Origin: a virus
Taxonomy: Duplodnaviria > Heunggongvirae > Uroviricota > Caudoviricetes
Direction: 5' to 3' (one strand)
Length of the DNA stretch: 22,934 nucleotides
Virus record (IMG/VR): IMGVR_UViG_2693429523_000013
Part shown: positions 1 to 22,934 of the stretch, one piece after another
Position numbering within the stretch: position 1 is the stretch's first letter
Layout: each line of letters begins with the position of its first letter
Program-made: the position numbers and the translations under genes
The notes under the pieces: model-generated
Databases searched by the model: none
What the model was told of the DNA's origin: nothing
What the model saw: only the letters and a program-made list of their open reading frames with translations

Positions 1-348
1 CCGGAGCGCGGTAATCACCGGCACGACACCAGGTATCCCGGTTGACCAGCAGCATCAGGTGATAGTGTTTTTTACCTTTGCACTCCCCAAACTCCCGGGC
101 CCAGACGTAATGCAGGGTTGTGGGATGCACGCGTTTACCTTCCCGATGCTTACGTTTCTGGTAAGCGTCGATTCGGGCTTTCAGGGCATTGATGAAGCGG
201 GATATCACAGCTGCGTCCGTTGCTGCCGGTACATCCGGGAAACGCAGGTCAACCCGCAATGCCGTCAGGCGGGGATGAACATTCAGTGCGTGCCGCACCG
301 TCTCACGAATACGTTGCTGCCAGAAGGGGTTGTATTTGTAGGTCATGG
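1..348 (-). CDS. YagK/YfjJ-family (inovirus Gp2-like) protein, partial; C-terminal part lies beyond the window start
   Basis: Minus-strand frame is open from ATG (complement of 346-348) to the window edge; translation MTYKYNPFWQQRIRETVRHALNVHPRLTALRVDLRFPD... resembles CP4-prophage YfjJ/YagK proteins as recalled. Absent from the ORF track because it runs off the window. Confidence 0.5.
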
Positions 349-1945
349 TTATATCTCCGTATGGTTCATACGGAATAGCCACATCGTAAAAAATGCGCAG
401 CCCCCCTGCTCAGGCTCTCTGTGATAACCCGAACGGTCGTCTCCGGACTGACGATTGAATTCCCGGCGTTGTTTTTTTTAATGTAAAAAACCGGTTACGG
501 ATAAGGCGTGGCGAGGGAGCTATCGTGATACGCAAAAAGAAATGCGGGGATTGCGGTAATTCGATTACTCATAATACAGTGTGTTGCCTGTATTGTGGCG
601 CTGTCGTTCCTTCCGGTTATTACCGGAAGACCGATCGTCTGCTCTGTTTACTGAGTTACTGCTGGTGCTGATTCTGGTTACCGTTTCAGGCGTCAGTGTA
701 TTTGTACTGTTGCAGTAGGTTACTGGGGAGGGATTATCAGGAATCGGCGGAGCAGAGCGACCCGCTGCGTTTGTTGTGCCAGACAGTAACGCACCGGATC
801 CCTGCAAAATGGTACCTGAATCAATCACAGTTAGGTATTCCGCCAATCCGTGATCGAATCGAGCGGAATACGCAGCCCTGACAAATACGAGCCCCCTTCA
901 GCAGATACAGGCCGGTAATACCTGAAAATCAGCCTATTACCGCCCACGCCTCCGGCACCATTCCCTTTTGATTTCGAATTCTTTGTTGTCGCTATACCGC
1001 TTAATGTTCCCGGTCCTCCGGTGCAGATAACACCGGAGTCATCGTAGCGCTGCTTCAATATTCAGGTGACATATTTCCAGACGGAAGCCGGCGCGCGATC
1101 GTAAAGTTTGTTCATTGTCAGTTCTGCCAGCCGGTTGTCAACGGCAGAGTTAAAGGCTTCCAGCTCCGCAAGGGTAAGTTTATAACGCGTGTGGGAATTC
1201 ACTTTTCCCGCGTCTCCTGACGTATTACGGGCTGCCACTTACCAGGTGTCCCGCAATACAGCCTTAGTGTTCCGTTATCGGGGATCCGGACGCACCGCAA
1301 CAACCGGGGAAGTATTTCTGGTTTAGAGCAGTGTCAAGAGGGATTTCTCAGCCCCTCACTCACCGGCTCAGTCTCAGGGCAGGAGCATTAATACGCTCAG
1401 TTCATGTCTTATACAGGAATGGGCACAGGGGGAGCTGGCGTGTCACTGCTGATTTTACGCATCAGCGTTCATGTATCTGCACTCTGATACATGAACGATT
1501 CACAGCGCTCTGTTACCGGAGAGATTTACTCTCTTAGCTTACTCTGGCAAATCCTTTACGTTACTCTCTGATGACTTCTTATATTTATAATACCAATCAG
1601 ACAGCCTTATCCCATCGGTGATATCAGTCTCCTCCTCGCCAGGAACGGGCTGACTCACTGTAACCACCTCCGAAAACAACTCTGCAATTATCAGAACGCC
1701 TGCTTCTCTCCCTGTCCTCACGAAAACTATCCCCTCTTTATCGCGCGTGCGTGCGGAAGCATCTTTTCGCAACAACCACCCGGTATACCGGTACGGCTCA
1801 GCCACCGCAACCTCCCCGTTTATCTCCTGGCGGTCACATTCCCGATTATTTTTTACGTTTCTCCCCGGTTGTTATGCCGGTGAAGGTGGCGCGCTGTTTT
1901 CATGACCACACCGGCTGGTTTAACAACATCCGGAGGAACATTCTC

Positions 1946-2152
1946 ATGGCTACCCCAGTTTCACTGATGGATGACCAGATGGTCGACATGGCATTTATCA
2001 CTCAACTGAACGGCCTGACAGATAAGTGGTTTTACAGGCTCATCAGGGATGGGGCCTTTCCGGCTCCCATCAAGCTGGGCCGCAGCTCCCGCTGGCTGAA
2101 AAGTGAAGTGGAAGCCTGGCTACAGGCGCGTATTGCACAGCCCCGCCCGTAA
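1946..2152 (+). CDS. alpA: AlpA-family phage/island transcriptional regulator (68 aa)
   Basis: MATPVSLMDDQ...LTDKWFYRLIRDGAFPAPIKLGRSSRWLKSEVEAWL is a typical AlpA HTH signature; GGAGG at 1932-1936 is 9 nt upstream of ATG 1946. The longer track ORF from 1751 has no comparable start context. Confidence 0.8.
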   Translation: MATPVSLMDDQMVDMAFITQLNGLTDKWFYRLIRDGAFPAPIKLGRSSRWLKSEVEAWLQARIAQPRP

Positions 2153-2246
2153 TTTCTGACCGTTATCCGTTCACCCGCAGCAGACGTAATCCCCGGCCTG
2201 CCGGCGGCATTCTGCTGCCTGTTATATCCCCGTGAGGAATATGAAA

Positions 2247-2849
2247 ATGAAACAACAGTATCAGACCCGCTACGAATGGCTCCACGAAAGCTACCAGAAA
2301 TGGCTGACCGGCTTCACCCGGCACGCCGTATCCTGGGGCGTGTGTCATCCGAATATCTACTACTTCCATAATCTGACGCCCGGTTGGGTGTCATTCAATG
2401 GTGAAAAACCGGAGATTGCCATCGTACCCCAGAGCCTGCACCGGCTGATTTATGGCCCTGACAAACGGGCCACGCCGCCCCTGGATGATGATCTGATTGT
2501 GAATTTATGCACCAGTGAACATCTGCTGGTTCATCATCCGATGCTGGAAGGCATTCTCCTGTCTGAATGTGAACGTCTGAGGCAGCGTTCTCTGGCAAAT
2601 AAACTGATCAGCCTCTTCCGTCAGTTTGGTGGCACGGAGTTGCGCCTCAAACTGGTCTGGCTTTGCTGGCTTGATTTAATGACCGGAAACAGCCTTGAAG
2701 ACTGGAAAGAGAACCTGAAACGGAAATCAGAAAAAGAGCTGGAGGAATGGATCATCAACCGTCAGAGGCAGAGCGCAGCACTGACGGATCTGATGGATCA
2801 GTACGTGCTCCTGGCATACCGCACAACGGTTGACGATAGCCGCAACTGA
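2247..2849 (+). CDS. hypothetical protein (200 aa), island-encoded
   Basis: Long ORF directly downstream of alpA; GAGGA at 2234-2238 is 8 nt before ATG 2247. No family recognised. Confidence 0.5.
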   Translation: MKQQYQTRYEWLHESYQKWLTGFTRHAVSWGVCHPNIYYFHNLTPGWVSFNGEKPEIAIVPQSLHRLIYGPDKRATPPLDDDLIVNLCTSEHLLVHHPMLEGILLSECERLRQRSLANKLISLFRQFGGTELRLKLVWLCWLDLMTGNSLEDWKENLKRKSEKELEEWIINRQRQSAALTDLMDQYVLLAYRTTVDDSRN

Positions 2850-4190
2850 TGCCGGTTGCTTCCGGAAGGTGTGACAAAATACGGAAATGATGATGCTCCC
2901 GGCCCCGCATGCTCACCTGCAGAGCGTGTTCGTCGTCATCATACTGAGCCATGACGGGCGTCTTAAGGGCATCCTGTCATTGCTGAGCAGGCAACACCAC
3001 CAGAGGAGCCACGGACAGGGATGTTCTTTACAGCCCGATACACGCCAGGTTCTCAGCAGACTGAATGTGCAGGTGCGGTTATTCACCAGAAATGGCATGC
3101 TGCGGTACATACCCATCCTGGTGACAATATGTACGTGGCGACAGCGATCCCGGCACTGTGGAAGAGACTCACTCAGCCTGCAGGATATTCTTTCCGGCAT
3201 CCGGGAATGTCCGCCTGAATGCAAACAGGATGATATTTGAATCCGTAATACTGTTCTTTCATCATAAATAATTTATGCAGATACAGTTAACCGTTACAGT
3301 AGCCGGTTTGTTTTACCGGGAAATAATATCCGTCAGACTGATGCCGGAACATATCTGAAACACGTTATGATGTTTTGTTATCAGAAATGTTGTATATTCT
3401 TATCCGTGGCGACAGTTTAATGCCCTCTGGTATCACCTTGGATTTGCCCCTATATTTACGGGACACGCCTCTTTTCATTGTGCTCCTTTTCAGACTTCAT
3501 TTTCCGTAAGTATTCCCCGGCATAAAGGAGGTACCTTTCTGGCGTTTATAACTCTCTTTATCGGTGACGCCGGTAATACAGGGAATACCACACCGACAAA
3601 CGAGGTATTAACAGACGATATTTCAGTGTCCATAATTTTTCTGTCCGGTTAAATAACGTCAGTCTGCTGCCCTCTGACTGTAATCATCAAAGCCGGAATG
3701 CATACCGGGTTACAACGTAAAAAAAGTGATGCTGGCCCCCGGTGCAGCTGGCGGGCGAAACATGTTTACCTTTCAATACCCCCTGTCTGCAGTCTCCACT
3801 CTTCCATCCTCTTAAGCTACGTCGGCCACATGAGTGCACTTCCATGATAACAGGTATTCCTGTCAGCATAACGAAGCAGGTTACCTTCCCTTCCTCCTGC
3901 ATTTCCTGTCAGAATGACTGTACAGCGCGCAGATTGCCTTTTTATTGACCACCTTAATATACCATTATAAACTTCTTTTTATCATGTTATTATCACCTTA
4001 TTATGTTTAATTTTTAAGCAACCGGAGAAAGAGGATGGTTCAGAAAATTTTGTCGGATAAGGTTATGAATGAAAGAACAAATGCGTATTACTCTTATTAT
4101 CTTGGAGAGCGTAATATCTCCGTACTACCCCTTAATGGTAACCGGCTCATTTAAACCGTCTGGTCTGTTTCCTCCGGCTCTACAAAAATA

Positions 4191-4868
4191 ATGTCCATCA
4201 TTTTTAATGGACACTATCGTATGAAACACCGGACCTGGATCACTGAAGCTTTACGTCTTCACTTTGAAGAACATTTACCCCGGGTTGTGGCCGGGCGTCG
4301 CCTGAGTGTACCAAAATCAACAGTTTGTAGTATGTTCGTGCGCTTTCGGAGAGCTGGCCTTTCGTGGCCTTTGCCCGCAGGCATGTCGGAGCAGGAACTT
4401 GATGCCTGCCTTTACGGACAATTTTCCACGGTACCAGTCGTACGTCCTGAAAGCACCGTTATATCCGAAGCCCCCGTGGTAAAAAAACGTCCCCGGCGGC
4501 CCAACTTCCCTTATGAGTTTAAAATCGCCTTAGTGGAGCAGTCACTACAGCCCGGAGCCTGTGTGGCGCAGATCGCCCGGGAAAACGGAATCAACGATAA
4601 CCTGCTCTTCAACTGGCGCCATCAATACCGGAAAGGTGGCCTGCTGCCTTCCGGAAAAAATATGCCGGCACTGCTTCCCGTGACGTTAACGCCGGAGCCG
4701 GATAATAAAATCCCGGCCCCCGCACAGGAACCAGAGCAGATAAATACACCGTCCGACAGTCTGTGTTGTGAGCTGGTTCTGCCGGCCGGAACTCTCAGGC
4801 TTAAAGGTAAACTGACGCCGGCGTTATTACAGACACTTATCCGCGAAATAAAAGGGAGCAGCCACTGA
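4191..4868 (+). CDS. tnpA: IS66-family accessory protein TnpA (orfA) with atypical N-terminal extension; start uncertain
   Basis: C-terminal part PRRPNFPYEFKIALVEQSLQPGACVAQIARENGINDNLLFNWRHQYRKGGL matches the IS66 TnpA HTH pattern. The first ~95 residues (..RRAGLSWPLPAGMSEQELDACLYGQ..) look like a separate transposase-type HTH. Confidence 0.65.
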   Translation: MSIIFNGHYRMKHRTWITEALRLHFEEHLPRVVAGRRLSVPKSTVCSMFVRFRRAGLSWPLPAGMSEQELDACLYGQFSTVPVVRPESTVISEAPVVKKRPRRPNFPYEFKIALVEQSLQPGACVAQIARENGINDNLLFNWRHQYRKGGLLPSGKNMPALLPVTLTPEPDNKIPAPAQEPEQINTPSDSLCCELVLPAGTLRLKGKLTPALLQTLIREIKGSSH

Positions 4869-5215
4869 TGATATCTCTCCCTGCAGGTTCGCGTATCTGG
4901 CTGGTTGCAGGTATCACCGATATGCGAAATGGCTTTAACGGCCTGGCATCAAAAGTTCAGAACGTCCTGAAGGATGACCCGTTCTCCGGACACCTGTTCA
5001 TCTTCCGCGGACGCCGGGGTGACCAGATAAAAGTGTTGTGGGCTGACAGTGACGGACTGTGCCTCTTCACCAAACGCCTGGAGCGGGGCCGCTTCGTCTG
5101 GCCAGTCACCCGTGACGGCAAGGTGCACCTTACTCCGGCTCAGTTATCCATGCTTCTTGAAGGTATCAACTGGAAGCACCCGAAACGAACGGAACGCGCT
5201 GGAATCCGCATATAA
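4868..5215 (+). CDS. tnpB: IS66-family TnpB (orf2), 115 aa
   Basis: MISLPAGSRIWLVAGITDMRNGFNGLASKVQ...GDQIKVLWADSDGLCLFTKRLERGRFVWP is the characteristic IS66 Orf2 sequence; start overlaps the tnpA stop. Confidence 0.9.
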   Translation: MISLPAGSRIWLVAGITDMRNGFNGLASKVQNVLKDDPFSGHLFIFRGRRGDQIKVLWADSDGLCLFTKRLERGRFVWPVTRDGKVHLTPAQLSMLLEGINWKHPKRTERAGIRI

Positions 5216-5234
5216 CCCGTTGTAAAGTGAGGAT

Positions 5235-6806
5235 ATGGACACCTCACTTGCTCATGAGAACGCCCGCCTGCGGGCACTGTTGCAGACGCAACAGGACACC
5301 ATCCGCCAGATGGCTGAATACAACCGCCTGCTCTCACAGCGGGTGGCGGCTTATGCTTCCGAAATCAACCGGCTGAAGGCGCTGGTTGCGAAACTGCAAC
5401 GTATGCAGTTCGGTAAAAGCTCAGAAAAACTTCGTGCAAAAACCGAACGGCAGATACAGGAAGCACAGGAGCGAATCAGCGCACTTCAGGAAGAAATGGC
5501 GGAAACGCTGGGTGAGCAATATGACCCGGTACTGCCATCCGCCCTGCGCCAGTCTTCAGCCCGTAAACCGTTACCGGCCTCACTTCCCCGTGAAACCCGG
5601 GTTATCCGGCCGGAAGAGGAATGCTGTCCTGCCTGTGGTGGTGAACTCAGTTCTCTGGGATGTGATGTGTCAGAGCAACTGGAGCTTATCAGCAGCGCCT
5701 TTAAGGTTATCGAAACACAACGTCCGAAACAGGCCTGTTGCCGGTGCGACCATATCGTGCAGGCACCAGTACCTTCAAAACCCATTGCACGCAGTTATGC
5801 CGGAGCGGGGCTTCTGGCCCATGTTGTCACCGGGAAATATGCAGACCATCTGCCGTTATACCGCCAGTCAGAAATATACCGTCGTCAGGGAGTGGAGCTG
5901 AGCCGTGCCACACTGGGGCGCTGGACAGGTGCTGTTGCTGAACTGCTGGAGCCGCTGTATGACGTCCTGCGCCAGTATGTGCTGATGCCCGGTAAAGTCC
6001 ATGCTGATGATATCCCCGTCCCGGTCCAGGAGCCGGGCAGCGGTAAAACCCGGACAGCCCGGCTGTGGGTCTACGTCCGTGATGACCGTAACGCCGGTTC
6101 ACAGATGCCCCCGGCGGTCTGGTTCGCGTACAGTCCGGACCGGAAAGGTATCCATCCACAAAATCACCTGGCCGGTTACAGCGGTGTGCTTCAGGCCGAT
6201 GCTTACGGTGGTTACCGGGCGTTATACGAATCCGGCAGAATAACGGAAGCCGCGTGTATGGCTCATGCCCGGAGAAAAATCCACGATGTGCATGCAAGAG
6301 CGCCCACCTACATCACCACGGAAGCCCTGCAGCGTATCGGTGAACTGTATGCCATCGAGGCAGAGGTCCGGGGCTGTTCAGCAGAACAGCGTCTGGCGGC
6401 AAGAAAAGCCAGAGCCGCGCCACTGATGCAGTCACTGTATGACTGGATACAGCAACAGATGAAAACACTGTCGCGTCACTCAGATACGGCAAAAGCGTTC
6501 GCATACCTGCTGAAACAGTGGGATGCACTGAACGTGTACTGCAGTAATGGCTGGGTGGAAATCGACAACAACATCGCAGAGAACGCCTTACGGGGAGTGG
6601 CCGTAGGCCGGAAAAACTGGATGTTCGCGGGTTCCGACAGCGGTGGTGAACATGCGGCGGTGTTGTACTCGCTGATCGGCACATGCCGTCTGAACAATGT
6701 GGAGCCAGAAAAGTGGCTGCGTTACGTCATTGAACATATCCAGGACTGGCCGGCAAACCGGGTACGCGATCTGTTGCCCTGGAAAGTTGATCTGAGCTCT
6801 CAGTAA
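5235..6806 (+). CDS. tnpC: IS66-family transposase TnpC (523 aa)
   Basis: N-terminal coiled-coil/leucine-zipper region, CxxC...CxxC zinc-finger motifs (CPACGG...CCRCDH) and a C-terminal DDE region typical of IS66 transposases; GAGG lies just upstream of ATG 5235. Confidence 0.9.
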
Positions 6807-6855
6807 ATATCAATACGGTTCTGACGAGTCGCTTACAAACAAAAGGCTGGTTAAC

Positions 6856-7077
6856 ATGAAAAAAATGGCAATTGTCGATAAAAAGGGTCTGGAGTACATT
6901 CCTAATATCGATCGTATGATCCGTGAGAAAGAATGTCGGGAGCTAACCACTCTTGCGAACAGCACACGCTGGAAGCTGGAGAAGGAAGGAAAATTTCCTA
7001 AGCGGATCAAGATTGGTTCCACTGCTGTTGCATATCGTCTTTCAGAAGTGCAGGCATGGATTAGGGGAGAGTGGTAA
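6856..7077 (+). CDS. AlpA-family HTH regulator (73 aa)
   Basis: ...ELTTLANSTRWKLEKEGKFPKRIKIGSTAVAYRLSEVQAWIRGE fits the AlpA/excisionase-like HTH pattern; begins 20 bp after the IS66 right end. Confidence 0.7.
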   Translation: MKKMAIVDKKGLEYIPNIDRMIREKECRELTTLANSTRWKLEKEGKFPKRIKIGSTAVAYRLSEVQAWIRGEW

Positions 7078-7128
7078 GAATTTAGACAGTGGATGTAATC
7101 CTATGGGGTAAACCCATAGGATTTGAAA

Positions 7129-8478
7129 TCACTTAAATTCAAATACGTGCGTAGTTGATGAGATTATATAATTAGGTGGTAAGTATTGAACTATTTCTCC
7201 ATCTTCTTCAAAAATATGAATAACTCTTGGGAATAATTCAGGGTGTATAGGATTTAATGCCTTCGGATTATGAAACATGTATATTGCTGTACACCATGGT
7301 TCTTGATATGAAGGTGCATTGACAAGAGCAGTAAAAGGCATTGGGGTACAGCCTTCATCAGTTTTAATACCTCTAACGATGGATTTGACATTTTTTTGTT
7401 CAATCCCTGCCACTACTCCCATCCTATCAAATTTTGGGATGGTGGCATGTGTCGCAAGTAATATGGCTGAGACATTCTCATTTTTATTAGAGCCGAAAAA
7501 ATTAGATTGTATACTTCGATTTTCAAATAAATGTTGTTCAATTTTACTTCCAGAATCCATATCTACACCATACAGATAGCTTTGTAGTGCTGGCATTGAT
7601 ATACTCATCGAAAATCTGCGTGAGTAATCGTGTAAAGCAATAATGAAAGGCTTTCCTTTTGTATGATCTAGTTCCCAATAGCATAATTTTAAGGGTTCAG
7701 GTTTATGCCTAACTTTCTTTAATAGAGTGCGGGCAAATTTGAATGGCATTTGTTCTTTTACATATCTCTGAAGATCTTCTACTGCCTCATGATCAAGTAT
7801 CAATTTCTCGGTAGGTTCCTCTTGTTCTGCAACTGTGGCAGCTTCTACAGCAATATCAATGCCATTTTTTGAGATAATATAATCAGGTTGAGCATAATCT
7901 CTGCATATTACGAAATCCATTTCGTAGAAAACTGCGTTTAGATAAAGTTCGAATAAGCGAGAGTTAAATGAAGCACTCTGGAAATCTCTGATGAATATTC
8001 CATCAGGATCTTTACACCAATAAGCTAACTCTTGCATAACAATAAATGCAGGATAGTGTTTGGGTTCCTCAAGTAGCATTCTTAGATAAACGTTTTTTTT
8101 ATGTTCTGGAACTTTGGCTAGGAATATTGAAAATGCCGACTCTGATTCGTCACCCTGTATAAAACAACCGTTCTTGTGTAGTGATAATAGCTCTGGTATG
8201 GCTTTTTCCATATCAGTAATTAAATCATCTTTAGATTCACGGGATACAATTACTTTAATCGCTCTAAATTTTTTATCTAAATCCCTACCTAGAAATATAG
8301 CGTTGTAATCATTATCTATTTTACAAAAAACAATTGTTGCTAAGATCGTGACATCATCCTTTATAAATTTGAACCAACAGATTTCCTCCGAAAAGGTTTT
8401 TACGTATGGTGTACGACCATAGAAAAATACATCAAATTGTTCTTTACTGATTTCTAGCATTTTGTGACTTGTTGTCAT
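7129..8478 (-). CDS. hypothetical protein, 449 aa, AT-rich cargo gene of unknown function
   Basis: Uninterrupted 1350-nt minus-strand ORF; AAGGA is 7 nt upstream of the ATG (complement of 8476-8478). Visibly AT-rich compared with flanking DNA (by eye, not computed). No confident family assignment. Confidence 0.7.
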   Translation of the reverse strand: MTTSHKMLEISKEQFDVFFYGRTPYVKTFSEEICWFKFIKDDVTILATIVFCKIDNDYNAIFLGRDLDKKFRAIKVIVSRESKDDLITDMEKAIPELLSLHKNGCFIQGDESESAFSIFLAKVPEHKKNVYLRMLLEEPKHYPAFIVMQELAYWCKDPDGIFIRDFQSASFNSRLFELYLNAVFYEMDFVICRDYAQPDYIISKNGIDIAVEAATVAEQEEPTEKLILDHEAVEDLQRYVKEQMPFKFARTLLKKVRHKPEPLKLCYWELDHTKGKPFIIALHDYSRRFSMSISMPALQSYLYGVDMDSGSKIEQHLFENRSIQSNFFGSNKNENVSAILLATHATIPKFDRMGVVAGIEQKNVKSIVRGIKTDEGCTPMPFTALVNAPSYQEPWCTAIYMFHNPKALNPIHPELFPRVIHIFEEDGEIVQYLPPNYIISSTTHVFEFK

Positions 8479-8501
8479 AGAAGAATCCTTTATGCAAATT
8501 A

Positions 8502-8696
8502 TCAGCCTTTAGGTGTTATTCCTTGTTTTATTAGTTCGGCACGAGCCAGTTCTTTTAGCCAGTTACCTAAGCTCATCCCTTCTTTGGCAGCGACATTAAC
8601 CATTTGTTCTTTTAATTCTGGGTTAATACGGACTTGGAATGCTGGTGCTTTACCTGCACCTTTCGGTTGTTTATCACGTTGAATGATAGTTGACAT
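8502..8696 (-). CDS. ribbon-helix-helix (Arc/CopG-like) DNA-binding protein, 64 aa; likely regulator of the downstream 449-aa gene
   Basis: ..FQVRINPELKEQMVNVAAKEGMSLGNWLKELARAEL.. matches the beta-strand/helix/helix pattern of Arc-type repressors. Its stop is 23 nt upstream of the 449-aa gene start on the same strand. Confidence 0.6.
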   Translation of the reverse strand: MSTIIQRDKQPKGAGKAPAFQVRINPELKEQMVNVAAKEGMSLGNWLKELARAELIKQGITPKG

Positions 8697-8738
8697 GTGT
8701 GTACCTATTGCTTAGTATGATTCTTGATAGGTACACAC
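8697..8738. promoter_or_regulatory. 12-bp perfect inverted repeat (GTGTGTACCTAT-N18-ATAGGTACACAC) directly upstream of the RHH gene; candidate operator or translational hairpin
   Basis: Arms at 8697-8708 and 8727-8738 are exact reverse complements. On the minus strand, the arm adjacent to the start codon contains the only SD-like sequence (AGGT) for the RHH gene. Confidence 0.4.
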
Positions 8739-8835
8739 CTTATCATGTTTTATTGCTATATAACAACGCCCTGCAGTGCTCGCAACACATACAGGGCGTC
8801 TAACCACCAACGATAGCAACAGTATCGAGGTAGCT

Positions 8836-9039
8836 ATGAGAAATCATACCACACACCCGCAAGGGCGGGATTCGCACAACCTGAATAAATACATCTGGCG
8901 TTTTATCGCCCTGAGCACCGCACAACCACGCGTAATACACATCGAGGCCGCCAGCGAACAGGAAGCCCGCCAGCAATCCCCAACTGGCTACGTGATGATA
9001 TTCGCCGCCCGTATTCGTCAGGAGGTGTGCCGTGCTTAA
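8836..9039 (+). CDS. hypothetical small protein (67 aa), first gene of the divergent plus-strand operon
   Basis: GAGG at 8827-8830 precedes ATG 8836. The track ORF from 8776 is longer but lacks an RBS. No family recognised. Confidence 0.35.
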   Translation: MRNHTTHPQGRDSHNLNKYIWRFIALSTAQPRVIHIEAASEQEARQQSPTGYVMIFAARIRQEVCRA

Positions 9040-9217
9040 AACCTTCCGTGTATTTGCCCGAGCTGTTAACCCACTGGGCCACACAATTGGTATCACTCAG
9101 AACGTGAAGGCTGTTAATGTTCAGACGGCTATTGCTGCGGTGAGAAGCGAATCATCAGAATATGGCTTATCACAAGTCATTATTTCAGCAGTGTATGAAT
9201 TAAAAGAGGTGCATTAA
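9032..9217 (+). CDS. hypothetical small protein (61 aa)
   Basis: GTG start at 9032 with GGAGG at 9021-9025 (6-nt spacing); overlaps the previous stop, suggesting translational coupling. Confidence 0.4.
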   Translation: MLKTFRVFARAVNPLGHTIGITQNVKAVNVQTAIAAVRSESSEYGLSQVIISAVYELKEVH

Positions 9218-9408
9218 TGAAGGAAATTACATTACACGAAGCCGCTGAACGTGCGCACCAGACAGAAATTATTTGCCGCCTTCTTGAGGTATACCCGAAC
9301 AAAATTACAGATGCTGATATATCCGCGCTGGCGAGCCTACTGGCGCGCCTTTCGGGAAGTGTCGCTAGTTTCCTGATTGAGGAAGAAAGTAAGCTGGTGG
9401 GGGATTAA
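9217..9408 (+). CDS. hypothetical small protein (63 aa)
   Basis: ATG overlaps the upstream stop (TAATG); AGAGG lies upstream. Confidence 0.45.
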   Translation: MKEITLHEAAERAHQTEIICRLLEVYPNKITDADISALASLLARLSGSVASFLIEEESKLVGD

Positions 9409-9630
9409 ATGAATACAGAACGGGAAGTCTTTTTTAAATTGTTAGCATGTGCAGAAAGTTCATTAACTTTAAATAATTCAGCAAAAGCAATATTAAATAT
9501 GTGGCTTGATTGCATAAATGACAATGAAGATGCAAATATTGCTTATGGCCTGTTGTCACTTATTGATGAATCAGCAGAAAAACTCAATGACGCAATAAAT
9601 AGTGCCCTGCTATCAAATAAGTCGAGTTAA
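9409..9630 (+). CDS. hypothetical small protein (73 aa), AT-rich
   Basis: Start immediately follows the previous stop and is preceded by a G-rich SD-like stretch. Confidence 0.45.
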   Translation: MNTEREVFFKLLACAESSLTLNNSAKAILNMWLDCINDNEDANIAYGLLSLIDESAEKLNDAINSALLSNKSS

Positions 9631-9647
9631 GTCGAGGAATAAATAAT

Positions 9648-9947
9648 ATGGAAATGAAAAATTCTGGCTTTATTGCCAGCGGCCCCGCTCGGCCTGAATT
9701 TATGAACGGCGATATTTACCGCGATAAATACGGCGGCACGGTAACGATTAAAGGCGTGGCAGAACGGCGCATCACTTACCGCCGTGAGGGGTATAGCTAT
9801 GACTGCGTGATGCCTGTTTATCAGTTCCGGCGTGATTTTTCCCTGGTATATGCCGCACCCCGCAGTAAGCCCATCAGCAGGGAAAAAGCGCGGGGAAACA
9901 TCCAGAAAATGAAAAGCATGATTAACGCATTCAGGGGCAAAAAATGA
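9648..9947 (+). CDS. hypothetical protein (99 aa)
   Basis: GAGGAA precedes the ATG; the stop overlaps the primase start (ATGA). Confidence 0.5.
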   Translation: MEMKNSGFIASGPARPEFMNGDIYRDKYGGTVTIKGVAERRITYRREGYSYDCVMPVYQFRRDFSLVYAAPRSKPISREKARGNIQKMKSMINAFRGKK

Positions 9948-11695
9948 AACTGGCACCGAACTTAAAAAAACAGCCACGCGACAGACTGACAGAGGTAATC
10001 ATCTTTGCAGGTAGTGATGCGTGGAGCCATGCGAAAGAGTGGCGGGAATGGGCGGGTAAACATATTGCCGCCGACGATGTGCCGCCTGTCGTGCTGGCTG
10101 ATGAGCAACTGAAAAATATCACCGATTACCGGATCATTGATGAAGATCGTCAGTGTGTGCGTGTTTACCGCGCAGGACATATCACAGAGCACAGCATGAC
10201 GCAGATTGTTACGTTACTGGCTGTGGCTGGAGTGAAGACCGTACACGAATACGCGGGGATTACTGACACCAGCCCAGTGGATTTATCCGAGCAGTTGCCG
10301 CGACTCAAAGAGGAATGCGAGCGTGGGGAAAGTCTGGTGCTTAATCTTCCGACGAAGCAAAAGGCGCAACTTTCACAGATGGCAGACAGTGAACGTGCAC
10401 AACTACTTGCCGATCGCTTTGATGGTGTGTGTGTTCATGCAGAAAGTGAAATCGTCCACGTATGGCGCGGCGGGGTATGGTGTCCGGTCAGCACAATGGA
10501 GCTGAGCCGCGAAATGGTGGCGATCTATTCAGAGCACAGGGCCACGTTCAGCAAACGTGTAATCAATAACGCCGTGGAAGCGTTAAAAGTTATTGCCGAC
10601 CCCATGGGGGAGCCGTCCGGTGATTTGCTACCGTTCACTAATGGTGTGCTTAACCTGAAAACGGGGGAATTTTCTCCGCACTCGCCGGAGCACTGGAGCA
10701 CCACGCACAATGGCATTGAGTACACGCCACCAGTAGCAGGGGAAAACATCCGCGATAATGCGCCAAATTTCCATAAATGGCTTGAACATGCTGCAAGAAA
10801 AGACCCGCGTAAGATGATGCGTATATGTGCCGCGTTATACATGATTATGGCGAACCGCTACGACTGGCAGATGTTCATTGAGGCCACCGGAGACGGGGGA
10901 AGCGGTAAGAGTACATTTACCCATATTGCCACCCTGCTTGCTGGCAAACAGAACACCGTAAGCGCGGAGATGACATCACTCGATGATGCAGGAGGGCGCG
11001 CGCAGGTTGTCGGGAGTCGTCTTATCGTCCTTGCCGATCAGCCGAAATATACGGGGGAAGGCACGGGCATCAAGAAAATCACGGGAGGCGATCCCGTTGA
11101 AATTAACCCGAAATATGAGAAGCGATTCACGACGATAATAAGGGCGGTGGTACTGGCAACCAATAACGACCCGATGATCTTTACCGAACGGGCCGGAGGT
11201 GTGTCACGCCGTCGGGTGATTTTCCGGTTCGACAACATTGTAAGGGAGGACGAAAAAGACAAGGAATTACCGGAAAAGATAGCGGCAGAAATCCCCGTAA
11301 TTATCCGCCGCTTGCTGGCTAATTTTGCTGCCCCTGAAAAGGCACGGGCTTTATTACTGGAACAGCGTGACGGTGATGAAGCTCTGGCAATAAAGCAGCA
11401 AACGGATCCGGTTGTTGAGCTTTGCGCGGCGCTGGAGTTTCTGGAGGAAGCTCGTGGGCTAATGATGGGCGGTGGTGGTGACACCGTGAAGTACACGACC
11501 AGAAACAGCCTTTACCGTGTCTATATGGCCTTCATGGCATACACAGGAAAGGGGAAATGTTTGAGCGTGAATGAGTTCGGAAAGGCTATGAGGTCAGCGG
11601 CGAAAGTTTACGGATATGAATATATTACGCGAAAAGTTAAGGGAGTCACGCAGACCAACGCAACGACTACTGATGATTGCGATGCGTTTTTATAA
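9944..11695 (+). CDS. phage/plasmid primase-helicase, P4-alpha C-terminal type (D5_N-like plus SF3 NTPase), 583 aa
   Basis: Walker A GDGGSGKST and Walker B-like RLIVLADQP; overall architecture is that of P4-family / PICI replication proteins as recalled. An iteron array lies directly downstream. Confidence 0.85.
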   Translation: MKLAPNLKKQPRDRLTEVIIFAGSDAWSHAKEWREWAGKHIAADDVPPVVLADEQLKNITDYRIIDEDRQCVRVYRAGHITEHSMTQIVTLLAVAGVKTVHEYAGITDTSPVDLSEQLPRLKEECERGESLVLNLPTKQKAQLSQMADSERAQLLADRFDGVCVHAESEIVHVWRGGVWCPVSTMELSREMVAIYSEHRATFSKRVINNAVEALKVIADPMGEPSGDLLPFTNGVLNLKTGEFSPHSPEHWSTTHNGIEYTPPVAGENIRDNAPNFHKWLEHAARKDPRKMMRICAALYMIMANRYDWQMFIEATGDGGSGKSTFTHIATLLAGKQNTVSAEMTSLDDAGGRAQVVGSRLIVLADQPKYTGEGTGIKKITGGDPVEINPKYEKRFTTIIRAVVLATNNDPMIFTERAGGVSRRRVIFRFDNIVREDEKDKELPEKIAAEIPVIIRRLLANFAAPEKARALLLEQRDGDEALAIKQQTDPVVELCAALEFLEEARGLMMGGGGDTVKYTTRNSLYRVYMAFMAYTGKGKCLSVNEFGKAMRSAAKVYGYEYITRKVKGVTQTNATTTDDCDAFL

Positions 11696-11711
11696 AAAAT
11701 GGCAATGGTTA

Positions 11712-11934
11712 TCTACCTTGTCTACCTGACTGAAAGAAAATACTTTTATTTCAATGTATTAATGCAGGTAGATAACTATTTTTCACTGTCTACCTGTTAT
11801 CTACCTTATCTACCCATTTTTGTAGACAGGTAAGGAGACGGGTAGAGATGAGGTAGACAGCTATTTGGGGCTGTCTACCTCCCTGAAACCCGCGCCATTA
11901 CTGGCCTGATAACTAATCAGGTAGACAAGGTAGA
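11712..11934. repeat. iteron array; candidate replication origin of the satellite-like module
   Basis: About 12 copies of the hexamer TCTACC / GGTAGA in both orientations (TCTACC at 11712, 11721, 11789, 11800, 11809, 11874; GGTAGA at 11767, 11841, 11852, 11920, 11929, plus a partial copy at 11822). An AT-rich spacer sits at 11731-11766, immediately 3' of the primase gene. Confidence 0.6.
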
Positions 11935-11984
11935 CAAGGTGGTGGTGCACAAAAAACTTTTTAAACGAGGGGGTAAAAATAAAA

Positions 11985-12242
11985 ATGCACACATCAGGAA
12001 AACTGAACAAACATATAAAGCCACATTACCGCGCCCTTGATATGGCTGAACACTGGCTAAGGGTGGCGATTAAGGCAATAGACCGCAACGCCGGGGAAGG
12101 ATACGCGAAAGCACATCCCGAACTGATAAGCGCATTCATGACAACGGCGGCTGCAAACTTTGCCACGCTGACCGAACGGGAGATTGCTGAAGCGGAGGAA
12201 GTGACAACAATCAATATTAAGTCCGGAGAGCAGGCAGCATGA
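11985..12242 (+). CDS. hypothetical protein (85 aa)
   Basis: GAGGGGG lies upstream of the ATG; the stop overlaps the ssb start (ATGA). Confidence 0.5.
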   Translation: MHTSGKLNKHIKPHYRALDMAEHWLRVAIKAIDRNAGEGYAKAHPELISAFMTTAAANFATLTEREIAEAEEVTTINIKSGEQAA

Positions 12243-12688
12243 CGGCGCAAATATCAGTTTACGGGCGGTTGGTGGACGACCCGCAGACAAAACAGACCAG
12301 CAAGGGCACCCCCATGACGCTGGCGCGTATGGCGGTATCACTGCCCTGCAGTCAGTCGGATGACGGTCTGGCGACGTTGTGGTTATCTGTCCTGGCGTTT
12401 GGCAGACAAGCCGACGCGCTGGCAAAGCATCACAAAGGCGAACTCCTGAGCGTGGCGGGTAACATGCAGATGAGCCAGTGGACTGGACAGAACGGCGAAA
12501 CGCGGCAGGGCTGGCAGGTTATCGCAGACAGCGTAATCAGTGCGCGATCGGTGCGACCGGGCGGCAAAAAAGGCCAACAGGGGCAGGCTACTGACGCACT
12601 GAACAGAGCAAAACAACAGGCAGATCAGCAAGGAAGCCAGCCACCAGAGGGAGATAATGAGCAATGGGGAGATGATATCCCGTTTTAA
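12239..12688 (+). CDS. ssb: single-stranded DNA-binding protein (149 aa)
   Basis: OB-fold region aligns by eye with E. coli SSB (ISVYGRLVDDPQ.., WLSVLAFGRQAD, GELLSVAGNMQMSQWTGQNGE..); Gly/Gln-rich linker; acidic C-terminal tip ...WGDDIPF matches the SSB DDDIPF tail. Confidence 0.85.
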   Translation: MTAQISVYGRLVDDPQTKQTSKGTPMTLARMAVSLPCSQSDDGLATLWLSVLAFGRQADALAKHHKGELLSVAGNMQMSQWTGQNGETRQGWQVIADSVISARSVRPGGKKGQQGQATDALNRAKQQADQQGSQPPEGDNEQWGDDIPF

Positions 12689-12904
12689 ATATTGCCAATA
12701 AAAAAAGCCGGAAAAAATAAATTTTCCGGCATGCTACATAAATCCCGACCAAAGGGAGTGAAGATATTAACACTAATTGTCCGCACTGAAGTTGTCACCC
12801 CAAAACTTTATACAACATTGCACTCGGTTGCATGTGTTCGCATGACAAATATCGGTGATAGCATATATCCACAATTATTTTTAATGAATGCAAAGAGGAT
12901 GCGT

Positions 12905-13945
12905 ATGGTTGATTTATATTCGCCTACCCAGCTTGTACAGGTGGTTAATGCTGTAGATGTACAAAAACAACTAAATGCGTTGTTTACCAGTTTGTTTTTT
13001 ACTCGCTCGGTAATGTTTGGATCGCGCGATATTATTCTTGATACAATCGACGATCCAAATATCCCAATTGCAGCGTTTTGTTCTCCTATGGTGGGTAGTA
13101 AAGTTTCACGTGACGAAGGGTACGAATCAAAAACAATTCGTCCAGGCTATATGAAGCCGAAAAGCAGCATTGATCCAAATAAGTTAGCTGTGCGCCCTGC
13201 TGGTGTATCACCTGAGCAATACAATGCTTTTGGGGCGCGTAATATTAAAGTTAAACAGGCGATTGTAAATCAAGCTAAAGCTATTCGTGCACGTATTGAA
13301 TGGCTTGCCGTTCAGGCAATCACAACGGGGAAAAATATCATTGAGGGCGATGGTATTGAACGTTATGAGCTGGACTGGAATATTAAACCACAAAATATCA
13401 TCACTCAGTCTGGCGGTACTGAGTGGTCAGGTAAGGATAAAGAAACTTTTGATCCAAATGATGATATTGAGAGCTACGCAGAATTTAGTGAGGGCGTCAC
13501 TAATATCATCATTATGGGCGGTAATGTATGGAAGAAATACCGTTCATTCAGAGCGATAAAAGAGGCTCTGGATACCCGTCGTGGTTCTAATTCCGAACTG
13601 GAAACGGCCCTTAAAGACCTTGGTGATTCGGTGAGTTTTAAAGGATATATGGGCGATGTTGCGATTGTTGTTTACAGCGGGCGTTATACCGACGAGGACG
13701 GAACTGAAAAACATTTCCTTGATCCTGATTTGATGGTGCTTGGCAATACGGCTCTTCAGGGGATTGTCGCCTATGGCGGTATTCAGGATCCGGAGCTAAT
13801 CCGAATGGGGCTGACTAAAGCCGAACTTGCACCGAAAAACTATATTGTGCCTGGTGATCCGGCTATTGAATATGTGCAGACACATTCAGCACCACAGCCA
13901 ATACCGGCCCGCATCAATCGTTTTGTTACCGTTCGCATTGGCTAA
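12905..13945 (+). CDS. major capsid protein, lambda gpE family (346 aa), divergent from lambda
   Basis: Aligns by eye along its length with lambda gpE (PGYMKPK.., NIITQSGGTEWSGKDK.., DTRRGSNSELETA identical, C-terminal ..GDPA.E...QSAP..). AGAGGA is 5 nt before ATG 12905; the track ORF start at 12692 adds 71 residues with no homology. Confidence 0.8.
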   Translation: MVDLYSPTQLVQVVNAVDVQKQLNALFTSLFFTRSVMFGSRDIILDTIDDPNIPIAAFCSPMVGSKVSRDEGYESKTIRPGYMKPKSSIDPNKLAVRPAGVSPEQYNAFGARNIKVKQAIVNQAKAIRARIEWLAVQAITTGKNIIEGDGIERYELDWNIKPQNIITQSGGTEWSGKDKETFDPNDDIESYAEFSEGVTNIIIMGGNVWKKYRSFRAIKEALDTRRGSNSELETALKDLGDSVSFKGYMGDVAIVVYSGRYTDEDGTEKHFLDPDLMVLGNTALQGIVAYGGIQDPELIRMGLTKAELAPKNYIVPGDPAIEYVQTHSAPQPIPARINRFVTVRIG

Positions 13946-13954
13946 GGGGGAGCA

Positions 13955-14296
13955 ATGGCTACTCATTACACTGAACTCATGGCTGGCACTGAAGCACTGG
14001 TGACTACGCTGGGGATATTTTCAGCTAATAAAGGGGTAATTCCTGCATTTACGCCACTGATGCAGGAAGATGCAACAGGTGCACTGGTGGTATGGGATGG
14101 TTCGAGCGTAGGTAAAGCGGTTTATGTTTCCGCTGTACAAATCGACACCGCGAAAAAAACACAGGCTCAGGTCTATAAGACAGGTGTCTTAAATGTTGAT
14201 GCTCTGAACTGGCCTGAGTCTGTAAAAGAACTGTCAGTAAAGATTGCAGCGTTTGTTGGCTCAGGTATTTCTGTTCAGCCGCTGGCTCGTGTGTAA
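13955..14296 (+). CDS. head decoration protein, lambda gpD-like (113 aa)
   Basis: ..TPLMQEDATGALVVWDGSSVGKAVYVSAVQ...YKTGVLNVDALNWPE...AAFVGSGISVQPL parallels lambda gpD (..TPLM...KLVAWDG...YKSGTF..VLWPE..AFAGTAISIV) as recalled. AAGGGGGA RBS present. Confidence 0.7.
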   Translation: MATHYTELMAGTEALVTTLGIFSANKGVIPAFTPLMQEDATGALVVWDGSSVGKAVYVSAVQIDTAKKTQAQVYKTGVLNVDALNWPESVKELSVKIAAFVGSGISVQPLARV

Positions 14297-14307
14297 AGGG
14301 GGATACA

Positions 14308-14691
14308 ATGCAAAATGATTACAATGACCTTAAGCCAATTGCCGAAATGATGTACCCGAATCCAGCTGTAGAGGAATTAAAAGCTATCGCTGACAAAATG
14401 TGTTTAAGCGAGCGCCTTGTTGATATGAATCAGGTGATGGAAATTACAACCCTGAGTCGGCGTACACTGCTAAACCTTGAGGCTAGTGGAGAGTTCCCGG
14501 AGCGTGTGCAGGTTACGGAAGGGCGTAAGGCCTGGTATTTAAGTGAAGTGATCGACTGGATAAATAATATTCCTCGCGCTTCTGAATATTGCCGCGTACC
14601 TGTCCCAAAAAAGCCAGATGCGGCGCTATGCCTCAAGATTGAGCGTGTACGCCGCAATGCACGGGATGGTCGCTATAAGCTGATTGGTTGA
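14308..14691 (+). CDS. AlpA-type HTH domain protein with ~40-aa N-terminal extension (127 aa)
   Basis: Residues ~40-90 (MNQVMEITTLSRRTLLNLEASGEFPERVQVTEGRKAWYLSEVIDWI) fit the AlpA HTH pattern; AAGGGGGA RBS before ATG 14308. Confidence 0.6.
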   Translation: MQNDYNDLKPIAEMMYPNPAVEELKAIADKMCLSERLVDMNQVMEITTLSRRTLLNLEASGEFPERVQVTEGRKAWYLSEVIDWINNIPRASEYCRVPVPKKPDAALCLKIERVRRNARDGRYKLIG

Positions 14692-14744
14692 TGAAATTAG
14701 GGCCCGCTCTGGCTGGCGGGTCCTTTCCGGCGATCTGACAGGCT

Positions 14745-14912
14745 ACGGGGCGTCAGGCGCGCGGATTTTCGCTATTTATGAAAATTTTCCGGTTTAAGGC
14801 GTTTCCGTTCTTCTTCGTCGTAACTTAATGTTTTTATTTAAAATACCCCCTGAAAAGAAAGGAAACGACAGGTGCTGAAAGCGAGCTTTTTGGCCTCTGT
14901 CGTTTCCTTTCT
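14745..14912 (+). promoter_or_regulatory. lambda-type cos region: cosN-like site (~14745-14762) and cosB with three CGTTTCC-core R elements
   Basis: 14760-14936 reads almost exactly as the recalled lambda left-end/cosB sequence upstream of Nu1. R3 is at 14791-14797, inverted R2 at 14861-14867 and R1 at 14901-14907; R2/R1 lie in a 16-bp perfect inverted repeat (14856-14871 / 14897-14912). The 12-mer at 14748-14759 is GGGCGTCAGGCG rather than the recalled lambda GGGCGGCGACCT. Confidence 0.7.
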
Positions 14913-14936
14913 CTGTTTTTGTCCGTGGAATGAACA

Positions 14937-15488
14937 ATGGAAGTCAACAAAAAGCAGCTGGCTGACATTTTCGGTGCGAGTATCCGTACCATTCAGAACT
15001 GGCAGGAACAGGGAATGCCCGTTCTGCGAGGCGGTGGCAAGGGTAATGAGGTGCTTTATGACTCTGCCGCCGTTATAAGATGGTATGCCGAAAGGGATGC
15101 TGAAATTGAGAACGAAAAGCTGCGCCGGGAAGTTGAAGAACTGCGGCAGGCCAGCGAGACAGATCTCCAGCCAGGGACTATTGAGTACGAACGCCATCGA
15201 CTTACGCGTGCGCAGGCCGACGCACAGGAACTGAAGAATGCCAGCGAAACAGGTGAGGTAATTGACACTGCATTTGCGACTTATGCCTTGTCGAAATTAA
15301 CTGGGGAAGTTGGAGCAATCATTGATAGTCTTCCACTTGCGATCTGTCGACAGTTTCCTGGCATGGAAAAACGGTATCAGGACTTCATTAAGATGGAGGT
15401 CAGTAAAGCATTTATTCGAGCTTACCAGATCTCAGATAACATTCCAGATATGGCTGAAAGGTATATCAAGGATAATCAGCGAAGTTAA
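14937..15488 (+). CDS. Nu1: terminase small subunit Nu1, chimeric: lambda-type N-terminal DNA-binding domain with a divergent C-terminal domain
   Basis: First ~100 residues (MEVNKKQLADIFGASIRTIQNWQEQGMPVLRGGGKGNEVLYDSAAVI.WYAERDAEIENEKLRREVEELRQASE.DLQPGTIEYERHRLTRAQADAQELKNA) match lambda gpNu1 as recalled; the C-terminal ~80 residues are similar in length but clearly different. Confidence 0.9.
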   Translation: MEVNKKQLADIFGASIRTIQNWQEQGMPVLRGGGKGNEVLYDSAAVIRWYAERDAEIENEKLRREVEELRQASETDLQPGTIEYERHRLTRAQADAQELKNASETGEVIDTAFATYALSKLTGEVGAIIDSLPLAICRQFPGMEKRYQDFIKMEVSKAFIRAYQISDNIPDMAERYIKDNQRS

Positions 15489-15544
15489 AACAAATGAAAC
15501 CATAGGTAGGAAGAGTGCTTAGGTGGTTCTTTGTTGCTTAAAAG

Positions 15545-15577
15545 TCGCCAGTAAAACTGGCGATAGATTTTATTTGT
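15545..15577 (+). terminator. rho-independent terminator-like hairpin after Nu1
   Basis: 8-bp stem TCGCCAGT/ACTGGCGA (15545-15552 / 15557-15564) with a 4-nt loop, followed by the T-rich run tagattttatttg. Lies between convergent Nu1 and the DUF2971-like gene. Confidence 0.45.
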
Positions 15578-15594
15578 CAAAAGCATTTGACCTT

Positions 15595-16500
15595 TTAAGG
15601 TAGTGGTACTATGGATATTTTTCTGTCGTTCCCAAATGAACTTTTAAATAATTTCGCTCTTGGATACATTTTAACTAGTGATGCGACTTCATCGAACTCG
15701 CTGGCATCAAAAAGAGGACCAAGTATTACAGATTTTAACTCAAAAGGGTGAAATTTTAAGTCGCTATATTGACCAGTGCTATTTGGCCTAGCGTAGGTTG
15801 AAATTCTCCACTCTCTTTCATATGCCCATTCTTCTGTTTTTATGAATATTATCTCATTATTGATATATTCAATTGACTTATTGTCTGGCATGAAAAGCAA
15901 CTCGGCCATCCCTTCAGCAGTGTGAGTTAGAGGCATTTCATCTGTGTATTTCATAGGTTTGGCTATTAACCAAGCGCTATCCAGAAAGTCTACACAATCA
16001 AATTCGATAACTATACCTTTATATTTATCGGCATAGTGATTCCACATAGGAGTGATTATAGGGCTCTCAGATAAACACAAAATCCTTCTGTTATTAAGCA
16101 TTCCTCGCCAGACATCTTTCATTTCTTGTATTGCCGCAGGAGCGCCAATCCCAACTGGTGGAATGTTTACCATTTCTTGAAATCTTTCAATTAATCCTGC
16201 GGGTATGCCTAAAGGAAATGACTTTTGGAAATCACTTAGCATTGTTCTAATTCTAGGGTTTAAATTTTGTATGTCTTCTCTGGGGGTAATCAACTCCGCT
16301 ATTAACTTGCGGGCTAAAGCTTTGCCAATATTAATTTCGTTAATACCAGGCATAACTTCTCTTGGAACATCAAAAGGGTCATTAAATAGGACCGGAGAAC
16401 TCCATCTAAGGCTGCATGAATCAAGAACAATCTTCGCGGTATTCAACGACATATACTTATAAAATGTTGAGCGTTCATGCATTCTGTTGGGTGAGCGCAT
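15595..16500 (-). CDS. DUF2971-like protein (301 aa), AT-rich moron
   Basis: N-terminal ..STFYKYMSLNTAKIVLDSCSLRWSSPVLFNDPFDV.. matches the recalled DUF2971 signature (YKY.S...L...lw.S.p..FNDPFD). AGAGGA is 4 nt upstream of the ATG (complement of 16498-16500). AT-rich by eye. Confidence 0.7.
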   Translation of the reverse strand: MRSPNRMHERSTFYKYMSLNTAKIVLDSCSLRWSSPVLFNDPFDVPREVMPGINEINIGKALARKLIAELITPREDIQNLNPRIRTMLSDFQKSFPLGIPAGLIERFQEMVNIPPVGIGAPAAIQEMKDVWRGMLNNRRILCLSESPIITPMWNHYADKYKGIVIEFDCVDFLDSAWLIAKPMKYTDEMPLTHTAEGMAELLFMPDNKSIEYINNEIIFIKTEEWAYEREWRISTYARPNSTGQYSDLKFHPFELKSVILGPLFDASEFDEVASLVKMYPRAKLFKSSFGNDRKISIVPLP

Positions 16501-16648
16501 AGATTCCTCTTGTTAAATGAGTGATGGTTTTCATCCATGTATTGCACGTTGTATTGCATTCAAGGATTTTCCATTTCAATTCTATAGCTAAAACGTAATC
16601 AAATCATTCACATCCTTTCATATTTGACTCATGTAGCCGAAGCATGAG

Positions 16649-17425
16649 GTGAATCCGCAGATGACCCTGCGTCGCCTGCCGGATGAAGATCCGCAGAATC
16701 TGGCGGACCCGGCTTACCGCCGCCGTCGCATCATCATGCAGAACATGCGAGACGAAGAGCTGGCCATTGCTCAGGTCGAAGAGATGCAGGCAGTTTCTGC
16801 TGTGCTTAAGGGCAAATACACCATGACCGGTGAAGCCTTCGATCCGGTTGAGGTGGATATGGGCCGCAGTGCGGCGAACAACATCACACAGTCCGGTGGT
16901 ACGGAGTGGAGCAAGCGTGACAAGTCCACGTATGACCCGACCGACGATATCGAAGCCTATGCGCTGAACGCCAGCGGAGTGGTGAATATCATCGTGTTTG
17001 ATCCGAAAGGCTGGGCGCTGTTCCGTTCCTTCAAAGCCGTCAAGGAGAAGCTGGATACCCGTCGCGGCTCTAATTCCGAGCTGGAGACAGCGGTAAAAGA
17101 CCTGGGCGAAGCGGTGTCCTATAAGGGGATGTATGGCGATACGGCGATCGTCGTGTATTCCGGACAGTACGTGGAAAACGACGTCAAAAAGAACTTCCTT
17201 CCGGACAACACGATGGTGCTGGGGAACTCTCAGGCACGCGGTCTGCGCACCTATGGCTGCATTCAGGATGCGGACGCACAGCGCGAAGGTATTAACGCCT
17301 CTGCCCGCTACCCGAAAAACTGGGTGACCACCGGCGATCCGGCGCGTGAGTTCACCATGATTCAGTCAGCACCGCTGATGCTGCTGGCTGACCCTGATGC
17401 GTTCGTGTCCGTACAACTGGCGTAA
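16649..17425 (+). pseudogene. E: major capsid protein E, lambda-type, 5'-truncated (lacks ~80 N-terminal codons)
   Basis: Translation MNPQMTLRRLPDEDPQNLADPAYRRRRIIMQNMRDEE... to ..FVSVQLA is near-identical to lambda gpE residues ~84-341 as recalled. Lambda similarity begins near 16637; an in-frame TAG sits at 16634-16636 and upstream DNA is unrelated. Confidence 0.8.
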
Positions 17426-17466
17426 TCATGGCCCTTCGGGGCCATTTTCTCTCTGTGGAGGAGTCT

Positions 17467-17862
17467 ATGACGAAAGATGAACTGATTGCCCGTCTTCAGG
17501 TGCTGGGTGAGCAACTGAACCGTGATGTCAGCCTGACGGGGACGAAAGAAGAACTGGTGCTCCGTGTGGCAGAGCTGGAAGAGGAGCTTGATGACACGGA
17601 TGACGCTGCCGGTCAGGACACATCTGTCAGCCCGGAAAATGCGCTGACCGGACATGAAAATGAGGTTGTATCAGCGCAGCCGGATACCGTGACTGATACG
17701 GCTGATCTGGTCACGGTTGTGGCACTGGTGACGCTGCATACTGATGCACTTCACGCCACGCGGGATGAGGCTGTGGCATTTGTGCTGCCGGGAACGGCGT
17801 TCCGTGTCTCTGCCGGTGTGTCAGCTGAAATGACAGAGCGCGGCCTGGCCAGAATGCAATAA
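17467..17862 (+). CDS. FI: lambda-type FI protein (DNA packaging / head assembly)
   Basis: MTKDELIARLQVLGEQLNRDVSLTGTKEEL...TERGLARMQ is near-identical to lambda gpFI; GGAGGAG RBS before ATG 17467. The track ORF from 17428 is an upstream extension. Confidence 0.9.
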   Translation: MTKDELIARLQVLGEQLNRDVSLTGTKEELVLRVAELEEELDDTDDAAGQDTSVSPENALTGHENEVVSAQPDTVTDTADLVTVVALVTLHTDALHATRDEAVAFVLPGTAFRVSAGVSAEMTERGLARMQ

Positions 17863-17873
17863 CGGGAGGCGCT

Positions 17874-18227
17874 GTGGCTGATTTCGATAACCTGTTCGAT
17901 GCTGCCATTGCCCGCGCCGATGAAACGATACGCGGGTACATGGGAACGTCAGCCACCATGACATCCGGTGAGCAGTCCGGCGCAGTAATACGTGGTGTTT
18001 TTGATGACCCTGAAAATATCAGCTATGCCGGACAGGGCGTGCGCGTTGAAGGCTCCAGCCCGTCCCTGTTTGTCCGGACTGATGATGTGCGGCAGCTGCG
18101 GCGCGGCGACACGCTGACCATCGGTGAGGAAAACTTCTGGATAGACCGGATTTCGCCGGATGATGGCGGAAGCTGTCATCTCTGGCTTGGGCGGGGCGTA
18201 CCGCCTGCCGTTAACCGTCGCCGCTGA
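17874..18227 (+). CDS. FII: lambda-type FII head-tail joining protein
   Basis: MADFDNLFDAAIARADETIRGYMGTSA...HLWLGRGVPPAVNRRR is near-identical to lambda gpFII. Confidence 0.92.
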   Translation: MADFDNLFDAAIARADETIRGYMGTSATMTSGEQSGAVIRGVFDDPENISYAGQGVRVEGSSPSLFVRTDDVRQLRRGDTLTIGEENFWIDRISPDDGGSCHLWLGRGVPPAVNRRR

Positions 18228-18238
18228 AAGGGGGATGT

Positions 18239-18817
18239 ATGGCCATAAAAGGTCTTGAGCAGGCCGTTGAAAACCTCAGTCGTATCAGCAGAGCGGCGGT
18301 GCCCGGTGCCGCCGCAATGGCCATTAACCGCGTTGCTTCATCCGCGATATCGCAGTCGGCGTCACAGGTTGCCCGTGAGACAAAGGTACGCCGGAAACTG
18401 GTAAAGGAAAGGGCCAGGCTGAAAAGGGCCACGGTCAAAAATCCGCAGGCCAGAATCAAGGTTAACCGGGGGGATTTGCCCGTAATAAAGCTGGGTAACG
18501 CGCGGATTGTCCTGTCCCGACGCAGGCGTCGTAAAAAGGGGCAGCGTTCAGCCCTGAAAGGTGGCGGCAGCGTGCTTGTGGTGGGAAACCGTCGTATTCC
18601 CGGCGCGTTTATTCAGCAACTGAAACATGGCCGCTGGCATGTCATGCAGCGTGTGGCCGGGAAAAACCGTTACCCCATTGATGTGGTGAAAATCCCGATG
18701 GCGGTGCCGCTGACCACGGCGTTTAAACAGAATATTGAGCGGATACGGCGTGAGCGTCTTCCGAAAGAGCTGGGCTATGCGCTGCAGCATCAACTGAGGA
18801 TGGTAATAAAGCGATGA
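18239..18817 (+). CDS. Z: lambda-type minor tail protein Z
   Basis: MAIKGLEQAVENLSRISRAAVPGAAAMAINRVASS... 192 aa, matches lambda gpZ. Confidence 0.92.
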   Translation: MAIKGLEQAVENLSRISRAAVPGAAAMAINRVASSAISQSASQVARETKVRRKLVKERARLKRATVKNPQARIKVNRGDLPVIKLGNARIVLSRRRRRKKGQRSALKGGGSVLVVGNRRIPGAFIQQLKHGRWHVMQRVAGKNRYPIDVVKIPMAVPLTTAFKQNIERIRRERLPKELGYALQHQLRMVIKR

Positions 18818-19209
18818 AACATACTGAACTCCGTGCAGCCGTACTGGATGCACTGGAGAAGCATGACACCGGGGCGACGCTTTTTGATGGTCGCCCCGCT
18901 GTTTTTGATGAGGAAGATTTTCCGGCAATTGCCGTTTATCTCACCGGCGCTGAATACACGGGCGAAGAGCTGGACAGCGATACCTGGCAGGCGGAGCTGC
19001 ATATTGAAGTTTTCCTGCCTGCTCAGGTGCCGGATTCAGAGCTGGATGCGTGGATGGAGTCCCGGATTTATCCGGTGATGAGCGATATCCCGGCACTGTC
19101 AGATTTGATCACCAGTATGGTGGCCAGTGGCTATGACTACCGGCGCGACGATGATGCGGGCCTGTGGAGTTCAGCCGATCTGACTTATGTCATTACCTAT
19201 GAAATGTGA
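18814..19209 (+). CDS. U: lambda-type tail terminator protein U
   Basis: [52 protein letters not shown]... 131 aa, matches lambda gpU; start overlaps the Z stop. Confidence 0.92.
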
Positions 19210-19216
19210 GGACGCT

Positions 19217-19957
19217 ATGCCTGTACCAAATCCTACAATGCCGGTGAAAGGTGCCGGGACCACCCTGTGGGTTTATAAGGGGAGCGGTGACCCTTATGCG
19301 AACCCGCTTTCAGACGTTGACTGGTCGCGTCTGGCAAAAGTTAAAGACCTGACGCCCGGCGAACTGACCGCTGAGTCCTATGACGACAGCTATCTCGATG
19401 ATAAAGATGCAGACTGGACTGCGACCGGGCAGGGGCAGAAATCTGCCGGAGATACCAGCTTCACGCTGGCGTGGATGCCCGGAGAGCAGGGGCAGCAGGC
19501 GCTGCTGGCGTGGTTTAATGAAGGTGATACCCGTGCCTATAAAATCCGCTTCCCGAACGGCACGGTCGATGTGTTCCGTGGCTGGGTCAGCAGTATCGGT
19601 AAGGCGGTGACGGCGAAGGAAGTGATTACCCGCACGGTGAAGGTCACCAATGTGGGACGTCCGTCGATGGCAGAAGATCGCAGCACGGTAACAGCGGCAA
19701 CCGGCATGACCGTGACGCCTGCCAGCACTTCGGTGGTGAAAGGGCAGAGCACCACGCTGACCGTGGCATTCCAGCCGGAAGGCGCAACCGACAAGAGCTT
19801 CCGTGCGGTGTCAGCGGATAAAACAAAAGCCACCGTGTCGGTCAGTGGTATGACCATCACCGTGAATGGCGTTGCTGCAGGCAAGGTCAACATTCCGATT
19901 GTATCCGGTAATGGTGAGTTTGCTGCGGTTGCAGAAATCACCGTCACCGCCAGTTAA
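19217..19957 (+). CDS. V: lambda-type major tail protein V
   Basis: [49 protein letters not shown]... 246 aa, matches lambda gpV including the C-terminal Ig-like domain; GAGGA is 4 nt before ATG 19217. Confidence 0.92.
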
Positions 19958-19972
19958 TCCGGAGAGTCAGAG

Positions 19973-20395
19973 ATGTTCCTGAAAACCGAATCATTTGAAC
20001 ATAACGGTGTGACCGTCACGCTTTCTGAACTGTCAGCCCTGCAGCGTATTGAGCATCTCGCCCTGATGAAACGGCAGGCAGAACAGGCGGAGTCAGACAG
20101 CAACCGGAAGTTTACTGTGGAAGACGCCATCAGAACCGGCGCGTTTCTGGTGGCGATGTCCCTGTGGCATAACCATCCGCAGAAGACAAAGCAGCCTTCC
20201 ATGAATGAAGCCGTTAAACAGATTGAGCAGGAAGTGCTTACCACCTGGCCCACAGAGGCAATTTCTCATGCTGAAAACGTGGTGTACCGGCTGTCTGGTA
20301 TGTATGAGTTTGTGGTGAATAATGCCCCTGAACAGGCAGAGGACGCCGGGCCCGCAGAGCCTGTTTCTGCGGGAAAGTGTTCGACGGTGAGCTGA
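19973..20395 (+). CDS. G: lambda-type tail assembly chaperone G
   Basis: MFLKTESFEHNGVTVTLSELSALQRIEHLALMKRQAEQAE... 140 aa, matches lambda gpG. Confidence 0.92.
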   Translation: MFLKTESFEHNGVTVTLSELSALQRIEHLALMKRQAEQAESDSNRKFTVEDAIRTGAFLVAMSLWHNHPQKTKQPSMNEAVKQIEQEVLTTWPTEAISHAENVVYRLSGMYEFVVNNAPEQAEDAGPAEPVSAGKCSTVS

Positions 20396-20811
20396 GTTTT
20401 GCCCTGAAACTGGCGCGTGAGATGGGGCGACCCGACTGGCGTGCCATGCTTGCCGGGATGTCATCCACGGAGTATGCCGACTGGCACCGCTTTTACAGTA
20501 CCCATTATTTTCATGATGTTCTGCTGGATATGCACTTTTCCGGGCTGACGTACACCGTGCTCAGCCTGTTTTTCAGCGATCCGGATATGCATCCGCTGGA
20601 TTTCAGTCTGCTGAACCGGCGCGAGGCTGACGAAGAGCCTGAAGATGATGTGCTGATGCAGAAAGCGGCAGGGCTTGCCGGAGGTGTCCGCTTTGGCCCG
20701 GACGGGAATGAAGTTATCCCCGCTTCCCCGGATGTGGCGGACATGACGGAGGATGACGTAATGCTGATGACAGTATCAGAAGGGATCGCAGGAGGAGTCC
20801 GGTATGGCTGA
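20377..20811 (+). CDS. T: T-frame segment of the G-T tail assembly fusion protein, made by -1 programmed frameshift from G
   Basis: Slippery heptamer G GGA AAG at 20371-20377 lies in the G frame near its 3' end, and the -1 frame is open to 20811. This matches the established lambda G/G-T frameshift. Confidence 0.8.
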   Translation: MFDGELSFALKLAREMGRPDWRAMLAGMSSTEYADWHRFYSTHYFHDVLLDMHFSGLTYTVLSLFFSDPDMHPLDFSLLNRREADEEPEDDVLMQKAAGLAGGVRFGPDGNEVIPASPDVADMTEDDVMLMTVSEGIAGGVRYG

Positions 20812-22934
20812 ACCTGTAGGCGATCTGGTCGTTGATTTGAGTCTGGATGCGGCCAGATTTGACGAGCAGATGGCCAGAGTCAGGCGTCATTTTTCCGGTA
20901 CGGAAAGTGATGCGAAAAGAACAGCGGCAGTCGTTGAACAGTCGCTGAGCCGACAGGCGCTGGCTGCACAGAAAGCGGGGATTTCCGTCGGGCAGTATAA
21001 AGCCGCCATGCGTATGCTGCCTGCACAGTTCACCGACGTGGCCACGCAGCTTGCAGGCGGGCAAAGTCCGTGGCTGATCCTGCTGCAACAGGGGGGGCAG
21101 GTGAAGGACTCCTTCGGCGGGATGATCCCCATGTTCAGGGGGCTTGCCGGTGCGATCACCCTGCCGATGGTGGGGGCCACCTCGCTGGCGGTGGCGACCG
21201 GTGCGCTGGCGTATGCCTGGTATCAGGGCAACTCAACCCTGTCCGATTTCAACAAAACGCTGGTCCTTTCCGGTCATCAGTCGGGTCTGACGGCAGATCG
21301 TATGCTGGTCCTGTCCAGAGCCGGGCAGGCGGCAGGGCTGACGTTTAACCAGACCAGCGAGTCACTCAGCGCACTGGTTAAGGCGGGGGTAAGCGGTGAG
21401 GCTCAGATTGCGTCCATCAGCCAGAGTGTGGCGCGTTTCTCCTCTGCATCCGGCGTGGAGGTGGACAAGGTCGCTGAAGCCTTCGGGAAGCTGACCACAG
21501 ACCCGACGTCGGGGCTGACGGCGATGGCACGCCAGTTCCATAACGTGACGGCGGAGCAGATTGCGTATGTTGCTCAGTTGCAGCGTTCCGGCGATGAAGC
21601 CGGGGCATTGCAGGCGGCGAACGAGGCCGCAACGAAAGGGTTTGATGACCAGACCCGCCGCCTGAAAGAGAACATGGGCACGCTGGAGACCTGGGCAGAC
21701 AGGACTGCGCGGGCATTCAAATCCATGTGGGATGCGGTGCTGGATATTGGTCGTCCTGATACCGCGCAGGAGATGCTGATTAAGGCAGAGGCTGCGTTTA
21801 AGAAAGCAGACGACATCTGGAATCTGCGCAAGGATGATTATTTTGTTAACGATGAAGCGCGGGCGCGTTACTGGGATGATCGTGAAAAGGCCCGTCTTGC
21901 GCTTGAAGCCGCCCGAAAGAAGGCTGAGCAGCAGACTCAACAGGACAAAAATGCGCAGCAGCAGAGCGATACCGAAGCGTCACGGCTGAAATATACCGAA
22001 GAGGCGCAGAAGGCTTACGAACGGCTGCAGACACCGCTGGAGAAATATACCGCCCGTCAGGAAGAACTGAACAAGGCACTGAAAGACGGGAAAATCCTGC
22101 AGGCAGATTACAACACGCTGATGGCGGCGGCGAAAAAGGATTATGAAGCGACGCTGAAAAAGCCGAAACAGTCCGGCGTGAAAGTGTCTGCGGGCGATCG
22201 TCAGGAAGACAGTGCTCATGCTGCCCTGCTGACGCTTCAGGCAGAACTCCGGACGCTGGAGAAGCATGCCGGAGCAAATGAGAAAATCAGCCAGCAGCGC
22301 CGGGATTTGTGGAAGGCGGAGAGTCAGTTCGCGGTACTGGAGGAGGCGGCGCAACGTCGCCAGCTGTCTGCACAGGAGAAATCCCTGCTGGCGCATAAAG
22401 ATGAGACGCTGGAGTACAAACGCCAGCTGGCTGCACTTGGCGACAAGGTTACGTATCAGGAGCGCCTGAACGCGCTGGCGCAGCAGGCGGATAAATTCGC
22501 ACAGCAGCAACGGGCAAAACGGGCCGCCATTGATGCGAAAAGCCGGGGGCTGACTGACCGGCAGGCAGAACGGGAAGCCACGGAACAGCGCCTGAAGGAA
22601 CAGTATGGCGATAATCCGCTGGCGCTGAATAACATCATGTCAGAGCAGAAAAAGACCTGGGCGGCTGAAGACCAGCTTCGCGGGAACTGGATGGCAGGCC
22701 TGAAGTCCGGCTGGAGTGAGTGGGAAGAGAGCGCCACGGACAGTATGTCGCAGGTAAAAAGTGCAGCCACGCAGACCTTTGATGGTATTGCACAGAATAT
22801 GGCGGCGATGCTGACCGGCAGTGAGCAGAACTGGCGCAGCTTCACCCGTTCCGTGCTGTCCATGATGACAGAAATTCTGCTTAAGCAGGCAATGGTGGGG
22901 ATTGTCGGGAGTATCGGCAGCGCCATTGGCGGGG
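20804..22934 (+). CDS. H: lambda-type tape measure protein H, partial (continues past the window end)
   Basis: MAEPVGDLVVDLSLDAARFDEQMARVRRHFSGTESDAKRTAAVVEQSLSRQALAAQKAGISVGQYKAAMRMLPAQFTDVATQLAGG... is open to the window end; GGAGGA RBS before ATG 20804. Absent from the ORF track because no stop falls in the window. Confidence 0.92.
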   Translation, partial: MAEPVGDLVVDLSLDAARFDEQMARVRRHFSGTESDAKRTAAVVEQSLSRQALAAQKAGISVGQYKAAMRMLPAQFTDVATQLAGGQSPWLILLQQGGQVKDSFGGMIPMFRGLAGAITLPMVGATSLAVATGALAYAWYQGNSTLSDFNKTLVLSGHQSGLTADRMLVLSRAGQAAGLTFNQTSESLSALVKAGVSGEAQIASISQSVARFSSASGVEVDKVAEAFGKLTTDPTSGLTAMARQFHNVTAEQIAYVAQLQRSGDEAGALQAANEAATKGFDDQTRRLKENMGTLETWADRTARAFKSMWDAVLDIGRPDTAQEMLIKAEAAFKKADDIWNLRKDDYFVNDEARARYWDDREKARLALEAARKKAEQQTQQDKNAQQQSDTEASRLKYTEEAQKAYERLQTPLEKYTARQEELNKALKDGKILQADYNTLMAAAKKDYEATLKKPKQSGVKVSAGDRQEDSAHAALLTLQAELRTLEKHAGANEKISQQRRDLWKAESQFAVLEEAAQRRQLSAQEKSLLAHKDETLEYKRQLAALGDKVTYQERLNALAQQADKFAQQQRAKRAAIDAKSRGLTDRQAEREATEQRLKEQYGDNPLALNNIMSEQKKTWAAEDQLRGNWMAGLKSGWSEWEESATDSMSQVKSAATQTFDGIAQNMAAMLTGSEQNWRSFTRSVLSMMTEILLKQAMVGIVGSIGSAIGG

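Follow-up and report, generated by a model that had tools for sequence, protein, structure and literature searches.

The window analyzed here is a stretch of 22,934 bp that constitutes one entire short-read draft contig. Four parts can be distinguished in it: a fragment of a CP4-44-type island, an ISCro1-like insertion sequence (IS) of the IS66 family, an integrase-less helper-embedded PICI (HE-PICI) and part of a lambdoid late operon. Three plus-strand genes spanning 12.7 kb had been assigned to the AlpA family by an initial annotation, and a profile search places all three ORFs in Pfam PF05930 (Phage_AlpA), above its gathering cut-off of 21 bits: AlpA#1 (1946-2152; 68 aa; 32.2 bits, E = 1e-7), AlpA#2 (6856-7077; 73 aa; 56.4 bits, E = 2.7e-15) and AlpA#3 (14308-14691; 127 aa; 35.8 bits, E = 7.6e-9). 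With pairwise identities of 27-36% they are distant paralogues, which excludes a recent duplication. Both gene content and GC content shift near each of them. A search of the window for tRNA and tmRNA genes found none. The same annotation had seen no integrase gene, in agreement with the lack of any Phage_integrase match among the called genes of 1-18478 and with the Pfam assignment of the genes from 16649 on to lambda E', FI, FII, Z, U, V, G, T and H.

The leftmost part of the window (1-4137) is collinear with CP4-44-type islands of reference genomes at 99.9-100% identity. Against E. coli STN0717-20 (L003) there is one mismatch, near 4127, in a match reported as 100.0%, and against E. coli HS (L004) the identity is 99.9%; in both genomes the counterpart is located between cobU/tRNA-Asn and yeeA, with genes for a YeeP-like GTPase, Ag43 and YeeU/CbtA coming next. 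The fragment holds a YagK/YfjJ gene (inovirus Gp2 family) truncated by the contig end, a Hha-family gene (1062-1238, minus strand), a gene for a 200-aa hypothetical protein, and the 5' 103 nt, up to 4137, of a gene for a 305-aa hypothetical protein that is interrupted by the IS. AlpA#1 corresponds to WP_000235212.1, present at the same position in both references. Judged by this match, AlpA#1 is best read as the decayed island's own AlpA-family HTH regulator, and its earlier placement in a CP4-type remnant holds. Cryptic E. coli islands of the CP4-44 and CP4-57 types are the origin of the AlpA family name. No integrase was found in the CP4-44-type island of the reference genomes examined.

The fragment is followed by the ISCro1-like element (4138-6836, plus strand; the right end is ambiguous by 1 nt), which shares 97.6% identity, end to end, with an annotated ISCro1 copy in another genome (L006). 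An IS66-family element placed by simple transposition is recognized by its genes tnpA, tnpB and tnpC, by inverted repeats at its termini and by a target-site duplication of 8 bp. The three genes (4191-4868, 4868-5215 and 5235-6806) and the inverted repeats (4138-4159 and 6815-6836) are present, and the 8-bp duplication is absent, the flanks of the IS in the window reading CCTTAATG vs AAACAAAA; the ISCro1 copy of L006, used as a control, is bordered by the duplication GCTGATTT. The junctions thus differ from those of a simple insertion. Only 19-20 nt separate the right end of the IS from the start of AlpA#2. They include, at 6837-6854 (plus strand), the last ~19 nt of a satellite integrase gene with its stop codon, as aligned to the int genes of two intact relatives (L001 and L012). 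In one of these (L001) int occupies 10784-12019 and alpA begins at 12021, and the same arrangement, with the int stop codon 1 nt ahead of the alpA start, is seen in five relatives (L001, L002, L005, L012 and L019). The IS therefore sits where an integrase would be expected, as had been proposed, and AlpA#2, which directly follows int in all intact relatives, does open a satellite.

This satellite extends over 6837-16644 and is a copy of the known HE-PICI of 11capE type (site group E:Phage_cap_E:80); its identity, boundaries and att features, and the conservation of its late module, are direct observations. In the five intact relatives named above, among them NRG857c (L019), the satellite splits the capsid gene E, and one of them (L012) carries the satellite of the window at 99.7% identity over 6836-16644. 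All 73 residues of AlpA#2 match the 11capE alpA of NRG857c, which has 2 more C-terminal residues, so that on sequence AlpA#2 is taken as the integration-zone alpA of a helper-embedded PICI. In EcCICFT073, which serves as the model PICI, the helper induces AlpA, which activates the island, and relatives of this protein act as excisionases; by analogy with EcCICFT073 and P4, AlpA#2 probably has an activator- or excisionase-type role. HE-PICIs are described as having a doubled motif, tgTGTATTGCantgTGTATTGCa, ~81 bp upstream and ~132 bp downstream of the attP center (PMC10111431). The window retains the copy upstream of the crossover, TGTATTGC-N4-TGTATTGC (16538-16557, plus strand), which ends ~81 nt from the att center and so fits the published spacing; the other copy, found ~132 nt beyond the attL core in L001 and L012, has gone from the window along with int. 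The attR identity block of ~10 bp, AGCCGAAGCA (16635-16644, plus strand), lies at codons 79-82 of the helper E gene. Both attL and attR of L001 contain this 10-nt block, and L012 has the variant AACCCAAGCA in each arm. At the upstream end, where an HE-PICI has a tyrosine integrase of the HE-PICI clade and then alpA, int is reduced to its last ~19 nt, which makes the copy in the window a truncated derivative of an HE-PICI member.

The genes between the att ends follow the HE-PICI order of Integration, Bro/dynamic, Replication and Late zones. The Integration zone retains alpA. The Bro/dynamic zone begins with an anti-phage defense gene, PD-T7-1 (7129-8478, minus strand; 449 aa; GC about 34%; full-length PADLOC match, E = 1e-153), in a slot filled in relatives by DUF2971 plus SWIM, Abi, BRO-N or TIR protein genes, and continues with a divergent regulatory pair (8502-9039), recognized from PHROGs (228 and 6196) and the annotation of relatives and composed of an Arc-like/YlcI-family gene on the minus strand (8502-8696) and, on the plus strand, one that is Icd-like or repressor-like (8836-9039). 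The Replication zone (9648-12688, plus strand) comprises genes for a DUF4222 protein (9648-9947), a D5-type primase/helicase (9944-11695; Pfam D5_N, DUF5906 and Pox_D5), an 85-aa product (11985-12242) and an SSB (12239-12688; Pfam SSB). A second variable slot, beside attR, holds a DUF2971 cargo gene (15595-16500, minus strand; Pfam), whose product matches the candidate defense family PDC-S31 (PADLOC, E = 2.5e-32); HEPN and DUF262 genes occupy this slot in L007 and L019.

The Late zone, entirely on the plus strand, consists of the satellite's own E-family major capsid gene (12905-13945; Phage_cap_E), a D-family head-decoration gene (13955-14296; HDPD), AlpA#3, a lambda-type cos region (cosQ, cosN and cosB; 14715-14936) and a TerS gene of the Nu1 family (14937-15488; Phage_Nu1, E = 3.6e-84). 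The satellite capsid protein is merely 42% identical to the helper E protein. The cos region was assigned by alignment with satellite and helper cos regions, and its cosN 12-mer (14748-14759) is the variant GGGCGTCAGGCG. TerS is 73% identical to the helper NohD; near identity in the first ~100 residues gives way to divergence in the remainder. The third alpA, ending at 14691, is cos-proximal as initially described. AlpA#3 has its HTH at residues 36-88 (Pfam), matches PHROG 2790 from end to end (E = 1e-49) and resembles the AlpA-family structure 8c3t (E = 2e-9 as a single sequence, 6.5e-13 as a profile); its own structure model, with a mean pLDDT of 50, is too poor for use.

To the right of attR the distal part of a lambdoid helper late operon (16645-22934, plus strand; Pfam) begins with the C-terminal fragment of E (16645-17425; from codon ~82, 260 codons) and runs through FI, FII, Z, U, V, G and T to the tape-measure gene H, truncated by the contig end at 22934. 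The left half of E lies outside the content of the window and is present in L012; when attL from L012 is fused with the window's attR, an intact E of 341 aa results, which shares 97.4% identity with the unsplit E of L006. attR is in frame with E, and E-H, alpA and the primase gene are all on the plus strand, the satellite being co-oriented with its helper. The part of the helper prophage inside the window has no alpA.

Taken together, the window is with high probability a mosaic of three mobile elements and one IS, in which the alpA genes belong to two of the elements only. The initial annotation had read the three genes as marks of three nested or tandem integrative elements. Nesting is real, the satellite being lodged in the prophage. 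Tandem integration is not, as the adjacency of CP4-44 to the satellite is due to an IS without target duplication or to an assembly misjoin; and AlpA#2 and AlpA#3 share one satellite with one att pair. Nor do related genomes show the opposite case, in which one integrase and a single pair of att sites would frame the window as a whole. That each alpA marks the edge of its own element is very improbable, even though three true AlpA-family genes lie so close together, each beside a shift in gene content and GC, and AlpA serves well as a marker of satellites (PMC10111431): between AlpA#2 and AlpA#3 there is no att block, TGTATTGC arm motif or integrase, in intact relatives a single int and a single attL/attR pair bracket both genes, and the order capsid-decoration-AlpA#3-cos recurs in PICIs at five att sites, as it does in 51 of 57 viral contigs. 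We regard it as extremely improbable that the late module is what remains of another satellite or phage joined in tandem to the first, the inner att site having been deleted. Its 98% identity to 11capE, against 74% for the primase region, and the near identity of the cos region and of the first ~100 TerS residues to those of the helper might be taken to favor a fusion. This contrast, however, points to exchange of the late module as a cassette, and such mosaic recombination accounts for the pattern with no second integrative element; moreover, the four-zone order with this module is the rule in whole PICIs with many different integrases, both in the genomes compared here and in the published account (PMC10111431), and a search of 50,697 deposited phage genomes gave no close homologue of AlpA#3, the nearest being 31% identical over 72% of the protein. 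A satellite of this type instead carries two AlpA-family genes by design: AlpA#2 adjoining int, and AlpA#3 as a longer late-zone paralogue after the capsid and decoration genes and before cos and TerS.

That this satellite lies beside the CP4-44 fragment at all depends on an assembly path through the 2.7-kb repeat that the IS represents. The ISCro1-like element would have taken the place of everything to the left of AlpA#2, namely int, attL and the helper stretch from Nu1 through the 5' end of E, thereby joining the satellite to CP4-44. We infer that the IS caused the rearrangement, which may be an inversion, with int and the left half of the helper elsewhere in the genome, or a deletion. The alternative, somewhat unlikely in our estimate, retains all the element identities and treats the CP4-44-IS-satellite adjacency as an artifact: CP4-44 and the satellite int would each have received a simple ISCro1 insertion, and the assembler would have joined the wrong flanks through the repeat. 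Both IS junctions recur at contig ends of sister assemblies, which counts for the preferred explanation. In favor of an artifact, the window is in its entirety a short-read draft contig, a chimeric join predicts the missing target duplication equally well, the sister assembly GCA_001277615.1 has the two junctions on separate contigs, each ending inside the IS, and the whole arrangement is found in no complete E. coli genome of the collection. Against this, an unbroken path across the 2.7-kb IS is what a single-copy IS would give, and the finished genome TUM9757 (L007) shows an IS-associated loss of int beside the same alpA, which makes an IS-linked event plausible biology.

On the preferred reading, of rearrangement at the IS, the satellite as assembled would be unable to excise, its excision being predicted to be impossible without int and attL, and E could not be rebuilt; this copy is presumably immobile. 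For the 11capE composite, by contrast, the published account reports experimentally that the satellite excises upon helper induction and restores the late gene, with the prophage excising and replicating first and satellite excision then restoring E (PMC10111431). The grounded satellite would retain its PD-T7-1 and DUF2971 cargo. It would offer a clean case of a helper-embedded satellite that has lost its integrase, attL and half of the helper at an IS, and a fixed locus that still has a known anti-phage gene, PD-T7-1, bears on the fixation of defense islands in genomes.

The distribution of AlpA#3 marks it, by sequence and position, as a fixed gene of the PICI late module and not the sign of a third element. 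It is identical to the 11capE copy at 127 of 127 residues, kept at full length across Enterobacteriaceae, and a short way upstream of cosN in 51 of 57 IMG/VR contigs (at -436 nt in nearly all). Within single PICIs it is internal at capE, a portal gene, tRNA-Ile, cspD/clpS and tRNA-Pro, and likewise in a Buttiauxella PICI, at about 50% identity. Its conservation in Enterobacteriaceae, its place near cosN and the lack of a close phage homologue would fit a further, rather unlikely reading, in which AlpA#3 serves lambdoid-helper PICIs as a dedicated late or packaging factor and is not a superfluous excisionase. It might, for example, bind DNA near cos or regulate the late operon in concert with the Nu1-type TerS. 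A Rpp would be recognized by likeness to RppA or RppC, the latter having a crystallographic structure (PMC6739421), together with an N-terminal wHTH and a C-terminal dimerization helix. AlpA#3 was rejected as a Rpp: no PDB chain besides 8c3t matched at a meaningful E-value, in a PDB copy that may lack RppC, and its HTH at residues 36-88 is not N-terminal as is the wHTH of Rpp. No discussion of AlpA#3 is found in the available portions of the HE-PICI and EcCICFT073 papers (PMC10111431, PMC6092414, PMC6739421). More generally, the tempting rule that one alpA equals one integrative element needs correction: because enterobacterial PICIs of this type have two AlpA-family genes, alpA counts overestimate the number of islands.

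Among known systems, the CP4-44/CP4-57-type islands share with the window the location of AlpA#1 between cobU and yeeA, beside Ag43 and YeeU/CbtA-type genes; the window, however, holds just an internal 4.1-kb piece. The capsid-forming PICIs (cf-PICIs) are defined by a full head-forming and packaging set, namely portal, protease/scaffold, TerL and connectors. The satellite resembles them in encoding major capsid and decoration proteins of its own together with TerS; unlike them it lacks genes for a portal, a protease/scaffold, TerL and head-tail connectors, so that it could not build a capsid alone, and it is excluded from the cf-PICIs. With EcCICFT073 (Fillol-Salom et al. 2018, PMC6092414; 2019, PMC6739421), the model PICI of Gram-negative bacteria, it shares the int, alpA and primase backbone, dependence on a lambdoid helper, and its own E-family capsid and decoration genes followed by a cos site. 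EcCICFT073 differs in being integrated in the chromosome and not within a prophage gene, and in redirecting packaging by Rpp, whereas the satellite has its own TerS; its c1501, after the decoration gene, has no similarity to AlpA#3 or Nu1-type TerS, and RppA appears to be dissimilar to them as well. The closest counterpart is Eco567.11capE of E. coli NRG857c, the founding HE-PICI (Tommasini, Mageeney & Williams 2023, PMC10111431). Common to both are insertion in the helper capsid gene E at codon ~80, the 10-bp identity block, the doubled TGTATTGC motif, the four-zone order, an identical AlpA#3 in a late module that is 98% identical, and AlpA#2 apart from the 2 additional C-terminal residues in 11capE. 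The copy in the window differs in having the IS in place of int and attL, a primase allele about 74% identical, PD-T7-1 and DUF2971 cargo where 11capE has a hypothetical gene and HEPN plus DUF262, and a full-length TerS as opposed to a 64-aa remnant. HE-PICIs at exactly this site were described in 2023, with 201 instances given in that account (PMC10111431), and the system presented here is thus one already known, with nothing new in kind.

Three open reading frames of the window belong to the AlpA family, as the initial annotation had claimed for positions 1946, 6856 and 14308: AlpA#1 (1946-2152, 68 aa), AlpA#2 (6856-7077, 73 aa) and AlpA#3 (14308-14691, 127 aa) match the Pfam profile PF05930 (Phage_AlpA) with 32.2, 56.4 and 35.8 bits, respectively, all above its 21-bit gathering score. 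Their pairwise identities of 27-36% mark them as old paralogues rather than duplicates. Each had been taken for the edge of a distinct module, and the whole for nested or tandem integrative elements. The nesting, the satellite and the cos-proximal position of the third gene are upheld, but the count was in error: the AlpA-bearing elements are two, a CP4-44-type island and a satellite, not three. The third element in the window is the prophage, which is without an alpA inside the window.

An exact-protein look-up identified the window as a whole draft contig, CYDL01000040.1 (assembly GCA_001284945.1, 22,934 bp); the record has no flanks, and related genomes were compared in their place. Both ends fall in sequences that recur within E. 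coli genomes, position 1 in a CP4 gene of the YagK/YfjJ type and position 22934 in a lambdoid tape-measure gene, and the contig breaks there for this reason. The segment 1-4137 has a single mismatch to E. coli STN0717-20 (a match reported as 100.0%) and shares 99.9% identity with E. coli HS. Its counterpart in both genomes lies inside a decayed island extending from cobU/tRNA-Asn to yeeA, and the YeeP-like GTPase, Ag43 and YeeU/CbtA toxin-antitoxin pair found between these landmarks identify the island as CP4-44. AlpA#1 is annotated in the same place in both reference genomes, and the island contains no integrase in either. In the window, a 305-aa hypothetical gene of this segment is broken off at 4137, 103 nt in.

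In a megablast search of 5,426 complete E. coli genomes, the stretch 6836-22934 had matches of ~98% in many strains. All intact relatives share the same bounds of this gene string (L001, L002, L005): on the left, an N-terminal fragment of the lambdoid major capsid gene, 82 codons long, and after it a tyrosine integrase with its stop codon 1 nt upstream of alpA; on the right, the C-terminal capsid fragment and then FI, FII, Z, U, V, G, T and H. The interval 6837-16644 is a PICI of the helper-embedded type (HE-PICI) that Tommasini, Mageeney and Williams described (PMC10111431), and the integrase is the sole feature of the family that it fails to show. No called gene of the window matches Phage_integrase, and only the last ~19 nt of int remain (6837-6854), directly beside the IS66 insertion; both the absence of a visible integrase and the place where it was to be expected had been correctly anticipated. 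A tRNA/tmRNA scan of the window found none. The very same satellite occurs on a draft contig of another assembly (L012; 99.7% over 6836-16644), where both int and attL are intact.

The attachment features agree with this assignment. The attR identity block AGCCGAAGCA (16635-16644) covers codons 79-82 of the helper capsid gene E and is also present in both arms of L001; both arms of L012 have AACCCAAGCA, so that the block co-varies between the arms, and the difference is synonymous in the E reading frame. The doubled motif specific to HE-PICIs, TGTATTGC-N4-TGTATTGC (16538-16557), ends ~81 nt before the att centre, in agreement with the published spacing (PMC10111431); the second copy of this doubled motif, which in L001 and L012 lies ~132 nt past the attL core, has been lost here. 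When the left arm of L012 is fused with the window's right arm, the result is an uninterrupted 341-aa E that has 97.4% identity to the intact E of another prophage. The capsid protein of the satellite itself shares only 42% identity with the helper E. A related HE-PICI in strain CFSAN018748 (L006, NZ_CP028192.1, 9754-20600) has a different integrase and interrupts its lambdoid helper's portal gene.

Between the two AlpA-bearing elements lies an IS66-family element (4138-6836; tnpA, tnpB and tnpC within 4191-6806) with terminal inverted repeats GTAACCGGCTC... and ...GAGTCGCTTAC, its right end 19-20 nt upstream of the AlpA#2 start. Over its full length, it is 97.6% identical to an ISCro1-annotated copy in CFSAN018748, which served as a control and has an 8-bp target duplication, GCTGATTT, on both sides; that copy is a simple insertion separating FI from the head-tail joining gene, in the same prophage as the portal-splitting HE-PICI. 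The window copy has unlike flanks, CCTTAATG to its left and AAACAAAA to its right, indicating that the CP4-44 and satellite flanks were not adjacent before the IS arrived. The supposed tandem integration of modules gives way to an adjacency that is either IS-mediated or artefactual.

The join could represent two simple insertions wrongly connected by the assembler, an inversion between two IS copies, or a deletion that left a single copy. The junction of the IS right end with alpA recurs identically at contig ends in two other assemblies (L013, L014), and that of CP4-44 with the IS left end at contig ends in two further ones (L017, L018), one of them the assembly of L013; these sister junctions fit all three explanations alike, and only the window has a contig spanning the IS among these assemblies. 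That the assembly runs without a break through a 2.7-kb repeat is easiest to explain if the IS is single-copy; this favours a real rearrangement over misassembly, and we consider it probable that the CP4-44-IS-satellite link is real. None of the 5,426 complete E. coli genomes covers at least 80% of the window, and searches with the junctions only recovered a sole match, an independent IS-alpA junction in the finished TUM9757 sequence (L007, NZ_CP128931.1, 8767-14389). There, nested ISCro1/IS66 copies lie directly 5' of an HE-PICI alpA, and int and the helper segment from Nu1 to the 5' part of E are missing beside it. This independent, ISCro1-associated loss of int renders a real event in the window plausible, and the grounding of these satellites by IS elements may be recurrent.

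AlpA#3 does not mark the edge of a module of its own. It starts 12 nt past the decoration gene, with a lambda-type cos region and then a TerS of the Nu1 family after it, and this order of capsid, decoration, 127-aa AlpA, cos and TerS is internal to single PICIs bounded by one integrase, at the capsid gene as well as at the portal gene (L006). The same late order with a 127-aa AlpA is likewise internal to single-integrase PICIs at tRNA-Ile, cspD/clpS and tRNA-Pro (L008-L010) and, at ~50% protein identity, in a Buttiauxella genome. The gene lies just 5' of cosN in 51 of the 57 IMG/VR contigs with the satellite cosN, its start at -436 nt in nearly all, and is present in 408 of the 5,426 complete E. 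coli genomes. Full-length homologues were found in Enterobacteriaceae only, and the nearest match in 50,697 phage records has 31% identity. The full length of AlpA#3 matches PHROG 2790 ("excisionase and transcriptional regulator"), and the protein also matches the solved AlpA-family protein 8c3t with E = 2e-9 (6.5e-13 with a family profile); a literature search on this PDB entry returned nothing relevant. AlpA#3 is predicted from its family to be a winged-helix DNA-binding regulator or directionality factor, and from its position to be expressed with the late genes. Two other candidate identities were rejected: EcCICFT073 c1501, which occupies the same position in that element, gave no alignment, and for Rpp, no link emerged from PDB sequence and profile searches, which returned no meaningful chain beyond 8c3t. 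An AlphaFold2 model from a 17-sequence alignment (mean pLDDT 50, pTM 0.22) was too poor to use.

The lambda cosN 12-mer GGGCGGCGACCT is absent from the window at up to 2 mismatches; alignment revealed the variant GGGCGTCAGGCG in its stead at 14748-14759. The satellite cos region is near-identical to that of the helper except for this 12-mer, and in the portal-type pair of L006 the lambda 12-mer belongs to the satellite and GGGCGGAAGGCG to the helper. The variant of the window is not confined to satellites, as it also precedes phage-type TerS genes in three IMG/VR viral contigs (L031, L065, L076), in one of which (L065) it accompanies a TerL 99% identical to that of the helper. The satellite TerS (14937-15488) looks chimeric relative to the helper NohD, with the first ~100 residues ~99% identical and the C-terminal ~80 strongly diverged; in lambda Nu1, the first ~100 residues form the cosB-binding part and the C-terminal part binds TerL. 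C4/isrK-type immunity RNAs, reported in some PICIs, gave no Rfam match at gathering score, and a promoter and terminator scan of the satellite showed no enrichment over shuffles and was not informative.

For the intact element, we infer a course of events from this anatomy and from the published 11capE and EcCICFT073 data (PMC10111431, PMC6092414, PMC6739421). Helper induction would cause the composite to excise and replicate; read-through and AlpA-dependent activation would allow expression of int and alpA; and excision of the satellite would restore E. The satellite cos, TerS, capsid and decoration proteins would then bias assembly and packaging, using the helper TerL, portal, protease and tail. 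The window locus has neither int nor attL, and its helper genes are missing from Nu1 through the 5' end of E; as assembled, its satellite would neither excise nor permit E to be rebuilt. What remains would be a fixed island with PD-T7-1 and DUF2971/PDC-S31 genes.

The PD-T7-1 defence protein (7129-8478, minus strand, 449 aa, GC ~34%; PADLOC E = 1e-153, full length) occupies a variable slot, in which relatives carry either DUF2971 plus SWIM, or an Abi, a BRO-N or a TIR protein. The DUF2971 gene (15595-16500, minus strand), which matches the candidate defence family PDC-S31, occupies a second slot just inside attR, which holds HEPN plus DUF262 genes in 11capE and TUM9757. The architecture of the window satellite is shared by a PICI of another genus, Buttiauxella (L078, CP133838.1, 1-13658), which also has an ORF of 449 aa on the minus strand in the first of these slots; as this PICI lies between a Nu1-family and a Packaging_FI gene, it may likewise be helper-embedded.

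The system itself is already known. According to its description (PMC10111431), the element that founded the group is 11capE, located in E. coli NRG857c within the capsid gene E of a prophage integrated at icd. Mitomycin C makes the composite excise and replicate, with excision of the satellite following, and the paper counts 201 further elements at the site E:Phage_cap_E:80. Compared with 11capE, the window satellite has an AlpA#3 identical at 127/127 residues, an AlpA#2 differing only by the 2 extra C-terminal residues of the 11capE version, and a late module (12032-14974) that is 98% identical, whereas the primase region is only ~74% identical. The window copy is a truncated derivative of this HE-PICI type.

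Follow-up and report, generated by a model that had tools for sequence, protein, structure and literature searches.

PD-T7-1 is a defence protein whose anti-phage activity was validated in E. coli (Vassallo, Doering, Littlehale, Teodoro and Laub, 2022, Nat Microbiol; PMC9519451). It was described there as a single CDS of ~449 aa from ECOR46, annotated 'Nuclease', that protects against T-even phages more than against T7. The validated ECOR46 protein is RCQ85672.1 on contig QOYF01000088. A second validation comes from the NILS69 study, and the published protection refers to the ECOR46 and NILS69 alleles. PD-T7-5 is a shorter homologue family from the same 2022 study. The literature that we searched contains surveys and mentions of PD-T7-1 and PD-T7-5 and no biochemical report of their mechanism.

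The prototype of capE helper-embedded PICIs is Eco567.11capE (Tommasini, Mageeney and Williams, 2023; PMC10111431). It sits within the major capsid gene of a lambdoid prophage, and its genes run int, alpA, a dynamic zone, an icd-like/DUF4222/primase/SSB group, and its own capsid E and decoration D. In the portion of that paper available to us, the zone after alpA is described as Bro-network genes plus immunity RNAs, with no arrangement of an RHH gene plus defence cargo. Other systems offer models for layout and control. Lambda cI-rexAB, the P2/P4 hotspots (Rousset et al., 2022) and PICI accessory regions hold swappable AT-rich defence cargo in a fixed slot. In P22 immI (Arc, Mnt), a small Arc-family repressor gene lies by a palindromic site within a divergent promoter region.

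Here we compare these systems with a locus in a window of 22.9 kb (the whole stretch of DNA that was analysed; 22,934 nt). With a probability of about 0.7, we read the locus as the accessory slot that a capE-type helper-embedded PICI has between alpA and its early operon, here occupied by the single-protein defence PD-T7-1. Its main features are:

6856 to 7077, plus strand: alpA, which bounds the cargo slot on its left, in the PICI integration zone (Pfam Phage_AlpA, 2.7e-15)
7097 to 7123, no strand: perfect 11-bp hairpin where the alpA and PD-T7-1 genes converge (repeat search)
7129 to 8478, minus strand: 449-aa open reading frame, PD-T7-1, AT-rich cargo (open reading frame list, PADLOC match)
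7627 to 7968, minus strand: codons 171-284 of that frame, restriction-endonuclease-like (PD-(D/E)xK-fold) core
8479 to 8501, minus strand: 23-nt spacer from the RHH stop codon to the PD-T7-1 ATG; contains the Shine-Dalgarno sequence AAGGA (direct reading of the sequence)
8502 to 8696, minus strand: 64-aa open reading frame, Arc/Mnt-type RHH regulator (open reading frame list, profile search)
8836 to 9039, plus strand: icd-like gene, first in the rightward early/replication operon (RefSeq annotation of L001, a locus 99% identical to that of the window)

The layout agrees with an earlier note on this DNA, which had reported a tight minus-strand operon of two genes with a 23-nt gap, AT-rich relative to its neighbours and placed between an AlpA-family gene and a divergent early operon. 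The spacer leaves little space for a separate PD-T7-1 promoter. GC content is 0.344 in the PD-T7-1 gene and 0.41 in the RHH gene, against 0.52-0.55 in the neighbouring icd-like and primase genes and 0.50 in the whole window. The divergent plus-strand operon comprises the icd-like gene, which has no Pfam match, followed by small ORFs, DUF4222 and a D5_N/DUF5906 primase. On the other side, the alpA flank is kept in more than 2000 E. coli genomes. From its sequence, the 7097-7123 hairpin is likely a bidirectional terminator.

By its gene content, the host element belongs to the capE-type helper-embedded PICI satellites; it is cut by an IS66 and lacks its integrase. It has alpA (6856-7077), a primase (9944-11695), SSB, capsid E, decoration D and Nu1, an architecture also seen in loci L001-L015 and L103-L108. 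The gene order listed above for Eco567.11capE is shared; sister loci show it together with insertion in a lambdoid major capsid gene. A C-terminal remainder of the prophage capsid gene at 16649-17425 marks the right junction. Unlike the prototype, the copy in the window is without integrase and left junction: no integrase was found in the 22.9 kb, sister loci with identical cargo have int and both junctions, and the loss here goes back to a rearrangement associated with an IS66, left of which lies an unrelated CP4-44-like island.

By profile match, the 449-aa protein is PD-T7-1. PADLOC model PDLC04073 aligns to residues 7-447 over model positions 1-448 of 452 (E=1e-153, 510 bits). The PADLOC PD-T7-5 model (PDLC04110) matches residues 118-424 (E=6.6e-39), and PHROG 8571, of unknown function, matches at 6.8e-90. 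Pfam and NCBIfam scans gave no family match to the protein, and its database names are all 'hypothetical protein'. The earlier note had found no recognisable family, which holds for Pfam and NCBIfam but not for defence-specific libraries. These empty scans and uninformative names are what favours its proposal of an undescribed accessory or defence module; given the full-length PADLOC match and the published validation, that proposal is hardly tenable. Its view of the large gene as horizontally acquired anti-phage cargo of a satellite is supported, and the check that it suggested, a phage challenge of the operon cloned with its native promoter, has in effect already been done for PD-T7-1 (PMC9519451). 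The PD-T7-1 locus is genuine and mostly already described. A protein unseen by Pfam and NCBIfam may thus already be a catalogued defence protein; since PD-T7-1 is missed by both, defence-specific libraries should be checked before proteins are called new.

The window protein is like PD-T7-1 in belonging to the family over its full length, and in species, size (449 aa) and mobile-element-type context. The ECOR46 gene has the same ORF length (1350 nt), comes from the same species and was cloned with a matching geometry; from lengths and coordinates we infer allele identity. The ECOR46 clone extends 45 nt past one end of the ORF and 302 nt past the other (PMC9519451). Projected on the window, this extent is 7084-8780 and takes in the putative terminator at 7097-7123, the RHH gene and the palindrome described below. 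Whereas PD-T7-1 is defined in the database as a single gene, the window adds the 64-aa RHH gene upstream and the palindrome, as the published clone, to judge from lengths and coordinates, probably already did. An unannotated Arc-like regulator and its palindrome, very probably aboard the published single-gene construct, would bear on the interpretation of expression and toxicity. With PD-T7-5 the window protein shares the core and C-terminal region (residues 118-424); PD-T7-5 is without its N-terminal domain of ~117 residues, and many family members, ~350 aa long, consist of the shared region alone.

An AlphaFold2 model of the 449-aa protein (pLDDT 93.3, pTM 0.92) comprises an alpha/beta domain at the N-terminus, a restriction-endonuclease-like core in the centre and a beta-rich domain at the C-terminus. 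The core runs alpha-beta-beta-beta-alpha-beta, the order of the PD-(D/E)xK fold, and PD-T7-1 and the window protein share a weak PD-(D/E)xK signal at residues 171-219. E177, P198-D199, E212-A213, K255 and D284 are invariant; E177, D199, E212, K255 and D284 stay so over sequences down to ~31% identity. P198-D199 and E212 lie at canonical PD-(D/E)xK positions, and position 214 carries Ala or a hydrophobic residue instead of Lys. From the sequences, the invariant K255 on the next helix could replace the missing canonical lysine. This confidently modelled endonuclease-like core without the canonical lysine is previously undescribed for PD-T7-1, and the conserved acidic residues on the model offer concrete mutation targets for study of its mechanism.

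The 64-aa protein is, by sequence, an Arc/Mnt-like regulator and not a specific partner of PD-T7-1. A profile of five RHH sequences searched against PDB matched P22 Arc (1b28, E=1.8e-4, residues 12-57 against 2-47) and Mnt (0.08), in line with the earlier assignment to the Arc/CopG type. In Pfam, HicB reaches 20.3 bits and Arc 14.1 bits, each just short of the cut-off. The Met-Ser-Thr start is invariant among all RHH alleles. In sister PICIs, the gene that follows RHH varies over four RHH alleles: PD-T7-1, an unknown protein of 241 aa (RM14723), an Abi-like protein of 227 aa (EC-10) or SWIM/DUF2971 genes. Alleles in L003, L004, L103, L104 and L002 stand ahead of unrelated cargos. The 241-aa cargo of RM14723 was considered as a PD-T7-1 relative and dropped, as BLASTP found no similarity between the two. 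The slot in capE PICIs, bordered by alpA on one side and by the RHH gene and palindrome on the other, has at least four different occupants, of which the 241-aa and the 227-aa Abi-like proteins are uncharacterised. The same RHH gene and palindrome ahead of three unrelated cargos in sister PICIs were previously undescribed, and capE helper-embedded PICIs gain a defined cargo slot. By analogy with lambda cI-rexAB and the hotspots, a slot flanked by conserved element genes would be expressed from the resting element, here through putative co-transcription with the RHH gene.

In and at the edge of the intergenic region between the RHH and icd-like genes lie four further features:

8697 to 8708 and 8727 to 8738, no strand: arms of a perfect 12-bp inverted repeat with an 18-nt spacer, candidate RHH operator (repeat search)
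8690 to 8718, plus strand: sigma-70 promoter-like site TTGACA-17-TAGTAT directed at the icd-like/primase operon (10/12 consensus match)
8739 to 8766, minus strand: weak candidate promoter for RHH/PD-T7-1, with -35 TTGTTA at 8766-8761, a 16-nt spacer and -10 GATAAG at 8744-8739 (by eye)
8765 to 8800, minus strand: conserved hairpin ending in a T-rich tail, flanked by the RHH promoter region and the icd-like gene (covariation)

The palindrome at 8697-8738, whose arms read GTGTGTACCTAT and ATAGGTACACAC, abuts the RHH ATG. Markov-1 simulations give 0.09 inverted repeats with arms of at least 12 bp and loops of at most 40 per 22.9-kb window, which makes a chance repeat inside the 140-nt intergenic region very unlikely. 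The repeat is perfect in L103 and matches at 11/12 positions in RM14723 and Buttiauxella; its arms are kept while the loop varies (L103, L015). In strain 10, diverged arms occur together with a changed RHH beta-strand (FQVRI to FRMRI). A conserved half-site AGGT-N4-ACCT was considered and dropped, as the outer AGGT is not kept in Buttiauxella. The repeat that the earlier note had picked out is thus real and non-random, and its role as an operator is plausible for a candidate site with conserved arms. RHH autoregulation through it, also proposed there, would fit the sequence, and the palindrome brackets the rightward promoter-like site no less well than it overlaps the ribosome-binding region of RHH. 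The -35 box TTGACA is read from the strand opposite RHH codons 1-2 and the initial base of codon 3 (Met-Ser-Thr); the -10 box TAGTAT sits in the palindrome loop with an arm on each side. Reading by eye, we found -10-like TAGCAT in L103 and TAAGAT in L015; strain 10 and Serratia have no recognisable rightward -10 box. A promoter scan found no consensus promoter for the leftward transcript; the site at 8739-8766, under the scan threshold, is a weak candidate with counterparts TTGTTT...GCTAAT in Buttiauxella and TTGTTT...GTTAAT in L103.

In the favoured reading, RHH is a putative Arc/Mnt-like repressor. Most likely the repressor would bind both 12-bp arms, which overlap the putative transcript start and the ribosome-binding region of its own gene and bracket the -10 box of the divergent promoter-like site. 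With the RHH gene at the head of the leftward operon and the second position serving as the cargo slot, PD-T7-1 would probably be co-transcribed in the resting satellite, analogous to lambda rexAB with cI. The nuclease-type protein would most likely sense infection through its flanking domains, and its core would then cut nucleic acid. A bolder and less probable scheme makes RHH the resident repressor of the PICI lineage: bound to the palindrome, it would shut the rightward icd-like/primase promoter and drive or autoregulate a leftward transcript with plug-in defence. If the scheme is true, satellite quiescence and defence expression are wired to one switch, and the published 'single-gene' PD-T7-1 is an RHH-controlled cassette. 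By analogy, the locus may work like P22 immI, which it resembles in its small Arc-family repressor gene by a palindromic site within a divergent promoter region; the sequence similarity is at profile level only. The spacing of half-sites also differs: the 12-bp arms lie 30 bp apart centre to centre, whereas the P22 Arc operator is 21 bp long.

Other readings of the two proteins fit less well. The 449-aa protein could be non-catalytic, its core a degenerate module that binds nucleic acid or protein, with defence by sequestration or by triggering a host pathway. We consider this unlikely given the invariance of E177, D199 and E212 across divergent sequences; K255 and D284, equally invariant, could stand in for the missing basic and acidic groups, the lysine is known to migrate within the PD-(D/E)xK superfamily, and the shorter PD-T7-5 family keeps the same core. 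Less probable again is an obligate pair of the toxin-antitoxin type, in which RHH neutralises or gates the nuclease and infection frees it. The RefSeq name of RHH is 'HicB family antitoxin', the gap between the genes is tight, the exact RHH sequence is followed by PD-T7-1 in 10/10 places read, and both genes were probably in the published active clone. The pairing is also kept despite divergence in Buttiauxella (75% identity) and in Serratia (63% for the large protein, 41% for RHH), and this could reflect more than shared ancestry of the element. However, type II antitoxins of the HicB or RelB style have a toxin-neutralising domain beside the DNA-binding domain, whereas an Arc-like RHH and a short basic N-terminal arm use up all 64 residues: RHH aligns to Arc over its whole length, leaving no extra domain for toxin binding, and the sub-threshold HicB match is limited to the RHH part. 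Such families also co-occur across genomes, whereas an RHH profile search found no RHH relative within 4 kb at 79 of 80 species-level PD-T7-1 homologue loci, and upstream neighbours at 31 homologue loci have no common Pfam family. Related RHH alleles precede three unrelated cargos, and MLI104K2 has a broken nuclease gene with an intact RHH. On domain content and lack of co-occurrence, we rejected RHH as an antitoxin; PD-T7-1, at ~450 aa and without an obligatory partner gene, stands alone. The earlier note's two-gene module is revised on this point: RHH sits conserved at the promoter-proximal position ahead of differing cargos in sister satellites, and a relative of it accompanies PD-T7-1 homologues at 1/80 loci.

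The palindrome could alternatively work at the RNA level, as a leader hairpin at the 5' end of the RHH/PD-T7-1 transcript, masking the weak AGG site and AUG or stabilising the transcript. Its predicted energy is -20.5 kcal/mol (z=-4.9; 0/200 shuffles as stable), the right arm ends at -1 of the RHH AUG, and the RM14723 variant still pairs, as G-U on the minus strand. The Buttiauxella variant, by contrast, is an A-C mismatch on that strand. Moreover, the best candidate -10 (8744-8739) would place the transcript start within the left arm, in which case the full hairpin would not be transcribed, and an Arc-type repressor gene adjoining a conserved palindrome is how operators are classically laid out. 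We regard the leader hairpin as improbable, though the two roles are compatible and not exclusive.

An immunity RNA of the P4 CI/P1 c4 type next to the icd-like gene was considered and dropped, as Rfam searches, run at the gathering cut-off and also with E relaxed to 5, detected neither C4 nor isrK RNA there. The minus-strand hairpin at 8765-8800, which could add an antisense-RNA layer to the RHH switch, has 14 predicted pairs, five of them with compensatory double changes across six loci.

The window is the whole of contig CYDL01000040.1 from an E. coli draft genome (22,934 bp). All sequence features listed in the earlier note were found in it: a tight minus-strand gene pair separated by 23 nt, AT-rich relative to its neighbours and positioned between alpA and a divergent operon, with a 12-bp perfect inverted repeat running right up to the start of the ribbon-helix-helix (RHH) gene. 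GC content is 0.344 in the large gene and 0.41 in the RHH gene, against 0.50 in the window and 0.52–0.55 in the adjoining icd-like and primase genes. The layout is as follows.

about 4138-6835, IS66 (tnpA 4191-4868, tnpB 4868-5215, tnpC 5235-6806)
6856-7077, plus strand, alpA (Pfam 2.7e-15)
7129-8478, minus strand, 449-aa ORF, the large gene
23-nt spacer from the RHH gene to the large gene, with an AAGGA Shine-Dalgarno inside
8502-8696, minus strand, 64-aa ORF, the RHH gene
8690-8718, plus strand, rightward promoter-like site TTGACA-17-TAGTAT (10/12 consensus in a consensus scan, the one strong site of the region)
8697-8738, palindrome GTGTGTACCTAT-N18-ATAGGTACACAC, its last base directly before the RHH ATG
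8766-8739, minus strand, weak leftward candidate promoter TTGTTA-16-GATAAG, conserved in position
8765-8800, minus-strand sense, conserved hairpin (14 predicted pairs, 5 with compensatory double changes, six loci)
from 8836, plus strand, divergent early operon (icd-like, primase)
14937-15488, plus strand, captured terminase small-subunit gene (Phage_Nu1 3.6e-84), adjoining a DUF2971 gene
16649-17425, capsid remainder at the right junction, followed by FI, FII, Z and U

The 449-aa protein had been described as having no recognisable family. This holds for Pfam and NCBIfam, where scans gave zero matches, but not for PADLOC, where the protein is a full-length match to PD-T7-1 (E=1e-153, 510 bits, residues 7-447 against 1-448 of 452); PD-T7-5 also matches, at residues 118-424 only (6.6e-39). 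PD-T7-1 is one of 21 systems recovered by functional selection on E. coli isolates. It consists of one CDS, which comes from ECOR46 and has the annotation ‘Nuclease’, and in MG1655 under its native promoter it gave stronger protection from T-even phages than from T7 (Vassallo et al. 2022, PMC9519451). Protection against a Teseptimavirus was seen again in a later study of strain NILS69. The family comprises 1041 cluster representatives (E up to 1e-3) and 377 species-level genome hits. Given this match, the published validation and the size of the family, the suggestion of an undescribed module was wrong; the reading as a defence module within a satellite stands in part, as one already known. 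The literature searched yielded no mechanistic study of PD-T7-1 and no solved structure for the family.

An AlphaFold2 model from an alignment of 48 sequences (identities 31–86%) has a pLDDT of 93.3 and a pTM of 0.92. It has three parts, including a central module (about 130–300) and a beta-rich C-terminal domain without a clear match. The module runs helix (E177), strand, strand (preceded by P198-D199), strand (E212-A213), long helix (K255), strand (D284), and as modelled has the alpha-beta-beta-beta-alpha-beta core fold found in restriction-endonuclease-like enzymes. The (D/E)xK lysine is absent throughout the family in the same alignment. PD-T7-1 is likely a metal-dependent nuclease acting on DNA or RNA, and the flanking domains would gate the nuclease core. 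At a Pseudomonas fluorescens HK44 locus (3748-6410), a 53%-identical homologue has a 4-nt overlap with an upstream reverse transcriptase (PADLOC RT 3e-44, RT_UG17 3.6e-35); this pair suggests that defence-associated RT systems can use a PD-T7-1-like protein as effector.

Sister loci have the gene order int, alpA, cargo, RHH, divergent icd-like gene, small ORFs, DUF4222, primase, SSB, capsid E and decoration D genes of their own, and another AlpA-like gene. The element interrupts a lambdoid prophage within the major capsid gene. It corresponds to the capE helper-embedded PICI of Tommasini, Mageeney and Williams 2023 (PMC10111431). The copy in the window is stranded: a search of the window found no integrase, and IS66 connects the final 19 nt of int with a CP4-44-like island that is unrelated (1-4137, 99.9% identical to E. 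coli HS). CP010238.1 has the same IS66 junction. The late zone holds a second AT-rich cargo gene, for a 301-aa DUF2971 protein (15595-16500, minus strand, GC 0.377) that matches the PADLOC candidate system PDC-S31 (2.5e-32). Another sister locus has an AbiJ-like/Abi_C gene in the post-primase slot instead.

The 64-aa protein was correctly recognised as RHH. Searched singly, it matches P22 Arc along its whole length (E=0.063), and a five-sequence profile gives 1.8e-4 for Arc and 0.08 for Mnt. Since the Arc alignment spans the protein, it has no leftover sequence for a toxin-binding domain. RefSeq labels it ‘HicB family antitoxin’; its HicB Pfam score is below the cut-off, and the match behind the label is confined to the RHH part of that model.

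That the RHH protein and PD-T7-1 form a two-component unit has low probability. What speaks for it is that Buttiauxella keeps the pairing at 75% identity and Serratia at 63% (large protein) and 41% (RHH), although we read this as common descent of the element. Against a functional unit, the RHH profile, run on 80 species-representative loci of PD-T7-1 homologues (31–60% identity), found an RHH relative at a single one, which is the closest enterobacterial locus; 31 upstream neighbours had no Pfam family in common. Sister satellites also keep the RHH gene and palindrome and swap the downstream gene. RM14723 and N1420 encode a 241-aa protein not similar to PD-T7-1 (RM14723 locus 5232-5957, minus strand; uncharacterised, no PADLOC hit). 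EC-10 and nine other genomes encode a 227-aa ‘putative phage abortive infection protein’ (EC-10 locus 3254-3937, minus strand; weak AbiC/AbiP similarity, about 3e-4). Both, in the RHH-headed slot, are candidate defence genes. In strain 10 and many other genomes, a strongly diverged RHH precedes SWIM and DUF2971 genes. Among 5426 complete E. coli genomes, PD-T7-1 DNA is found in 2, RHH plus palindrome in 16 (megablast), and the alpA and icd-like flanks in more than 2000. The RHH protein is thus most probably not a PD-T7-1 partner. In E. coli MLI104K2, one of only two complete RefSeq genomes with the gene, a 99.6%-identical copy (locus 9294-10642) is broken into 316-aa and 131-aa ORFs beside an intact RHH gene; there PD-T7-1 is decaying.

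The palindrome is not a chance repeat, because first-order Markov simulations of the window give an expectation of 0.09 per 22.9 kb and it is kept in related loci. Its arms are intact in EC-10 despite a loop differing in sequence and length, and have one change each in RM14723 and in Buttiauxella. Strain 10 has a related repeat in their place, and its RHH beta-strand differs (FRMRI versus FQVRI). Such a pattern is expected of a cognate repressor-operator pair. The -10 box of the rightward site lies within the loop, so the arms cover the spacer and start region of a promoter facing the icd-like/primase operon. Its -35 box is antisense to the RHH codons Met-Ser-Thr, invariant in all alleles including Serratia. 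The weak leftward candidate would place its transcription start inside the left arm. From this arrangement, an Arc/Mnt-like repressor would occupy the divergent control region and limit the transcript that it shares with PD-T7-1, and perhaps the early operon of the satellite as well; PD-T7-1 would be expressed as second gene of the repressor transcript. Alternatively, the palindrome may act as an RNA hairpin, predicted at -20.5 kcal/mol.

For the published clone, the ECOR46 ORF is at 2183-3533 and the cloned region at 2138-3835 (Supplementary Table 2, PMC9519451), leaving margins of 45 and 302 nt. Mapped on the window, the downstream margin reaches 7084 and takes in a hairpin at 7097-7123; the upstream one reaches 8780, takes in the RHH gene, palindrome and weak candidate promoter, and ends 4 nt beyond 8776, the first base of the icd-like gene's long GTG-start frame. 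Synteny is held in all E. coli copies that could be read. If ECOR46 is syntenic, margins reaching 7084-8780 mean that the validated ‘single-gene’ construct would also have carried RHH and palindrome.

In the hairpin at 8765-8800, which is followed by a T-rich tail, the G-U pairs are possible on the minus strand alone. The structure resembles an intrinsic terminator that lacks an upstream gene; it may terminate a transcript antisense to the icd-like leader, but Rfam gave no C4 or isrK in this region. Positions 8715-8734 (loop and right arm, 20 nt) are 80% complementary to 8830-8849, spanning the icd-like start codon at 8836, which could be long-range leader pairing. Four other perfect inverted repeats (12 bp or longer, with loops of no more than 40 nt) are at 11850-11881, 14856-14912, 13457-13513 and 1466-1497; one, of 16 bp, precedes the Nu1 gene and another immediately follows the primase gene, a position at which PICI origins have been reported.

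Follow-up and report, generated by a model that had tools for sequence, protein, structure and literature searches.

A putative helper-embedded PICI in a lambdoid capsid gene, with its own capsid and decoration homologues and a mosaic small terminase

The window, meaning the whole stretch of 22,934 nucleotides of Caudoviricetes DNA that was analysed, appears from its sequence to contain a phage-inducible chromosomal island of the helper-embedded kind (HE-PICI), belonging to the E:Phage_cap_E:80 group, at positions 6837-16644. This kind of E. coli phage satellite is already known and is not a new family: HE-PICIs at the site E:Phage_cap_E:80 were described by Tommasini, Mageeney and Williams (2023, NAR Genom Bioinform, PMC10111431), and what has been published on the family, from its description and experiments to its identity block, agrees with the element in the window. 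Its defining feature is its position within the helper's own capsid gene. We give the account as a whole, that is, an HE-PICI of this group with the life cycle proposed below and a copy that is most likely stranded, a probability of roughly 90%. Three details are absent from the family paper: the small terminase is a mosaic, the cosN is a variant, and there is defence cargo.

The initial annotation had proposed a satellite-like module running from an early regulator to a cos site. All the features it listed are present, at or adjoining the positions it gave, and the module is the core of the element. The true span is wider, and takes in an AlpA protein, PD-T7-1, a second AlpA-family protein, a Nu1-type terS and a DUF2971 gene which it had not listed. 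Its satellite call was right, while the helper-embedding, the element's own terS and the loss of int and attL were missed.

Boundaries within helper gene E

The right end of the satellite is an attR crossover identity block, AGCCGAAGCA, at 16635-16644 (+). The supplement of PMC10111431 gives this sequence as the identity block of E_Phage_cap_E_80 elements, and the 10-mer occurs at both attL and attR of an intact relative, L001. In the window it is fused in frame to codon ~80 of helper gene E. The 3' part of that gene (codons ~79-341) occupies 16635-17425 (+), as read from ORF translations and the RefSeq annotation of 98%-identical relatives, and is followed by FI, FII, Z, U, V, G, T and H up to the window end. 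A doubled arm motif characteristic of HE-PICI attP sites, TGTATTGCAcgtTGTATTGCA, lies at 16538-16558 (+) with its end ~81 bp from the core centre; both motif and spacing fit the description in PMC10111431.

The attR of the window, its doubled TGTATTGCA motif and the late genes that follow are those of L001. There, a lambda-type helper left arm (nohD-terL-W-portal-S49-D-E', the last of 82 aa) leads into the satellite (int-alpA-...-primase-ssb-capsid-decoration-HTH-terS-DUF2971), and the right flank resumes with 'E (263 aa)-FI.... Joining the two flanks without the satellite gives ...GYVKPKHEVNP..., as in lambda gpE. The satellite has the orientation of the helper late operon, and the integrase of this kind of satellite targets the 10 bp in question, which lie at codon ~80 of the gene E that lambda-like prophages carry.

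The left end has been altered. Alignment with the int gene of L001 (10620-11855) identifies the last 19 nt of an integrase gene (...KQKAG*) at 6837-6855 (+), and the 22.9-kb window holds no integrase gene. An IS66-family insertion sequence, recognised by its ORFs and terminal inverted repeats (GTAACCGGCTC... and GTAAGCGACTC...), occupies 4138-6836 (+), with tnpA at 4191-4868, tnpB at 4868-5215 and the transposase at 5235-6806, all on the plus strand. It has no target-site duplication, because the flanking 8-mers, CCTTAATG and AAACAAAA, are unlike each other. The insertion sequence stands in place of the satellite int, attL and helper left arm. Homology to intact relatives begins only at ~6836, and positions 1-4137, to the left of the insertion sequence, form a CP4-44-like island that other genomes have at a different place. 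This layout indicates that an IS66-mediated rearrangement removed int and attL from the window copy. Since IS66 displaced int, attL and the helper left arm, the copy is probably stranded and unable to excise alone; an int and attL that survived in another part of the genome, as an inversion might leave them, would lie outside the scope of the window. The initial annotation had looked to an integrase and att repeats as marks of such an island: an attR was found here, int and attL were found in the family, and neither integrase nor attL is in the window.

At least 80% of the block from E through D and AlpA to cos is present in 394 of 5,426 complete E. coli genomes. Among 57 IMG/VR loci that share this cosN, ~53 have the block at constant distances upstream of cos, and there the helper 'E lies 1.9-2.3 kb downstream.

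Gene content and cos site

An alpA-type excisionase/regulator gene (6856-7077, +; phrog_2790 'excisionase and transcriptional regulator' 5.6e-18) lies in the integration zone, at the position that an HTH gene takes next to int in L001 and L003. Next comes a full-length PD-T7-1 anti-phage defence gene of 449 aa (7129-8478, -; PADLOC PD-T7-1 1e-153), in a variable zone where relatives have other genes. Together with a DUF2971 gene near the right end (15595-16500, -; DUF2971 1e-9; PADLOC PDC-S31 2.5e-32), which is accessory cargo and a candidate defence gene (PDC-S31), it seems to make up defence-type cargo.

The divergent regulator of the initial annotation is an Arc/ribbon-helix-helix or HicB-like repressor of 64 aa (8502-8696, -; Pfam HicB 5e-4; phrog_228 Arc-like repressor 1.2e-5). 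It faces a rightward early promoter-like site, TTGACA-17-TAGTAT (8690-8718, +; 10/12 match), around which a perfect 12-bp palindrome, GTGTGTACCTAT/ATAGGTACACAC, forms a putative operator (region 8690-8740). The small early ORFs are likewise in place over 8776-9947, all on the plus strand: an Icd-like gene (8776-9039; NCBIfam phage_ICD_like 1.1e-19), three small conserved ORFs (9032-9217, 9217-9408 and 9409-9630) and a DUF4222 gene (9648-9947; DUF4222 9e-24), with phrogs 3672, 1478 and 2196 matched among the early ORFs.

The replication module was also correctly recognised. The primase/helicase gene (pri-rep; 583 aa; 9944-11695, +) matches D5_N (1.3e-15), DUF5906 (6.2e-10) and Pox_D5 (6e-4), and its C-terminal domain scores 102.6 bits against TIGR01613 'primase, P4 family', just below the cut-off of 108.7 bits. 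Downstream is an iteron origin (11708-11937), where GGTAGAYA occurs at least 10 times, in one orientation or the other, around an AT-rich stretch. The window has 10 exact copies of this motif, all inside 11710-11936, compared to a chance expectation of 0.71, and 10 was reached in 0 of 100 shuffles. A conserved 85-aa ORF (11985-12242, +; phrog_1231 3.2e-48) and the SSB gene (12239-12688, +; Pfam SSB 2.1e-15) follow.

The late genes begin with an E-like major capsid protein of a satellite lineage (346 aa; 12905-13945, +), which matches the full Phage_cap_E profile (4e-41). A TTG at 12692 was rejected as its start: the real start is at 12905 (MVDLYS...), where AAGAGGA precedes. The protein is 99.4% identical to that of the type element 11capE, 55% to c1499 of EcCICFT073 and 42% to lambda gpE; its best match across 50,697 phage records is 42.3%, and it is 47% identical to the helper 'E. 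The D-like head decoration protein (113 aa; 13955-14296, +; HDPD 4.4e-15) comes second, as had been claimed, and is 100% identical to that of 11capE, 54% to c1500 of EcCICFT073 and 38% to lambda and helper gpD. Between it and cos sits a second AlpA-family HTH protein (127 aa; 14308-14691, +; Phage_AlpA 7.6e-9; phrog_2790 1.1e-49; PDB match 8c3t AlpA 2.1e-9). Among the island proteins tested against PDB, this one included, none matched Rpp. The dN/dS is 0.05-0.09 for the E-like gene (46/46 related copies intact) and, versus more diverged copies, 0.11-0.24 for the D-like gene and 0.05-0.10 for the second AlpA gene (51/51 copies intact for each). These values point to strong purifying selection on all three genes.

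The lambda-type cos (14716-14936, +) is confirmed, with cosQ, cosN and cosB aligning to those of lambda, a resident helper and two other islands. The cosB is 96-100% identical to that of lambda. The cosN, GGGCGTCAGGCG (14748-14759, +), differs from lambda's GGGCGGCGACCT at 5 of 12 positions and from that of the host helper in L001 at 6 of 12, therefore cutting by that helper's terminase is an assumption.

The module does not end at cos, as had been supposed: a Nu1-type terS and the DUF2971 gene lie past it, and the right end is at 16635-16644. For this reason only the large terminase subunit can be called absent. Genes for a portal, a protease, a large terminase or head-tail connectors are missing from 6837-16644. 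The small terminase (183 aa; 14937-15488, +; Pfam Phage_Nu1 3.6e-84; PDB 6hn7_B and 1j9i) is a mosaic. Codons 1 to ~95 have 96-100% nucleotide identity to lambda, and the N-terminal 100 residues, DNA-binding domain included, match Nu1 of lambda and of the helper at 96-97% identity, whereas the C-terminal ~85 residues reach 41-45% at most to any phage Nu1. In lambda, the C-terminal part of Nu1 binds the large terminase, and the private C-terminal half of the island Nu1 might fail to bind that of the helper. The mosaic gene is present in only 32 of the 5,426 complete E. coli genomes, all told 32 of the ~394 with the block, and 11capE has a vestige of it, so Nu1 is dispensable for the family.

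Proposed life cycle and competing explanations

After induction of the type element 11capE, the helper-satellite composite excises and replicates, and 11capE then leaves precisely, restoring gene E; the type strain gave no plaques or virions in the authors' attempts (PMC10111431). No member of the E:Phage_cap_E:80 family is known to form particles. The anatomy of the window suggests how an intact element, a satellite of ~11 kb, would work. The Arc-like repressor and its operator would control the rightward early operon, and the GGTAGAYA iteron origin would be fired by the primase/helicase, together with the SSB that the element encodes. The helper large terminase, recruited in the Nu1 sub-lineage through the element's own terS, whose DNA-binding half is helper-identical, would cut the resulting concatemers at the lambda-type cos of the element and package them. 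Portal, protease/scaffold, tail and lysis functions would come from the helper. From their conservation, the E-like and D-like genes seem to encode functional, selected proteins. Most likely these use the portal and scaffold of the helper to assemble into satellite-carrying heads or together with them, and they may also stand in for the gene E that is interrupted in the helper. That the island makes its own shell, as the initial annotation had proposed, is a hypothesis.

The initial annotation had weighed a satellite against a decayed recombinant prophage. A decayed or recombinant lambdoid prophage, with the E-like and D-like genes as remains of a duplicated or exchanged head module, would account for the genuine lambda-type late genes on the right, the missing integrase and the scars of insertion and rearrangement. 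We consider it very improbable. The block is a satellite because it ends at an attR published for a satellite family already described, because it breaks an otherwise normal lambda-type late operon within gene E at a defined 10-bp site, because intact relatives carry int and attL, and because the E-like, D-like and AlpA ORFs are intact in relatives, with dN/dS of ~0.05-0.24 versus more diverged copies. Also against decay, alpA, P4-family primase, iterons and ssb are a PICI-like set and not lambdoid early genes; the E-like protein is just 42-47% identical to any phage or helper E and clusters with the PICI protein c1499 (55%); and precise excision of the type element has been demonstrated (PMC10111431). 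Membership of another satellite family, P4-like or capsid-forming PICI (cf-PICI), is just as hard to credit. In its favour, the primase has a P4-family C-terminal domain, cos lies beside morphogenesis genes, and an own capsid gene is found in cf-PICIs. However, profile and RNA searches of the element detected neither homologues of sid, psu, delta or epsilon nor the P4 CI (C4/isrK) RNA, no Cnr homologue was found, and the portal, protease, large terminase and connector genes are absent.

Within the satellite reading, the role of the late genes allows more than one view. Tommasini et al. raised the idea that the capsid genes back up the interrupted helper gene (PMC10111431), in which case the E-like and D-like proteins would mainly build heads before or without excision and would not be satellite-specific. 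The satellite disrupts E while its attP brings no replacement sequence, it carries a full-length E homologue with a partner D homologue, and capsid genes are the commonest late genes of Gram-negative PICIs (PMC10111431). But backup cannot be the ancestral function, because non-embedded PICIs such as EcCICFT073, where helper E is intact, have the same capsid-decoration pair in the same order; and at 42-47% identity to helper E and 38% to helper D, simple substitution is uncertain. We regard backup as the main role as possible, with about one chance in four. It is more doubtful that the late module is mainly an interference device, in which the E-like protein poisons or re-sizes helper heads and Nu1, without engaging the large terminase, competes for cosB or heterodimerises with helper Nu1, like Rpp. 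The order cap-dec-X-cos-(rpp or Nu1) is common to EcCICFT073 and the element, the split between the lambda-like and private parts of Nu1 would suit such a role, and Rpp acts through helper TerS residues 1-98 (PDB 6hn7). Yet Nu1 is rare among genomes with the block and vestigial in the type element, and deletion of c1499 or c1500 in EcCICFT073 gave no relief of interference (PMC6092414).

Comparison with known systems

The parallel with P4 drawn by the initial annotation is a loose one. The window element resembles P4 as an integrative satellite of ~11 kb with a P4-family primase/helicase domain, an iteron-type origin, a cos, an AlpA-type regulator and virion parts from a helper. Its helper is lambdoid and not P2-like, it encodes a true major-capsid homologue and no external scaffold, and, with no Sid, Psu or Delta homologue and no C4/isrK RNA found, it is of PICI type. 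With cf-PICIs it shares an own major capsid protein and small terminase. According to 10.1101/2022.09.08.507074, cf-PICIs encode a whole head and packaging set and take tails only, whereas the element has only the E-like, D-like and Nu1 genes of such a set.

EcCICFT073 is the model Gram-negative cos-type PICI (Fillol-Salom 2018, PMC6092414; 2019, PMC6739421) and shares PICI organisation and lambdoid helpers with the window element. Its capsid and decoration homologues, c1499 and c1500, come in the same order, followed by one ORF, cosQ/cosN and, directly after cos, a gene with a Nu1-like wHTH. That gene is reported to be rpp; the 144-aa post-cos ORF is 31% identical to the island Nu1 over just 64 residues. 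EcCICFT073 sits in the chromosome beside phoQ in the stretch examined, not inside a helper. Its cosN is lambda's GGGCGGCGACCT, whereas the window has the variant, and its cosB reportedly bears no relation to that of the phage, whereas the window element keeps a lambda cosB and a full Nu1. It is reportedly packaged in full-size heads, and deleting either homologue did not restore lambda plaquing (PMC6092414).

The closest known element is Eco567.11capE of E. coli NRG857c (L003). Relative to it, the window copy is without int and attL, following the IS66 rearrangement, and its primase belongs to another module; in loci whose late module is 99% identical, the primase matches at 97-100% in some cases and at only 43-50% or 78-79% in others. 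The cargo is PD-T7-1 and DUF2971 in the window and HEPN and DUF262 in 11capE. The full-length mosaic Nu1 of the window contrasts with an 11-residue Nu1-start vestige in a 64-aa ORF, 11capE being without terS according to PMC10111431, and the core is AGCCGAAGCA in the window versus AACCCAAGCA in 11capE. Otherwise the two share the integration site, the 10-bp type of identity block, the doubled TGTATTGC arm motif, the orientation in the helper late operon, nearly or fully identical E-like and D-like proteins (99.4% and 100%), the variant cosN, and the order int-alpA-cargo-repressor-icd-DUF4222-primase-ori-ssb-capsid-decoration-AlpA-cos.

The embedded element and its boundaries

An initial annotation, read from the sequence without tools, had described a satellite-like module at 8700-14760, and it picked out a real satellite. 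The features it listed are all present: a divergent repressor and promoter, early ORFs, a primase/helicase, iterons, ssb, an E-like capsid gene, a D-like decoration gene and cos. By its sequence the block is an element of about 11 kb within the major capsid gene of a lambda-like helper prophage, co-oriented with the late operon. The satellite interpretation was thus right in substance but incomplete, since the insertion in gene E and the element's own terS had gone unseen.

The right end of the element is marked by the attR core AGCCGAAGCA at 16635-16644, from which the reading frame runs on into codons ~79-341 of a lambda-type E, followed by the late genes FI, FII, Z, U, V, G, T and H. The same 10-mer stands at both attL and attR of an intact relative, L001 (strain 184/2aE, NZ_CP072858), and 'agccgaagca' is the identity block given in the supplement of Tommasini, Mageeney and Williams 2023 for E:Phage_cap_E:80 elements, which insert at profile codon ~80 of a lambda gene E cognate (PMC10111431). 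In L001 the helper genes to the left of the island are nohD-terL-W-portal-S49 protease-D-E' (82 codons), the island itself reads int-alpA-...-capsid-decoration-HTH-terS-DUF2971, and the right flank begins with 'E (263 codons) and FI. Joining these flanks in silico restored ...GYVKPKHEVNP..., as in lambda gpE. The attP of helper-embedded PICIs (HE-PICIs) carries a doubled tgTGTATTGCantgTGTATTGCa motif ~81 bp upstream of its centre (PMC10111431). The doubled motif is found in the window as TGTATTGCAcgtTGTATTGCA at 16538-16558, with ~81 bp from motif end to core centre, in agreement with that distance. In attP the second tgTGTATTGCantgTGTATTGCa copy follows the core; it is seen upstream of int in L001 and is lost from the window. 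The genes alpA, primase, ssb, capsid, decoration and terS all lie on the + strand, the strand of 'E-FI-...-H, and their order matches the four HE-PICI zones (integration, dynamic/Bro, replication, late). Intact relatives measure ~11.1 kb from core to core.

The family paper counted 201 instances at E:Phage_cap_E:80, with a 10-bp identity block, and 491 HE-PICIs over 14 late-gene sites (PMC10111431). The type element, 11capE of E. coli NRG857c, has the same gene order, and identity to it is 99.4% for the E-like protein and 100% for the D-like protein. On the sequence features still present in the window, the attR core, arm motif, gene order and identity of the E-like and D-like proteins together establish membership in the E:Phage_cap_E:80 HE-PICIs. 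The element is therefore one of a family already published, its core nearly identical to that of the type member, and does not represent a new kind. The HE-PICI class was described recently and has been little studied; its satellites live inside a late gene of the helper, here the capsid gene, and a satellite in that position controls when the gene can be expressed.

The left end has a different history. The DNA of the window is from E. coli. The stretch 6836-22934 is ~98% identical to a dozen E. coli chromosomes (megablast against 5,426 complete genomes), and 1-4137 matches at 100% at another locus in several E. coli chromosomes, in a CP4-44-like island near yeeO/flu. That island segment holds genes for an AlpA-type HTH protein, an inovirus Gp2-family protein and an Hha/YmoA protein, and is unrelated to the satellite. 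An IS66-family element (tnpA, tnpB and transposase; 4138-6836), whose ends are imperfect inverted repeats, joins it to the 3' end of int. A simple IS66 insertion is rejected. The adjoining 8-mers (4130-4137 and 6837-6844), CCTTAATG and AAACAAAA, are unlike each other, so that no 8-bp target duplication is present, and the flanks are unrelated. This makes the site a rearrangement junction, which arose by deletion or inversion between IS copies.

The Gram-negative PICI criteria of Fillol-Salom 2018 are a size of ~10-15 kb, int, alpA, pri-rep with an adjacent ori, a packaging signal, accessory genes, and no lysis or tail genes (PMC6092414). All of these apply to the element apart from the integrase. 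HE-PICIs have a tyrosine integrase of their own clade at the upstream end, with alpA next to it; in the window alpA is kept at 6856-7077, but the IS66 element has taken away int except for its final 19 nt. The gene is present in islands ~98-99% identical across the shared ~81-82% of window 7000-16600, and in the IMG/VR copies it is 99-100% identical to that of L001. By this comparison int is missing by secondary loss and not by ancestry. A search for an integrase and att repeats, as the initial annotation advised, thus recovers the attR core, while attL and nearly all of int are lost. The helper left arm (terminase, portal, protease, D and E') is gone from this copy as well. Most likely this copy is stranded, unless the missing half sits elsewhere in the genome after an inversion.

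Regulatory, replication and cargo genes

The early region opens with a 64-aa Arc/HicB-like repressor gene on the minus strand (8502-8696). Opposite to it lies a promoter-like TTGACA-17-TAGTAT at 8690-8718, which scored best over the 8.3 kb scanned. The -10 element of this rightward early promoter-like site is bracketed by GTGTGTACCTAT/ATAGGTACACAC (8690-8740), a perfect palindrome of 12 bp that is likely to be the operator of the adjacent repressor. Rightward from here run an Icd-like gene, three small conserved ORFs and a DUF4222 gene, and then a 583-aa primase/helicase (9944-11695) with D5_N, DUF5906 and Pox_D5 domains. Exact matches to GGTAGAYA number ten in the whole window, and every one falls in the iteron origin directly after the primase gene (11710-11936); chance would give 0.71, and none of 100 shuffles attained ten. 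A conserved 85-aa ORF and SSB follow. Between the replication and late modules, in the intergenic space between ssb and the E-like gene, is a palindromic hairpin, GCCGGAAAAAATAAATTTTCCGGC (12703-12731), preceded on the 5' side by a run of A. The scan scored it as terminator-like for the minus strand and not for the plus strand.

Two further minus-strand genes are cargo. The 449-aa gene at 7129-8478, for which Pfam and NCBIfam searches gave no match, is a PD-T7-1 anti-phage defence gene (PADLOC, 1e-153), and makes this a further example of a satellite with anti-phage defence cargo. The DUF2971 gene at 15595-16500 matches the candidate defence family PDC-S31 (PADLOC, 2.5e-32). Other genes occupy the same two positions in relatives: L001 has a SWIM zinc-finger gene and a second DUF2971 gene there, and 11capE has HEPN and DUF262 genes. 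The positions behave as variable accessory slots. Among the IMG/VR loci, ~99% identical late modules are paired with primase modules of at least three kinds, whose identity to that of the window is 97-100%, 78-79% or 43-50%, and are combined with three configurations after cos, which points to frequent module exchange in the HE-PICI family.

The capsid pair, cos and the small terminase

The E-like capsid gene (Phage_cap_E, 4e-41) has its conserved start at 12905; a 417-aa version from a TTG at 12692 is an ORF-finder artefact. It is followed by the D-like decoration gene (HDPD, 4.4e-15) and, before cos, by a 127-aa HTH protein of the AlpA family, which matches AlpA (PDB 8c3t). Two alternative origins were weighed for this block. 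The pair might have been captured recently from the helper, to which it is homologous. The E-like protein is however only 47% identical to the flanking helper E, the D-like protein is 38% identical to both helper D and lambda gpD, and a comparison of the E-like protein with 50,697 phage records gave nothing closer than lambda gpE, at 42.3%, so recent capture is rejected. Both proteins lie closer to those of EcCICFT073, the model chromosomal cos-type PICI: the E-like protein is 55% identical to c1499 and the D-like protein 54% identical to c1500.

The other origin, which the initial annotation had kept as its alternative, is a decayed prophage, and this copy has indeed lost its left end. Yet the E-like, D-like and 127-aa AlpA ORFs are intact in every one of the 46-51 related copies compared from IMG/VR and RefSeq. 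Measured against the window, dN/dS is 0.05-0.09 for the E-like gene and, in the more diverged copies, 0.11-0.24 for the D-like gene and 0.05-0.10 for the AlpA gene. Of the 5,426 complete E. coli genomes, 394 (7.3%) have the late block, and the family paper's estimate of prevalence is ~5.4% (PMC10111431). Distance from phage proteins, affinity to those of a PICI, selection and prevalence together exclude a decaying prophage remnant. As for what the pair does, Tommasini et al. suggested that such capsid homologues back up the interrupted helper gene (PMC10111431). The same pair is found in a PICI that is not embedded, which argues that backup was not its original function. In EcCICFT073, deletion of c1499 or c1500 left interference with lambda in place, and its authors regard that element as packaged in full-size heads (PMC6092414).

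The cos site aligns base for base with lambda cosQ, cosN and cosB. Its cosN (14748-14759) falls exactly where the initial annotation had drawn the end of the module, but the element runs on past it through a Nu1-type small terminase gene (14937-15488; Phage_Nu1, 3.6e-84; PDB 1j9i and 6hn7_B), a terminator-like hairpin and the leftward DUF2971 gene to attR. The annotation had also found no TerL, portal, protease or scaffold gene, and this holds for the whole of 6837-16644, in which the capsid, decoration and TerS homologues are the only head or packaging homologues. The window, the L001 island and 11capE share the cosN GGGCGTCAGGCG. Of its 12 positions, 5 differ from lambda cosN, GGGCGGCGACCT, and 6 from the cosN of the helper which harbours the island in L001, AGGCGGCGACCT (L001 4070-4090). 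An exact-match scan found GGGCGTCAGGCG in 57 IMG/VR loci, ~53 of which are HE-PICIs whose late block lies at constant offsets. Three others (L016, L050 and L061) are ordinary lambda-type cos-Nu1-A arrangements, with E uninterrupted in L050. This cosN is therefore not confined to satellites; it is a natural lambdoid variant, and helpers that match it exist.

The small terminase is a mosaic. In nucleotide sequence, identity to lambda is 96-100% across cosB and Nu1 codons 1 to ~95, up to a recombination breakpoint at ~15230 (about codon 100), and downstream of it (15230-15488) identity falls to 36-62%. At the protein level, identity to lambda and helper Nu1 is ~96% over residues 1-100 and 43% thereafter, and phage matches to the C-terminal half do not exceed 44.6%. 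In lambda, Nu1 binds gpA through its C-terminal part. The C-terminal segment of the mosaic Nu1 occurs in 32 complete E. coli genomes only (~8% of islands), nearly always joined to the DUF2971 gene. Besides this mosaic Nu1 with DUF2971, relatives carry after cos either a different full-length TerS (36% identical) or no TerS, or the first Nu1 codons and then sequence unrelated to it. The last is the state of 11capE, an element described as without terS (PMC10111431). These three configurations indicate that TerS is optional for the family. The variant cosN and the mosaic Nu1 are packaging details absent from the family paper, and with the PICI capsid/decoration pair they are what remains of interest in this element.

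Proposed cycle and comparison with other satellites

In 11capE, mitomycin C caused the composite to excise and replicate, after which the satellite excised precisely and E was restored, as followed by qPCR and deep sequencing; no particles were recoverable from that strain (PMC10111431). In an intact copy of the present element, the repressor and its operator would control the early operon, the primase would drive replication at the iteron origin, and the late block might be expressed by read-through or in dependence on AlpA. Helper terminase would then package the DNA via cos into heads made in part of the E-like and D-like proteins, with portal, protease/scaffold, tail and lysis functions provided by the helper. 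With a unit of 11.1 kb, a tetramer (~44 kb) could fill a lambda-sized head, or a monomer could go into a much smaller one. A bolder idea, which we consider improbable, is that the capsid/decoration pair and the mosaic small terminase form a minimal kit of shell plus address label. On the helper portal and scaffold the satellite would assemble a shell of its own, perhaps of smaller size. Its TerS, in which the DNA-binding half is identical to that of the helper, would through a private C-terminus, and together with the variant cosN, bias packaging toward the satellite while helper E is interrupted.

The parallel with P4 drawn in the initial annotation is loose. The primase domain alone belongs to the P4 family, with a score slightly below the cut-off; sid, psu and delta had no Pfam or PHROG match in the element, and in the whole window no Rfam family, P4-type immunity RNA (CI RNA) included, attained its gathering threshold. 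The cf-PICIs carry a complete head and packaging module of portal, protease/scaffold, capsid, TerS, TerL and connectors (10.1101/2022.09.08.507074), in contrast to the capsid, decoration and TerS homologues of the present element. With EcCICFT073 the element shares the order capsid, decoration, one ORF, cos and then a gene with a Nu1-like wHTH. In the EcCICFT073 group packaging is redirected through rpp, which lies after cos, and cosB bears no relation to the cosB of the helper. Redirection of the Rpp type was considered here and rejected, since the 127-aa HTH protein matches AlpA and not Rpp in the PDB and the gene after cos is a true Nu1. The present element instead has a full Nu1 after cos, and a cosB 96-100% identical to that of lambda.

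Follow-up and report, generated by a model that had tools for sequence, protein, structure and literature searches.

Five small genes between a predicted control region and a P4-type primase form the front of a satellite early operon in Escherichia coli

Positions 8836-9947 of the DNA analysed here (a 22,934-nucleotide viral stretch, IMG/VR record IMGVR_UViG_2693429523_000013, referred to throughout as the window) open the early/replication operon of an E. coli phage satellite whose kind is known, the helper-embedded PICI. Five plus-strand ORFs of 67, 61, 63, 73 and 99 aa are followed by a P4-type primase, and all five are confirmed as real genes. On profile evidence the first of them is a homologue of P4 Kil and P1 Icd, and the fifth belongs to DUF4222. 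The layout parallels the left operon of P4, with a candidate protein repressor replacing C4/CI RNA immunity.

Results

The five genes are coding and closely packed

The genes of the region and the primase that follows them are listed below.

8836-9039, plus strand: ORF1, ATG start, 67 aa, pI 10.3
9032-9217, plus strand: ORF2, GTG start, 61 aa, pI 9.4
9217-9408, plus strand: ORF3, 63 aa, acidic, pI 4.8
9409-9630, plus strand: ORF4, 73 aa, acidic, pI 4.2
9648-9947, plus strand: ORF5, 99 aa, pI 10.2, net charge +11.5
9944-11695, plus strand: primase/helicase, 583 aa

ORF1 and ORF2 overlap by 8 nt (GTGCTTAA), ORF2 and ORF3 by 1 nt (TAATG), ORF3 and ORF4 abut (TAAATG), ORF4 and ORF5 are separated by a 17-nt gap, and ORF5 overlaps the primase gene by 4 nt (ATGA). 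The sequence-only reading of this DNA had described just such a series of small, same-strand, overlapping or abutting ORFs leading into a primase, with a GTG start at 9032 and TAATG and ATGA junctions, and its description of the layout is borne out.

A Shine-Dalgarno/anti-Shine-Dalgarno duplex of -5.7 to -11.6 kcal/mol, at a spacing of 3-9 nt, precedes all six starts, against a window-wide mean of -2.9; this is stronger than expected by chance. Pairwise dN/dS between homologues at 75-97% nucleotide identity is 0.05-0.61 for ORF1, ORF2, ORF3 and ORF5 (0.15-0.58 for ORF1, 0.08-0.32 for ORF2 and 0.05-0.35 for ORF3), and for ORF4 I found no diverged full-length homologue from which to make the estimate. 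Each ORF matches a PHROG family of its own (E 1e-28 to 1e-45), and gene callers report the same five genes in independent assemblies. The earlier reading had made its case depend on conservation in related elements, and the ORFs are indeed kept in related satellites, the ORF4 family in 10 of 12 loci, with frames and overlaps preserved across diverged loci. A longer form of ORF1 starting at GTG-8776 was rejected, as it lacks a Shine-Dalgarno match and conservation upstream of ORF1 is RNA-like, not codon-like.

The element is a helper-embedded PICI that has lost its integrase

That the ORFs belong to the early operon of a phage satellite had also been proposed from the letters alone, and this stands: small genes coupled by overlaps run into a satellite primase, and AlpA, iterons, SSB and packaging genes are all present. 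AlpA lies at 6856-7077, and alpA, the primase (with the candidate origin behind it) and the late packaging zone share one orientation. The primase carries D5_N, DUF5906 and a P4-family primase C-terminal region, with 41% identity to P4 alpha over residues 137-578. Directly behind it comes the remainder of the replication module.

11704..11940, no strand assigned: iteron array, candidate replication origin, with at least 10 copies of TGTCTACCT / AGGTAGACA
11985..12688, plus strand: 85-aa ORF (phrog_1231) overlapping the SSB gene by ATGA

The late zone encodes a capsid E-like protein (Phage_cap_E), a gpD-like decoration protein (HDPD), an AlpA-like protein and a Nu1-like TerS. In relatives the major capsid gene of a lambdoid prophage is interrupted by the satellite, and the element matches the 11capE / E:Phage_cap_E:80 type of PMC10111431. 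The right half of the split capsid gene is at 16649-17425 (Phage_cap_E profile positions 94-328), whereas the left half is absent from the window and present in three related loci (L001, L002 and L016). The tyrosine integrase that the helper-embedded PICI clade has at the left end is also missing: homology to intact relatives begins at 6836, directly after an IS66 element and about 19 nt short of the end of int, and int is present in the intact relatives L002 and L016. The window copy has thus lost its integrase to IS66 and, since it also lacks the left part of the helper, its operon may no longer be induced naturally.

With 11capE elements and Gram-negative PICIs such as EcCICFT073 (PMC10111431, PMC6092414) the element shares alpA, the accessory/Bro zone, primase and SSB in a replication zone, captured capsid genes in a late zone and insertion in the lambdoid capsid gene E, and differs in the loss of int. 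In those reports the small ORFs are hypothetical families and the activator is AlpA; the divergent ribbon-helix-helix gene, the palindrome and the leader hairpin that stand before the Icd-like gene here are not described.

Sequence related to some part of 8400-10100 was found by megablast in 1810 of 5426 complete E. coli genomes; the contig scan that used the primase as query returned only 3 loci. Across 12 loci compared, the order is family A (Icd-like), then F-E or D/G cassettes, then family C (that of ORF4), family B (DUF4222) and a replicase of D5_N, RepA or DUF927 type, with iterons after the replicase. ORF2 and ORF3 are thus a swappable cassette, whereas the ORF4 family and DUF4222 stay beside the replicase whichever type it is.

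A predicted control region precedes ORF1

The promoter, operator and Rho site described here are predictions made at the level of sequence pattern.

8502..8696, minus strand: divergent 64-aa ribbon-helix-helix (Arc/HicB/YlcI-like) gene, candidate operon repressor
8690..8718, plus strand: sigma-70-like promoter, TTGACA-17 nt-TAGTAT, matching 10 of 12 consensus positions
8697..8738, no strand assigned: perfect 12-nt inverted repeat GTGTGTACCTAT / ATAGGTACACAC, candidate operator, centred on the -10 hexamer
8766..8799, plus strand: leader hairpin, then a C-rich tail CTAACCACCAACG, in the minimum-free-energy fold and conserved

The divergent gene gives weak Pfam matches to HicB and Arc and matches the Arc-like repressor family phrog_228 (E 1.2e-5), and a small divergent ribbon-helix-helix or YlcI/YnfO gene occupies the same position in nine of the E. 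coli loci examined. RefSeq labels it as part of a HicAB toxin-antitoxin pair, a label that I reject since only its ribbon-helix-helix tail matches HicB (20.3 bits, below the cut-off of 21) and no HicA accompanies it: I found no HicA toxin gene adjacent and no HicA-sized frame in the ORF list. Its only neighbour is PD-T7-1, which the satellite carries.

The start codon of the divergent gene overlaps the -35 hexamer, of which TTGA is invariant in 8 of 8 aligned loci and the full TTGACA is present in six of them, despite differing flanks. Where the palindrome lies in the window, other loci have different repeated motifs, which change with the type of repressor. The leader hairpin pairs in 91.7% of cells across 12 loci, and three of its eight pairs change on both sides; its covariation score is 0.265 against 0.08 in shuffles, none of 500 of which reaches 0.265, and controls slid along the alignment stay at or below 0.085. 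It matches no Rfam family. No C4/CI or isrK immunity RNA was found upstream of ORF1 or elsewhere in the window, whether the gathering score or E up to 10 was applied; the same RNA search recovered both C4 and isrK in P4 and in a Morganella relative. For the predicted Rho site, across 8760-8960, the C/G ratio is 1.2-1.9, close to or above the 90th percentile of the window (1.41) in 6 of 11 sliding windows.

ORF1 belongs to the Icd-like family

The predicted promoter and leader are followed first by ORF1. It matches the Icd-like family NF033153 with 70.9 bits against a cut-off of 25 (E 6.5e-20). P4 Kil, which I take to be 65 aa long (a translated P4 terminal ORF of 65 codons agrees with that length), matches the same model (76.1 bits, E 1.6e-21), and an HMM built from relatives of ORF1 matches P4 Kil at E 4.4e-15. 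The core of the AF2 model of ORF1 is beta-beta-alpha-beta (pLDDT about 86). ORF1 and ORF2 both look beta-beta-alpha-beta by eye, and I considered whether they are paralogues, an idea that the hhalign probability of 0.2% disposes of. A sequence search of the PDB with ORF1, ORF2 and ORF5 returned no match. It had been said from the sequence that none of the five resembles a known protein, which is wrong for ORF1 (NF033153, Icd-like) and for ORF5 (DUF4222, PF13973).

ORF2 to ORF5

ORF2 matches phrog_3672 (1.6e-45); its family is narrow, confined to E. coli and forming 13 clusters among 5.8 billion proteins, and the exact protein is indexed in 4022 blocks of an assembly collection. ORF3 matches phrog_1478 (2.5e-34) and has homologues at 59% identity within early operons of Klebsiella temperate phages. 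ORF4 matches phrog_2196 (1e-28), and its family lies directly 5' of DUF4222 in 10 of the 12 loci; a search of representatives clustered at 50% identity found only its own cluster, plus repeat-protein noise. The PHROG families of ORF2-4 are catalogued with no function assigned.

ORF5 covers the full 53-position model of DUF4222 (PF13973; E 9e-24, 83.2 bits against a gathering score of 27) and is modelled as a basic Tudor/SH3-like barrel. A tblastn search with ORF5 of 50,697 phage records gave no match.

Pfam and NCBIfam hold no family for three of the five ORFs, none of the five matches a PADLOC defence model, and none is similar to any annotated antirepressor. No homology was found between ORF2-5 and P4 epsilon, orf151 or orf106; a single hint of a relationship joins ORF5 to the N-terminus of orf151, with 31% identity over 48 aa, at an E of 0.02 in a six-protein database and with no Pfam support.

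Comparison with P4, P1 and SaPIs

In the P4 left operon (vis, eta/kil with the CI RNA, epsilon, orf151, orf106, alpha), as in the window, small overlapping genes lead into a P4-family primase, the two primases being 41% identical over their C-terminal 440 aa, and the first translated ORF is an Icd-like protein (65-67 aa in the two systems) the 3' end of which supplies the Shine-Dalgarno sequence of the next gene and overlaps that gene by 8 nt. At its kil/epsilon junction P4 reads GGAGGTGTCCCGTGCGTAA, nearly identical to AGGAGGTGTGCCGTGCTTAA in the window, where AGGAGG precedes the overlap with ORF2, although the downstream gene differs. There are also differences. P4 has the C4/CI and isrK RNA where the window has a divergent ribbon-helix-helix gene and a palindrome; the window lacks epsilon/Derepression, orf151 and DUF5375, and its downstream small genes are unrelated to those of P4; and its late genes are lambda-type capsid, decoration and Nu1 genes, not sid, psu and delta. 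As ORF1-5 contain no match to the P4 Derepression family (PF25738) or to DUF5375 and the late genes differ from sid/delta/psu, I rejected classification of the element as a P4-like satellite. A passage on P4 in PMC10111431, which summarises Forti 1999, states that Kil functions in cell killing and that translation of eta prevents termination.

In the P1 immI operon (c4 RNA, icd, ant1/ant2) an Icd-family ORF is likewise the first cistron. There icd blocks division reversibly and is needed for ant expression, its translation being required for the genes behind it (PMC8201110). Unlike the window, with its apparent protein repressor and its unrelated small proteins followed by a primase, immI is under antisense RNA control and has an antirepressor downstream. 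The Stl/Str region of SaPIs and Gram-positive PICIs resembles the window in that a repressor is divergent from an operon with replication genes (PMC6092414), but has no sequence relationship to it. Gram-negative PICIs are reported to rely on AlpA and not on a master repressor (PMC6092414).

A six-gene module that looks the same arrests growth in ECOR61

In the E. coli strain ECOR61, orf24 of a T7-like phage triggers growth arrest, and Tn5 suppressors of the orf24-triggered death fell in a 366-nt Icd-like gene and in two hypothetical genes, 186 and 192 nt long, the overlaps being 8 nt and 1 nt (bioRxiv 10.1101/2023.04.06.535777). Reconstitution needed all six linked genes, a primase among them, and gave an effect described as muted, which removal of the Icd-like gene abolished; an analogous P4 operon in ECOR15 responds to P22 Abc1 (bioRxiv 10.1101/2023.04.06.535777). 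ORF2 and ORF3 agree with the two hypothetical genes in length (186 and 192 nt), in their 8-nt and 1-nt overlaps and in their place beside an Icd-like gene. An array of 121, 61, 63, 73, 99 and 583 aa occurs in three of the loci (L025, L029 and L035), in which ORF2, ORF4 and ORF5 are 100% and ORF3 98.4% identical to the window at the nucleotide level. Judged by annotation, gene lengths and overlaps, the ECOR61 module looks the same as that of the window, with two differences: its head gene encodes 121 aa against 67 aa here, and the regulator in the loci with this array is of YlcI/YnfO type. The 121-aa protein has an Icd-like domain, and its N-terminal half bears a weak resemblance to a further copy. 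Because transposon insertions can be polar, the part of ORF2 and ORF3 in the death of ECOR61 may be indirect. No other functional data seem to bear on this module, and what they suggest is that a T7-like phage protein sets off growth arrest or death.

Discussion

What do these small genes do for the satellite? The explanation that I prefer as a whole, and consider somewhat probable, is that the region is the promoter-proximal part of a helper-embedded PICI early/replication operon that works as follows. The ribbon-helix-helix protein would keep the promoter repressed until activation of the satellite. As with kil/eta in P4 and icd in P1, everything downstream would be gated by translation of the first ORF, both because the genes are translationally coupled and because Rho would be prevented from terminating transcription in the C-rich, G-poor stretch. 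The ORF1 protein would arrest division or kill when over-produced, ORF2 and ORF3 may act with it in a growth-arrest response to phage proteins, and ORF4 and the basic, Tudor-like DUF4222 protein would be accessory factors of the replication module.

A possible but less likely account makes ORF1-3, perhaps with ORF4, ORF5 and the primase, a dedicated abortive-infection module, in which a sensor and an effector kill or arrest the cell on meeting a foreign phage protein. The ECOR61 results speak for it (arrest by orf24, suppressors in the Icd-like and the 61- and 63-aa genes, a requirement for six genes), as do the response of the ECOR15 P4 operon to P22 Abc1 and the presence of PD-T7-1 already next door in the satellite. 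However, none of the five ORFs matches a PADLOC model, the reconstituted effect is muted, and the toxicity could simply follow from activation of the satellite at the wrong time, because uncontrolled PICI replication is itself toxic (PMC6092414). Thousands of satellites keep the genes at this place before the replicase, which favours a role in the life cycle first.

I hold it tentatively, and as rather doubtful, that ORF4 and DUF4222 help the replicase, for example in origin recognition, loading or recruitment of the host polymerase, with ORF1-3 as regulatory baggage.

Distinctly improbable, to my mind, is that ORF2-4 are small inhibitors that bind proteins of the helper (its repressor, packaging or capsid proteins, for example), as P4 epsilon does, and so induce or sabotage it. 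ORF2 does sit in the slot of P4 epsilon, directly after a Kil homologue and with the same junction sequence, both ORF3 (pI 4.8) and ORF4 (pI 4.2) encode small acidic proteins, elements exchange cassettes in the way that arms-race genes would be exchanged, and ORF3 has relatives in the early operons of Klebsiella temperate phages. But similarity to the P4 Derepression family (PF25738) or to an annotated antirepressor is lacking, and helper-embedded PICIs reside within their helper and do not excise until the composite has undergone induction and replication (PMC10111431), so that the helper would seem to need no derepression. The element's own capsid, decoration and TerS genes are a more plausible means of interfering with lambdoid helpers.

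Hardly credible is the view that the primase mRNA has a long 5' leader in which some or all of these ORFs are open by chance. They are indeed short, three lack a Pfam/NCBIfam family, and at 50% identity ORF4 meets no cluster but its own. Yet dN/dS lies well under 1, each start has a Shine-Dalgarno sequence, the PHROG matches are specific, frames and overlaps are preserved and the same five genes are called in independent assemblies.

Beyond the mechanism that I prefer, one may speculate, at little better than a long shot, that the Icd-like/Kil ORF with its conserved 3' junction is a universal docking point for interchangeable sensor cassettes (ORF2 and ORF3, the D/G families, P4 epsilon), each acting with the Icd-like effector to sense a different phage protein and bring about growth arrest or satellite activation, here under a ribbon-helix-helix repressor and a structured leader and not under C4/CI antisense RNA. 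Were this so, the replication operon would contain a modular switch triggered by proteins.

No system of a new kind is seen in the window, which is largely ordinary because the satellite kind, the Kil/Icd homologue and DUF4222 were known and what is apparently the same six-gene module has already been reported. Its value lies in a clean comparative picture: an Icd-like head is followed by swappable cassettes, the ORF4 family, DUF4222 and a replicase, and RNA immunity gives way to a putative protein repressor. The small genes rank with the commonest uncharacterised satellite genes of E. coli, about one third of complete genomes having related sequence, and they are located where the satellite decides to switch on. 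The roles of ORF2-5 would explain how Gram-negative PICIs sense phages, how they start replication and why their activation is toxic.

Five coupled genes and a primase

The sequence-only reading described five small ORFs with overlapping or abutting start and stop codons leading into the primase. That description is correct in its positions and junctions, and it agrees with the Shine-Dalgarno (SD) sequences at all starts, with dN/dS and with gene calls in independent assemblies, where the same five genes appear.

Genes of the operon and the adjoining repeat array (window coordinates)
8836-9039, +, ORF1, ATG start, 67 aa, Icd-like (NF033153)
9032-9217, +, ORF2, GTG start, 61 aa
9217-9408, +, ORF3, 63 aa
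9409-9630, +, ORF4, 73 aa
9648-9947, +, ORF5, 99 aa, DUF4222
9944-11695, +, P4-type primase, 583 aa, directly after ORF5
11704-11940, both orientations, iteron array with at least 10 copies of TGTCTACCT/AGGTAGACA, between the primase and an 85-aa ORF

From ORF1 to the primase, the junctions are GTGCTTAA, TAATG, TAAATG, a 17-nt gap and ATGA. SD/anti-SD duplexes of -5.7 to -11.6 kcal/mol lie at normal spacing before all six starts, against a window-wide mean of -2.9. GTG 8776, considered as an alternative start for ORF1, is without such a duplex. Compared with homologues at 75-97% nucleotide identity, ORF1, ORF2, ORF3 and ORF5 give dN/dS values of 0.05-0.61, rates that point to purifying selection on the ORFs. 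ORF4 is the least supported of the five because it has no diverged full-length copy for a rate estimate; it matches phrog_2196 at 1e-28, and its family occupies the same slot at 10 of the 12 loci compared.

Conservation of the architecture

The twelve loci share one order: an Icd-like gene, one to four small overlapping cassettes (the ORF2 and ORF3 pair, or members of two other families), the ORF4 family, DUF4222 and a replicase. The replicase itself varies between a D5_N primase, a RepA-type helicase and a DUF927 protein, which have only an N-terminal region of ~140 aa in common with the window primase, and the ATGA overlap between DUF4222 and the replicase is retained with every type. In comparison with two of the relatives (L008 and L009), this N-terminal region (9944-10360) corresponds to phrog_2850, has no Pfam family and directly follows DUF4222, with which it may work. 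Farther relatives, from Serratia, Morganella and a 16.5-kb capsid-forming island deposited as a phage, keep the frame from Icd-like gene to primase and have no DUF4222.

PICI origins are reported to lie downstream of the primase, and the iteron array is a probable replication origin. A replication-accessory role, which would be a partial alternative to an early/replication operon and compatible with it, seems to me possible but doubtful.

ORF1 is a relative of P4 Kil. In P4, kil (65 aa) is read from the terminal 65 codons of what was formerly annotated as the "cI ORF"; this frame scores 76.1 bits against the Icd-like model and is matched at 4.4e-15 by an HMM of ORF1 relatives. The PHROG label "transcriptional repressor" on ORF1 is thus inherited from the P4 cI annotation. 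The AF2 model of ORF1 has a beta-beta-alpha-beta core (pLDDT about 86), for which structure comparison gave no informative neighbour. ORF2 is basic, and its family comprises only 13 clusters among 5.8 billion proteins, all from E. coli. ORF3 and ORF4 are both small and acidic, and relatives of ORF3 at 59% identity occur in early operons of Klebsiella temperate phages. PADLOC models matched none of ORF1-ORF5, and a PDB sequence search with ORF1, ORF2 and ORF5 returned no match.

The control region

Features upstream of ORF1
8502-8696, -, divergent ribbon-helix-helix (RHH) gene, 64 aa, start codon overlapping the -35 hexamer
8690-8718, +, candidate promoter, TTGACA-17-TAGTAT pattern
8697-8708 and 8727-8738, perfect 12-nt palindrome centred on the -10 hexamer, candidate operator
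8766-8799 (with tail to 8812), +, leader hairpin, conserved tail CTAACCACCAACG after the stem

TTGA of the -35 hexamer is invariant in all eight aligned loci, six of which have the full TTGACA. The repeats around it differ by locus and track the type of divergent regulator, HicB/Arc-like or YlcI/YnfO. Since the RHH gene has no HicA partner, its RefSeq label "HicB antitoxin" is probably misleading; together with the palindrome on the -10 hexamer, this divergent gene suggests that this PICI lineage has a protein as its master repressor. In the RefSeq records of two relatives (L002 and L008), the minus-strand RHH-like frame is unannotated and overlapped by a doubtful plus-strand ORF.

Across the twelve loci, 91.7% of cells in the leader hairpin pair, three of its eight pairs have changed on both sides, and it scores 0.265 for covariation, compared with 0.08 in shuffles and values near zero in slid controls; a search of Rfam gave no match. 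The SD of ORF1 lies inside a second possible hairpin (ATAGC...GCTAT). P4 and P1 relatives have a C4/CI RNA target at the position of the window's hairpin. In P4 and the Morganella relative, isrK and C4 RNAs lie just upstream of the Icd-like frame, so one chassis seems to occur under two kinds of control, RNA immunity or a protein repressor. The leader and ORF1 are rich in C and poor in G (roughly half of the 60-nt windows lie near or beyond the 90th percentile of the whole window), a composition compatible with a Rho-loading site, though not proof of one.

The P4 left operon (vis, eta/kil, epsilon, orf151, orf106, alpha) has 8-nt overlaps, and its kil/epsilon junction, GGAGGTGTCCCGTGCGTAA, can be set against AGGAGGTGTGCCGTGCTTAA at ORF1/ORF2. 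Other loci retain the same SD and start position before unrelated downstream genes. Accordingly, the Icd-like gene seems to end in a conserved coupling adaptor, with the cassettes after it being exchanged. In P4, Kil has a cell-killing function and eta translation prevents termination (Forti 1999 as summarised in PMC10111431), while in P1, icd is needed for ant expression and blocks division reversibly (PMC8201110). By homology and position, ORF1 may have a similar gating role.

A damaged satellite

Features of the satellite and its surroundings
about 4138-6835, IS66-family element, three ORFs at 4191-6806, directly abutting the satellite
7129-8478, -, 449-aa gene between alpA and the RHH gene, full-length match to PD-T7-1 (PADLOC E 1e-153)
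12692-15488, lambda-E-like major capsid gene, gpD-like decoration gene, second AlpA-like regulator (14308-14691) and Nu1-type small terminase
15595-16500, -, right end of the satellite, DUF2971 protein matching candidate defence family PDC-S31 (PADLOC E 2.5e-32)
16649-17425, right half of the interrupted capsid gene

Many E. coli chromosomes carry ~11 kb islands to which the window is 98% identical from 6836 on; these islands interrupt a lambdoid prophage in its major capsid gene. Their gene order is int, an AlpA-type regulator, variable cargo, the Icd-like-to-primase block, a small ORF, SSB and late genes (the island's own capsid-E-like and gpD-like genes, a second AlpA-like gene and a Nu1-type small terminase). 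The element is a helper-embedded PICI of the 11capE type (site E:Phage_cap_E:80), described by Tommasini, Mageeney, Williams 2023 (PMC10111431). The satellite thus has its own major capsid gene while interrupting that of its helper.

In the window this satellite is damaged: its homology with intact relatives starts at about the last 19 nt of int, and the IS66 element bridges the satellite and an unrelated island (1-4137) that is 100% identical to an island of E. coli HS-like strains. As the IS66 junction falls within the end of int, this copy is without int, attL and the left half of the helper prophage, and is probably immobile. An undamaged twin, the metagenomic locus L016, carries the same cargo, PD-T7-1 included; the match to PD-T7-1 gives the satellite an anti-phage defence gene in its accessory zone.

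The ECOR61 growth-arrest module

Silas et al. (bioRxiv 10.1101/2023.04.06.535777) reported that E. coli ECOR61 stops growing in response to orf24, an accessory gene from a T7-like phage. Tn5 insertions that suppress this effect fell, on a single contig, in a 366-nt Icd-like gene and in two hypothetical genes (186 and 192 nt). Their coordinates imply overlaps of 8 nt and 1 nt; the lengths and overlaps of the 186- and 192-nt genes exactly equal those of ORF2 and ORF3. Reconstitution of a muted effect needed all six linked genes, primase included, and was abolished by removal of the Icd-like gene (bioRxiv 10.1101/2023.04.06.535777). The form annotated there has a 121-aa head, whereas that of the window has 67 aa. 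At loci with a 121-61-63-73-99-583 aa array, ORF2, ORF4 and ORF5 are 100% and ORF3 98.4% identical to the window in nucleotide sequence. The 121-aa gene (L029 1143-1508, also L035 and L025) contains an Icd-like domain after a first half with a weak match to the family model (13.6 bits), and may be a diverged tandem duplication. Judged by annotation, gene lengths and overlaps, the ECOR61 module is very probably equivalent to the window operon.

In ECOR15, the P4 left operon mediates death in response to P22 Abc1 (bioRxiv 10.1101/2023.04.06.535777). An abortive-infection role for the window operon, again partial and not exclusive of an early/replication operon, is about as doubtful as a replication-accessory one.

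Interpretation

The sequence-only reading proposed helper derepression or interference, which is improbable: ORF2 does occupy the slot of P4 epsilon, but the idea has no sequence support and fits poorly with a satellite that sits inside its helper and excises only after helper induction.

Catalogues already contain this type of element, the Icd-like family, DUF4222 and the PHROG families; thousands of assemblies encode identical proteins, and a module that appears to be the same one has already been studied experimentally. I found no description in the literature of the RHH/palindrome/hairpin control region or the junction adaptor; these are variations within a known system.

The best-supported reading is that 8836-9947 and the primase form an early/replication operon. 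The divergent RHH protein would repress it, and the Kil/Icd-type ORF at its head would serve as both gate and effector. ORF2 and ORF3 would be a swappable accessory pair, probably needed for phage-triggered arrest, and ORF4 and DUF4222 would be the final two cassettes, travelling with the replicase.

Follow-up and report, generated by a model that had tools for sequence, protein, structure and literature searches.

A dyad-symmetric iteron array 3′ of pri as the probable replication origin of a helper-embedded PICI in Escherichia coli

What does the replication origin of a phage satellite look like? For Gram-negative PICIs, the origin has been mapped directly 3′ of pri-rep, as an AT-rich region between two sets of iterons, and SaPIs, too, have their ori 3′ of the initiator gene, where sets of iterons surround an AT-rich region (Fillol-Salom et al. 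2018, ISME J, PMC6092414). In EcCICFT073, a pri-ori fragment maintains a temperature-sensitive plasmid; its ∆pri derivative gave no colonies and its ∆ori derivative significantly fewer, though not zero (PMC6092414). A further branch of these elements resides within the helper prophage itself, with 11capE of E. coli NRG857c being the founding helper-embedded PICI (HE-PICI; PMC10111431).

The DNA under study, a stretch of 22,934 bp referred to here as the window, is E. coli chromosomal DNA in which a satellite spans ~6836 to 16644. Between its pri gene and the following 85-aa open reading frame (orf85) lies a dense array of short repeats. Judging from the comparisons laid out below, this array very probably represents the vegetative replication origin of a Gram-negative PICI of the EcCICFT073 type, in the present case an HE-PICI located in gene E of a lambdoid prophage.

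The repeats had been described beforehand as about 12 copies of TCTACC/GGTAGA in both orientations within ~225 bp, directly 3′ of a primase-annotated gene and with an AT-rich spacer, and this description proved accurate. An exact search of both strands of the 22,934-bp window returned 11 copies, all within 11712-11934: six TCTACC copies on the plus strand (11712, 11721, 11789, 11800, 11809, and 11874) and five GGTAGA, i.e. minus-strand, copies (11767, 11841, 11852, 11920, and 11929). The twelfth iteron is TGTAGA, with one mismatch, at 11821-11826. The first iteron starts 16 nt past the stop codon of pri (9944-11695, plus strand), and the intergenic region that holds the array, between the 583-aa reading frame and the 85-aa one, extends from 11696 to 11984. 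No other hexamer is clustered as densely in the window: while the array holds 11 copies per 230 bp, the best value for any hexamer in 30 shuffles was 4-7. Taking the neighboring bases into account, the repeat unit extends to roughly TKRTCTACCT, or 9-11 nt. A second cluster of TCTACC, or of the 9-mers with one mismatch, was found neither in the window nor in the DNA fetched around the related islands of EC4 (L001), Nissle (L002), and CFT073 (L006).

The layout of the array, which we delimit to 11709-11937, is as regular as its content. Iterons 1 and 2 form a plus-strand tandem, 9 nt apart (11712-11726). They are followed by the AT-rich spacer (11727-11766), a 40-bp stretch of 23% G+C that is a candidate DNA-unwinding element and has two iterons to its left and ten to its right. 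Beyond the spacer come iteron 3 (11767-11772, minus strand), iterons 4 to 6 (11789-11814, plus strand, spaced 11 and 9 nt) and the degenerate iteron 7 (11821-11826, minus strand), which sits on the axis of a dyad near 11823. Iterons 8 and 9 (11841-11857, minus strand, spaced 11 nt) lead to iteron 10 (11874-11879, plus strand), which makes a perfect 12-nt inverted repeat with iteron 9 (11850-11861/11870-11881). Finally, iterons 11 and 12 (11920-11934, minus strand, tandem, 9 nt apart) are the mirror image of iterons 1 and 2. The orientations thus read ++−+++ on the left and −−−+−− on the right of the axis, and the start-to-start spacings of the outer iterons are mirrored as well (9, 46, 22, 11 … 11, 22, 46, 9). 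The whole is flanked by a 21-nt inverted repeat whose arms, 11709-11729 and 11917-11937, are 95% complementary. The right-hand 46-nt spacer contains a plus-strand block that is not an iteron, CTGAAACCCGCGCCATTACTGGC (11883-11905), to which we return below.

Within 11696-11984, we found one match to the DnaA box, with one mismatch, no IHF consensus, and no GATC. A classical iteron plasmid origin of the RepA/DnaA type was considered and rejected, given that DnaA, IHF, and Dam motifs are essentially missing and the initiator is an SF3 helicase. TTCACC has no copy in the array. Scans of the whole window with Rfam (gathering thresholds) and for tRNAs gave no match; hence, no known RNA gene accounts for the repeats, nor is there a tRNA integration site.

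The protein encoded next to the array is built like an initiator, as judged from Pfam, PDB sequence matches, and AlphaFold2/Foldseek. Pri (pri-rep; 583 aa) comprises a Toprim-like domain (aa 1-128), a D5_N domain (152-281), an SF3 helicase (~300-460; DUF5906), and a winged-helix origin-binding domain of the P4 alpha type (487-578). Pfam recovered D5_N and DUF5906, with the C-terminal Pox_D5 family being marginal (20.6 bits at a cutoff of 21.4 bits). Among PDB sequences, Pri matched the SaPI5 primase-helicase (7OLA; E 4e-15), and its residues 487-578 matched the crystal structure of the P4 alpha origin-binding domain (1KA8; E 2e-7). The AlphaFold2 model (pLDDT 89) had SaPI5 PriRep (7OLA/7OM0; E 3.5e-19) and the poxvirus D5/E5 helicases as best Foldseek hits. 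The annotation as a ‘primase’, however, finds no support in the catalytic residues: Pri has an alanine where Toprim domains canonically carry a glutamate (IIFAGSDAW), and none of the homologs shows a DxD motif. With a Toprim-like fold that lacks the canonical acidic residues, a priming activity of this 583-aa protein is unproven.

One argument for an origin comes from EcCICFT073. We mapped the published primers on the CFT073 genome (locus L006), where the pri-ori fragment extends from 2198 to ~4308 and the pri-∆ori fragment from 2198 to 4000; the printed sequence of the pri-ori reverse primer deviates from the genome in a single G, and its position, ~4288-4308, was assigned by eye. The segment missing from pri-∆ori (4001 to ~4308 of L006) is the homolog of window 11696-11984, that is, of the pri-orf85 intergenic region. 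The EcCICFT073 pri-ori clone contains neither DUF4222 nor orf85, implying that Pri and the array suffice in that island. The two intergenic regions are 75% identical in nucleotide sequence, and their 11 cores agree in offset and orientation, being co-linear with L006 4013-4234. The two Pri proteins are 86-95% identical over aa 150-583 and 45% identical over aa 1-150. Given that TCTACC is common to the window and CFT073 despite this divergent N-terminus, the N-terminal domain is unlikely to read the iterons, and we rejected it as a candidate reader. The surrounding module of EcCICFT073 consists of DUF4222, pri, a 288-bp intergenic region, orf85, SSB, a PerC-family regulator, the capsid gene c1499, and the decoration gene c1500. 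In the window, then, features known from Gram-negative PICI origins coincide: a position 3′ of pri, iterons around an AT-rich spacer, homology to the deleted ori, and an intact reading frame for the cognate Pri-Rep. Consequently, more than resemblance backs the claim that this island replicates from the array, namely homology to a tested origin.

Does the array behave like a binding platform when relatives are compared? Among E. coli relatives that are 73-81% identical in this region (alignment A1), 56 of the 66 columns within iteron cores are invariant, iterons 1 and 2 included, as opposed to 63 of 175 other columns (Fisher p = 6e-12). That the cores stay invariant while their flanks drift among diverged relatives supports selection acting on the iterons. 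For a wider view, a genome scan with the Pri alignment yielded 80 loci from Enterobacterales, Aeromonas, and Tolumonas, 46 of which were examined for repeats; this diversity stems from an exhaustive representative search plus the genome scan, as a word-index protein search gave only E. coli at ≥79% identity. In 36 of these 46 loci, a short word occurs 7-13 times in both orientations within 400 bp 3′ of the pri stop codon. The word differs by clade: TCTACC, TGTTCACC (the type-1 repeat of phage P4), TGTTCAT, TGTTCAC, CCCTAC, or GGTATAC. Despite these different words, the syntax >> [AT-rich] < >>> <<< > gap << is common to ~35 related loci. In about half of the related arrays, a stretch of ~40 bp with a G+C content of 0.10-0.25 separates the first tandem pair from the following iteron; in several others, the stretch of lowest G+C is found in the right-hand spacer instead.

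Which part of Pri goes with the word? The gap in identity between loci of the same and of different word classes amounts to 0.19-0.28 at aa 480-583, as compared to 0.03-0.10 in the SF3 core, and pairs whose SF3 cores are 85-91% identical but whose C-termini are 35-42% identical use different words. These data support a model wherein the iteron word tracks the C-terminal ~100 aa of Pri, albeit with exceptions: words differ between L008 and L009, whose C-termini are 96% identical, and between L025 and L085 (74%). Specificity may thus rest on a few residues, or partly reside elsewhere in the protein. The non-iteron block CTGAAACCCGCGCCATTACTGGC is near-invariant in the E. coli relatives (one variable column in alignment A1) and recurs 187-226 nt past the pri stop codon in distant arrays of the TCTACC and CCCTAC classes: in Raoultella (22/23 positions), where Pri is just ~46% identical, in Symbiopectobacterium (19/23), and in arrays of the CCCTAC class (18/23), while being absent from the TGTTCACC class, the TGTTCAT class, and P4. 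As a separate observation, locus L005 of E. coli AST216 (1642-7000) has a module of pri, TCTACC array, orf85, and SSB joined to an HK97-type capsid, a protease, and a portal gene, as in capsid-forming PICIs, where the window has its lambda E/D homologs. The replication module is thus common to different satellite subtypes.

A natural exchange between islands points in the same direction. On either side of pri and the array, at 8892-9031 and 12032-14971, the window and the 11capE locus (L088) share 94-98% identity, with values of 97-98% for the genes encoding SSB, capsid, decoration, and the AlpA-like protein (98% for the latter). In between, window 9032-12031 (plus strand) stands out as an exchangeable replication cassette that comprises small ORFs, DUF4222, pri, the iteron array, and the first 47 nt of orf85. 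The corresponding 11capE cassette (L088 22719-25372) encodes a Pri of 606 aa that is only 48% identical, next to iterons of the P4 type, CTGTTCACC, in unchanged syntax. Since the flanks are near-identical while Pri and the iterons diverge, pri and the iterons must have been exchanged as one cassette. The joint movement of pri and ori between islands bears on the compatibility of satellites that share a cell.

Taken together, these findings allow us to qualify the original prediction of a primase-dependent origin. Its core, that the array is the cognate origin of the adjacent gene, is backed by the homology to a tested ori, the invariant cores, the co-variation of word and Pri C-terminus, and the co-exchange of pri and repeats. 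The wording ‘primase-dependent’, on the other hand, is too loose for an initiator without the canonical Glu and DxD residues.

Where does the origin reside? A nucleotide search of window 9900-12700 against a phage database gave no match, and the element is thus chromosomal rather than a deposited phage. From left to right, the satellite encodes AlpA (6856-7077), a variable zone with PD-T7-1, small ORFs, DUF4222, pri, the array, orf85, and SSB, followed by capsid genes resembling lambda E and D, another AlpA-like gene, the Nu1-type small terminase gene with its cos-like region, and finally DUF2971/PDC-S31. Downstream of the array, orf85 (phrog_1231) and the SSB gene (12239-12688) together occupy 11985-12688 on the plus strand and form a replication-gene cluster with pri and the array; the order pri-array-orf85-SSB is also found in CFT073, Nissle, other E. 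coli relatives, and 11capE. At its right end, the satellite terminates in an attR core, AGCCGAAGCA (16635-16644), beyond which follow the 3′ part of the lambdoid major capsid gene E (16649-17425) and tail genes. Arm-type repeats, TGTATTGCA, are seen near this right end (16538-16558). In EC4 (L001) and NRG857c (L088), the complete island is present along with its integrase and both halves of the capsid gene (in L001 at 7377-7622 and 18948-19736). The satellite in the window is therefore an HE-PICI that sits within a lambdoid major capsid gene, a configuration that has been published (PMC10111431). PICI hallmarks present in the window are alpA, pri, SSB, the capsid E/D homologs, the cos-like region with Nu1, and attR; int and attL are absent.

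The left end tells a different story. Over window 1-6836, the left end of the island and the left arm of the prophage have given way to unrelated island DNA and to ISCro1, an element of the IS66 family (4191-6806). No place in 5,426 complete E. coli genomes covers window 1-9000 to 80% or more, so that the arrangement across this junction is not represented in that collection. Of int, a 19-nt remnant is left, and the window copy has no attL. Having lost both, the satellite is stranded in the chromosome and cannot excise. By comparison, the replication part (9900-12700, from pri through the array and orf85 to SSB) matches other E. coli copies at 99.9% identity, that of the complete EC4 island among them. 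The replicon thus looks intact but stranded; in the present strain, the origin may not fire from an excised circle at all.

Several further features of the island are worth recording. Two genes on the minus strand, both in variable zones of the island, suggest anti-phage cargo: a full-length PD-T7-1 homolog (7129-8478; PADLOC E 1e-153), and a DUF2971 protein (15595-16500) that matches the candidate defence system PDC-S31 (E 2.5e-32). Between a HicB-like gene on the minus strand and the rightward early genes, the divergent intergenic region contains an inverted repeat, TGTGTACCT … AGGTACACA (8698-8737), which is a candidate operator. Within window 14716-15488, a cos-like segment shares 97% identity with the cos/nohA region of the EC4 helper prophage (L001), and the Nu1-type small terminase encoded there is complete (183 aa; Pfam E 4e-84), while 11capE has been described without terS. 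By sequence, the terS gene and cos-like segment look like the capture of a late gene from a helper. The lambda cosN 12-mer, allowing up to two mismatches, is absent. We also considered the array itself as a packaging site and rejected this option, as the packaging site of the island is the cos-like region at 14716-15244.

How might the array work as an origin? We propose that the C-terminal winged-helix domain of Pri recognizes the 12 TCTACC iterons by direct binding. Tandem iterons spaced 9-11 bp, or about one helical turn, would present themselves on the same face of the DNA, inverted pairs would suit dimers, and the dyad of 6+6 sites would lend itself to the assembly of an SF3-helicase hexamer, possibly loaded as a single or a double hexamer. 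The helicase would then open the 40-bp AT-rich spacer (11727-11766). Opening would allow theta-type replication by the host polymerase, with the island SSB, encoded just downstream, coating the unwound strands, and primers could be supplied either by the Toprim-like N-terminus or by the host primase.

Alternatively, the array could be a crr-like cis-acting replication enhancer that binds the initiator while the start site lies elsewhere in the island. This reading draws on phage P4, whose alpha protein is a homolog of Pri and whose crr occupies the equivalent place: its 10 type-1 repeats, bidirectional and bound by the initiator, start 46 nt after the alpha stop codon. The P4 crr is a cis-required region and not the site where replication starts; in P4, ori and crr are separate cis sites, both of which are required. 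However, no second repeat cluster that could mark such a separate site emerged from the window or from the surroundings of L001, L002, and L006, and the array, with its one dyad enclosing an AT-rich spacer, is unlike the two 120-bp direct repeats of the P4 crr. Moreover, an EcCICFT073 fragment with only pri and the homologous region kept a plasmid (PMC6092414), and we therefore regard an enhancer with a remote start site as improbable.

Even less credit can be given to two other readings. The array is intergenic and upstream of a co-oriented gene block, and the island encodes two AlpA-family proteins, such that a transcription factor, e.g. AlpA, might use the repeats as operators or activator sites to control the orf85-SSB-capsid genes, with no origin being involved. 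Yet, a scan of 11500-12100 for sigma-70-like promoters and terminators found none, which speaks against a promoter or an attenuator. The word co-varies with the C-terminus of Pri and was swapped together with pri, whereas the downstream AlpA-like gene stayed nearly the same as in 11capE, and the homologous region acts as an ori in a plasmid devoid of AlpA. A purely transcriptional role hence strikes us as very unlikely. The array might also be an inert relic, i.e. the origin of a decayed island that is no longer used in the present genome, and the replaced left end with its unrelated DNA and ISCro1, the 19-nt int remnant, and an att site reduced to the attR core would fit such decay. But the pri reading frame and all iterons are intact, the near-identity of this part to other copies extends to EC4, and an integrated origin can still fire in situ upon induction of the helper. 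We consider disuse a slim prospect, and it would in any case concern the current use of the array rather than the identity of the sequence. An origin read by the adjacent Pri remains the interpretation that we favor.

Beyond this island, one may speculate that a single-site platform for SF3-helicase loading is common to the satellites of enterobacteria (PICIs, HE-PICIs, cf-PICIs, and P4-like elements), that the code of word and reader domain sorts co-resident satellites into replication groups that do not cross-react, and that 11883-11905 could be an undescribed element, for instance a start for priming or loading. The notion of a single platform derives from a 6+6 syntax, an AT-rich spacer to one side, and a 23-bp block to the other that are kept under at least five words co-exchanged with the winged-helix domain. 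As a whole, we deem this extension rather doubtful at present and put it forward tentatively.

Compared to the systems described so far, the array belongs to an origin type that is already known and has been tested in EcCICFT073, just as the configuration of the island has been published. With EcCICFT073, the window shares an ori directly 3′ of pri, the TCTACC word, the AT-rich spacer, and the gene order DUF4222-pri-array-orf85-SSB-capsid-decoration. The islands differ in location, that of CFT073 being beside phoQ and that of the window inside a prophage capsid gene, and the window island has a Nu1-type terS and defence genes while its int and attL are gone. 11capE resembles the window in its integration into the lambdoid gene E, at the same 10-bp core AGCCGAAGCA, and deviates from it in its replication cassette, with another Pri and CTGTTCACC iterons. 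The relation to SaPIs is more distant: both use a self-loading SF3 helicase as initiator, with SaPI5 PriRep as the best structural match to Pri, but the iterons lack sequence similarity, protein identity is ~17%, and the regulatory organisation of the Gram-positive lineage is divergent.

In phage P4, the initiator is homologous (alpha and Pri are 41% identical over aa 137-579), its winged-helix domain is the one solved as 1KA8, and short bidirectional repeats lie directly 3′ of the initiator gene. Sister cassettes, namely those of 11capE and of loci in Klebsiella, Raoultella, Kluyvera, and Tatumella, use the P4 crr word TGTTCACC/GGTGAACA. Differences concern the word, TGTTCACC in P4 and TCTACC in the window, as well as the size and front end of the initiator: alpha has 777 aa and an N-terminal primase region of ~335 aa, as opposed to the 583 aa of Pri with its 128-aa Toprim-like domain. 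In alpha, this N-terminal primase domain carries a catalytic motif of the EGYATA type. P4 is also bipartite, with ori apart from a crr made of two 120-bp direct repeats, while the window has one 6+6 dyad cluster. With one iteron cluster per island, the array would unite what P4 splits between ori and crr. The general picture of satellite replication is unchanged by these findings; what the comparison adds is detail on the modularity of word and reader domain, and doubt about the label ‘primase’. Together, PICI origins and the P4 crr present themselves as one family, with a common syntax and interchangeable words that follow the C-terminal domain of the initiator.

Follow-up and report, generated by a model that had tools for sequence, protein, structure and literature searches.

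Gene content of the locus

The window, by which we mean the whole analyzed stretch of 22,934 nucleotides, contains an insertion sequence, a satellite with its own capsid gene, and part of a lambda-type helper prophage. An ISCro1-like insertion sequence of the IS66 family (4132-6836, + strand; tnpA 4191-4868, tnpB 4868-5215, tnpC 5235-6806) lies farthest left; over its 2,705 bp it matches the ISCro1 copy of the comparison sequence L006 at 99.8% identity, and the PGAP names agree with this identification. It is abutted by the last 18 nt, stop included, of a tyrosine integrase gene (6837-6854, +). The small helix-turn-helix (HTH) gene that comes next in the integration zone (6856-7077, +) is a candidate excisionase or AlpA-type regulator; its product is 100% identical over 73 aa to that of L001, and it comes after int in intact elements, where the annotations of L001, L002, and L005 call it a helix-turn-helix transcriptional regulator. 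The variable zone holds a cargo gene on the - strand (7129-8478; GC ~0.34-0.36) whose 449-aa product gave no match in the Pfam search and is recognized by PADLOC as a PD-T7-1-type anti-phage defence protein (E 1e-153, with the whole profile covered); strain SCU-316 carries the same gene in its intact satellite.

The replication zone comprises a primase/helicase gene (9944-11695, +; Pfam D5_N, DUF5906, and Pox_D5), the homologues of which are labelled DNA primase family protein in relatives, and a gene for a single-strand DNA-binding protein (12239-12688, +; Pfam SSB, E 2e-15). The late zone begins with a full-length major capsid gene of the E family (12905-13945, +; 346 aa) and continues with a 113-aa head decoration protein of the D family (13955-14296, +; Pfam HDPD, E 4e-15; 38% identity to lambda D), an AlpA-type HTH regulator (14308-14691, +; Pfam Phage_AlpA, E 8e-9), a cos site captured from a lambdoid phage, as seen by alignment with the lambda left end (14716-14936, +), and a Nu1-type small terminase subunit (14937-15488, +; Pfam Phage_Nu1, E 4e-84). 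The 12-nt cohesive-end sequence at 14748-14759 is GGGCGTCAGGCG, a cosN variant. The segment 14716-15244 matches the helper cos/Nu1 region of L001 at 97% identity, and the terminase subunit is a mosaic, its residues 1-102 being the same as in helper Nu1 and its residues 103-183 divergent. A further cargo slot beside attR carries, on the - strand, a gene for a candidate defence protein (15595-16500; Pfam DUF2971; PADLOC PDC-S31, E 3e-32), and in other strains is filled by an abortive-infection gene, a restriction endonuclease, or a DUF262+HEPN pair.

The order of these zones, namely integration (6856-7077), variable/Bro (7129-9947), replication (9944-12688), and late (12905-15488), is that of the Gram-negative phage-inducible chromosomal islands (PICIs). 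Only the two cargo genes lie on the - strand; the HTH, primase, SSB, capsid, decoration, AlpA-like, and terS genes share the + strand with a fragment of the helper E gene, and the key satellite genes are therefore co-oriented with the interrupted late gene, as in HE-PICIs. The satellite spans 6837-16644 (9.8 kb, or ~11 kb with the lost int/attL arm added, the PICI range being about 10-15 kb) and, like other PICIs, is without lysis or tail genes of its own, the tail genes starting only past attR. There, tblastn and alignment delimit the 3' part of the helper major capsid gene E (16637-17425, +; codons 80-341 and the stop), after which FI, FII, Z, U, V, G, T, and the start of H (17428-22934, +; PGAP names) carry on the interrupted late operon.

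The two E-family capsid genes

The satellite capsid protein matches Pfam Phage_cap_E end to end (profile positions 4-327 of 329, E 2e-41; 142 bits against a cut-off of 22.9) and is 42% identical to lambda E, nothing closer being found among 50,697 phage records. The best solved structure for it is 3BQW (E 2e-121), followed by lambda gpE, 7VI9 (E 6e-77); 3BQW was deposited as 'putative capsid protein of prophage'. In the helper copy, residues 80-341 of lambda E align to 16637-17422 at 97.3% (tblastn; 255 of 262 residues identical), codons 1-79 are absent, and the Phage_cap_E match of the reading frame 16649-17425 is limited to profile positions 94-328 (E 4e-49). The frame is intact over 262 codons, and 5 nt and 1 aa separate it from the uninterrupted E of phage phiSTEC1575-Stx2k. 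Pfam, tblastn, and pairwise alignment thus bear out the preliminary description of this locus as a full-length divergent E copy together with a 5'-truncated lambda-type copy lacking its first ~80 codons.

Between the two proteins, BLASTP finds 47% identity over 239 aa (E 1e-71), a level that indicates homology and not chance resemblance. The identical block that had been reported in both was recovered as DTRRGSNSELETA, 13 aa encoded at 13571-13609 and 17054-17092 with 6 synonymous differences in 39 nt, and the DNA similarity described around 13561 and 17045 also holds: 13568-13620 aligns with the corresponding part of helper E at 83% (blastn), and a 135-nt block (13540-13674) shows 75-77% identity to lambda-type E genes. 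The centre of the satellite capsid (~aa 160-240) is closer to lambda than to 3BQW. Homologous genes on the same strand, 3 kb apart and sharing such stretches, could be read as the substrates of homologous recombination or gene conversion, or as the products of a duplication followed by decay, with the truncated E as the scar; the lambda-like capsid centre does hint at an old exchange. We consider this origin extremely unlikely, given that the copies are just 47% identical in protein and that the synonymous differences within the 13-aa block argue against recent conversion. Moreover, a chromosomal PICI relative at cspD-clpS (L007) carries the lambda-like central patch as well, so that the patch is older than, and independent of, the nested arrangement.

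The attachment site and the restoration of E

The E fragment starts at a 10-bp crossover core, AGCCGAAGCA (16635-16644, +), which corresponds to E codons 79-82 (K-P-K-H) and occurs once in the window. L001 and L002 carry this core at each end of the satellite, lambda E carries a single copy at codons 79-82, and the core variants AACCCAAGCA and AGCCCAAGCA track synonymous E alleles. At the left junction of L001 and L002, E is followed by the satellite, and at the right junction the satellite is followed by E; joining the L001 halves in silico over one core yields a 1,026-nt ORF of 341 codons, with 338 of 341 residues identical to lambda E. On the satellite side of the core in the window lies a doubled TGTATTGC motif (16538-16557, +), the right arm of the HE-PICI attP (TGTATTGCACGTTGTATTGC). 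This TGTATTGC-N4-TGTATTGC arrangement ends 83 nt ahead of the core centre, and the left-arm motif, gone with attL in the window, begins 133 nt past the core centre in L001; the published HE-PICI arms consist of the doubled motif tgTGTATTGCantgTGTATTGCa at 81 +/- 2 bp upstream and ~132 bp downstream of the attP centre (PMC10111431). The window accordingly retains the attR of an integration at about codon 80 of a lambda-type E, with a short attL/attR identity block. As it holds one of the two junctions, the attL side was read from L001 and L002, which have the same core and satellites 98-99% identical to that of the window, and membership rests on relatives at 98-99.7% DNA identity.

This attL/attR anatomy already contradicts an origin through recombination between the E copies: the break coincides with an att core that has conserved attP arm motifs on either side, lies outside the similarity between the copies, and involves a core that the satellite capsid gene does not contain, and the absent 5' part of E sits across the satellite in intact composites. 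The recombination scar that had been put forward as a fallback nevertheless came nearest to the truth, the event being a site-specific integration that left attR and not an exchange between E copies.

The region 8764-22934 is collinear with L001 19989-34160 (98.4%), and in L001 the left half of the prophage is found on the opposite side of the satellite. The gene order E-5', int, HTH, variable genes, primase, SSB, capsid, decoration, HTH, (terS), cargo, E-3', FI recurs in strains 23AR0885, 07-4299, and SCU-316. In three complete E. coli genomes, the two halves of E flank this satellite, 5' on one side and 3' on the other. The attL junction is present in 173 of 5,426 complete E. coli genomes, and ~50 of 57 IMG/VR loci have the same satellite context, 12 of these showing E-5' and then int upstream. 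These comparisons bear on the further proposal that the satellite's own genome extends through the E fragment and the FI-to-tail genes, making it an 'elongated' PICI with a captured helper late block. Such captures are known, including one E:Phage_cap_E:80 element with captured segments abutting the att site (PMC10111431), and the helper head genes are indeed absent from the window. The probability of this proposal is, however, vanishingly small, because the attR core and right-arm motif are intact directly ahead of the E fragment, the downstream genes are collinear with a helper prophage whose left half flanks the other side of the satellite, and the loss on the left is accounted for by ISCro1.

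Truncation of the left side by ISCro1

The ISCro1-like element stands in place of the satellite integrase gene, attL, and all that would lie farther left. The alignment of the window with L001 starts only at the last nucleotides of int, the segment 6836-7074 matching L001 18125-18363, which is the end of int (16908-18143) and the HTH gene. A tblastn search of the window with the L001 integrase returned nothing, and searches of the window for int, the 5' half of E, A, B, and C found none of them. The junction between the IS and int is identical in TUM9757. Intact elements (L001, L005) match the int remnant and the adjoining HTH gene at 96-100% identity, and the integrase was therefore lost through ISCro1 rather than being of another family. 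Because int and attL are both missing, excision should be impossible in the window. On the basis of these sequence features, the element is filed here as a probable truncated derivative of the HE-PICI E:Phage_cap_E:80 group.

Origin and function of the truncated E

Sequence comparison here showed the junctions and their core, the in silico restoration of E, the recurrence across genomes, and the IS truncation, and the truncated E is very probably the attR-side remainder of a helper E that was split by satellite integration and then stranded by ISCro1. The two E-family genes would belong to two mobile elements, one nested in the other, with a phage-inducible chromosomal island having integrated into helper E at AGCCGAAGCA. 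The divergent copy at 12905-13945 would be the satellite's own capsid gene, forming a late module with the D-like, AlpA-like, cos, and Nu1-like components, and its product, together with the decoration protein, probably builds satellite particles. Intact composites would have no E until the satellite excises, and excision would rebuild E exactly, an outcome that others have demonstrated experimentally for 11capE. In the window, ISCro1 and an associated rearrangement appear to have taken out the integrase gene, attL, the 5' half of E, and the helper head genes; the E fragment here is therefore likely to be a permanent and very recent pseudogene, probably without a function of its own. Its intactness could be due either to the need for E to be rebuilt on excision or to this recency.

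The preliminary description had instead favored an expressed fragment that could act as a dominant-negative poison of capsid assembly in helper or superinfecting lambdoid phages; in the form considered here, the fragment is a maintained gene whose product is initiated at Met88. The ORF is unbroken for 262 codons, and its earliest in-frame starts are GTG 16649 and ATG 16661, the latter being codon Met88 with GAGG (16646-16649) 11 nt 5' of it. By the order of the HK97 fold, the N-terminal 87 residues lost before Met88 span the N-arm and possibly also a portion of the E-loop. The N-arm and E-loop strands of gpE mediate inter-subunit and gpD contacts (PMC5701804), and a fragment devoid of the N-terminus could in principle interfere; late read-through, as proposed earlier (PMC10111431), would cross it in intact composites. 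We nonetheless regard an expressed poison as highly unlikely. The GAGG is present as had been noted, but as a signal it dissolves into ordinary internal coding sequence of this E allele, the GAGG..ATG string being identical in the intact E of phiSTEC1575-Stx2k, Kati, and ev207 (deposited complete phage genomes). The attR copies vary freely in the GAA/GAG codon (16 with GAA, 22 with GAG), and with both alleles common there is no sign of selection for a ribosome-binding site. Further, the junction creates an in-frame TAG (16633-16635) that closes the frame 5' of the fragment, a scan of the + strand over 12400-17600 found no promoter-like site, and the upstream neighbour gene is on the opposite strand. 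An intact frame is in any case to be expected from E rebuilding, and here it is only 5 nt away from a functional E; the fragment is also present wherever the satellite integrates, so no separate function is needed.

A variant of this idea concerns intact composites, where read-through before excision might lead to both E pieces being translated, poisoning lambda-type shells and tilting proheads toward the satellite shell; we give it little credence as well. The N-terminal piece would have 82 residues followed by a 9-residue tail, and the C-terminal piece would be Met88-341. If true, the split-E fragments would have a working role in the interference mechanism instead of being inert by-products.

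Relationship to known systems

The helper-embedded satellite arrangement is already known, having been published in 2023, and the window is a decayed example of it. Tommasini, Mageeney and Williams (2023, NAR Genom Bioinform) described the HE-PICI Eco567.11capE with its own capsid gene at the site E:Phage_cap_E:80, for which they listed a 10-bp identity block and 201 instances; mitomycin C induced excision of 11capE in E. coli NRG857c with restoration of attB (qPCR and deep sequencing), and the authors were unable to recover satellite particles (PMC10111431). A phage parasite that keeps the helper capsid gene split until its departure has thus been mapped in hundreds of genomes and was partly tested in 2023, and the window adds only a decayed, IS-frozen example carrying its own combination of defence cargo. 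Annotators who meet two "major capsid protein" calls beside a primase/SSB/AlpA block, one labelled "partial, missing N-terminus", should take the pair as the mark of a helper-embedded satellite rather than of a duplication or a poison gene.

The window satellite shares with the 11capE group the target at about codon 80 of a lambda-type E, the 10-bp identity block, the same orientation relative to the late operon, the doubled TGTATTGC arm motif at equal distance, the order of int, HTH, variable zone, primase/SSB, and capsid with other late genes, an E-family capsid gene without the att core, and a lambda-like cos region. Unlike 11capE, it has lost int, attL, and the left half of the helper in the ISCro1-associated rearrangement, and it possesses a Nu1-type terS, said to be missing in 11capE; its cargo, as compared with that of 11capE, consists of the PD-T7-1 and DUF2971/PDC-S31 genes. 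The four zones and lambdoid helpers are also features of the chromosomal Gram-negative PICIs of the EcCICFT073 type (Fillol-Salom et al. 2018, 2019), which differ in having chromosomal integration sites and interacting with the helper in trans only. The chromosomal relative at cspD-clpS has the same primase/SSB/capsid/decoration/HTH/terS module, with capsid and decoration genes at 83% DNA identity. Rpp-type PICIs keep the helper cosQ/cosN and have a changed cosB (PMC9026076), whereas in the window satellite cosB and the DNA-binding half of TerS match the helper and the cohesive-end sequence differs from that of resident helpers. Finally, the arrangement resembles the 'skin'-type elements of sporulation genes, in that a gene is split, no replacement end is supplied, and precise excision restores it, an analogy with excisable elements regulating gene integrity that was drawn by the 2023 paper (PMC10111431). 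It differs from them in that the gene being interrupted is the helper phage's and is regulated to the satellite's benefit, and in the window the switch is broken.

Origin of the two E-family capsid genes

The window carries two plus-strand genes of the E family of capsid proteins, namely a divergent version of 346 aa (12905-13945), which matches the Pfam Phage_cap_E profile end to end, and a second ORF (16649-17425), which covers profile positions 94-328 only. Translated searches (tblastn) agree with this distinction: complete lambda E aligns to 12908-13942 with 42% identity, and its residues 80-341 align to 16637-17422 with 97.3% identity. The preliminary description of this DNA, which had recognized a full-length copy and a lambda-type copy without its first ~80 codons, is thus borne out in all of its descriptive statements. 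Its interpretation is replaced by the one developed below.

A megablast comparison of window positions 8500-17500 with complete E. coli genomes recovered many records bearing the annotation "major capsid protein (x2)". In strain 23AR0885 the lambdoid prophage genes Nu1, A, W, B, C and D are followed by a 246-nt piece of E annotated as "missing C-terminus". This piece leads directly into a satellite of the phage-inducible chromosomal island (PICI) type, comprising a tyrosine integrase, an HTH gene and variable genes, and further on a primase, SSB, a major capsid protein, a decoration protein, an HTH protein, a small terminase and a DUF2971 gene. Beyond the satellite lie an E piece "missing N-terminus", FI and the tail genes, and isolates 07-4299 and SCU-316 show an identical nesting. 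E passes into the satellite after ...GTCA AGCCGAAGCA at the left junction, and at the right junction the satellite passes into E at ...CATGT AGCCGAAGCA TGAAGTG; this 10-mer occurs a single time in lambda E, at codons 79-82. Joining the two E pieces of 23AR0885 in silico over one copy of the core yields a 1,026-nt ORF, whose product is identical to lambda E at 338 of 341 positions. Taken together, the nesting, the junction cores and the restoration of E establish that the truncated copy is what remains, on the attR side, of a helper E gene interrupted when the satellite integrated site-specifically. The divergent full-length gene is the capsid gene that belongs to the satellite itself.

An alternative is recombination between the two copies. 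The resemblances seen in the preliminary description are genuine: the proteins share 47% identity across 239 aa (E 1e-71), and the 13-aa stretch DTRRGSNSELETA is present in both. Resemblance at the DNA level is modest, reaching 83% over 53 nt against helper E, and a 135-nt block is 75-77% identical to lambda-type E genes. The identical 13-aa stretch holds 6 synonymous differences in 39 nt, which, along with the low identity of even the best DNA blocks, rules out recent conversion. The satellite capsid protein is on the whole nearer to PDB 3BQW, a structural-genomics entry described as a "putative capsid protein of prophage", than to lambda gpE, but its central third (approximately residues 160-240) is more like gpE than like 3BQW. 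The same lambda-like patch is found in a chromosomal PICI relative at cspD-clpS (L007), ruling out nesting as its cause; hence, any exchange was old and unrelated to the nesting. The patch could reflect such an old exchange or a constraint from co-assembly with helper head proteins.

The E fragment as a potential interfering protein

The preliminary description also suggested that translation from an internal ATG (16661) preceded by GAGG could yield a truncated subunit acting as a dominant-negative poison of capsid assembly. The string is indeed present, although as ordinary coding sequence of E (His82-Glu83-Val84...Met88) rather than a dedicated start. Phages phiSTEC1575-Stx2k, Kati and ev207 (deposited complete genomes), whose E genes are intact, have the same 21 nt, CATGAGGTGAATCCGCAGATG, and GAA replaces GAG in lambda, 23AR0885 and 07-4299. 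Both alleles are about equally common among attR copies (16 GAA versus 22 GAG), and a dedicated translation start is accordingly ruled out. An in-frame TAG at 16633-16635 arises from the junction itself, the gene upstream of the fragment is on the opposite strand, and a promoter scan of the plus strand from 12400 to 17600 returned no sigma-70-like promoter, which is weak negative evidence.

The fragment is undecayed, with differences of 5 nt and 1 aa relative to the uninterrupted E of phiSTEC1575-Stx2k, and integration fully explains both its presence and its intactness. The N-arm and E-loop of gpE contact neighboring subunits and gpD (PMC5701804). Going by the order of elements in the HK97 fold, from which we derive the gpE boundaries, the 87 residues missing before Met88 would comprise the N-arm and perhaps part of the E-loop. 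Given these contacts interference by a truncated gpE is conceivable, though nothing in the sequence or the comparisons calls for it.

Insertion-sequence damage and the state of this copy

Alignment of the window to the composite of 23AR0885 is confined to 6836-7074, which contains the last nucleotides of int and the HTH gene, and to the stretch from 8764 to the window end. An ISCro1-like element of the IS66 family (4132-6836) adjoins the final 18 nt of int. Its identity to another ISCro1 copy is 99.8%, and its ends were set by alignment to such a copy, as a search for inverted repeats did not define them. By tblastn the window contains no integrase, no lambda-type E residues 1-79, and no A, B or C, and the core occurs once. 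Therefore, the satellite is stranded here: it should be incapable of excision, and restoration of E should be impossible.

Strain TUM9757 shares the IS/int junction, being the only complete E. coli genome to do so, has likewise lost the helper head genes, and contains nested IS copies. ISCro1 strikes these composites repeatedly, at the 3' end of int in the window and TUM9757 and within the E 5' piece of strain ABW_A19; ISCro1 copies lie at 9862-12496 in L008 and at 4533-7237 in L006. The exact left side of the window is found in no complete E. coli genome, and none covers at least 80% of window positions 1-9000. The DNA left of the IS (1-4131) is unrelated to prophage and satellite, implying a rearrangement that joined two islands; its matches elsewhere are annotated as inovirus Gp2 family, zinc-ribbon and GTPase family proteins with Ag43-type neighbors.

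The cos site and small terminase

The satellite cos region (14716-14936) is ~97% identical to that of helpers and lambda. Within it, the 12-nt cohesive end at cosN (14748-14759) reads GGGCGTCAGGCG, as opposed to GGGCGGCGACCT in helpers, with 5 of 12 positions differing. The variant is shared by the window and all five E-embedded satellites examined in annotated genomes; the canonical form is found in the resident helpers of 23AR0885, 07-4299 and SCU-316 and in the chromosomal relative L007. A satellite-specific cohesive end is nevertheless ruled out by three lambdoid contigs from a scan of IMG/VR (L019, L053 and L064), where GGGCGTCAGGCG directly precedes genuine lambda-type Nu1 and A genes; the variant therefore also occurs in lambdoid phages. 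L053 has an intact E.

The satellite terS (14937-15488) is a mosaic, with residues 1-102 showing one difference from helper Nu1 and residues 103-183 being ~40% identical. From the domain maps of lambda Nu1, we assign DNA binding to the conserved half, and self-association and TerL binding to the divergent region. Not every relative has terS, which is found in 23AR0885 and not annotated in 07-4299 or SCU-316.

Cargo and distribution

Two low-GC genes on the opposite strand occupy the two variable slots of the satellite, namely a PD-T7-1 defense protein (7129-8478, minus strand; PADLOC E 1e-153) and a DUF2971/PDC-S31 candidate (15595-16500, minus strand; E 3e-32). In other strains the attR-side slot is occupied by an abortive-infection gene, a restriction endonuclease or a DUF262+HEPN pair. 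Scanned against Rfam over its whole length, the window yielded no family at gathering score, and hence no C4/isrK-type immunity RNA.

In 395 of the 5,426 complete E. coli genomes, at least 80% of the length of the satellite's capsid-decoration gene pair is present; 173 genomes have the attL junction. Among 57 IMG/VR loci selected via the satellite's cos variant, ~50 have the module of capsid, decoration, HTH and cos; the E 3' piece lies downstream in ~40 of these, and the E 5' piece followed by int lies upstream in 12. The IMG/VR locus L046 (around -8842 to -7658 relative to cos) combines this module (99% capsid identity) with an integrase that is just 53% identical to the E-targeting one, which suggests mobility of the late module between satellites whose integration sites differ.

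Relationship to published helper-embedded satellites

The arrangement is already known, having been published in 2023 (PMC10111431), and the window carries a member, truncated by an IS, of the group of helper-embedded PICIs targeting codon ~80 of lambda-type E. The published satellite 11capE has a 10-bp identity block at the site E:Phage_cap_E:80, and the authors counted 201 elements of this kind. Upon mitomycin C treatment, the composite excises and replicates, after which the satellite excises precisely; many helpers of these satellites appear truncated (PMC10111431). A doubled motif, tgTGTATTGCantgTGTATTGCa, was reported ~81 bp upstream and ~132 bp downstream of the attP center (PMC10111431). 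In the window TGTATTGCACGTTGTATTGC occupies 16538-16557 and ends 83 nt ahead of the core center, and in 23AR0885 the second motif copy lies 133 nt after the attL core. The gene order matches the four zones of published helper-embedded PICIs (PMC10111431), namely integration (HTH, 6856-7077), variable (7129-9947), replication (primase, 9944-11695; SSB, 12239-12688) and late (capsid, decoration, AlpA-like gene, cos and terS, 12905-15488). The window differs from 11capE, which was reported without terS (PMC10111431), in carrying a Nu1-type version of this gene.

Follow-up and report, generated by a model that had tools for sequence, protein, structure and literature searches.

A variant cosN allele in the cos site of a helper-embedded satellite of lambdoid prophages

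Cohesive ends in lambda-like phages and their satellites

It is established that cosN, the terminase nicking site within cos, varies naturally and that this variation is functionally tolerated. The site is functionally asymmetric: mutations at bp 7-12 have a minimal effect, G2C lowers the yield about tenfold and C11G has no effect (PMC4669245). The CG dinucleotides flanking the nicks are conserved, and natural variants depart from lambda at bp 9 and 12 in N15 and phiD326 and at bp 8, 9 and 11 in Gifsy-1; the lambda TerL uses the N15 cosN as well as its own (PMC4669245). The TerL endonuclease shows little specificity for sequence; TerS, bound to cosB, places it at a fixed distance (PMC9026076, PMC4856287). 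As quoted in PMC9303873, Vahanian et al. 2017 reportedly found that lambda-like phages conserve the four leading bases along with two bases to each side. Natural variation at bp 7-12 has been documented already (PMC4669245; PMC9303873 and PMC12315714, both citing Vahanian et al. 2017). The cosN of both mEp213 and LLS is GGGCGGCGCGCT (PMC12315714).

Two kinds of satellite are close to the one described here. The Rpp-type PICIs such as EcCICFT073 are satellites of lambda-like phages which carry a cos of their own and need the TerL of the helper; their cosQ and cosN match those of the helper, while their cosB is unrelated and is read by Rpp, a short TerS-like protein without the tail that binds TerL, whose gene lies downstream of cos (PMC6092414, PMC6739421, PMC9026076). 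The helper-embedded PICIs (HE-PICIs) are an established family whose prototype for the present purpose is 11capE, found in prophage 50icd of E. coli NRG857c (PMC10111431). It is inserted in capsid gene E with a 10-bp block of identity at att, has a size of about 11 kb, and shows the order int-alpA, variable zone, primase and a late zone with its own capsid gene. Satellite and helper have a cos-like region in common, with a 258-bp stretch 90% identical to the helper cos, and the element is stated to be without terS; cosN goes unmentioned in this account (PMC10111431). At the gene E site 201 such elements have been described, and 209 pairs of helper and HE-PICI have been mapped (Tommasini, Mageeney & Williams 2023, PMC10111431).

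The cos site and the element that carries it

The window analyzed here is the whole stretch of 22,934 nucleotides of the virus record IMGVR_UViG_2693429523_000013. Its cos site belongs to a HE-PICI of the 11capE kind, which lies in gene E of a lambdoid prophage; it is not the cos of a lambda prophage. The element and its surroundings consist of:

4138..6850, + strand: IS66-family (ISCro1-like) element, replacing the satellite integrase, attL and the helper genes from Nu1 to E'
6856..12688, + strand: satellite body from alpA to SSB, with the gene order of the composites L001, L003 and L143-L147
6856-7077, + strand: alpA (satellite body)
7129-8478, - strand: PD-T7-1 defence gene (satellite body)
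9648-9947, + strand: DUF4222 gene (satellite body), beside an icd-like gene
9944-11695, + strand: D5-type primase gene (satellite body)
12239-12688, + strand: SSB gene (satellite body)
12905-13945, + strand: lambda-E-like major capsid gene of the satellite (Pfam Phage_cap_E), about 45% identical to helper E
13955-14296, + strand: gpD-like decoration gene of the satellite (Pfam HDPD), about 37% identical to helper D
14308..14691, + strand: second AlpA-like HTH gene (Pfam Phage_AlpA), ending 27 nt before cosQ
14937..15488, + strand: chimeric Nu1-family small terminase gene of the satellite, 183 aa (Pfam Phage_Nu1, E = 3.6e-84)
15595..16353, - strand: right-end gene of the satellite, coding for a DUF2971 protein (PADLOC candidate PDC-S31)
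16635..16644, + strand: attR core AGCCGAAGCA, where the satellite joins the C-terminal part of helper gene E
16637..17425, + strand: 3' part of the helper major capsid gene E, with FI, FII, Z, U, V and more tail genes behind it

The organization is that of a PICI, with alpA, a variable zone, a primase and replication zone and a late zone with captured late genes; the attR core, the 3' part of E and the genes FI to V place it in the site group of capsid gene E. Similarity to an intact E gene resumes at 16637. In composite L001 the 10-mer AGCCGAAGCA flanks the satellite at both ends (8034 and 18605), in agreement with the identity block at the 11capE att. The same block of genes is found in complete E. 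coli genomes inside an island of 10.6-11.3 kb, which lies in the major capsid gene of a lambdoid prophage between 10-bp AGCCGAAGCA repeats and reads integrase, alpA, variable cargo zone, icd-like, DUF4222, primase, SSB, capsid, decoration, second AlpA-like, cos, Nu1-like, DUF2971. WP_001178671 homologues in the composites match the second AlpA-like protein of the window at 100% identity, and the 3' end of the window gene for this protein marks the satellite context of the cos. The element thus resembles 11capE in insertion site, att block, size, gene order and a cos region common to satellite and helper, and differs from it in having a chimeric Nu1-family gene and an IS truncation.

To the left of the IS66-family element, positions 1-4137 belong to an unrelated island. 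The HE-PICI tyrosine integrase expected next to alpA is not in the window, where the IS66-family element takes its place; only its last few bases are left at about 6836, and sibling copies carry an integrase of 411 aa. There is likewise no attL in the window, and seven sibling composites have one. Intact composites are found, for example, in strains NRG857c, ECA64 and 23AR0885. Because the integrase has been replaced, the window represents a truncated member of the HE-PICIs, and with both integrase and attL lost to the IS this copy cannot excise. No arrangement identical to its exact IS junction was found in complete E. coli genomes.

The cos itself has the following parts:

14718..14724, + strand: cosQ, GGGTCCT, identical to lambda and DE3 at the homologous position and 30 nt upstream of the cohesive end (extent taken as lambda 48473-48479, as reportedly given by Wieczorek & Feiss 2001)
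14746..14761, + strand: cosN in its 16-bp sense, CG + GGGCGTCAGGCG (14748-14759) + CG, assigned by positional homology to the DE3 cos site
14765..14797, + strand: I2, the bent DNA that separates cosN from cosB, corresponding to lambda bp 18-50 (coordinates transferred from PMC4856287)
14797..14812, + strand: TerS-binding site R3, AGGCGTTTCCGTTCTT, equal to lambda bp 50-65 (extent according to PMC9026076), at the lambda spacing from cosN
14856..14871, - strand: TerS-binding site R2, inverted, AGAAAGGAAACGACAG, the reverse complement of R1 and identical to lambda
14897..14912, + strand: TerS-binding site R1, CTGTCGTTTCCTTTCT, identical to lambda and DE3

I2 differs from lambda at one position, bp 18, and the I1/IHF region lies between R3 and R2. 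With cosQ and cosB placed at the lambda spacing, R3 starting at bp 50 and the nick-flanking CG kept at 14746-14747 and 14760-14761, the site is of the lambda type, and the nicks would be expected to follow 14747 (top strand) and 14759 (bottom strand). As in lambda, a Nu1-family gene begins about 190 nt downstream of bp 1. In contrast to the lambda cos, the site belongs to a satellite, has overhangs which are not complementary to those of lambda, and is without gpA behind Nu1.

The window 12-mer is GGGCGTCAGGCG and its lambda counterpart is GGGCGGCGACCT. Its immediate flanks are ggtcctttccggcgatctgacaggctacg to the left and cgcggattttcgctatttatgaaaattttccgg to the right; within 14700-14940 it is preceded by gggtcctttccggcgatctgacaggctacg and followed by cgcggattttcgctatttatgaaaattttccggtttaaggcgtttccgttcttcttcg. 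Phage DE3, a lambda derivative, served as the lambda reference, and its annotated 'cos site' reads GGGCGGCGACCT with the same flanks, which bears out the lambda sequence given in the initial annotation. That annotation had counted about five departures from the canonical cosN between lambda-like flanks; the alignment gives exactly five, at bp 6, 8, 9, 10 and 12, with bp 1-5, 7 and 11 as in lambda, and cosQ, R3, R2 and R1 are all lambda-identical. In an ungapped comparison of the 220 nt from -31 to +189 there are 11 differences from lambda. The clustering of five of these inside the 12-mer is not a matter of chance, since the one-sided Fisher p is 7.6e-5. Three more lie within 18 nt of it, at -12, -5 and +18; outside the 12-mer the cos region is about 95% identical to lambda, and no indels occur from cosQ through cosN to R3. 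The change creates a BssHII-like GCGCGC site, which we see no reason to think relevant, and the idea that the variant creates a meaningful motif was considered and dropped.

GGGCGTCAGGCG retains the CG at either nick, bp 1-5 with the sequence GGGCG, C11 and the spacing to R3. Four of its changes, at bp 8, 9, 10 and 12, fall within the tolerant bp 7-12, and the fifth, at bp 6, replaces G by T. G6T is also present in the natural allele GGGCGTCGACCT, and it is this natural occurrence in two alleles which suggests that a change at bp 6 may be tolerated. The N15, phiD326, Gifsy-1, mEp213 and LLS variants depart from lambda at fewer positions than the window allele, whose five include bp 6 and 10. 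The calculated stability of the overhang duplex is -18.7 kcal/mol for GGGCGTCAGGCG vs -19.0 kcal/mol for lambda; a duplex of one overhang with the other, in which 5 of the 12 positions are non-complementary, is calculated at about -9 kcal/mol.

The small terminase behind the site is a chimera. Its residues 1-102 are nearly identical to the Nu1 of lambda and of the helper, and residues 1-98 match the TerS of PDB 6hn7_B; residues 103-183 reach no more than about 40% identity with any phage Nu1, and at the DNA level the 96.6% identity to the helper stops at 15244. The window has no gpA gene after this Nu1-like gene. Two other copies have a satellite TerS pseudogene with an internal stop; part of the satellite family may therefore be decaying, given that the composite of the window is broken as well. 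The locus differs from an Rpp-type PICI in that R3, R2 and R1 are lambda-identical and the protein is a full-length Phage_Nu1 member matching a 6hn7 TerS chain, not Rpp. The pattern mirrors that of the Rpp-type PICIs, which keep cosN and change cosB; in the window cosQ and cosB match the helper and cosN differs.

Recurrence of the 12-mer and other cosN alleles

The exact 22-mer around GGGCGTCAGGCG was found in 17 IMG/VR contigs, 13 with a satellite context and four with phage contexts, and GGGCGTCAGGCG occurs at the homologous position also in seven E. coli chromosomal composites and in strain ETEC1717. It is identical in 18 satellite-context copies (the window included) and five further composites, i.e. 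about 22 others, these copy counts being upper bounds on independent observations since the IMG/VR contigs and RefSeq genomes may overlap. The surroundings of the 12-mer vary among the satellite copies. The cosQ-cosN spacer reads gatctgacaggc, gatccagaacgt, gatccggcaggc or gatccggtaggc, the right flank cgcgga, cgcagt or cgcggg, and the left flanks differ too; there are two primase types of about 47% identity and two unrelated cosB/TerS modules, one lambda-like and the other with a TerS-like protein about 37% identical. A search of the PDB with this second TerS-like module gave no match. The invariance of the 12-mer among satellites could partly reflect recent common ancestry rather than selection.

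In the phage contexts (the four IMG/VR contigs and ETEC1717) an ordinary Nu1 gene lies behind GGGCGTCAGGCG. One of them, the prophage contig L015, has intact ORFs for Nu1 (181 aa), A (641 aa), W, B, C, D, E, FI, FII, Z, U and V. The exact allele is present in none of 50,697 deposited phage records, and its use by a viable phage is therefore deduced from prophage predictions. The nearest deposited phages are PhiR46_1 (PV340565) and YDC107_1 (CP025712), both with GGGCGGAAGGCG. This allele has the right half A8, G9, G10, C11, G12 and the flanks in common with the window allele and differs from it by 2 nt, with GA instead of TC at bp 6 and 7. GGGCGGAAGGCG is mainly found in phages, among them an intact-looking prophage of ETEC1721, and its single satellite copy is the capE-type L098. 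No paper on the PhiR phage series was found, and the viability of PhiR is taken from the GenBank records alone.

Among the IMG/VR matches listed, the lambda-type cos sites fall into discrete alleles. When the degenerate scan of IMG/VR, with its at least 120 matches, was pooled with the loci from a targeted scan, which contributed most of the GGGCGTCAGGCG copies, the counts were at least 109 for GGGCGGCGACCT, at least 22 for GGGCGTCAGGCG and at least 10 for GGGCGGAAGGCG; rarer alleles in the same pool were GGGCGGCAGCGG (at least 3), GGGCGTCGACCT (at least 1) and GGGCGGCGACCG (at least 1). The matches listed include 94 distinct lambda-type cos sequences, in which bp 5 is invariant, bp 11 is C in 93 of the 94, and bp 6, 7, 8, 9, 10 and 12 are variable. 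The invariance of the flanks in the degenerate scan is uninformative because the search pattern fixed them. A lambda-type cos is present in 4,457 of 5,426 complete E. coli genomes; about 209 records match a variant-type query at 90% or more vs 4,274 at the level that the canonical allele should give. Scanning genome contigs with a looser pattern gave nine lambda-type sites, eight canonical and one GGGCGGAAGGCG, the other matches being mostly chance hits in GC-rich genomes. This looser pattern also matched a conserved coding sequence of Rhodobacteraceae.

The large terminases do not follow the alleles. TerLs at least 98.7% identical to the TerL of a canonical-cosN helper adjoin four cosN alleles; the L015 TerL shares 99.4% identity with the TerL of one such helper, and those of PhiR46_1 and YDC107_1 are 99.4-99.5% identical to canonical-cosN helpers. 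Among 45 full-length TerLs of at least 95% identity no residue was found to be fixed between alleles, and the sole full-length TerL beside GGGCGTCAGGCG has one private change, S269G, outside the nuclease region. Since near-identical TerLs adjoin four cosN alleles, nothing points to a new terminase specificity.

A literal full-text search of the literature with GGGCGTCAGGCG, its reverse complement and the sister alleles gave unrelated primers only, Vahanian et al. 2017 being outside its scope. That paper apart, neither GGGCGTCAGGCG, nor its near-fixation in capE-type HE-PICIs, nor the discordance between helper and satellite described below was found stated in the literature.

Use of the site and the mismatch with the helper

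We consider it likely that GGGCGTCAGGCG is a functional natural allele of cosN, i.e. the terminase nicking site in the cos of the 11capE-type HE-PICIs. It is probably still cut normally and leaves ends unable to pair with those of the helper. A Nu1-type TerS, either that of the helper, the chimeric one of the satellite or both, would bind the lambda-identical R3, R2 and R1 and position the gpA-type TerL of the helper at the usual distance, and TerL would then nick the two strands with a 12-bp stagger, inside the conserved pair of CG dinucleotides. The excised satellite could be packaged from cos to cos as a concatemer; with a unit of 10.6-11.3 kb, four units would amount to 42-45 kb. Lambda heads accept roughly 38-51 kb, so that four units are within range. 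A parallel to four-unit packaging is found in the phage-length multimers reported for EcCICFT073 (PMC6092414). After injection the 5' overhangs of GGGCGTCAGGCG, which fit each other, would allow the DNA to circularize. The sequence difference itself may have originated from the tolerance of cosN at bp 7-12 together with recombination which shuffles small cos segments among lambdoid phages and satellites.

If the site is used in this way, the apparent anomaly is explained: the 'wrong' sticky end would be a normal feature of an established satellite family nested in lambdoid prophages and not damage. Several discrete cosN alleles circulate among E. coli lambda-type phages with nearly identical TerLs. 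The allele bears on the prediction of phage and satellite termini and on delivery tools based on cosmids or PICIs, and it is a natural case in which to test how few bases of cosN are read by the lambda terminase.

Three other readings of the 12-mer were weighed against a functional allele, all of them touched upon in the initial annotation. The sequencing or recombination scar suggested there, i.e. an artefact of sequencing, assembly or local recombination in the window, has practically no chance of being right and is refuted because GGGCGTCAGGCG recurs identically in many independent assemblies and in metagenome-derived contigs. A cosN inactivated in a domesticated or defective element, a decaying remnant which is no longer cut, has more to recommend it as far as the window copy is concerned, which does sit in a composite that has lost the integrase, attL and the helper head genes to the IS66-family element; other copies have an IS insertion in the cos region (L003) or pseudogenes for TerS and SSB, and the published 11capE/50icd pair gave no detectable plaques (PMC10111431). 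For the site itself this reading is nevertheless highly improbable. A dead site should have collected different mutations in each copy, but the 12-mer stays unchanged across about 22 other satellite copies with varying flanks, the constrained positions are all kept, the overhang is as stable as that of lambda, and in L015 the allele precedes an intact head-gene module.

The suggestion of a distinct cohesive-end specificity held for the end and found no support for the enzyme. The end does have a sequence of its own, which by calculation would not pair with ends of the lambda type (-9 vs -19 kcal/mol). That the allele would need a different or modified terminase, either a chimeric TerS which retargets the helper TerL or one of a few TerLs able to cut it, is very unlikely. 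Many copies do encode the Nu1-family protein which diverges at residues 103-183, the C-terminal 40 or so residues of Nu1 are the proposed TerL-binding domain (PMC9026076), and Rpp satellites provide a precedent for the retargeting of packaging by TerS-like proteins (PMC6739421). The same allele, however, is found with the second TerS-like module, with an ordinary Nu1 and with a satellite TerS interrupted by a stop, and the prototype 11capE is without terS (PMC10111431). No TerL residue goes with the allele, S269G being outside the nuclease region, and the lambda TerL does not discriminate between the lambda and N15 alleles of cosN (PMC4669245).

A functional allele would leave the question of why satellite and helper differ. 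In all seven composites examined the helper prophage has the canonical cosN and the embedded satellite the variant, and the helper cos lies about 15 kb upstream of the satellite cos in the same orientation. With enzyme and cutting as proposed above, the mismatch could be adaptive, the satellite being selected to keep ends which cannot anneal to those of the helper: a chromosome running from one cos to the other would have non-matching ends and could not circularize, the satellite would be isolated genetically, and interference with the helper might be strengthened. The discordance (7/7) is seen although the surroundings of the two cos sites, within one molecule, are about 96% identical over some 530 bp, which should favor gene conversion. 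All four combinations of the -5 polymorphism and the cosN allele exist, so recombination reaches within a few bases of cosN, and yet the satellites retain the 12-mer; the alleles also differ by several substitutions at once in TerL backgrounds which are 99% identical. A mismatch of 2 nt between the ends lowers the number of viable phage about fourfold (PMC4669245), and here there are five mismatches and a cross-duplex of -9 vs -19 kcal/mol. We nevertheless hold an adaptive origin to be unlikely. Of the E. coli cos sites about 95% have the canonical allele, and of the capE satellites about 85% have the variant; these frequencies alone predict discordance, the probability of 7/7 being roughly 0.2. 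Related portal-gene HE-PICIs with another integrase (L090, L116) carry the canonical allele and the capE-type L098 carries GGGCGGAAGGCG. The variant allele is also present in phages (L015 and others), so that certain pairs of satellite and helper would have matching ends. Because of these frequencies, exceptions and variant-allele phages, adaptive incompatibility is a minority reading.

It is similarly doubtful that the cosN alleles act as compatibility groups of cohesive ends, with the embedded satellite selected for ends incompatible with its own helper. If they did, hybrid chromosomes between the two cos sites would be dead on arrival and the helper capsids wasted on them. From the satellite cos it is roughly 46 kb to the next helper cos, which is a length that can be packaged.

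The small terminase gene of the satellite

The published prototype 11capE is reportedly without terS, whereas the satellite of the window, a helper-embedded PICI of the same kind, carries a gene of the family of Nu1, the small terminase (TerS) of lambda:

14937-15488, chimeric Nu1-family small terminase, with a Nu1-like N-terminal part and a divergent C-terminal part

Residues 1-102 are nearly identical to the Nu1 protein of lambda and of the helper, the DNA being 96.6% identical as far as position 15244. Residues 103-183 show only about 40% identity to any phage Nu1, and it is within this divergent part that the proposed TerL-binding tail falls. The gene contains an internal stop in two of the satellite/helper composites (L145 and L147).

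Exchange of modules between satellites

Two IMG/VR satellites which are inserted beside a fragment of a portal gene (L090 and L116) have a near-identical late module (99% for the capsid protein, 95% for the AlpA-like protein). Their integrase shows 54% identity, and both carry the canonical cosN allele. Exchange of the late module, and of the cosN allele, is therefore independent of the integration module.

A second cosB/TerS module is found in the same satellite family, in L012 and also in L005, L010, L013, L018, L019 and L098:

L012, 10091-10642, second cosB/TerS module, in which cosB and the TerS-like protein differ

Its cosB has a different sequence (ttatgagcattttaaggggactggtgg...), and its TerS-like protein, which shares about 37% identity with Nu1, gave no match in a search of the PDB. 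The cosQ and cosN of the satellites with this module are unchanged.

The scan of genome contigs with a loose cosN pattern (hits L150-L243) returned many matches in Rhodobacteraceae; these lie within one conserved protein-coding sequence and are not cos sites.

Putative defence cargo and IS66-family insertions

Two genes of the satellite gave PADLOC matches:

7129-8478, minus strand, protein of 449 aa, match to PD-T7-1, an anti-phage defence protein (E = 1e-153)
15595-16353, minus strand, DUF2971 gene at the right end of the satellite, match to PDC-S31, a candidate defence family (E = 2.5e-32)

The 449-aa protein, for which a Pfam search gave no match, is encoded in the variable zone directly behind alpA. 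The cargo of this zone differs between copies: L003 has an Abi protein, whereas L143 and L147 have DUF2971 together with a SWIM protein. The zone looks like a defence-gene hotspot.

The left part of the window, and another IS66-family insertion in strain E203449, comprise:

1-4137, unrelated island with genes for an inovirus Gp2 family protein, an HTH regulator and Hha/YmoA
4138-6850, IS66-family (ISCro1-like) element bridging the truncated satellite and the island
L003 (E203449), 16992-19580, second IS66-family element, between the satellite cos and the TerS gene

The satellite integrase, attL and the helper genes from Nu1 to E' are absent from the window. The island matches E. coli STN0717-20 at 100% identity and strain HS at 99.9%; the exact IS66/satellite/island junction had no match among the complete E. 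coli genomes searched. The insertion point in E203449 is not that of the window, and the satellite seems to be a repeated target of IS66-family elements.

Follow-up and report, generated by a model that had tools for sequence, protein, structure and literature searches.

What is a reverse-oriented DUF2971 gene doing in the late region of a lambda-like prophage, and what became of the head genes there? The question was raised by the window (the whole stretch of DNA analysed, 22,934 nucleotides), in which the first-pass annotation had set the loss of lambda-level similarity at 15242 in Nu1 and its return at 16637 in E. Breakpoint alignment agrees with these limits: the lambda-like similarity ends at 15244 and returns at 16635–16640 inside E. 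The interval had been explained as a 1.4-kb DUF2971 moron that replaced the genes A-W-B-C-Nu3-D in the prophage, with a chimeric Nu1 joined to the region and E truncated. This explanation is drawn from the window alone, where lambda-level similarity is absent from 15244 to 16635 and the genes A, W, B and C are missing. The features of the locus are collected in Table 1.

Table 1. Positions of the satellite, its DUF2971 gene and the neighbouring elements in the window
Feature	Position	Strand	Basis or remark
IS66-family element (tnpA, tnpB, tnpC; ISCro1-like)	4191..6806	+	Pfam; RefSeq names of matching DNA
HE-PICI (helper-embedded phage-inducible chromosomal island), left end truncated	6836..16644	+	roughly 10 kb
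PD-T7-1 defence gene, other variable slot, between alpA-like and icd-like genes	7129..8478	-	PADLOC
Helper-type cos region of the satellite (cosN variant and lambda-like cosB)	14717..14936	+	sequence identity to ECA64 cos
Satellite small terminase TerS (Nu1 family), chimeric	14937..15488	+	Pfam Phage_Nu1
Terminator-like hairpin and T-run	15544..15574	+	between the convergent TerS and DUF2971 genes
DUF2971/PDC-S31 gene, single-gene cargo	15595..16500	-	301 aa; predicted ADP-ribosyltransferase-like defence protein
Shine-Dalgarno AAGAGGA of the DUF2971 gene	16505..16511	-	4 nt before the ATG at 16500; read from sequence
Doubled TGTATTGCA motif, HE-PICI attP arm	16538..16558	+	sequence, siblings, PMC10111431
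attR core AGCCGAAGCA, 10-bp identity block, right end of the satellite	16635..16644	+	attL/attR comparison, ECA64 and UID2309220033
3' part of the prophage major capsid gene E	16645..17425	+	codon ~81 to stop; displaced by the satellite

The satellite and the split capsid gene

The window was compared with five complete sibling genomes (ECA64, UID2309220033, ET490, TUM13867 and MLI104K2). All five show the order Nu1-A-W-B-C-D-E', then int...TerS-cargo, then 'E-FI-..., in which E is split once with a 10-bp duplication, and E' and 'E sum to one complete E plus this duplication. The genes A-W-B-C-D are thus kept intact upstream of the satellite rather than replaced by the DUF2971 gene. The TerS-cargo-attR-'E junction of the window is the same in these five genomes. 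Moreover, the Nu1-like gene of the window is preceded by primase, SSB, E-like, D-like and AlpA genes and not by prophage lysis genes, a configuration already published as HE-PICI. On sequence comparison, the sibling genomes already refute the substitution of the head genes, and it retains hardly any credibility.

The satellite occupies the published site E:Phage_cap_E:80 (PMC10111431), for which ~200 HE-PICIs have been published. The attR core lies at codons K-P-K-H (~79–81) of E, and phage similarity restarts at a point that corresponds to lambda E nt ~235. In siblings the 10-bp core is found at both satellite ends, as AGCCGAAGCA or, in UID2309220033, as AACCCAAGCA. The E gene described as truncated is indeed represented here only by its 3' part, but this is one piece of an intact E split by the satellite insertion. 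The piece matches positions 94–328 of the Pfam Phage_cap_E profile, is 98–99% identical to lambda-like phages and is called a partial capsid gene in the RefSeq annotation of siblings. Splitting of E through recombination between the phage gene and the E-like gene of the satellite was also considered, and was rejected, since the junctions consist of an exact duplication of 10 bp with an integrase gene and the published attP motifs on its flanks.

A tandem GTATTGCA repeat had been assigned to the DUF2971 gene as its own upstream element. The repeat exists, one base to the left of where it had been placed, with TGTATTGCA copies at 16538–16546 and 16550–16558, but it is the published attP motif of HE-PICIs (PMC10111431). 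It is not specific to the DUF2971 gene, because it stands in the same place at attR of siblings with other cargo. The doubled motif also adjoins int at attL of ECA64 (L001 12203–12222). Its published distances are 81 ± 2 bp upstream and 132 ± 2 bp downstream of the attP centre (PMC10111431). Here, the doubled TGTATTGC motif of the window ends 81 bp before the core centre, and the copy at L001 12203–12222 starts 133 bp after it. The motif is probably a binding site for the arm domain of the integrase or for AlpA.

From left to right, the satellite carries HTH/AlpA-like, PD-T7-1, HicB-like, icd-like, DUF4222, primase and SSB genes, followed by an E-like capsid gene, a D-like decoration gene, AlpA, cos, TerS and DUF2971. 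This gene organisation agrees with the one published for HE-PICIs (PMC10111431) and with that of EcCICFT073 (PMC6092414). All HE-PICI zones are present in the window with the exception of int, which siblings carry in full at 99% identity. At 6836, the right end of the IS66-family element meets the final 19 nt of the satellite int; the element removed the satellite integrase and everything left of it in the window. The head genes are absent from the window because of a second, unrelated event, marked by the IS66 junction at 6836. The earlier view of a late region without head genes holds in so far as no A, W, B, C or Nu3 gene was found anywhere in the window, but E-like and D-like genes are present at 12905–14296, upstream of TerS.

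The Nu1 gene regarded as chimeric is a chimera, but it is the TerS gene of the satellite and not a prophage gene. Its product matches Pfam Phage_Nu1 with E 3.6e-84 over profile positions 1–162 of 164, which include the DNA-binding and oligomerisation regions, and 96 of its first 98 residues are identical to lambda Nu1. When aligned with phage and sibling-PICI TerS proteins, residues 1–102 are of the helper/lambda type, followed by a C-terminal part that represents a distinct variant. At the DNA level, 14717–15244 is 96.6% identical to cos-nohD of the resident prophage in strain ECA64, and the identity of TerS to the resident nohD stops at 15244. The lambda cosN GGGCGGCGACCT was not found with up to 2 mismatches; the cosN of the satellite is the variant seen in the resident prophage. 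Its cosB presumably resembles that of lambda.

The DUF2971 gene and its predicted product

The sole long ORF between 15244 and 16635 is the DUF2971 gene, which confirms the single reverse-oriented, AT-rich gene described for this interval (GC 37.7%, versus 57.3% in the phage genes on the right side). It has its own Shine-Dalgarno sequence, as had been noticed, in the start context AAGAGGAATCT-ATG. The gene is the last, attR-proximal gene of the satellite, between the cos/TerS packaging module and attR. It faces inward, against the late operon, and the terminator parts it from TerS. Its only neighbours are the convergent TerS gene on one side and the att arm and 'E on the other. No consensus sigma-70 promoter was found in a scan of 16500–16634 upstream of the gene, and no antitoxin-sized gene adjoins it. 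Rfam gave no match at gathering thresholds in the entire window, which leaves the gene without any known antitoxin or immunity RNA beside it.

The ORF is intact and full length, with at least 99.7% identity across 33 genomes, and comparison with orthologues gives a dN/dS of 0.08–0.19, indicating purifying selection. These values, together with the invariance of the catalytic-type residues and the high confidence of the predicted model, make a passenger without function, or a remnant that decays within a defective element, very improbable. Such decay might be suspected from the loss of the satellite integrase through the IS66 insertion in the window, and from MLI104K2, in which the gene is present as a deleted copy.

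The protein matches Pfam DUF2971 (PF11185) with E 1e-9 and 40 bits against a gathering cut-off of 22, and the profile is covered in full (1–89). The proposed family assignment is therefore sustained above the gathering score, but the domain covers residues 152–233 of the 301-aa protein rather than its N-terminus. The N-terminal motif on which the assignment had been based (FYKYMS...LRWSSPxLFNDPFD) is invariant across 44 homologues and falls inside the PADLOC PDC-S31 profile. All but one of the 120 homologues among the matches listed carry PF11185, and the exception is a 183-aa fragment. The PDC-S31 profile PDLC04990 aligns residues 9–289 with profile positions 5–246 of 259 (E 2.5e-32), and four more PDC-S31 profiles also match. 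No NCBIfam families were given for the DUF2971, PD-T7-1, TerS and AlpA proteins.

Structure prediction with AlphaFold2 gave a confident model (pLDDT 94) with an ADP-ribosyltransferase (ART)-like fold. The nearest solved structures are Tpt1 and DarT, scabin is also close, and sequence identity to the DarT/Tpt1-type neighbours is 8–13%. In the model, two large helical insertions interrupt the ART-like core (residues ~55–137 and ~176–228). In an alignment, E228 and E230 (ExE), Y156 and Y160 are invariant across 44 homologues, and ExE lies at the start of the predicted strand 230–236. DUF2971, a family present in about 6,000 species, has been placed in the ADP-ribosyltransferase superfamily (PMC12522546), and the conserved motifs of the protein are consistent with that assignment. 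Following the same study, E228/E230 may be assigned as the catalytic glutamate of motif III and Y156/Y160 as the aromatic motif II. The motif-I position, a histidine or arginine for NAD+ binding in the H-Y-E clade, reads F-Y-K-Y-M-S in this subfamily, where K15 and also R32 are near-invariant, and F-H-Y-T-D in the paralogue. The motif-I histidine is poorly conserved within DUF2971 (PMC12522546). NAD+ chemistry is not assured, because the histidine of the typical H-Y-E motif is replaced here by the near-invariant lysine K15.

Cargo slots, homologues and function

In sibling HE-PICIs at the same E site, the slot between TerS and attR holds AbiJ (E 2e-21) or an NsnA/PD-T4-2-like pair, and an HE-PICI in E of Klebsiella aerogenes carries a 71%-identical orthologue of the DUF2971 protein in the same slot. 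The other slot, alpA/icd, holds PD-T7-1, a PDC-S35 TIR protein or a second DUF2971 paralogue; the PD-T7-1 gene of the window matches its PADLOC profile over full length with E 1e-153 and has a GC content of 34.4%. As points against a defence role, certain sibling slots carry genes without known defence link, and the hotspot location is circumstantial as evidence. A survey of homologue neighbourhoods found that DUF2971 homologues elsewhere adjoin HEPN_AbiV, SIR2+HD and toxin-antitoxin genes, as well as integrase remnants. No conserved partner gene was found across 7 different contexts. In the window, the gene is flanked by a terminator and an att arm, as befits a stand-alone PDC-S31 gene.

Positions 6836–16644 of the window are an HE-PICI of the E:Phage_cap_E:80 group, whose DUF2971 cargo probably acts as a stand-alone cytoplasmic anti-phage protein like those of the PDC-S31/Aristaios type. 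A role as a single-gene accessory or defence function, put forward by the first-pass annotation, is still the best reading, and is carried by the PDC-S31 match, the defence genes in the sibling slot and the homologue neighbours.

The protein might instead serve the satellite, either by interfering with the helper through modification of its DNA or packaging proteins, or as an addiction toxin for the satellite-helper composite. PICIs do encode dedicated helper-interference functions beside the packaging module, one of them being Rpp of EcCICFT073 (PMC6739421), and the DUF2971 gene directly adjoins cos/TerS; DNA is the target of ART-fold toxins such as DarT. However, the gene is not part of the core, being found in just 33 of ~365 E. 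coli genomes with the same satellite backbone, and AbiJ or PD-T4-2-like genes substitute for it in siblings. Its transcription opposes the late operon from behind a terminator, an addiction partner of antitoxin size is missing beside it, and close homologues are also found away from satellites, in defence islets and the nin-like region of a prophage. A satellite-serving function is accordingly considered improbable.

It is also very unlikely that the satellite carries the protein as a secreted or host-directed virulence effector, that is, as an ADP-ribosylating toxin. The protein sequence has no N-terminal hydrophobic signal, and no secretion, B-subunit or chaperone gene adjoins the gene. Orthologues are found in environmental Thiobacillus, Opitutaceae and Pantoea, and the best structural neighbours are ARTs that modify nucleic acids. 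The PDC-S31 family itself was derived by PADLOC from defence-island association, which also speaks against an effector.

For a defence protein of the PDC-S31/Aristaios type, what we infer about activity, NAD+ use, target and trigger can be put as follows. An ART-like core with E228/E230 and Y156/Y160, interrupted by the two helical insertions, would be kept inactive until a competing phage infects. The activated enzyme would then use NAD+ to modify a target, which, with Tpt1, DarT and scabin as the nearest structures, would most probably be a nucleic acid. Infection would thereby end abortively, and the clone, the satellite and the helper would be protected. The full proposal, an antitoxin-less, self-regulated nucleic-acid ADP-ribosyltransferase whose insertions sense the competing phage and with which satellites guard their own prophage, is possible but tentative.

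Comparison with known systems and significance

The closest published element is HE-PICI 11capE (Tommasini, Mageeney & Williams 2023, PMC10111431). Both interrupt the lambda-type E gene at codon ~80, show an identity block of 10 bp, are co-oriented with the late genes, have the tgTGTATTGCa attP motif in doubled form and at the distances published, and share the succession of alpA, variable zone, primase-SSB and late zone with an E-like capsid gene. In contrast to 11capE, the window has lost int and attL at the IS66 junction (6836), and its late zone ends with the helper-type cos, the chimeric Nu1 and the DUF2971 gene. DUF2971 goes unmentioned in the main text of the paper, and the word "defense" is confined to the reference list.

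EcCICFT073 is the model Gram-negative cos PICI (PMC6092414, PMC6739421). It is likewise an int-alpA-primase satellite with lambda/phi80-type helpers and a cos site, and has homologues of the capsid (c1499) and head-decoration (c1500) genes (PMC6092414). EcCICFT073 has no TerS, and encodes the 144-aa Rpp together with a different cosB (PMC6092414, PMC6739421), whereas the satellite of the window has a full Nu1-family TerS, with a DNA-binding domain identical to that of lambda at 96 of 98 residues, plus a lambda-like cosB. An identification of this TerS as an Rpp (RppA/RppC, 144–153 aa) was rejected: RppC (6hlk) is matched only with E 0.038 over the wHTH, and TerS has 183 aa and belongs to the Nu1 family.

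The function of DUF2971 had been called unestablished, which is out of date in view of the antiphage system Aristaios (PMC11381338) and the ART assignment (PMC12522546). Aristaios (BioProject PRJNA1086404, locus pUCCL641_199) is a 316-aa DUF2971 protein of Lactococcus plasmids that was experimentally shown to be a single-gene abortive-infection system (PMC11381338). By description it is similar to the present gene in being a single DUF2971 gene for ~300 aa with a predicted ART-like fold, carried on a mobile element (PMC11381338). The host of Aristaios belongs to another phylum, and its carrier is a plasmid, whereas a satellite is the carrier here. In a plasmid tblastn search, Lactococcus was absent among the matches listed and from the ten named genera.

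With PDC-S31 the protein shares a near full-length profile match and the single-gene architecture; PDC-S31 is a computational candidate only, and a literature search by name found no paper on it. Membership in DarTG was rejected, since no DarG-like macrodomain antitoxin adjoins the gene. The protein differs from DarT and Tpt1/KptA by its two helical insertions, by the low identity given above and by a lysine in place of the motif-I histidine. The defence hotspots of phage satellites, in P4 (PMC9122126) and in the immune systems of PICIs, likewise are fixed variable slots with defence genes that vary between strains. In contrast to P4 (PMC9122126), the backbone here is a helper-embedded PICI, and the slots are alpA/icd and TerS/attR.

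These comparisons correct an apparent gross deletion of head genes to a known architecture, a satellite within its helper's capsid gene. They also place a DUF2971 subfamily with a predicted defence role in a satellite slot that otherwise carries recognised defence genes. The advance is incremental, as the literature already describes defence genes on PICIs, HE-PICIs and an antiphage system with DUF2971. Together with its native flanks (15489–16634) the gene measures about 1.1 kb and is an easily cloned E. coli candidate for the DUF2971/PDC-S31/Aristaios family; it bears on whether this family consists of NAD+-dependent abortive-infection enzymes and what they modify. If the tentative proposal is true, the protein would be the first in the very large DUF2971 family to have a defined mechanism, and would provide an example of a satellite that defends its own helper.

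Gene content between the lambda-like segments

The first-pass annotation described a single reverse-oriented, AT-rich gene between two lambda-like segments, and this description holds. Lambda-type similarity stops at 15244 and restarts at 16635-16640, and the DUF2971 gene in between has a GC content of 37.7%, versus 45.4% for the satellite backbone leftward and 57.3% for the phage genes rightward. It has its own good Shine-Dalgarno sequence (AAGAGGAATCT) upstream of the ATG at 16500. The tandem repeat also exists (TGTATTGCA at 16538-16546 and 16550-16558), but one base left of the coordinates first claimed. The family assignment was supported by a Pfam match above the gathering score (E 1e-9), but the Pfam domain covers residues 152-233 and not the N-terminus, where the signature had been placed. 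The N-terminal block noticed there, FYKYMS...LRWSSPxLFNDPFD, is invariant across homologues.

In E. coli strain ECA64, the RefSeq model of this gene encodes 252 aa (L001, the ECA64 locus, 21596-22354; window 15595-16353), and the 301-aa start lies 147 nt upstream of the RefSeq start. The homologues are 299-301 aa long and their alignment spans about 99% of the ORF. The lengths of the homologues, the coverage of the PADLOC profile and the Shine-Dalgarno sequence all point to the longer start; the 301-aa model is therefore correct, and the RefSeq model is probably truncated at the N-terminus.

Features of the window
Feature	Position	Strand	Description
IS66-family element	4191-6806		ISCro1-like (tnpA, tnpB, tnpC); directly left of int remnant
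PD-T7-1 defence gene	7129-8478	minus	full length, PADLOC E 1e-153; GC 34.4%
E-like major capsid gene (346 aa) and D-like decoration gene	12905-14296		satellite's own
Small terminase gene (TerS)	14937-15488		full Nu1-family, Pfam E 3.6e-84; gene of satellite
DUF2971 gene	15595-16500	minus	301 aa; sole long ORF of 15242-16636

A satellite embedded in the prophage gene E

The window derives from an E. coli chromosome, and 12032-22934 is 99.1% identical to ECA64. The lambdoid prophage of ECA64 has the order nohD(Nu1)-A-W-B-C-D and then the first 246 nt of E, followed by an inserted block of about 10.5 kb and by the final 789 nt of E, FI, FII, Z, U, V, G, T, H and further genes. The E parts on both sides of the block sum to one complete gene. 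The block contains, in order, integrase, HTH, variable, icd-like, DUF4222, primase, SSB, E-like capsid, D-like decoration, AlpA, small terminase and DUF2971 genes. A 10-bp direct duplication lies at the junctions, AGCCGAAGCA in ECA64 and the window (attR 16635-16644) and AACCCAAGCA in UID2309220033, matching the allele of that prophage, and it falls near codon 80 of E, within K-P-K-H. Split E with intact head genes upstream was found in UID2309220033, ET490, TUM13867 and MLI104K2, and split E is present in Klebsiella aerogenes too. On the TerS side, which was the side compared, AH50 has the same junction of cargo, attR and the 3' part of E.

The prototype helper-embedded phage-inducible chromosomal island (HE-PICI), 11capE, uses the site E:Phage_cap_E:80 inside E, where the identity block measures 10 bp; the published survey counted 201 instances (PMC10111431). 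HE-PICIs carry tgTGTATTGCantgTGTATTGCa as a doubled motif on both sides of the attP centre, at 81+/-2 bp upstream and at 132+/-2 bp downstream (PMC10111431). In the window the doubled motif ends 81 bp before the core centre, a second copy in ECA64 starts 133 bp past the attL core, adjoining int, and siblings with very different cargo have the motif at the same position. Because its position matches the published attP geometry, the GTATTGCA repeat is a recombination-arm motif of the satellite. The backbone is similar to that of the model PICI EcCICFT073, which likewise has capsid and head-decoration homologues (PMC6092414); deletion of the equivalent capsid gene there gave no phenotype (PMC6092414). 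The satellite carries E-like capsid and D-like decoration genes of its own while inserted in the helper's E, which stays split until the satellite excises.

The capsid-decoration-AlpA core was found at >=80% coverage in 365 of 5,426 complete E. coli genomes, and none of the deposited phage genomes carries the DUF2971 segment. Other insertion sites of this satellite family are tRNA genes, abgR/smrA and the portal gene, the last in line with published HE-PICIs, which use multiple late-gene sites. In two comparison loci (L022 and L023, 8337-9119), same-backbone satellites interrupt the portal gene (B), not E, of lambdoid prophages.

The Nu1 gene called chimeric is indeed chimeric, but it is the satellite's TerS and not a prophage gene. 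TerS residues 1-98 are identical to lambda Nu1 at 96 of 98 positions, and cos with the 5' part of TerS (528 bp, in the cos-TerS region 14717-15488) is 96.6% identical to the resident prophage cos-nohD (L001 5666-6193), the near-identity covering cos and the first 102 TerS codons. The last 80 residues of TerS form a variant of their own, close neither to phage TerS nor to the 180-aa TerS of sibling PICIs, in which the DNA-binding domain is divergent. The chimerism most likely came from recombination of the satellite with the packaging module of the helper. Because the two copies are near-identical, the composite prophage holds the 528 bp twice as a direct repeat, about 15 kb apart, a possible source of deletions or of changed packaging specificity. 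TerS was ruled out as an Rpp protein, RppC being matched at E 0.038 (cf. PMC6739421). In the K. aerogenes HE-PICI (L011 10028-10974), two proteins stand in the place of TerS, one of 199 aa with a lambda tail-assembly-I domain and an unknown one of 116 aa; the attR-proximal slot still holds the orthologue of the DUF2971 gene (71% identity).

Absence of the head genes

The DUF2971 gene had been read as a replacement of A-W-B-C-Nu3-D, which is contradicted by the intact head genes upstream of the satellite in sibling genomes. Leftward of 6836 the satellite match ends with int reduced to its last 19 nt, and the IS66-family element region (4191-6835) stops exactly where the satellite restarts. The DNA left of it (1-4100) is an unrelated island including an AlpA-like gene (1751-2152). 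MLI104K2 has the same satellite variant and the same PD-T7-1 side and still has int and attL as well as the head genes of the prophage; the loss in the window is therefore a secondary IS-associated rearrangement rather than a DUF2971 replacement. Without int and attL, the window satellite should be incapable of excision. In MLI104K2 (L007 14108-14549), an internal deletion has joined the beginning of the primase gene to DUF2971 at mid-gene. The satellite there has an IS5 element and a prophage in an advanced state of decay as neighbours, which illustrates how satellite-prophage composites erode. The first-pass sequence observation is correct and its structural interpretation incorrect: DUF2971 is the last cargo gene of a satellite that belongs to a known kind and sits within a helper capsid gene.

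Cargo slots and the DUF2971 protein

The content of the slot between TerS and attR differs between HE-PICIs sharing the E site. It holds DUF2971 in 33 genomes including the window and ECA64 (>=99.7% identical), an AbiJ-like gene in TUM13867 (E 2e-21), an NsnA/PD-T4-2-like DUF262 and HEPN pair in ET490, and unknown proteins in UID2309220033 and AH50. In the window, PD-T7-1 occupies a second variable slot, between an alpA-like gene and a HicB-like/icd-like pair, and the satellite therefore has two defence-type cargo genes. This second slot carries a PDC-S35 TIR protein in TUM13867, and a distant DUF2971 paralogue accompanied by a SWIM protein in many strains, ET490 among them. The paralogue (284 aa, 22% identity; L003 3778-5120) has the classical HYTD and ENEFR motifs. 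In many sibling PICIs it fills the slot on the alpA side and is followed by the convergent SWIM zinc-finger gene. Both DUF2971 types appear to lie together in one element in Iso00270, 184/2aE and ES10. Non-satellite homologues adjoin HEPN_AbiV and YjhX in Enterobacter, SIR2 and HD proteins within a lambdoid prophage in Pantoea, and elsewhere toxin-antitoxin genes and integrase remnants. No conserved partner gene was found among the homologue neighbourhoods examined.

The protein matches PDC-S31, a candidate single-gene defence system of PADLOC, over nearly its full length (E 2.5e-32). From this match and the defence genes in sibling slots and beside homologues we infer a role as a single-gene defence candidate, as first proposed. 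The AlphaFold2 model, built with 44 homologues, is very confident (pLDDT 94.1, pTM 0.85). Foldseek ranked DarT at the top, below significance, and sequence searches of the PDB gave no match. In the model the core strands are broken up by helices inserted at about residues 55-137 and 176-228, and such insertions have been described for DUF2971 (PMC12522546). E228 and E230 (ExE), Y156 and Y160 are invariant among homologues; the F-H-Y-T of a paralogue corresponds to F-Y-K-Y in the PDC-S31-type subfamily, with a near-invariant lysine. Measured against two orthologues, one of them from K. aerogenes, dN/dS was 0.08-0.19, with dS near saturation.

The function of DUF2971 had been called unestablished, which no longer holds: Aristaios, a lactococcal DUF2971 protein, was shown by experiment to act against phages as a single-gene system, the phenotype being abortive infection (PMC11381338). 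The present protein is most likely a stand-alone abortive-infection defence protein with an ADP-ribosyltransferase (ART) fold, its defence role and its chemistry both being inferred. HE-PICIs and defence hotspots in satellites have been published before, and so have the antiphage role and the ART assignment of DUF2971. This gene is mainly of value as a handy E. coli test case for DUF2971, a large family.

Follow-up and report, generated by a model that had tools for sequence, protein, structure and literature searches.

The window, by which we mean the whole analysed stretch of 22,934 nucleotides, carries on its plus strand an ORF at 14937-15488 that runs from ATG to TAA and encodes a protein of 183 amino acids. 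This ORF is a genuine small terminase gene (terS) of the Nu1 family. Its product matches Pfam Phage_Nu1 (PF07471) with E=3.6e-84 and 280.8 bits (cut-off 30), covering residues 1-162 of the 164-position profile, and at full length it matches the PHROG TerS family phrog_57 (1.3e-65). Its winged-HTH domain is encoded beside a cosB with R sites, an arrangement that marks members of the Nu1 family.

The carrier of terS is a PICI of the helper-embedded class (HE-PICI) and belongs to the capE type known from the literature; it is inserted into gene E of a prophage resembling lambda, and the satellite context supposed by the initial annotation is therefore correct. The element spans 6836-16644 (plus strand), is truncated on its left side and is 97-98% collinear with the satellites of three related loci (L001, L007, L008). 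HE-PICIs of the E:Phage_cap_E group lie inside and co-oriented with gene E of lambdoid prophages, with an att core of 10 bp, and they are built from a Bro zone, a Replication zone and a Late zone, in that order, which include AlpA, a primase and a capsid gene acquired by capture (PMC10111431). The element in the window follows the same plan: on the plus strand we find, in this order, DUF4222, D5_N primase, SSB, Phage_cap_E, HDPD and AlpA. A major capsid protein gene of the satellite itself, similar to lambda E, lies at 12905-13945, plus strand (Phage_cap_E, 2.1e-41; annotated as major capsid protein in L001), its lambda-D-like head decoration gene at 13955-14296, plus strand (HDPD, 4.4e-15), and an AlpA-family regulator at 14308-14691, plus strand, immediately 5´ of cos (Phage_AlpA, 7.6e-9). 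Downstream of terS and convergent with it, a DUF2971 cargo gene occupies 15595-16500 on the minus strand and is a candidate defence gene (Pfam DUF2971; PADLOC PDC-S31, 2.9e-32).

The right end of the element is marked by the attR core AGCCGAAGCA at 16635-16644 (plus strand), recognized as a 10-bp repeat common to attL and attR in L001 and by alignment to lambda E; it resembles the identity block of PMC10111431 in length. At attR the prophage gene E resumes at lambda E nt 236, which places the integration in gene E at the att core. This 3´ fragment of the helper capsid gene (16635-17425, plus strand; Phage_cap_E) is 97% identical to lambda E nt 236-1026, and FI (Packaging_FI) and tail genes follow. 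The satellite encodes its own E-like capsid and D-like decoration proteins (12905-14296) while interrupting the E gene of its helper. To our knowledge, published work has found the capsid genes of PICIs not to be needed for transfer. In the variable (Bro) zone, a cargo gene of 449 amino acids at 7129-8478 (minus strand) strongly matches PD-T7-1, an anti-phage defence gene (PADLOC, E=1e-153), and has no Pfam match.

The left part of the element is missing. An integrase of the HE-PICI clade is present in six of six related loci and absent from the window, where ISCro1 of the IS66 family (4138-6836; tnpA, tnpB and tnpC at 4191-6806) abuts the element at 6836, just past the place expected for the integrase. 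We conclude from the missing integrase that this copy is a truncated member of the HE-PICIs. Positions 1-4138 belong to an unrelated island with an AlpA-like gene at 1751-2149. Through the IS66 element this island is fused to inner sequence of the satellite, and what has gone are the integrase, attL and the helper arm from Nu1 to E´. No such junction of island, IS66 and satellite occurs in the collection of complete E. coli genomes. In L001 and L006-L010 the element lies between the two halves of E; attL is absent from the window.

The closest E. coli match (NZ_CP062853, 99.8%) shows the complete arrangement. Its element of about 10 kb comprises integrase, HTH, Icd-like, DUF4222, primase, SSB, E-like capsid, D-like decoration, AlpA, cos, terS and DUF2971, with the helper's own nohD (Nu1) and TerL about 15 kb upstream and FI and tail genes downstream. 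The same satellite-in-E arrangement is found in five further genomes (six related loci in all), and the order terS-DUF2971-attR-´E recurs in 32 complete E. coli genomes. An assembly artefact hiding a downstream A gene is rejected on the strength of these 32 genomes. The terminator said to stand in place of A is another matter: there is indeed no TerL gene 3´ of terS, but the terminator-like hairpin at 15544-15564 (plus strand), which has a T-run and separates terS from the convergent DUF2971 gene, is a single hit within the expectation from shuffled sequence. In L001 the 5´ halves of the helper cos-Nu1 (482-1010) and the satellite cos-terS (16001-16545) form a direct repeat of about 530 bp, its copies 96-97% identical and about 15.5 kb apart, and the same holds for L006-L010. 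RecA-mediated deletion between these copies would take the head genes of the helper and most of the satellite.

Between AlpA and terS lies a complete cos region on the plus strand. A cosQ-like block, GGGTCCTTTCCGG, at 14718-14730 has an identical counterpart in the helpers. The 12-nt cohesive-end sequence of cosN, GGGCGTCAGGCG, at 14748-14759 differs in 5 of 12 positions from that of lambda and the helpers, GGGCGGCGACCT. A lambda-type cosB follows at 14800-14912, in which the R and I1 sequences are exactly those of lambda; its elements R3 (14800-14815), I1 (14821-14847), R2 (14856-14871) and R1 (14897-14912) are all intact. This region is identical to lambda in 164 of 167 positions (98.2% over 14771-14936). 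The variant GGGCGTCAGGCG is present in all seven satellites read, and GGGCGGCGACCT in lambda and all six resident helpers. If packaging of a chromosome started at a satellite cos and finished at a helper cos, its two ends would not be complementary. The Kosakonia satellite and its helper have in common a third cosN variant, GGGCGGCAGACT.

In three lambda-like phage contigs of IMG/VR (L146, L180 and L191) the variant cosN GGGCGTCAGGCG precedes a normal Nu1. The gpA of L180, the sole contig to span the whole gene, is 99.4% identical to that of lambda; L146 and L191 reach just the first 130-150 residues of gpA. The presence of GGGCGTCAGGCG beside lambda-type terminase genes in three phages implies that a lambda-type terminase apparently tolerates this overhang and that the variant is not exclusive to satellites. 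The idea that the cosN variant belongs to satellites alone and goes together with the chimeric TerS described below is rejected on two grounds, since satellites of the 11capE type without terS have the same cosN and since these phage contigs combine it with normal Nu1 and gpA. An AlpA gene stands directly upstream of cos in 52 of the 57 IMG/VR contigs sharing this cosN; of the rest, three are the lambda-like phages, and in two the contig does not extend far enough upstream.

The terS gene itself consists of two parts of different history. Residues 1-102 are identical to lambda Nu1 in 100 of 102 positions, the two substitutions being K48R and A75T. Residues 103-183 still align to lambda Nu1 without a gap, with 29 of 81 positions identical; at protein level this half is about 36-40% identical to lambda's, and the last 40 residues about 29% (counted from the alignment). 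In the DNA, identity to lambda is 98.4% over the 5´ 306 nt and about 52% over the 3´ 246 nt. The maximum chi-square breakpoint falls at nt 15245, with 5 mismatches in 308 positions before it and 113 in 235 after it (Fisher p=5e-43). Such a sharp break indicates a recombination junction and not drift. Simple drift of lambda Nu1, which would have undone the proposal of a mosaic gene, is rejected by this breakpoint together with relatives of 69-71% identity among native satellite TerS proteins.

The N-module (aa 1-102; 14937-15242, plus strand) is a DNA-binding domain (winged HTH) plus alpha3 linker of the lambda/helper type. It matches PDB entries 6HN7_B (1.3e-58) and 1J9I, and its DNA is 99.3% identical to the nohA allele of the helper in L008. 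The C-module (aa 103-183; 15243-15488, plus strand) is, by homology, a satellite-lineage half for oligomerisation and putatively for TerL docking; among the PDB matches no solved structure covers residues 99-181. By tblastn it finds lambda-type Nu1 at 40% over 75 aa (E=3e-15), and in isolation it matches the phage TerS families phrog_1790 (1.4e-20) and phrog_57 (5.9e-17). Judged by these similarities, it is a divergent homologous Nu1 C-terminal domain from a lineage seen in satellites only. Residues 100-181 form the TerL-interacting part of TerS and the other half binds cosB (PMC6739421; PMC9026076). The junction in terS coincides with this experimentally defined boundary. The initial annotation was thus right that the first ~100 residues and the upstream cosB are essentially those of lambda and that the protein is a true chimera with its junction at the functional border; its description of the last ~80 residues as unrelated sequence does not agree with the gapless alignment, the tblastn match and the TerS PHROG matches.

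The two halves of the gene also differ in their variability. Among 5,426 complete E. coli genomes, 32 contain the DNA of the C-half, with identity of 99.7% or more throughout; there is almost no diversity of this half within the chimeric lineage. In the same elements, cos and the N-half are 93-100% identical and form a patchwork of alleles that also occur in helper prophages. A variable 5´ part next to a nearly uniform 3´ part suggests that the former keeps exchanging with helpers and the latter is clonal. Relatives of the C-half with 67-71% amino acid identity were found in a Kosakonia satellite (L011) and in a metagenome satellite contig (L005). Both have the synteny MCP-Dec-AlpA-cos-TerS, with insertion in gene E wherever the contig includes the insertion site. 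L011 is a satellite in gene E, and one contig (L038) also holds its helper's own lambda-type Nu1. In L011 and L005 the native satellite TerS has a different, shorter winged-HTH N-half (beginning MAQHLLNKKNMAKSCKVG) and a different cosB; native satellite TerS thus comes with its own DNA-binding domain and its own cosB, which holds for L149 as well. Comparison between satellite lineages gives dN/dS of 0.063 and ~0.10 for the C-module, that is, strong purifying selection, and these values imply that the module has been functional in the long term across satellite lineages. The C-types have kept a motif in their C-terminal tail, [IL]P-x-[ML]-x3-Y, which lambda has as well.

Other combinations of TerS halves exist as well. 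The reciprocal chimera, a satellite N-half joined to a lambda-type C-half, is encoded in Superficieibacter (L012, 9722-10288) and in an IMG/VR satellite (L061, 9683-10288), with a junction a few codons 3´ of that in the window. Nine further E. coli satellite contigs carry a third type of TerS with its own cosB, and one library protein (P0037) combines a lambda-like N-half with the C-half of this third type. Every junction lies in or beside the conserved hinge RLT[NR]AQADAQELKNA.

Several smaller observations concern relatives of this gene. A small conserved ORF (65-93 aa, ending ...WKKP[DE]...RR; phrog_1561) follows native and third-type satellite terS genes in L149, L161, L144 (about 700 nt 3´ of cosN) and L012 (10279-10473). 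It overlaps or abuts the terS stop and occupies the position of the gpA start in lambda. In Klebsiella (L003 and L004, 10001-10399), a 132-aa remnant of satellite-type TerS, 76-78% identical, has lost the DNA-binding domain, and alignment fails over the ~25 residues at its C terminus. The island there is of a different kind (AlpA, AAA_25, NikA-like, TrbL), and the remnant adjoins an FRG-domain gene and a gene of 449/454 aa. The fragments in L005 and Klebsiella were considered as true proteins devoid of the DNA-binding domain and rejected: the L005 gene is interrupted by a nonsense codon and the Klebsiella copy has altered ends.

The initial annotation had supposed that the protein needs a different, non-resident large terminase subunit, and had proposed to look for the donor of the C-half by alignment to lambdoid Nu1 proteins. 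A tblastn search of 50,697 phage records with the C-half returned nothing closer than the lambda-type match of 40%. The scan of IMG/VR gave four satellite matches of 99-100%, the next one (54%) being a reciprocal chimera, and among GTDB species representatives the sole relative was the Kosakonia satellite at 69%; above 55% identity, these two scans yielded satellites only. An exhaustive HMMER search of 1.84 billion protein representatives produced 93 hits with only two clusters above 50%, of which one is a partial TerS of 98 aa from E. coli and the other the truncated copy of the Klebsiella island; neither of these fragments is a full-length phage TerS. A phage donor lineage for the C-half is accordingly rejected, as no collection searched contains a close phage match, and in none of these four collections does the C-type stand beside a TerL gene. 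Wherever an embedded C-type satellite was examined, on the other hand, its resident helper has a lambda-type TerL; identity to gpA is 99.4-100% in the six E. coli loci and 88% in Kosakonia, where the C-half of the helper Nu1 is of the lambda type too. A non-resident large subunit is thus unsupported, since the C-type was not found beside TerL in any collection searched. The simplest reading is that the C-type would be the satellite lineage's own way to engage the lambda-type motor, and not a key to a foreign one.

Comparison with known systems clarifies what kind of protein this is. It shares with lambda gpNu1 the family over its full length, nearly identical residues 1-102, the site 3´ of cosQ-cosN-cosB and the order R3-I1-R2-R1; it differs in the C-terminal 81 residues (~36-40% identical), in lacking an overlapping TerL gene and in being encoded by a satellite. 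The lambda-21 chimeric TerS proteins of Feiss and co-workers separate cosB specificity from TerL specificity (PMC9026076). They resemble the window TerS in having N- and C-halves of different lineages with a junction in the middle of the protein; their parents, however, are two phages and they act with a cognate TerL, whereas the window TerS descends on one side from a satellite TerS, and its partner would be the TerL of the helper. The Rpp proteins (RppA/RppC of EcCICFT073) have 139-154 aa, are without a TerL-binding tail, bind the helper TerS and go with a PICI-specific cosB (PMC6739421). Like them, the window TerS is the product of a satellite winged-HTH gene right after the PICI cos, placed at the TerS step of helper packaging. 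Unlike them, it has 183 aa, a full Nu1 C-half and a helper-type cosB, and it matches RppC weakly, in the HTH only (E=0.038). Membership among the Rpp proteins is rejected for these reasons, the cosB being 98% lambda. Pac SaPIs encode a TerS that recognises a satellite-specific pac site, works with the large terminase of the helper and redirects packaging. The window TerS is likewise a small terminase encoded by a satellite and presumably partnered by a helper TerL, but its recognition half and its site are the helper's own; a satellite-specific site, which characterizes a redirecting TerS of the SaPI type, is not what we find, as both DNA-binding domain and cosB are of the helper type.

Among HE-PICIs, Tommasini, Mageeney and Williams (2023) listed 201 at the capE site and described 11capE as an element that 'lacks terS' and shares 258 bp of cos-like sequence with its helper (PMC10111431). 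With 11capE the element in the window shares its att site in gene E, the order of primase, SSB, MCP, Dec, AlpA and cos, and the variant cosN. 11capE of strain NRG857c is 97.7% identical to it through codon ~12 of terS; from there it differs, having a 64-aa terS remnant followed by HEPN and DUF262 in the slot of DUF2971, where the window has a full chimeric terS and DUF2971. These alternatives make 14972-16623 behave as a swappable cargo or defence slot. The DUF2971 gene accompanies the chimeric terS in all IMG/VR contigs of the chimeric type.

The chimeric gene is often lost. A stop at codon 22, in the recognition helix (W22, TGG to TAG; equivalent to window position 15001), is present in 17 of 32 E. 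coli copies (53%) and in three of eight IMG/VR contigs, among them L007, L008, L009, L141, L159 and L181. The satellites with W22* sit in helpers at different chromosomal sites, and their terS copies show scattered later changes (G33D, F140L, E144G). The other 15 of the 32 copies, the window's included, are intact, and no frameshifts or second stops occur in the terS sequences read. In W22* copies an AGGAG motif stands 6 nt upstream of the M27 ATG, making a restart product without DNA-binding domain conceivable. Of 49 satellite contigs in IMG/VR sharing the cosN, eight have the chimeric terS, nine the third type and about 32 no terS. With more than half of E. coli copies knocked out, terS is probably a dispensable accessory. 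Moreover, the helper Nu1 reads the same cosB, so that the chimeric TerS would be redundant and would not change specificity. Since its DNA-binding half and its cosB are both of the helper type, the gene confers no new site specificity and no redirection; the redirection of packaging originally suggested is further weakened by the codon-22 stops and by the lack of terS in most sibling satellites. The copy in the window may never be used at all, as this satellite is without integrase, attL and the left arm of the helper.

We suggest, as the probable explanation, that the gene encodes a TerS of an HE-PICI made by recombination at the hinge, an auxiliary protein which would load the lambda-type TerL of the helper at a lambda-type cosB. 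Homologous or short-homology recombination at RLT[NR]AQADAQELKNA would have created it. The cos-Nu1 parent in a helper prophage would have contributed a 'specificity cassette', composed of cosB and the DNA-binding domain (aa 1-102), and a TerS parent of the satellite lineage the self-assembly and TerL-docking half (aa 103-183). If expressed, intact TerS would dimerise through its lambda-type DNA-binding domain and bind R3, R2 and R1 of cosB, while its satellite-type C-half would recruit gpA of the helper. The gpA would then cut cosN and package satellite concatemers. In much of the population, the chimeric gene is on its way to loss. What counts against this explanation is the low identity to lambda (about 29%) of the last 40 residues, the incomplete state of the satellite in the window, and the cosN overhang of the satellite, which differs from that of the resident helpers and which these may not cut efficiently.

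The same observations of loss lend themselves to another reading, namely that terS is a non-functional relic, which arose neutrally when two cos-Nu1 repeats ~15 kb apart in the same prophage recombined, and which is decaying and plays a role in neither partner. The frequent codon-22 stop with its accompanying substitutions, the absence of terS from most siblings and the crippling of the window element by IS66 would fit this well; the intact copies (15 of 32), with neither frameshifts nor second stops in the sequences read, and the strong purifying selection on the C-module in other satellites do not, and we regard a pure relic as possible yet not very probable. Alternatively, the protein might be an interference device. 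Its helper-type DNA-binding domain would occupy the helper cosB or form mixed dimers with helper Nu1, and the foreign C-half would either not recruit the TerL of the helper or assemble it wrongly, which would poison helper packaging in a dominant-negative, Rpp/Ppi-like manner. A block of helper packaging at the TerS step is known from PICIs (PMC6739421), the C-half has diverged strongly from its helper counterpart, and the residues of the dimer interface in the DNA-binding domain (11-13, 43, 47, 51; PMC9026076) are identical to lambda's, for which reason heterodimers of TerS and helper Nu1 are to be expected. Such a block, however, would strike the satellite too, whose cosB is the same as the helper's, and the gene is often lost or knocked out. 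Furthermore, where this C-type is part of a native satellite TerS, the cosB is the satellite's own and TerL can come from a helper only, which implies that the C-type may well bind helper TerL. We therefore find interference unlikely.

The idea of a C-half matched to the TerL of a non-resident helper, redirecting a foreign motor to lambda-type cos, starts from the fact that this half carries TerL specificity in lambda and 21 (PMC9026076) and is here only ~36-40% identical to lambda's. It is highly improbable, given that no phage or prophage in the collections searched has the C-type beside TerL and that every embedded C-type satellite sits in a helper with lambda-type TerL. There is also a joint reading, rather doubtful in our opinion, in which the swap of TerS half-genes at the hinge lets a satellite switch between a private and a shared cos, with the satellite half as a possible weapon. 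Private would mean its own cosB and DNA-binding domain, shared the cosB-domain cassette of the helper, and the satellite half for assembly and TerL docking would be kept in both states. This half might out-compete or poison helper Nu1, for example in mixed dimers, and the product restarted at M27 in W22* copies, devoid of the DNA-binding domain, could titrate TerL. If that were true, the chimera would be an active weapon in the conflict between satellite and helper, and not a redundant accessory.

Homologues of terS encoded by PICIs (PMC6092414), capture of late genes by HE-PICIs (PMC10111431) and domain chimeras of TerS from lambda and 21 (PMC9026076) are already known. In the literature searched, we found no description of a helper/satellite hybrid TerS, of its reciprocal forms or of reassortment centred on the hinge. 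No new principle of packaging is revealed by the auxiliary TerS that we favour, and the gene appears to be dispensable in most copies. Its presence nevertheless corrects the published impression that HE-PICIs of the capE type lack terS, and the natural TerS chimeras, along with the natural cosN variant, could be used to map the unsolved interface between TerS and TerL of lambda. Taken together, the halves of cos-type TerS responsible for site recognition and for motor recruitment reassort naturally between satellite and helper, and all four combinations are found.
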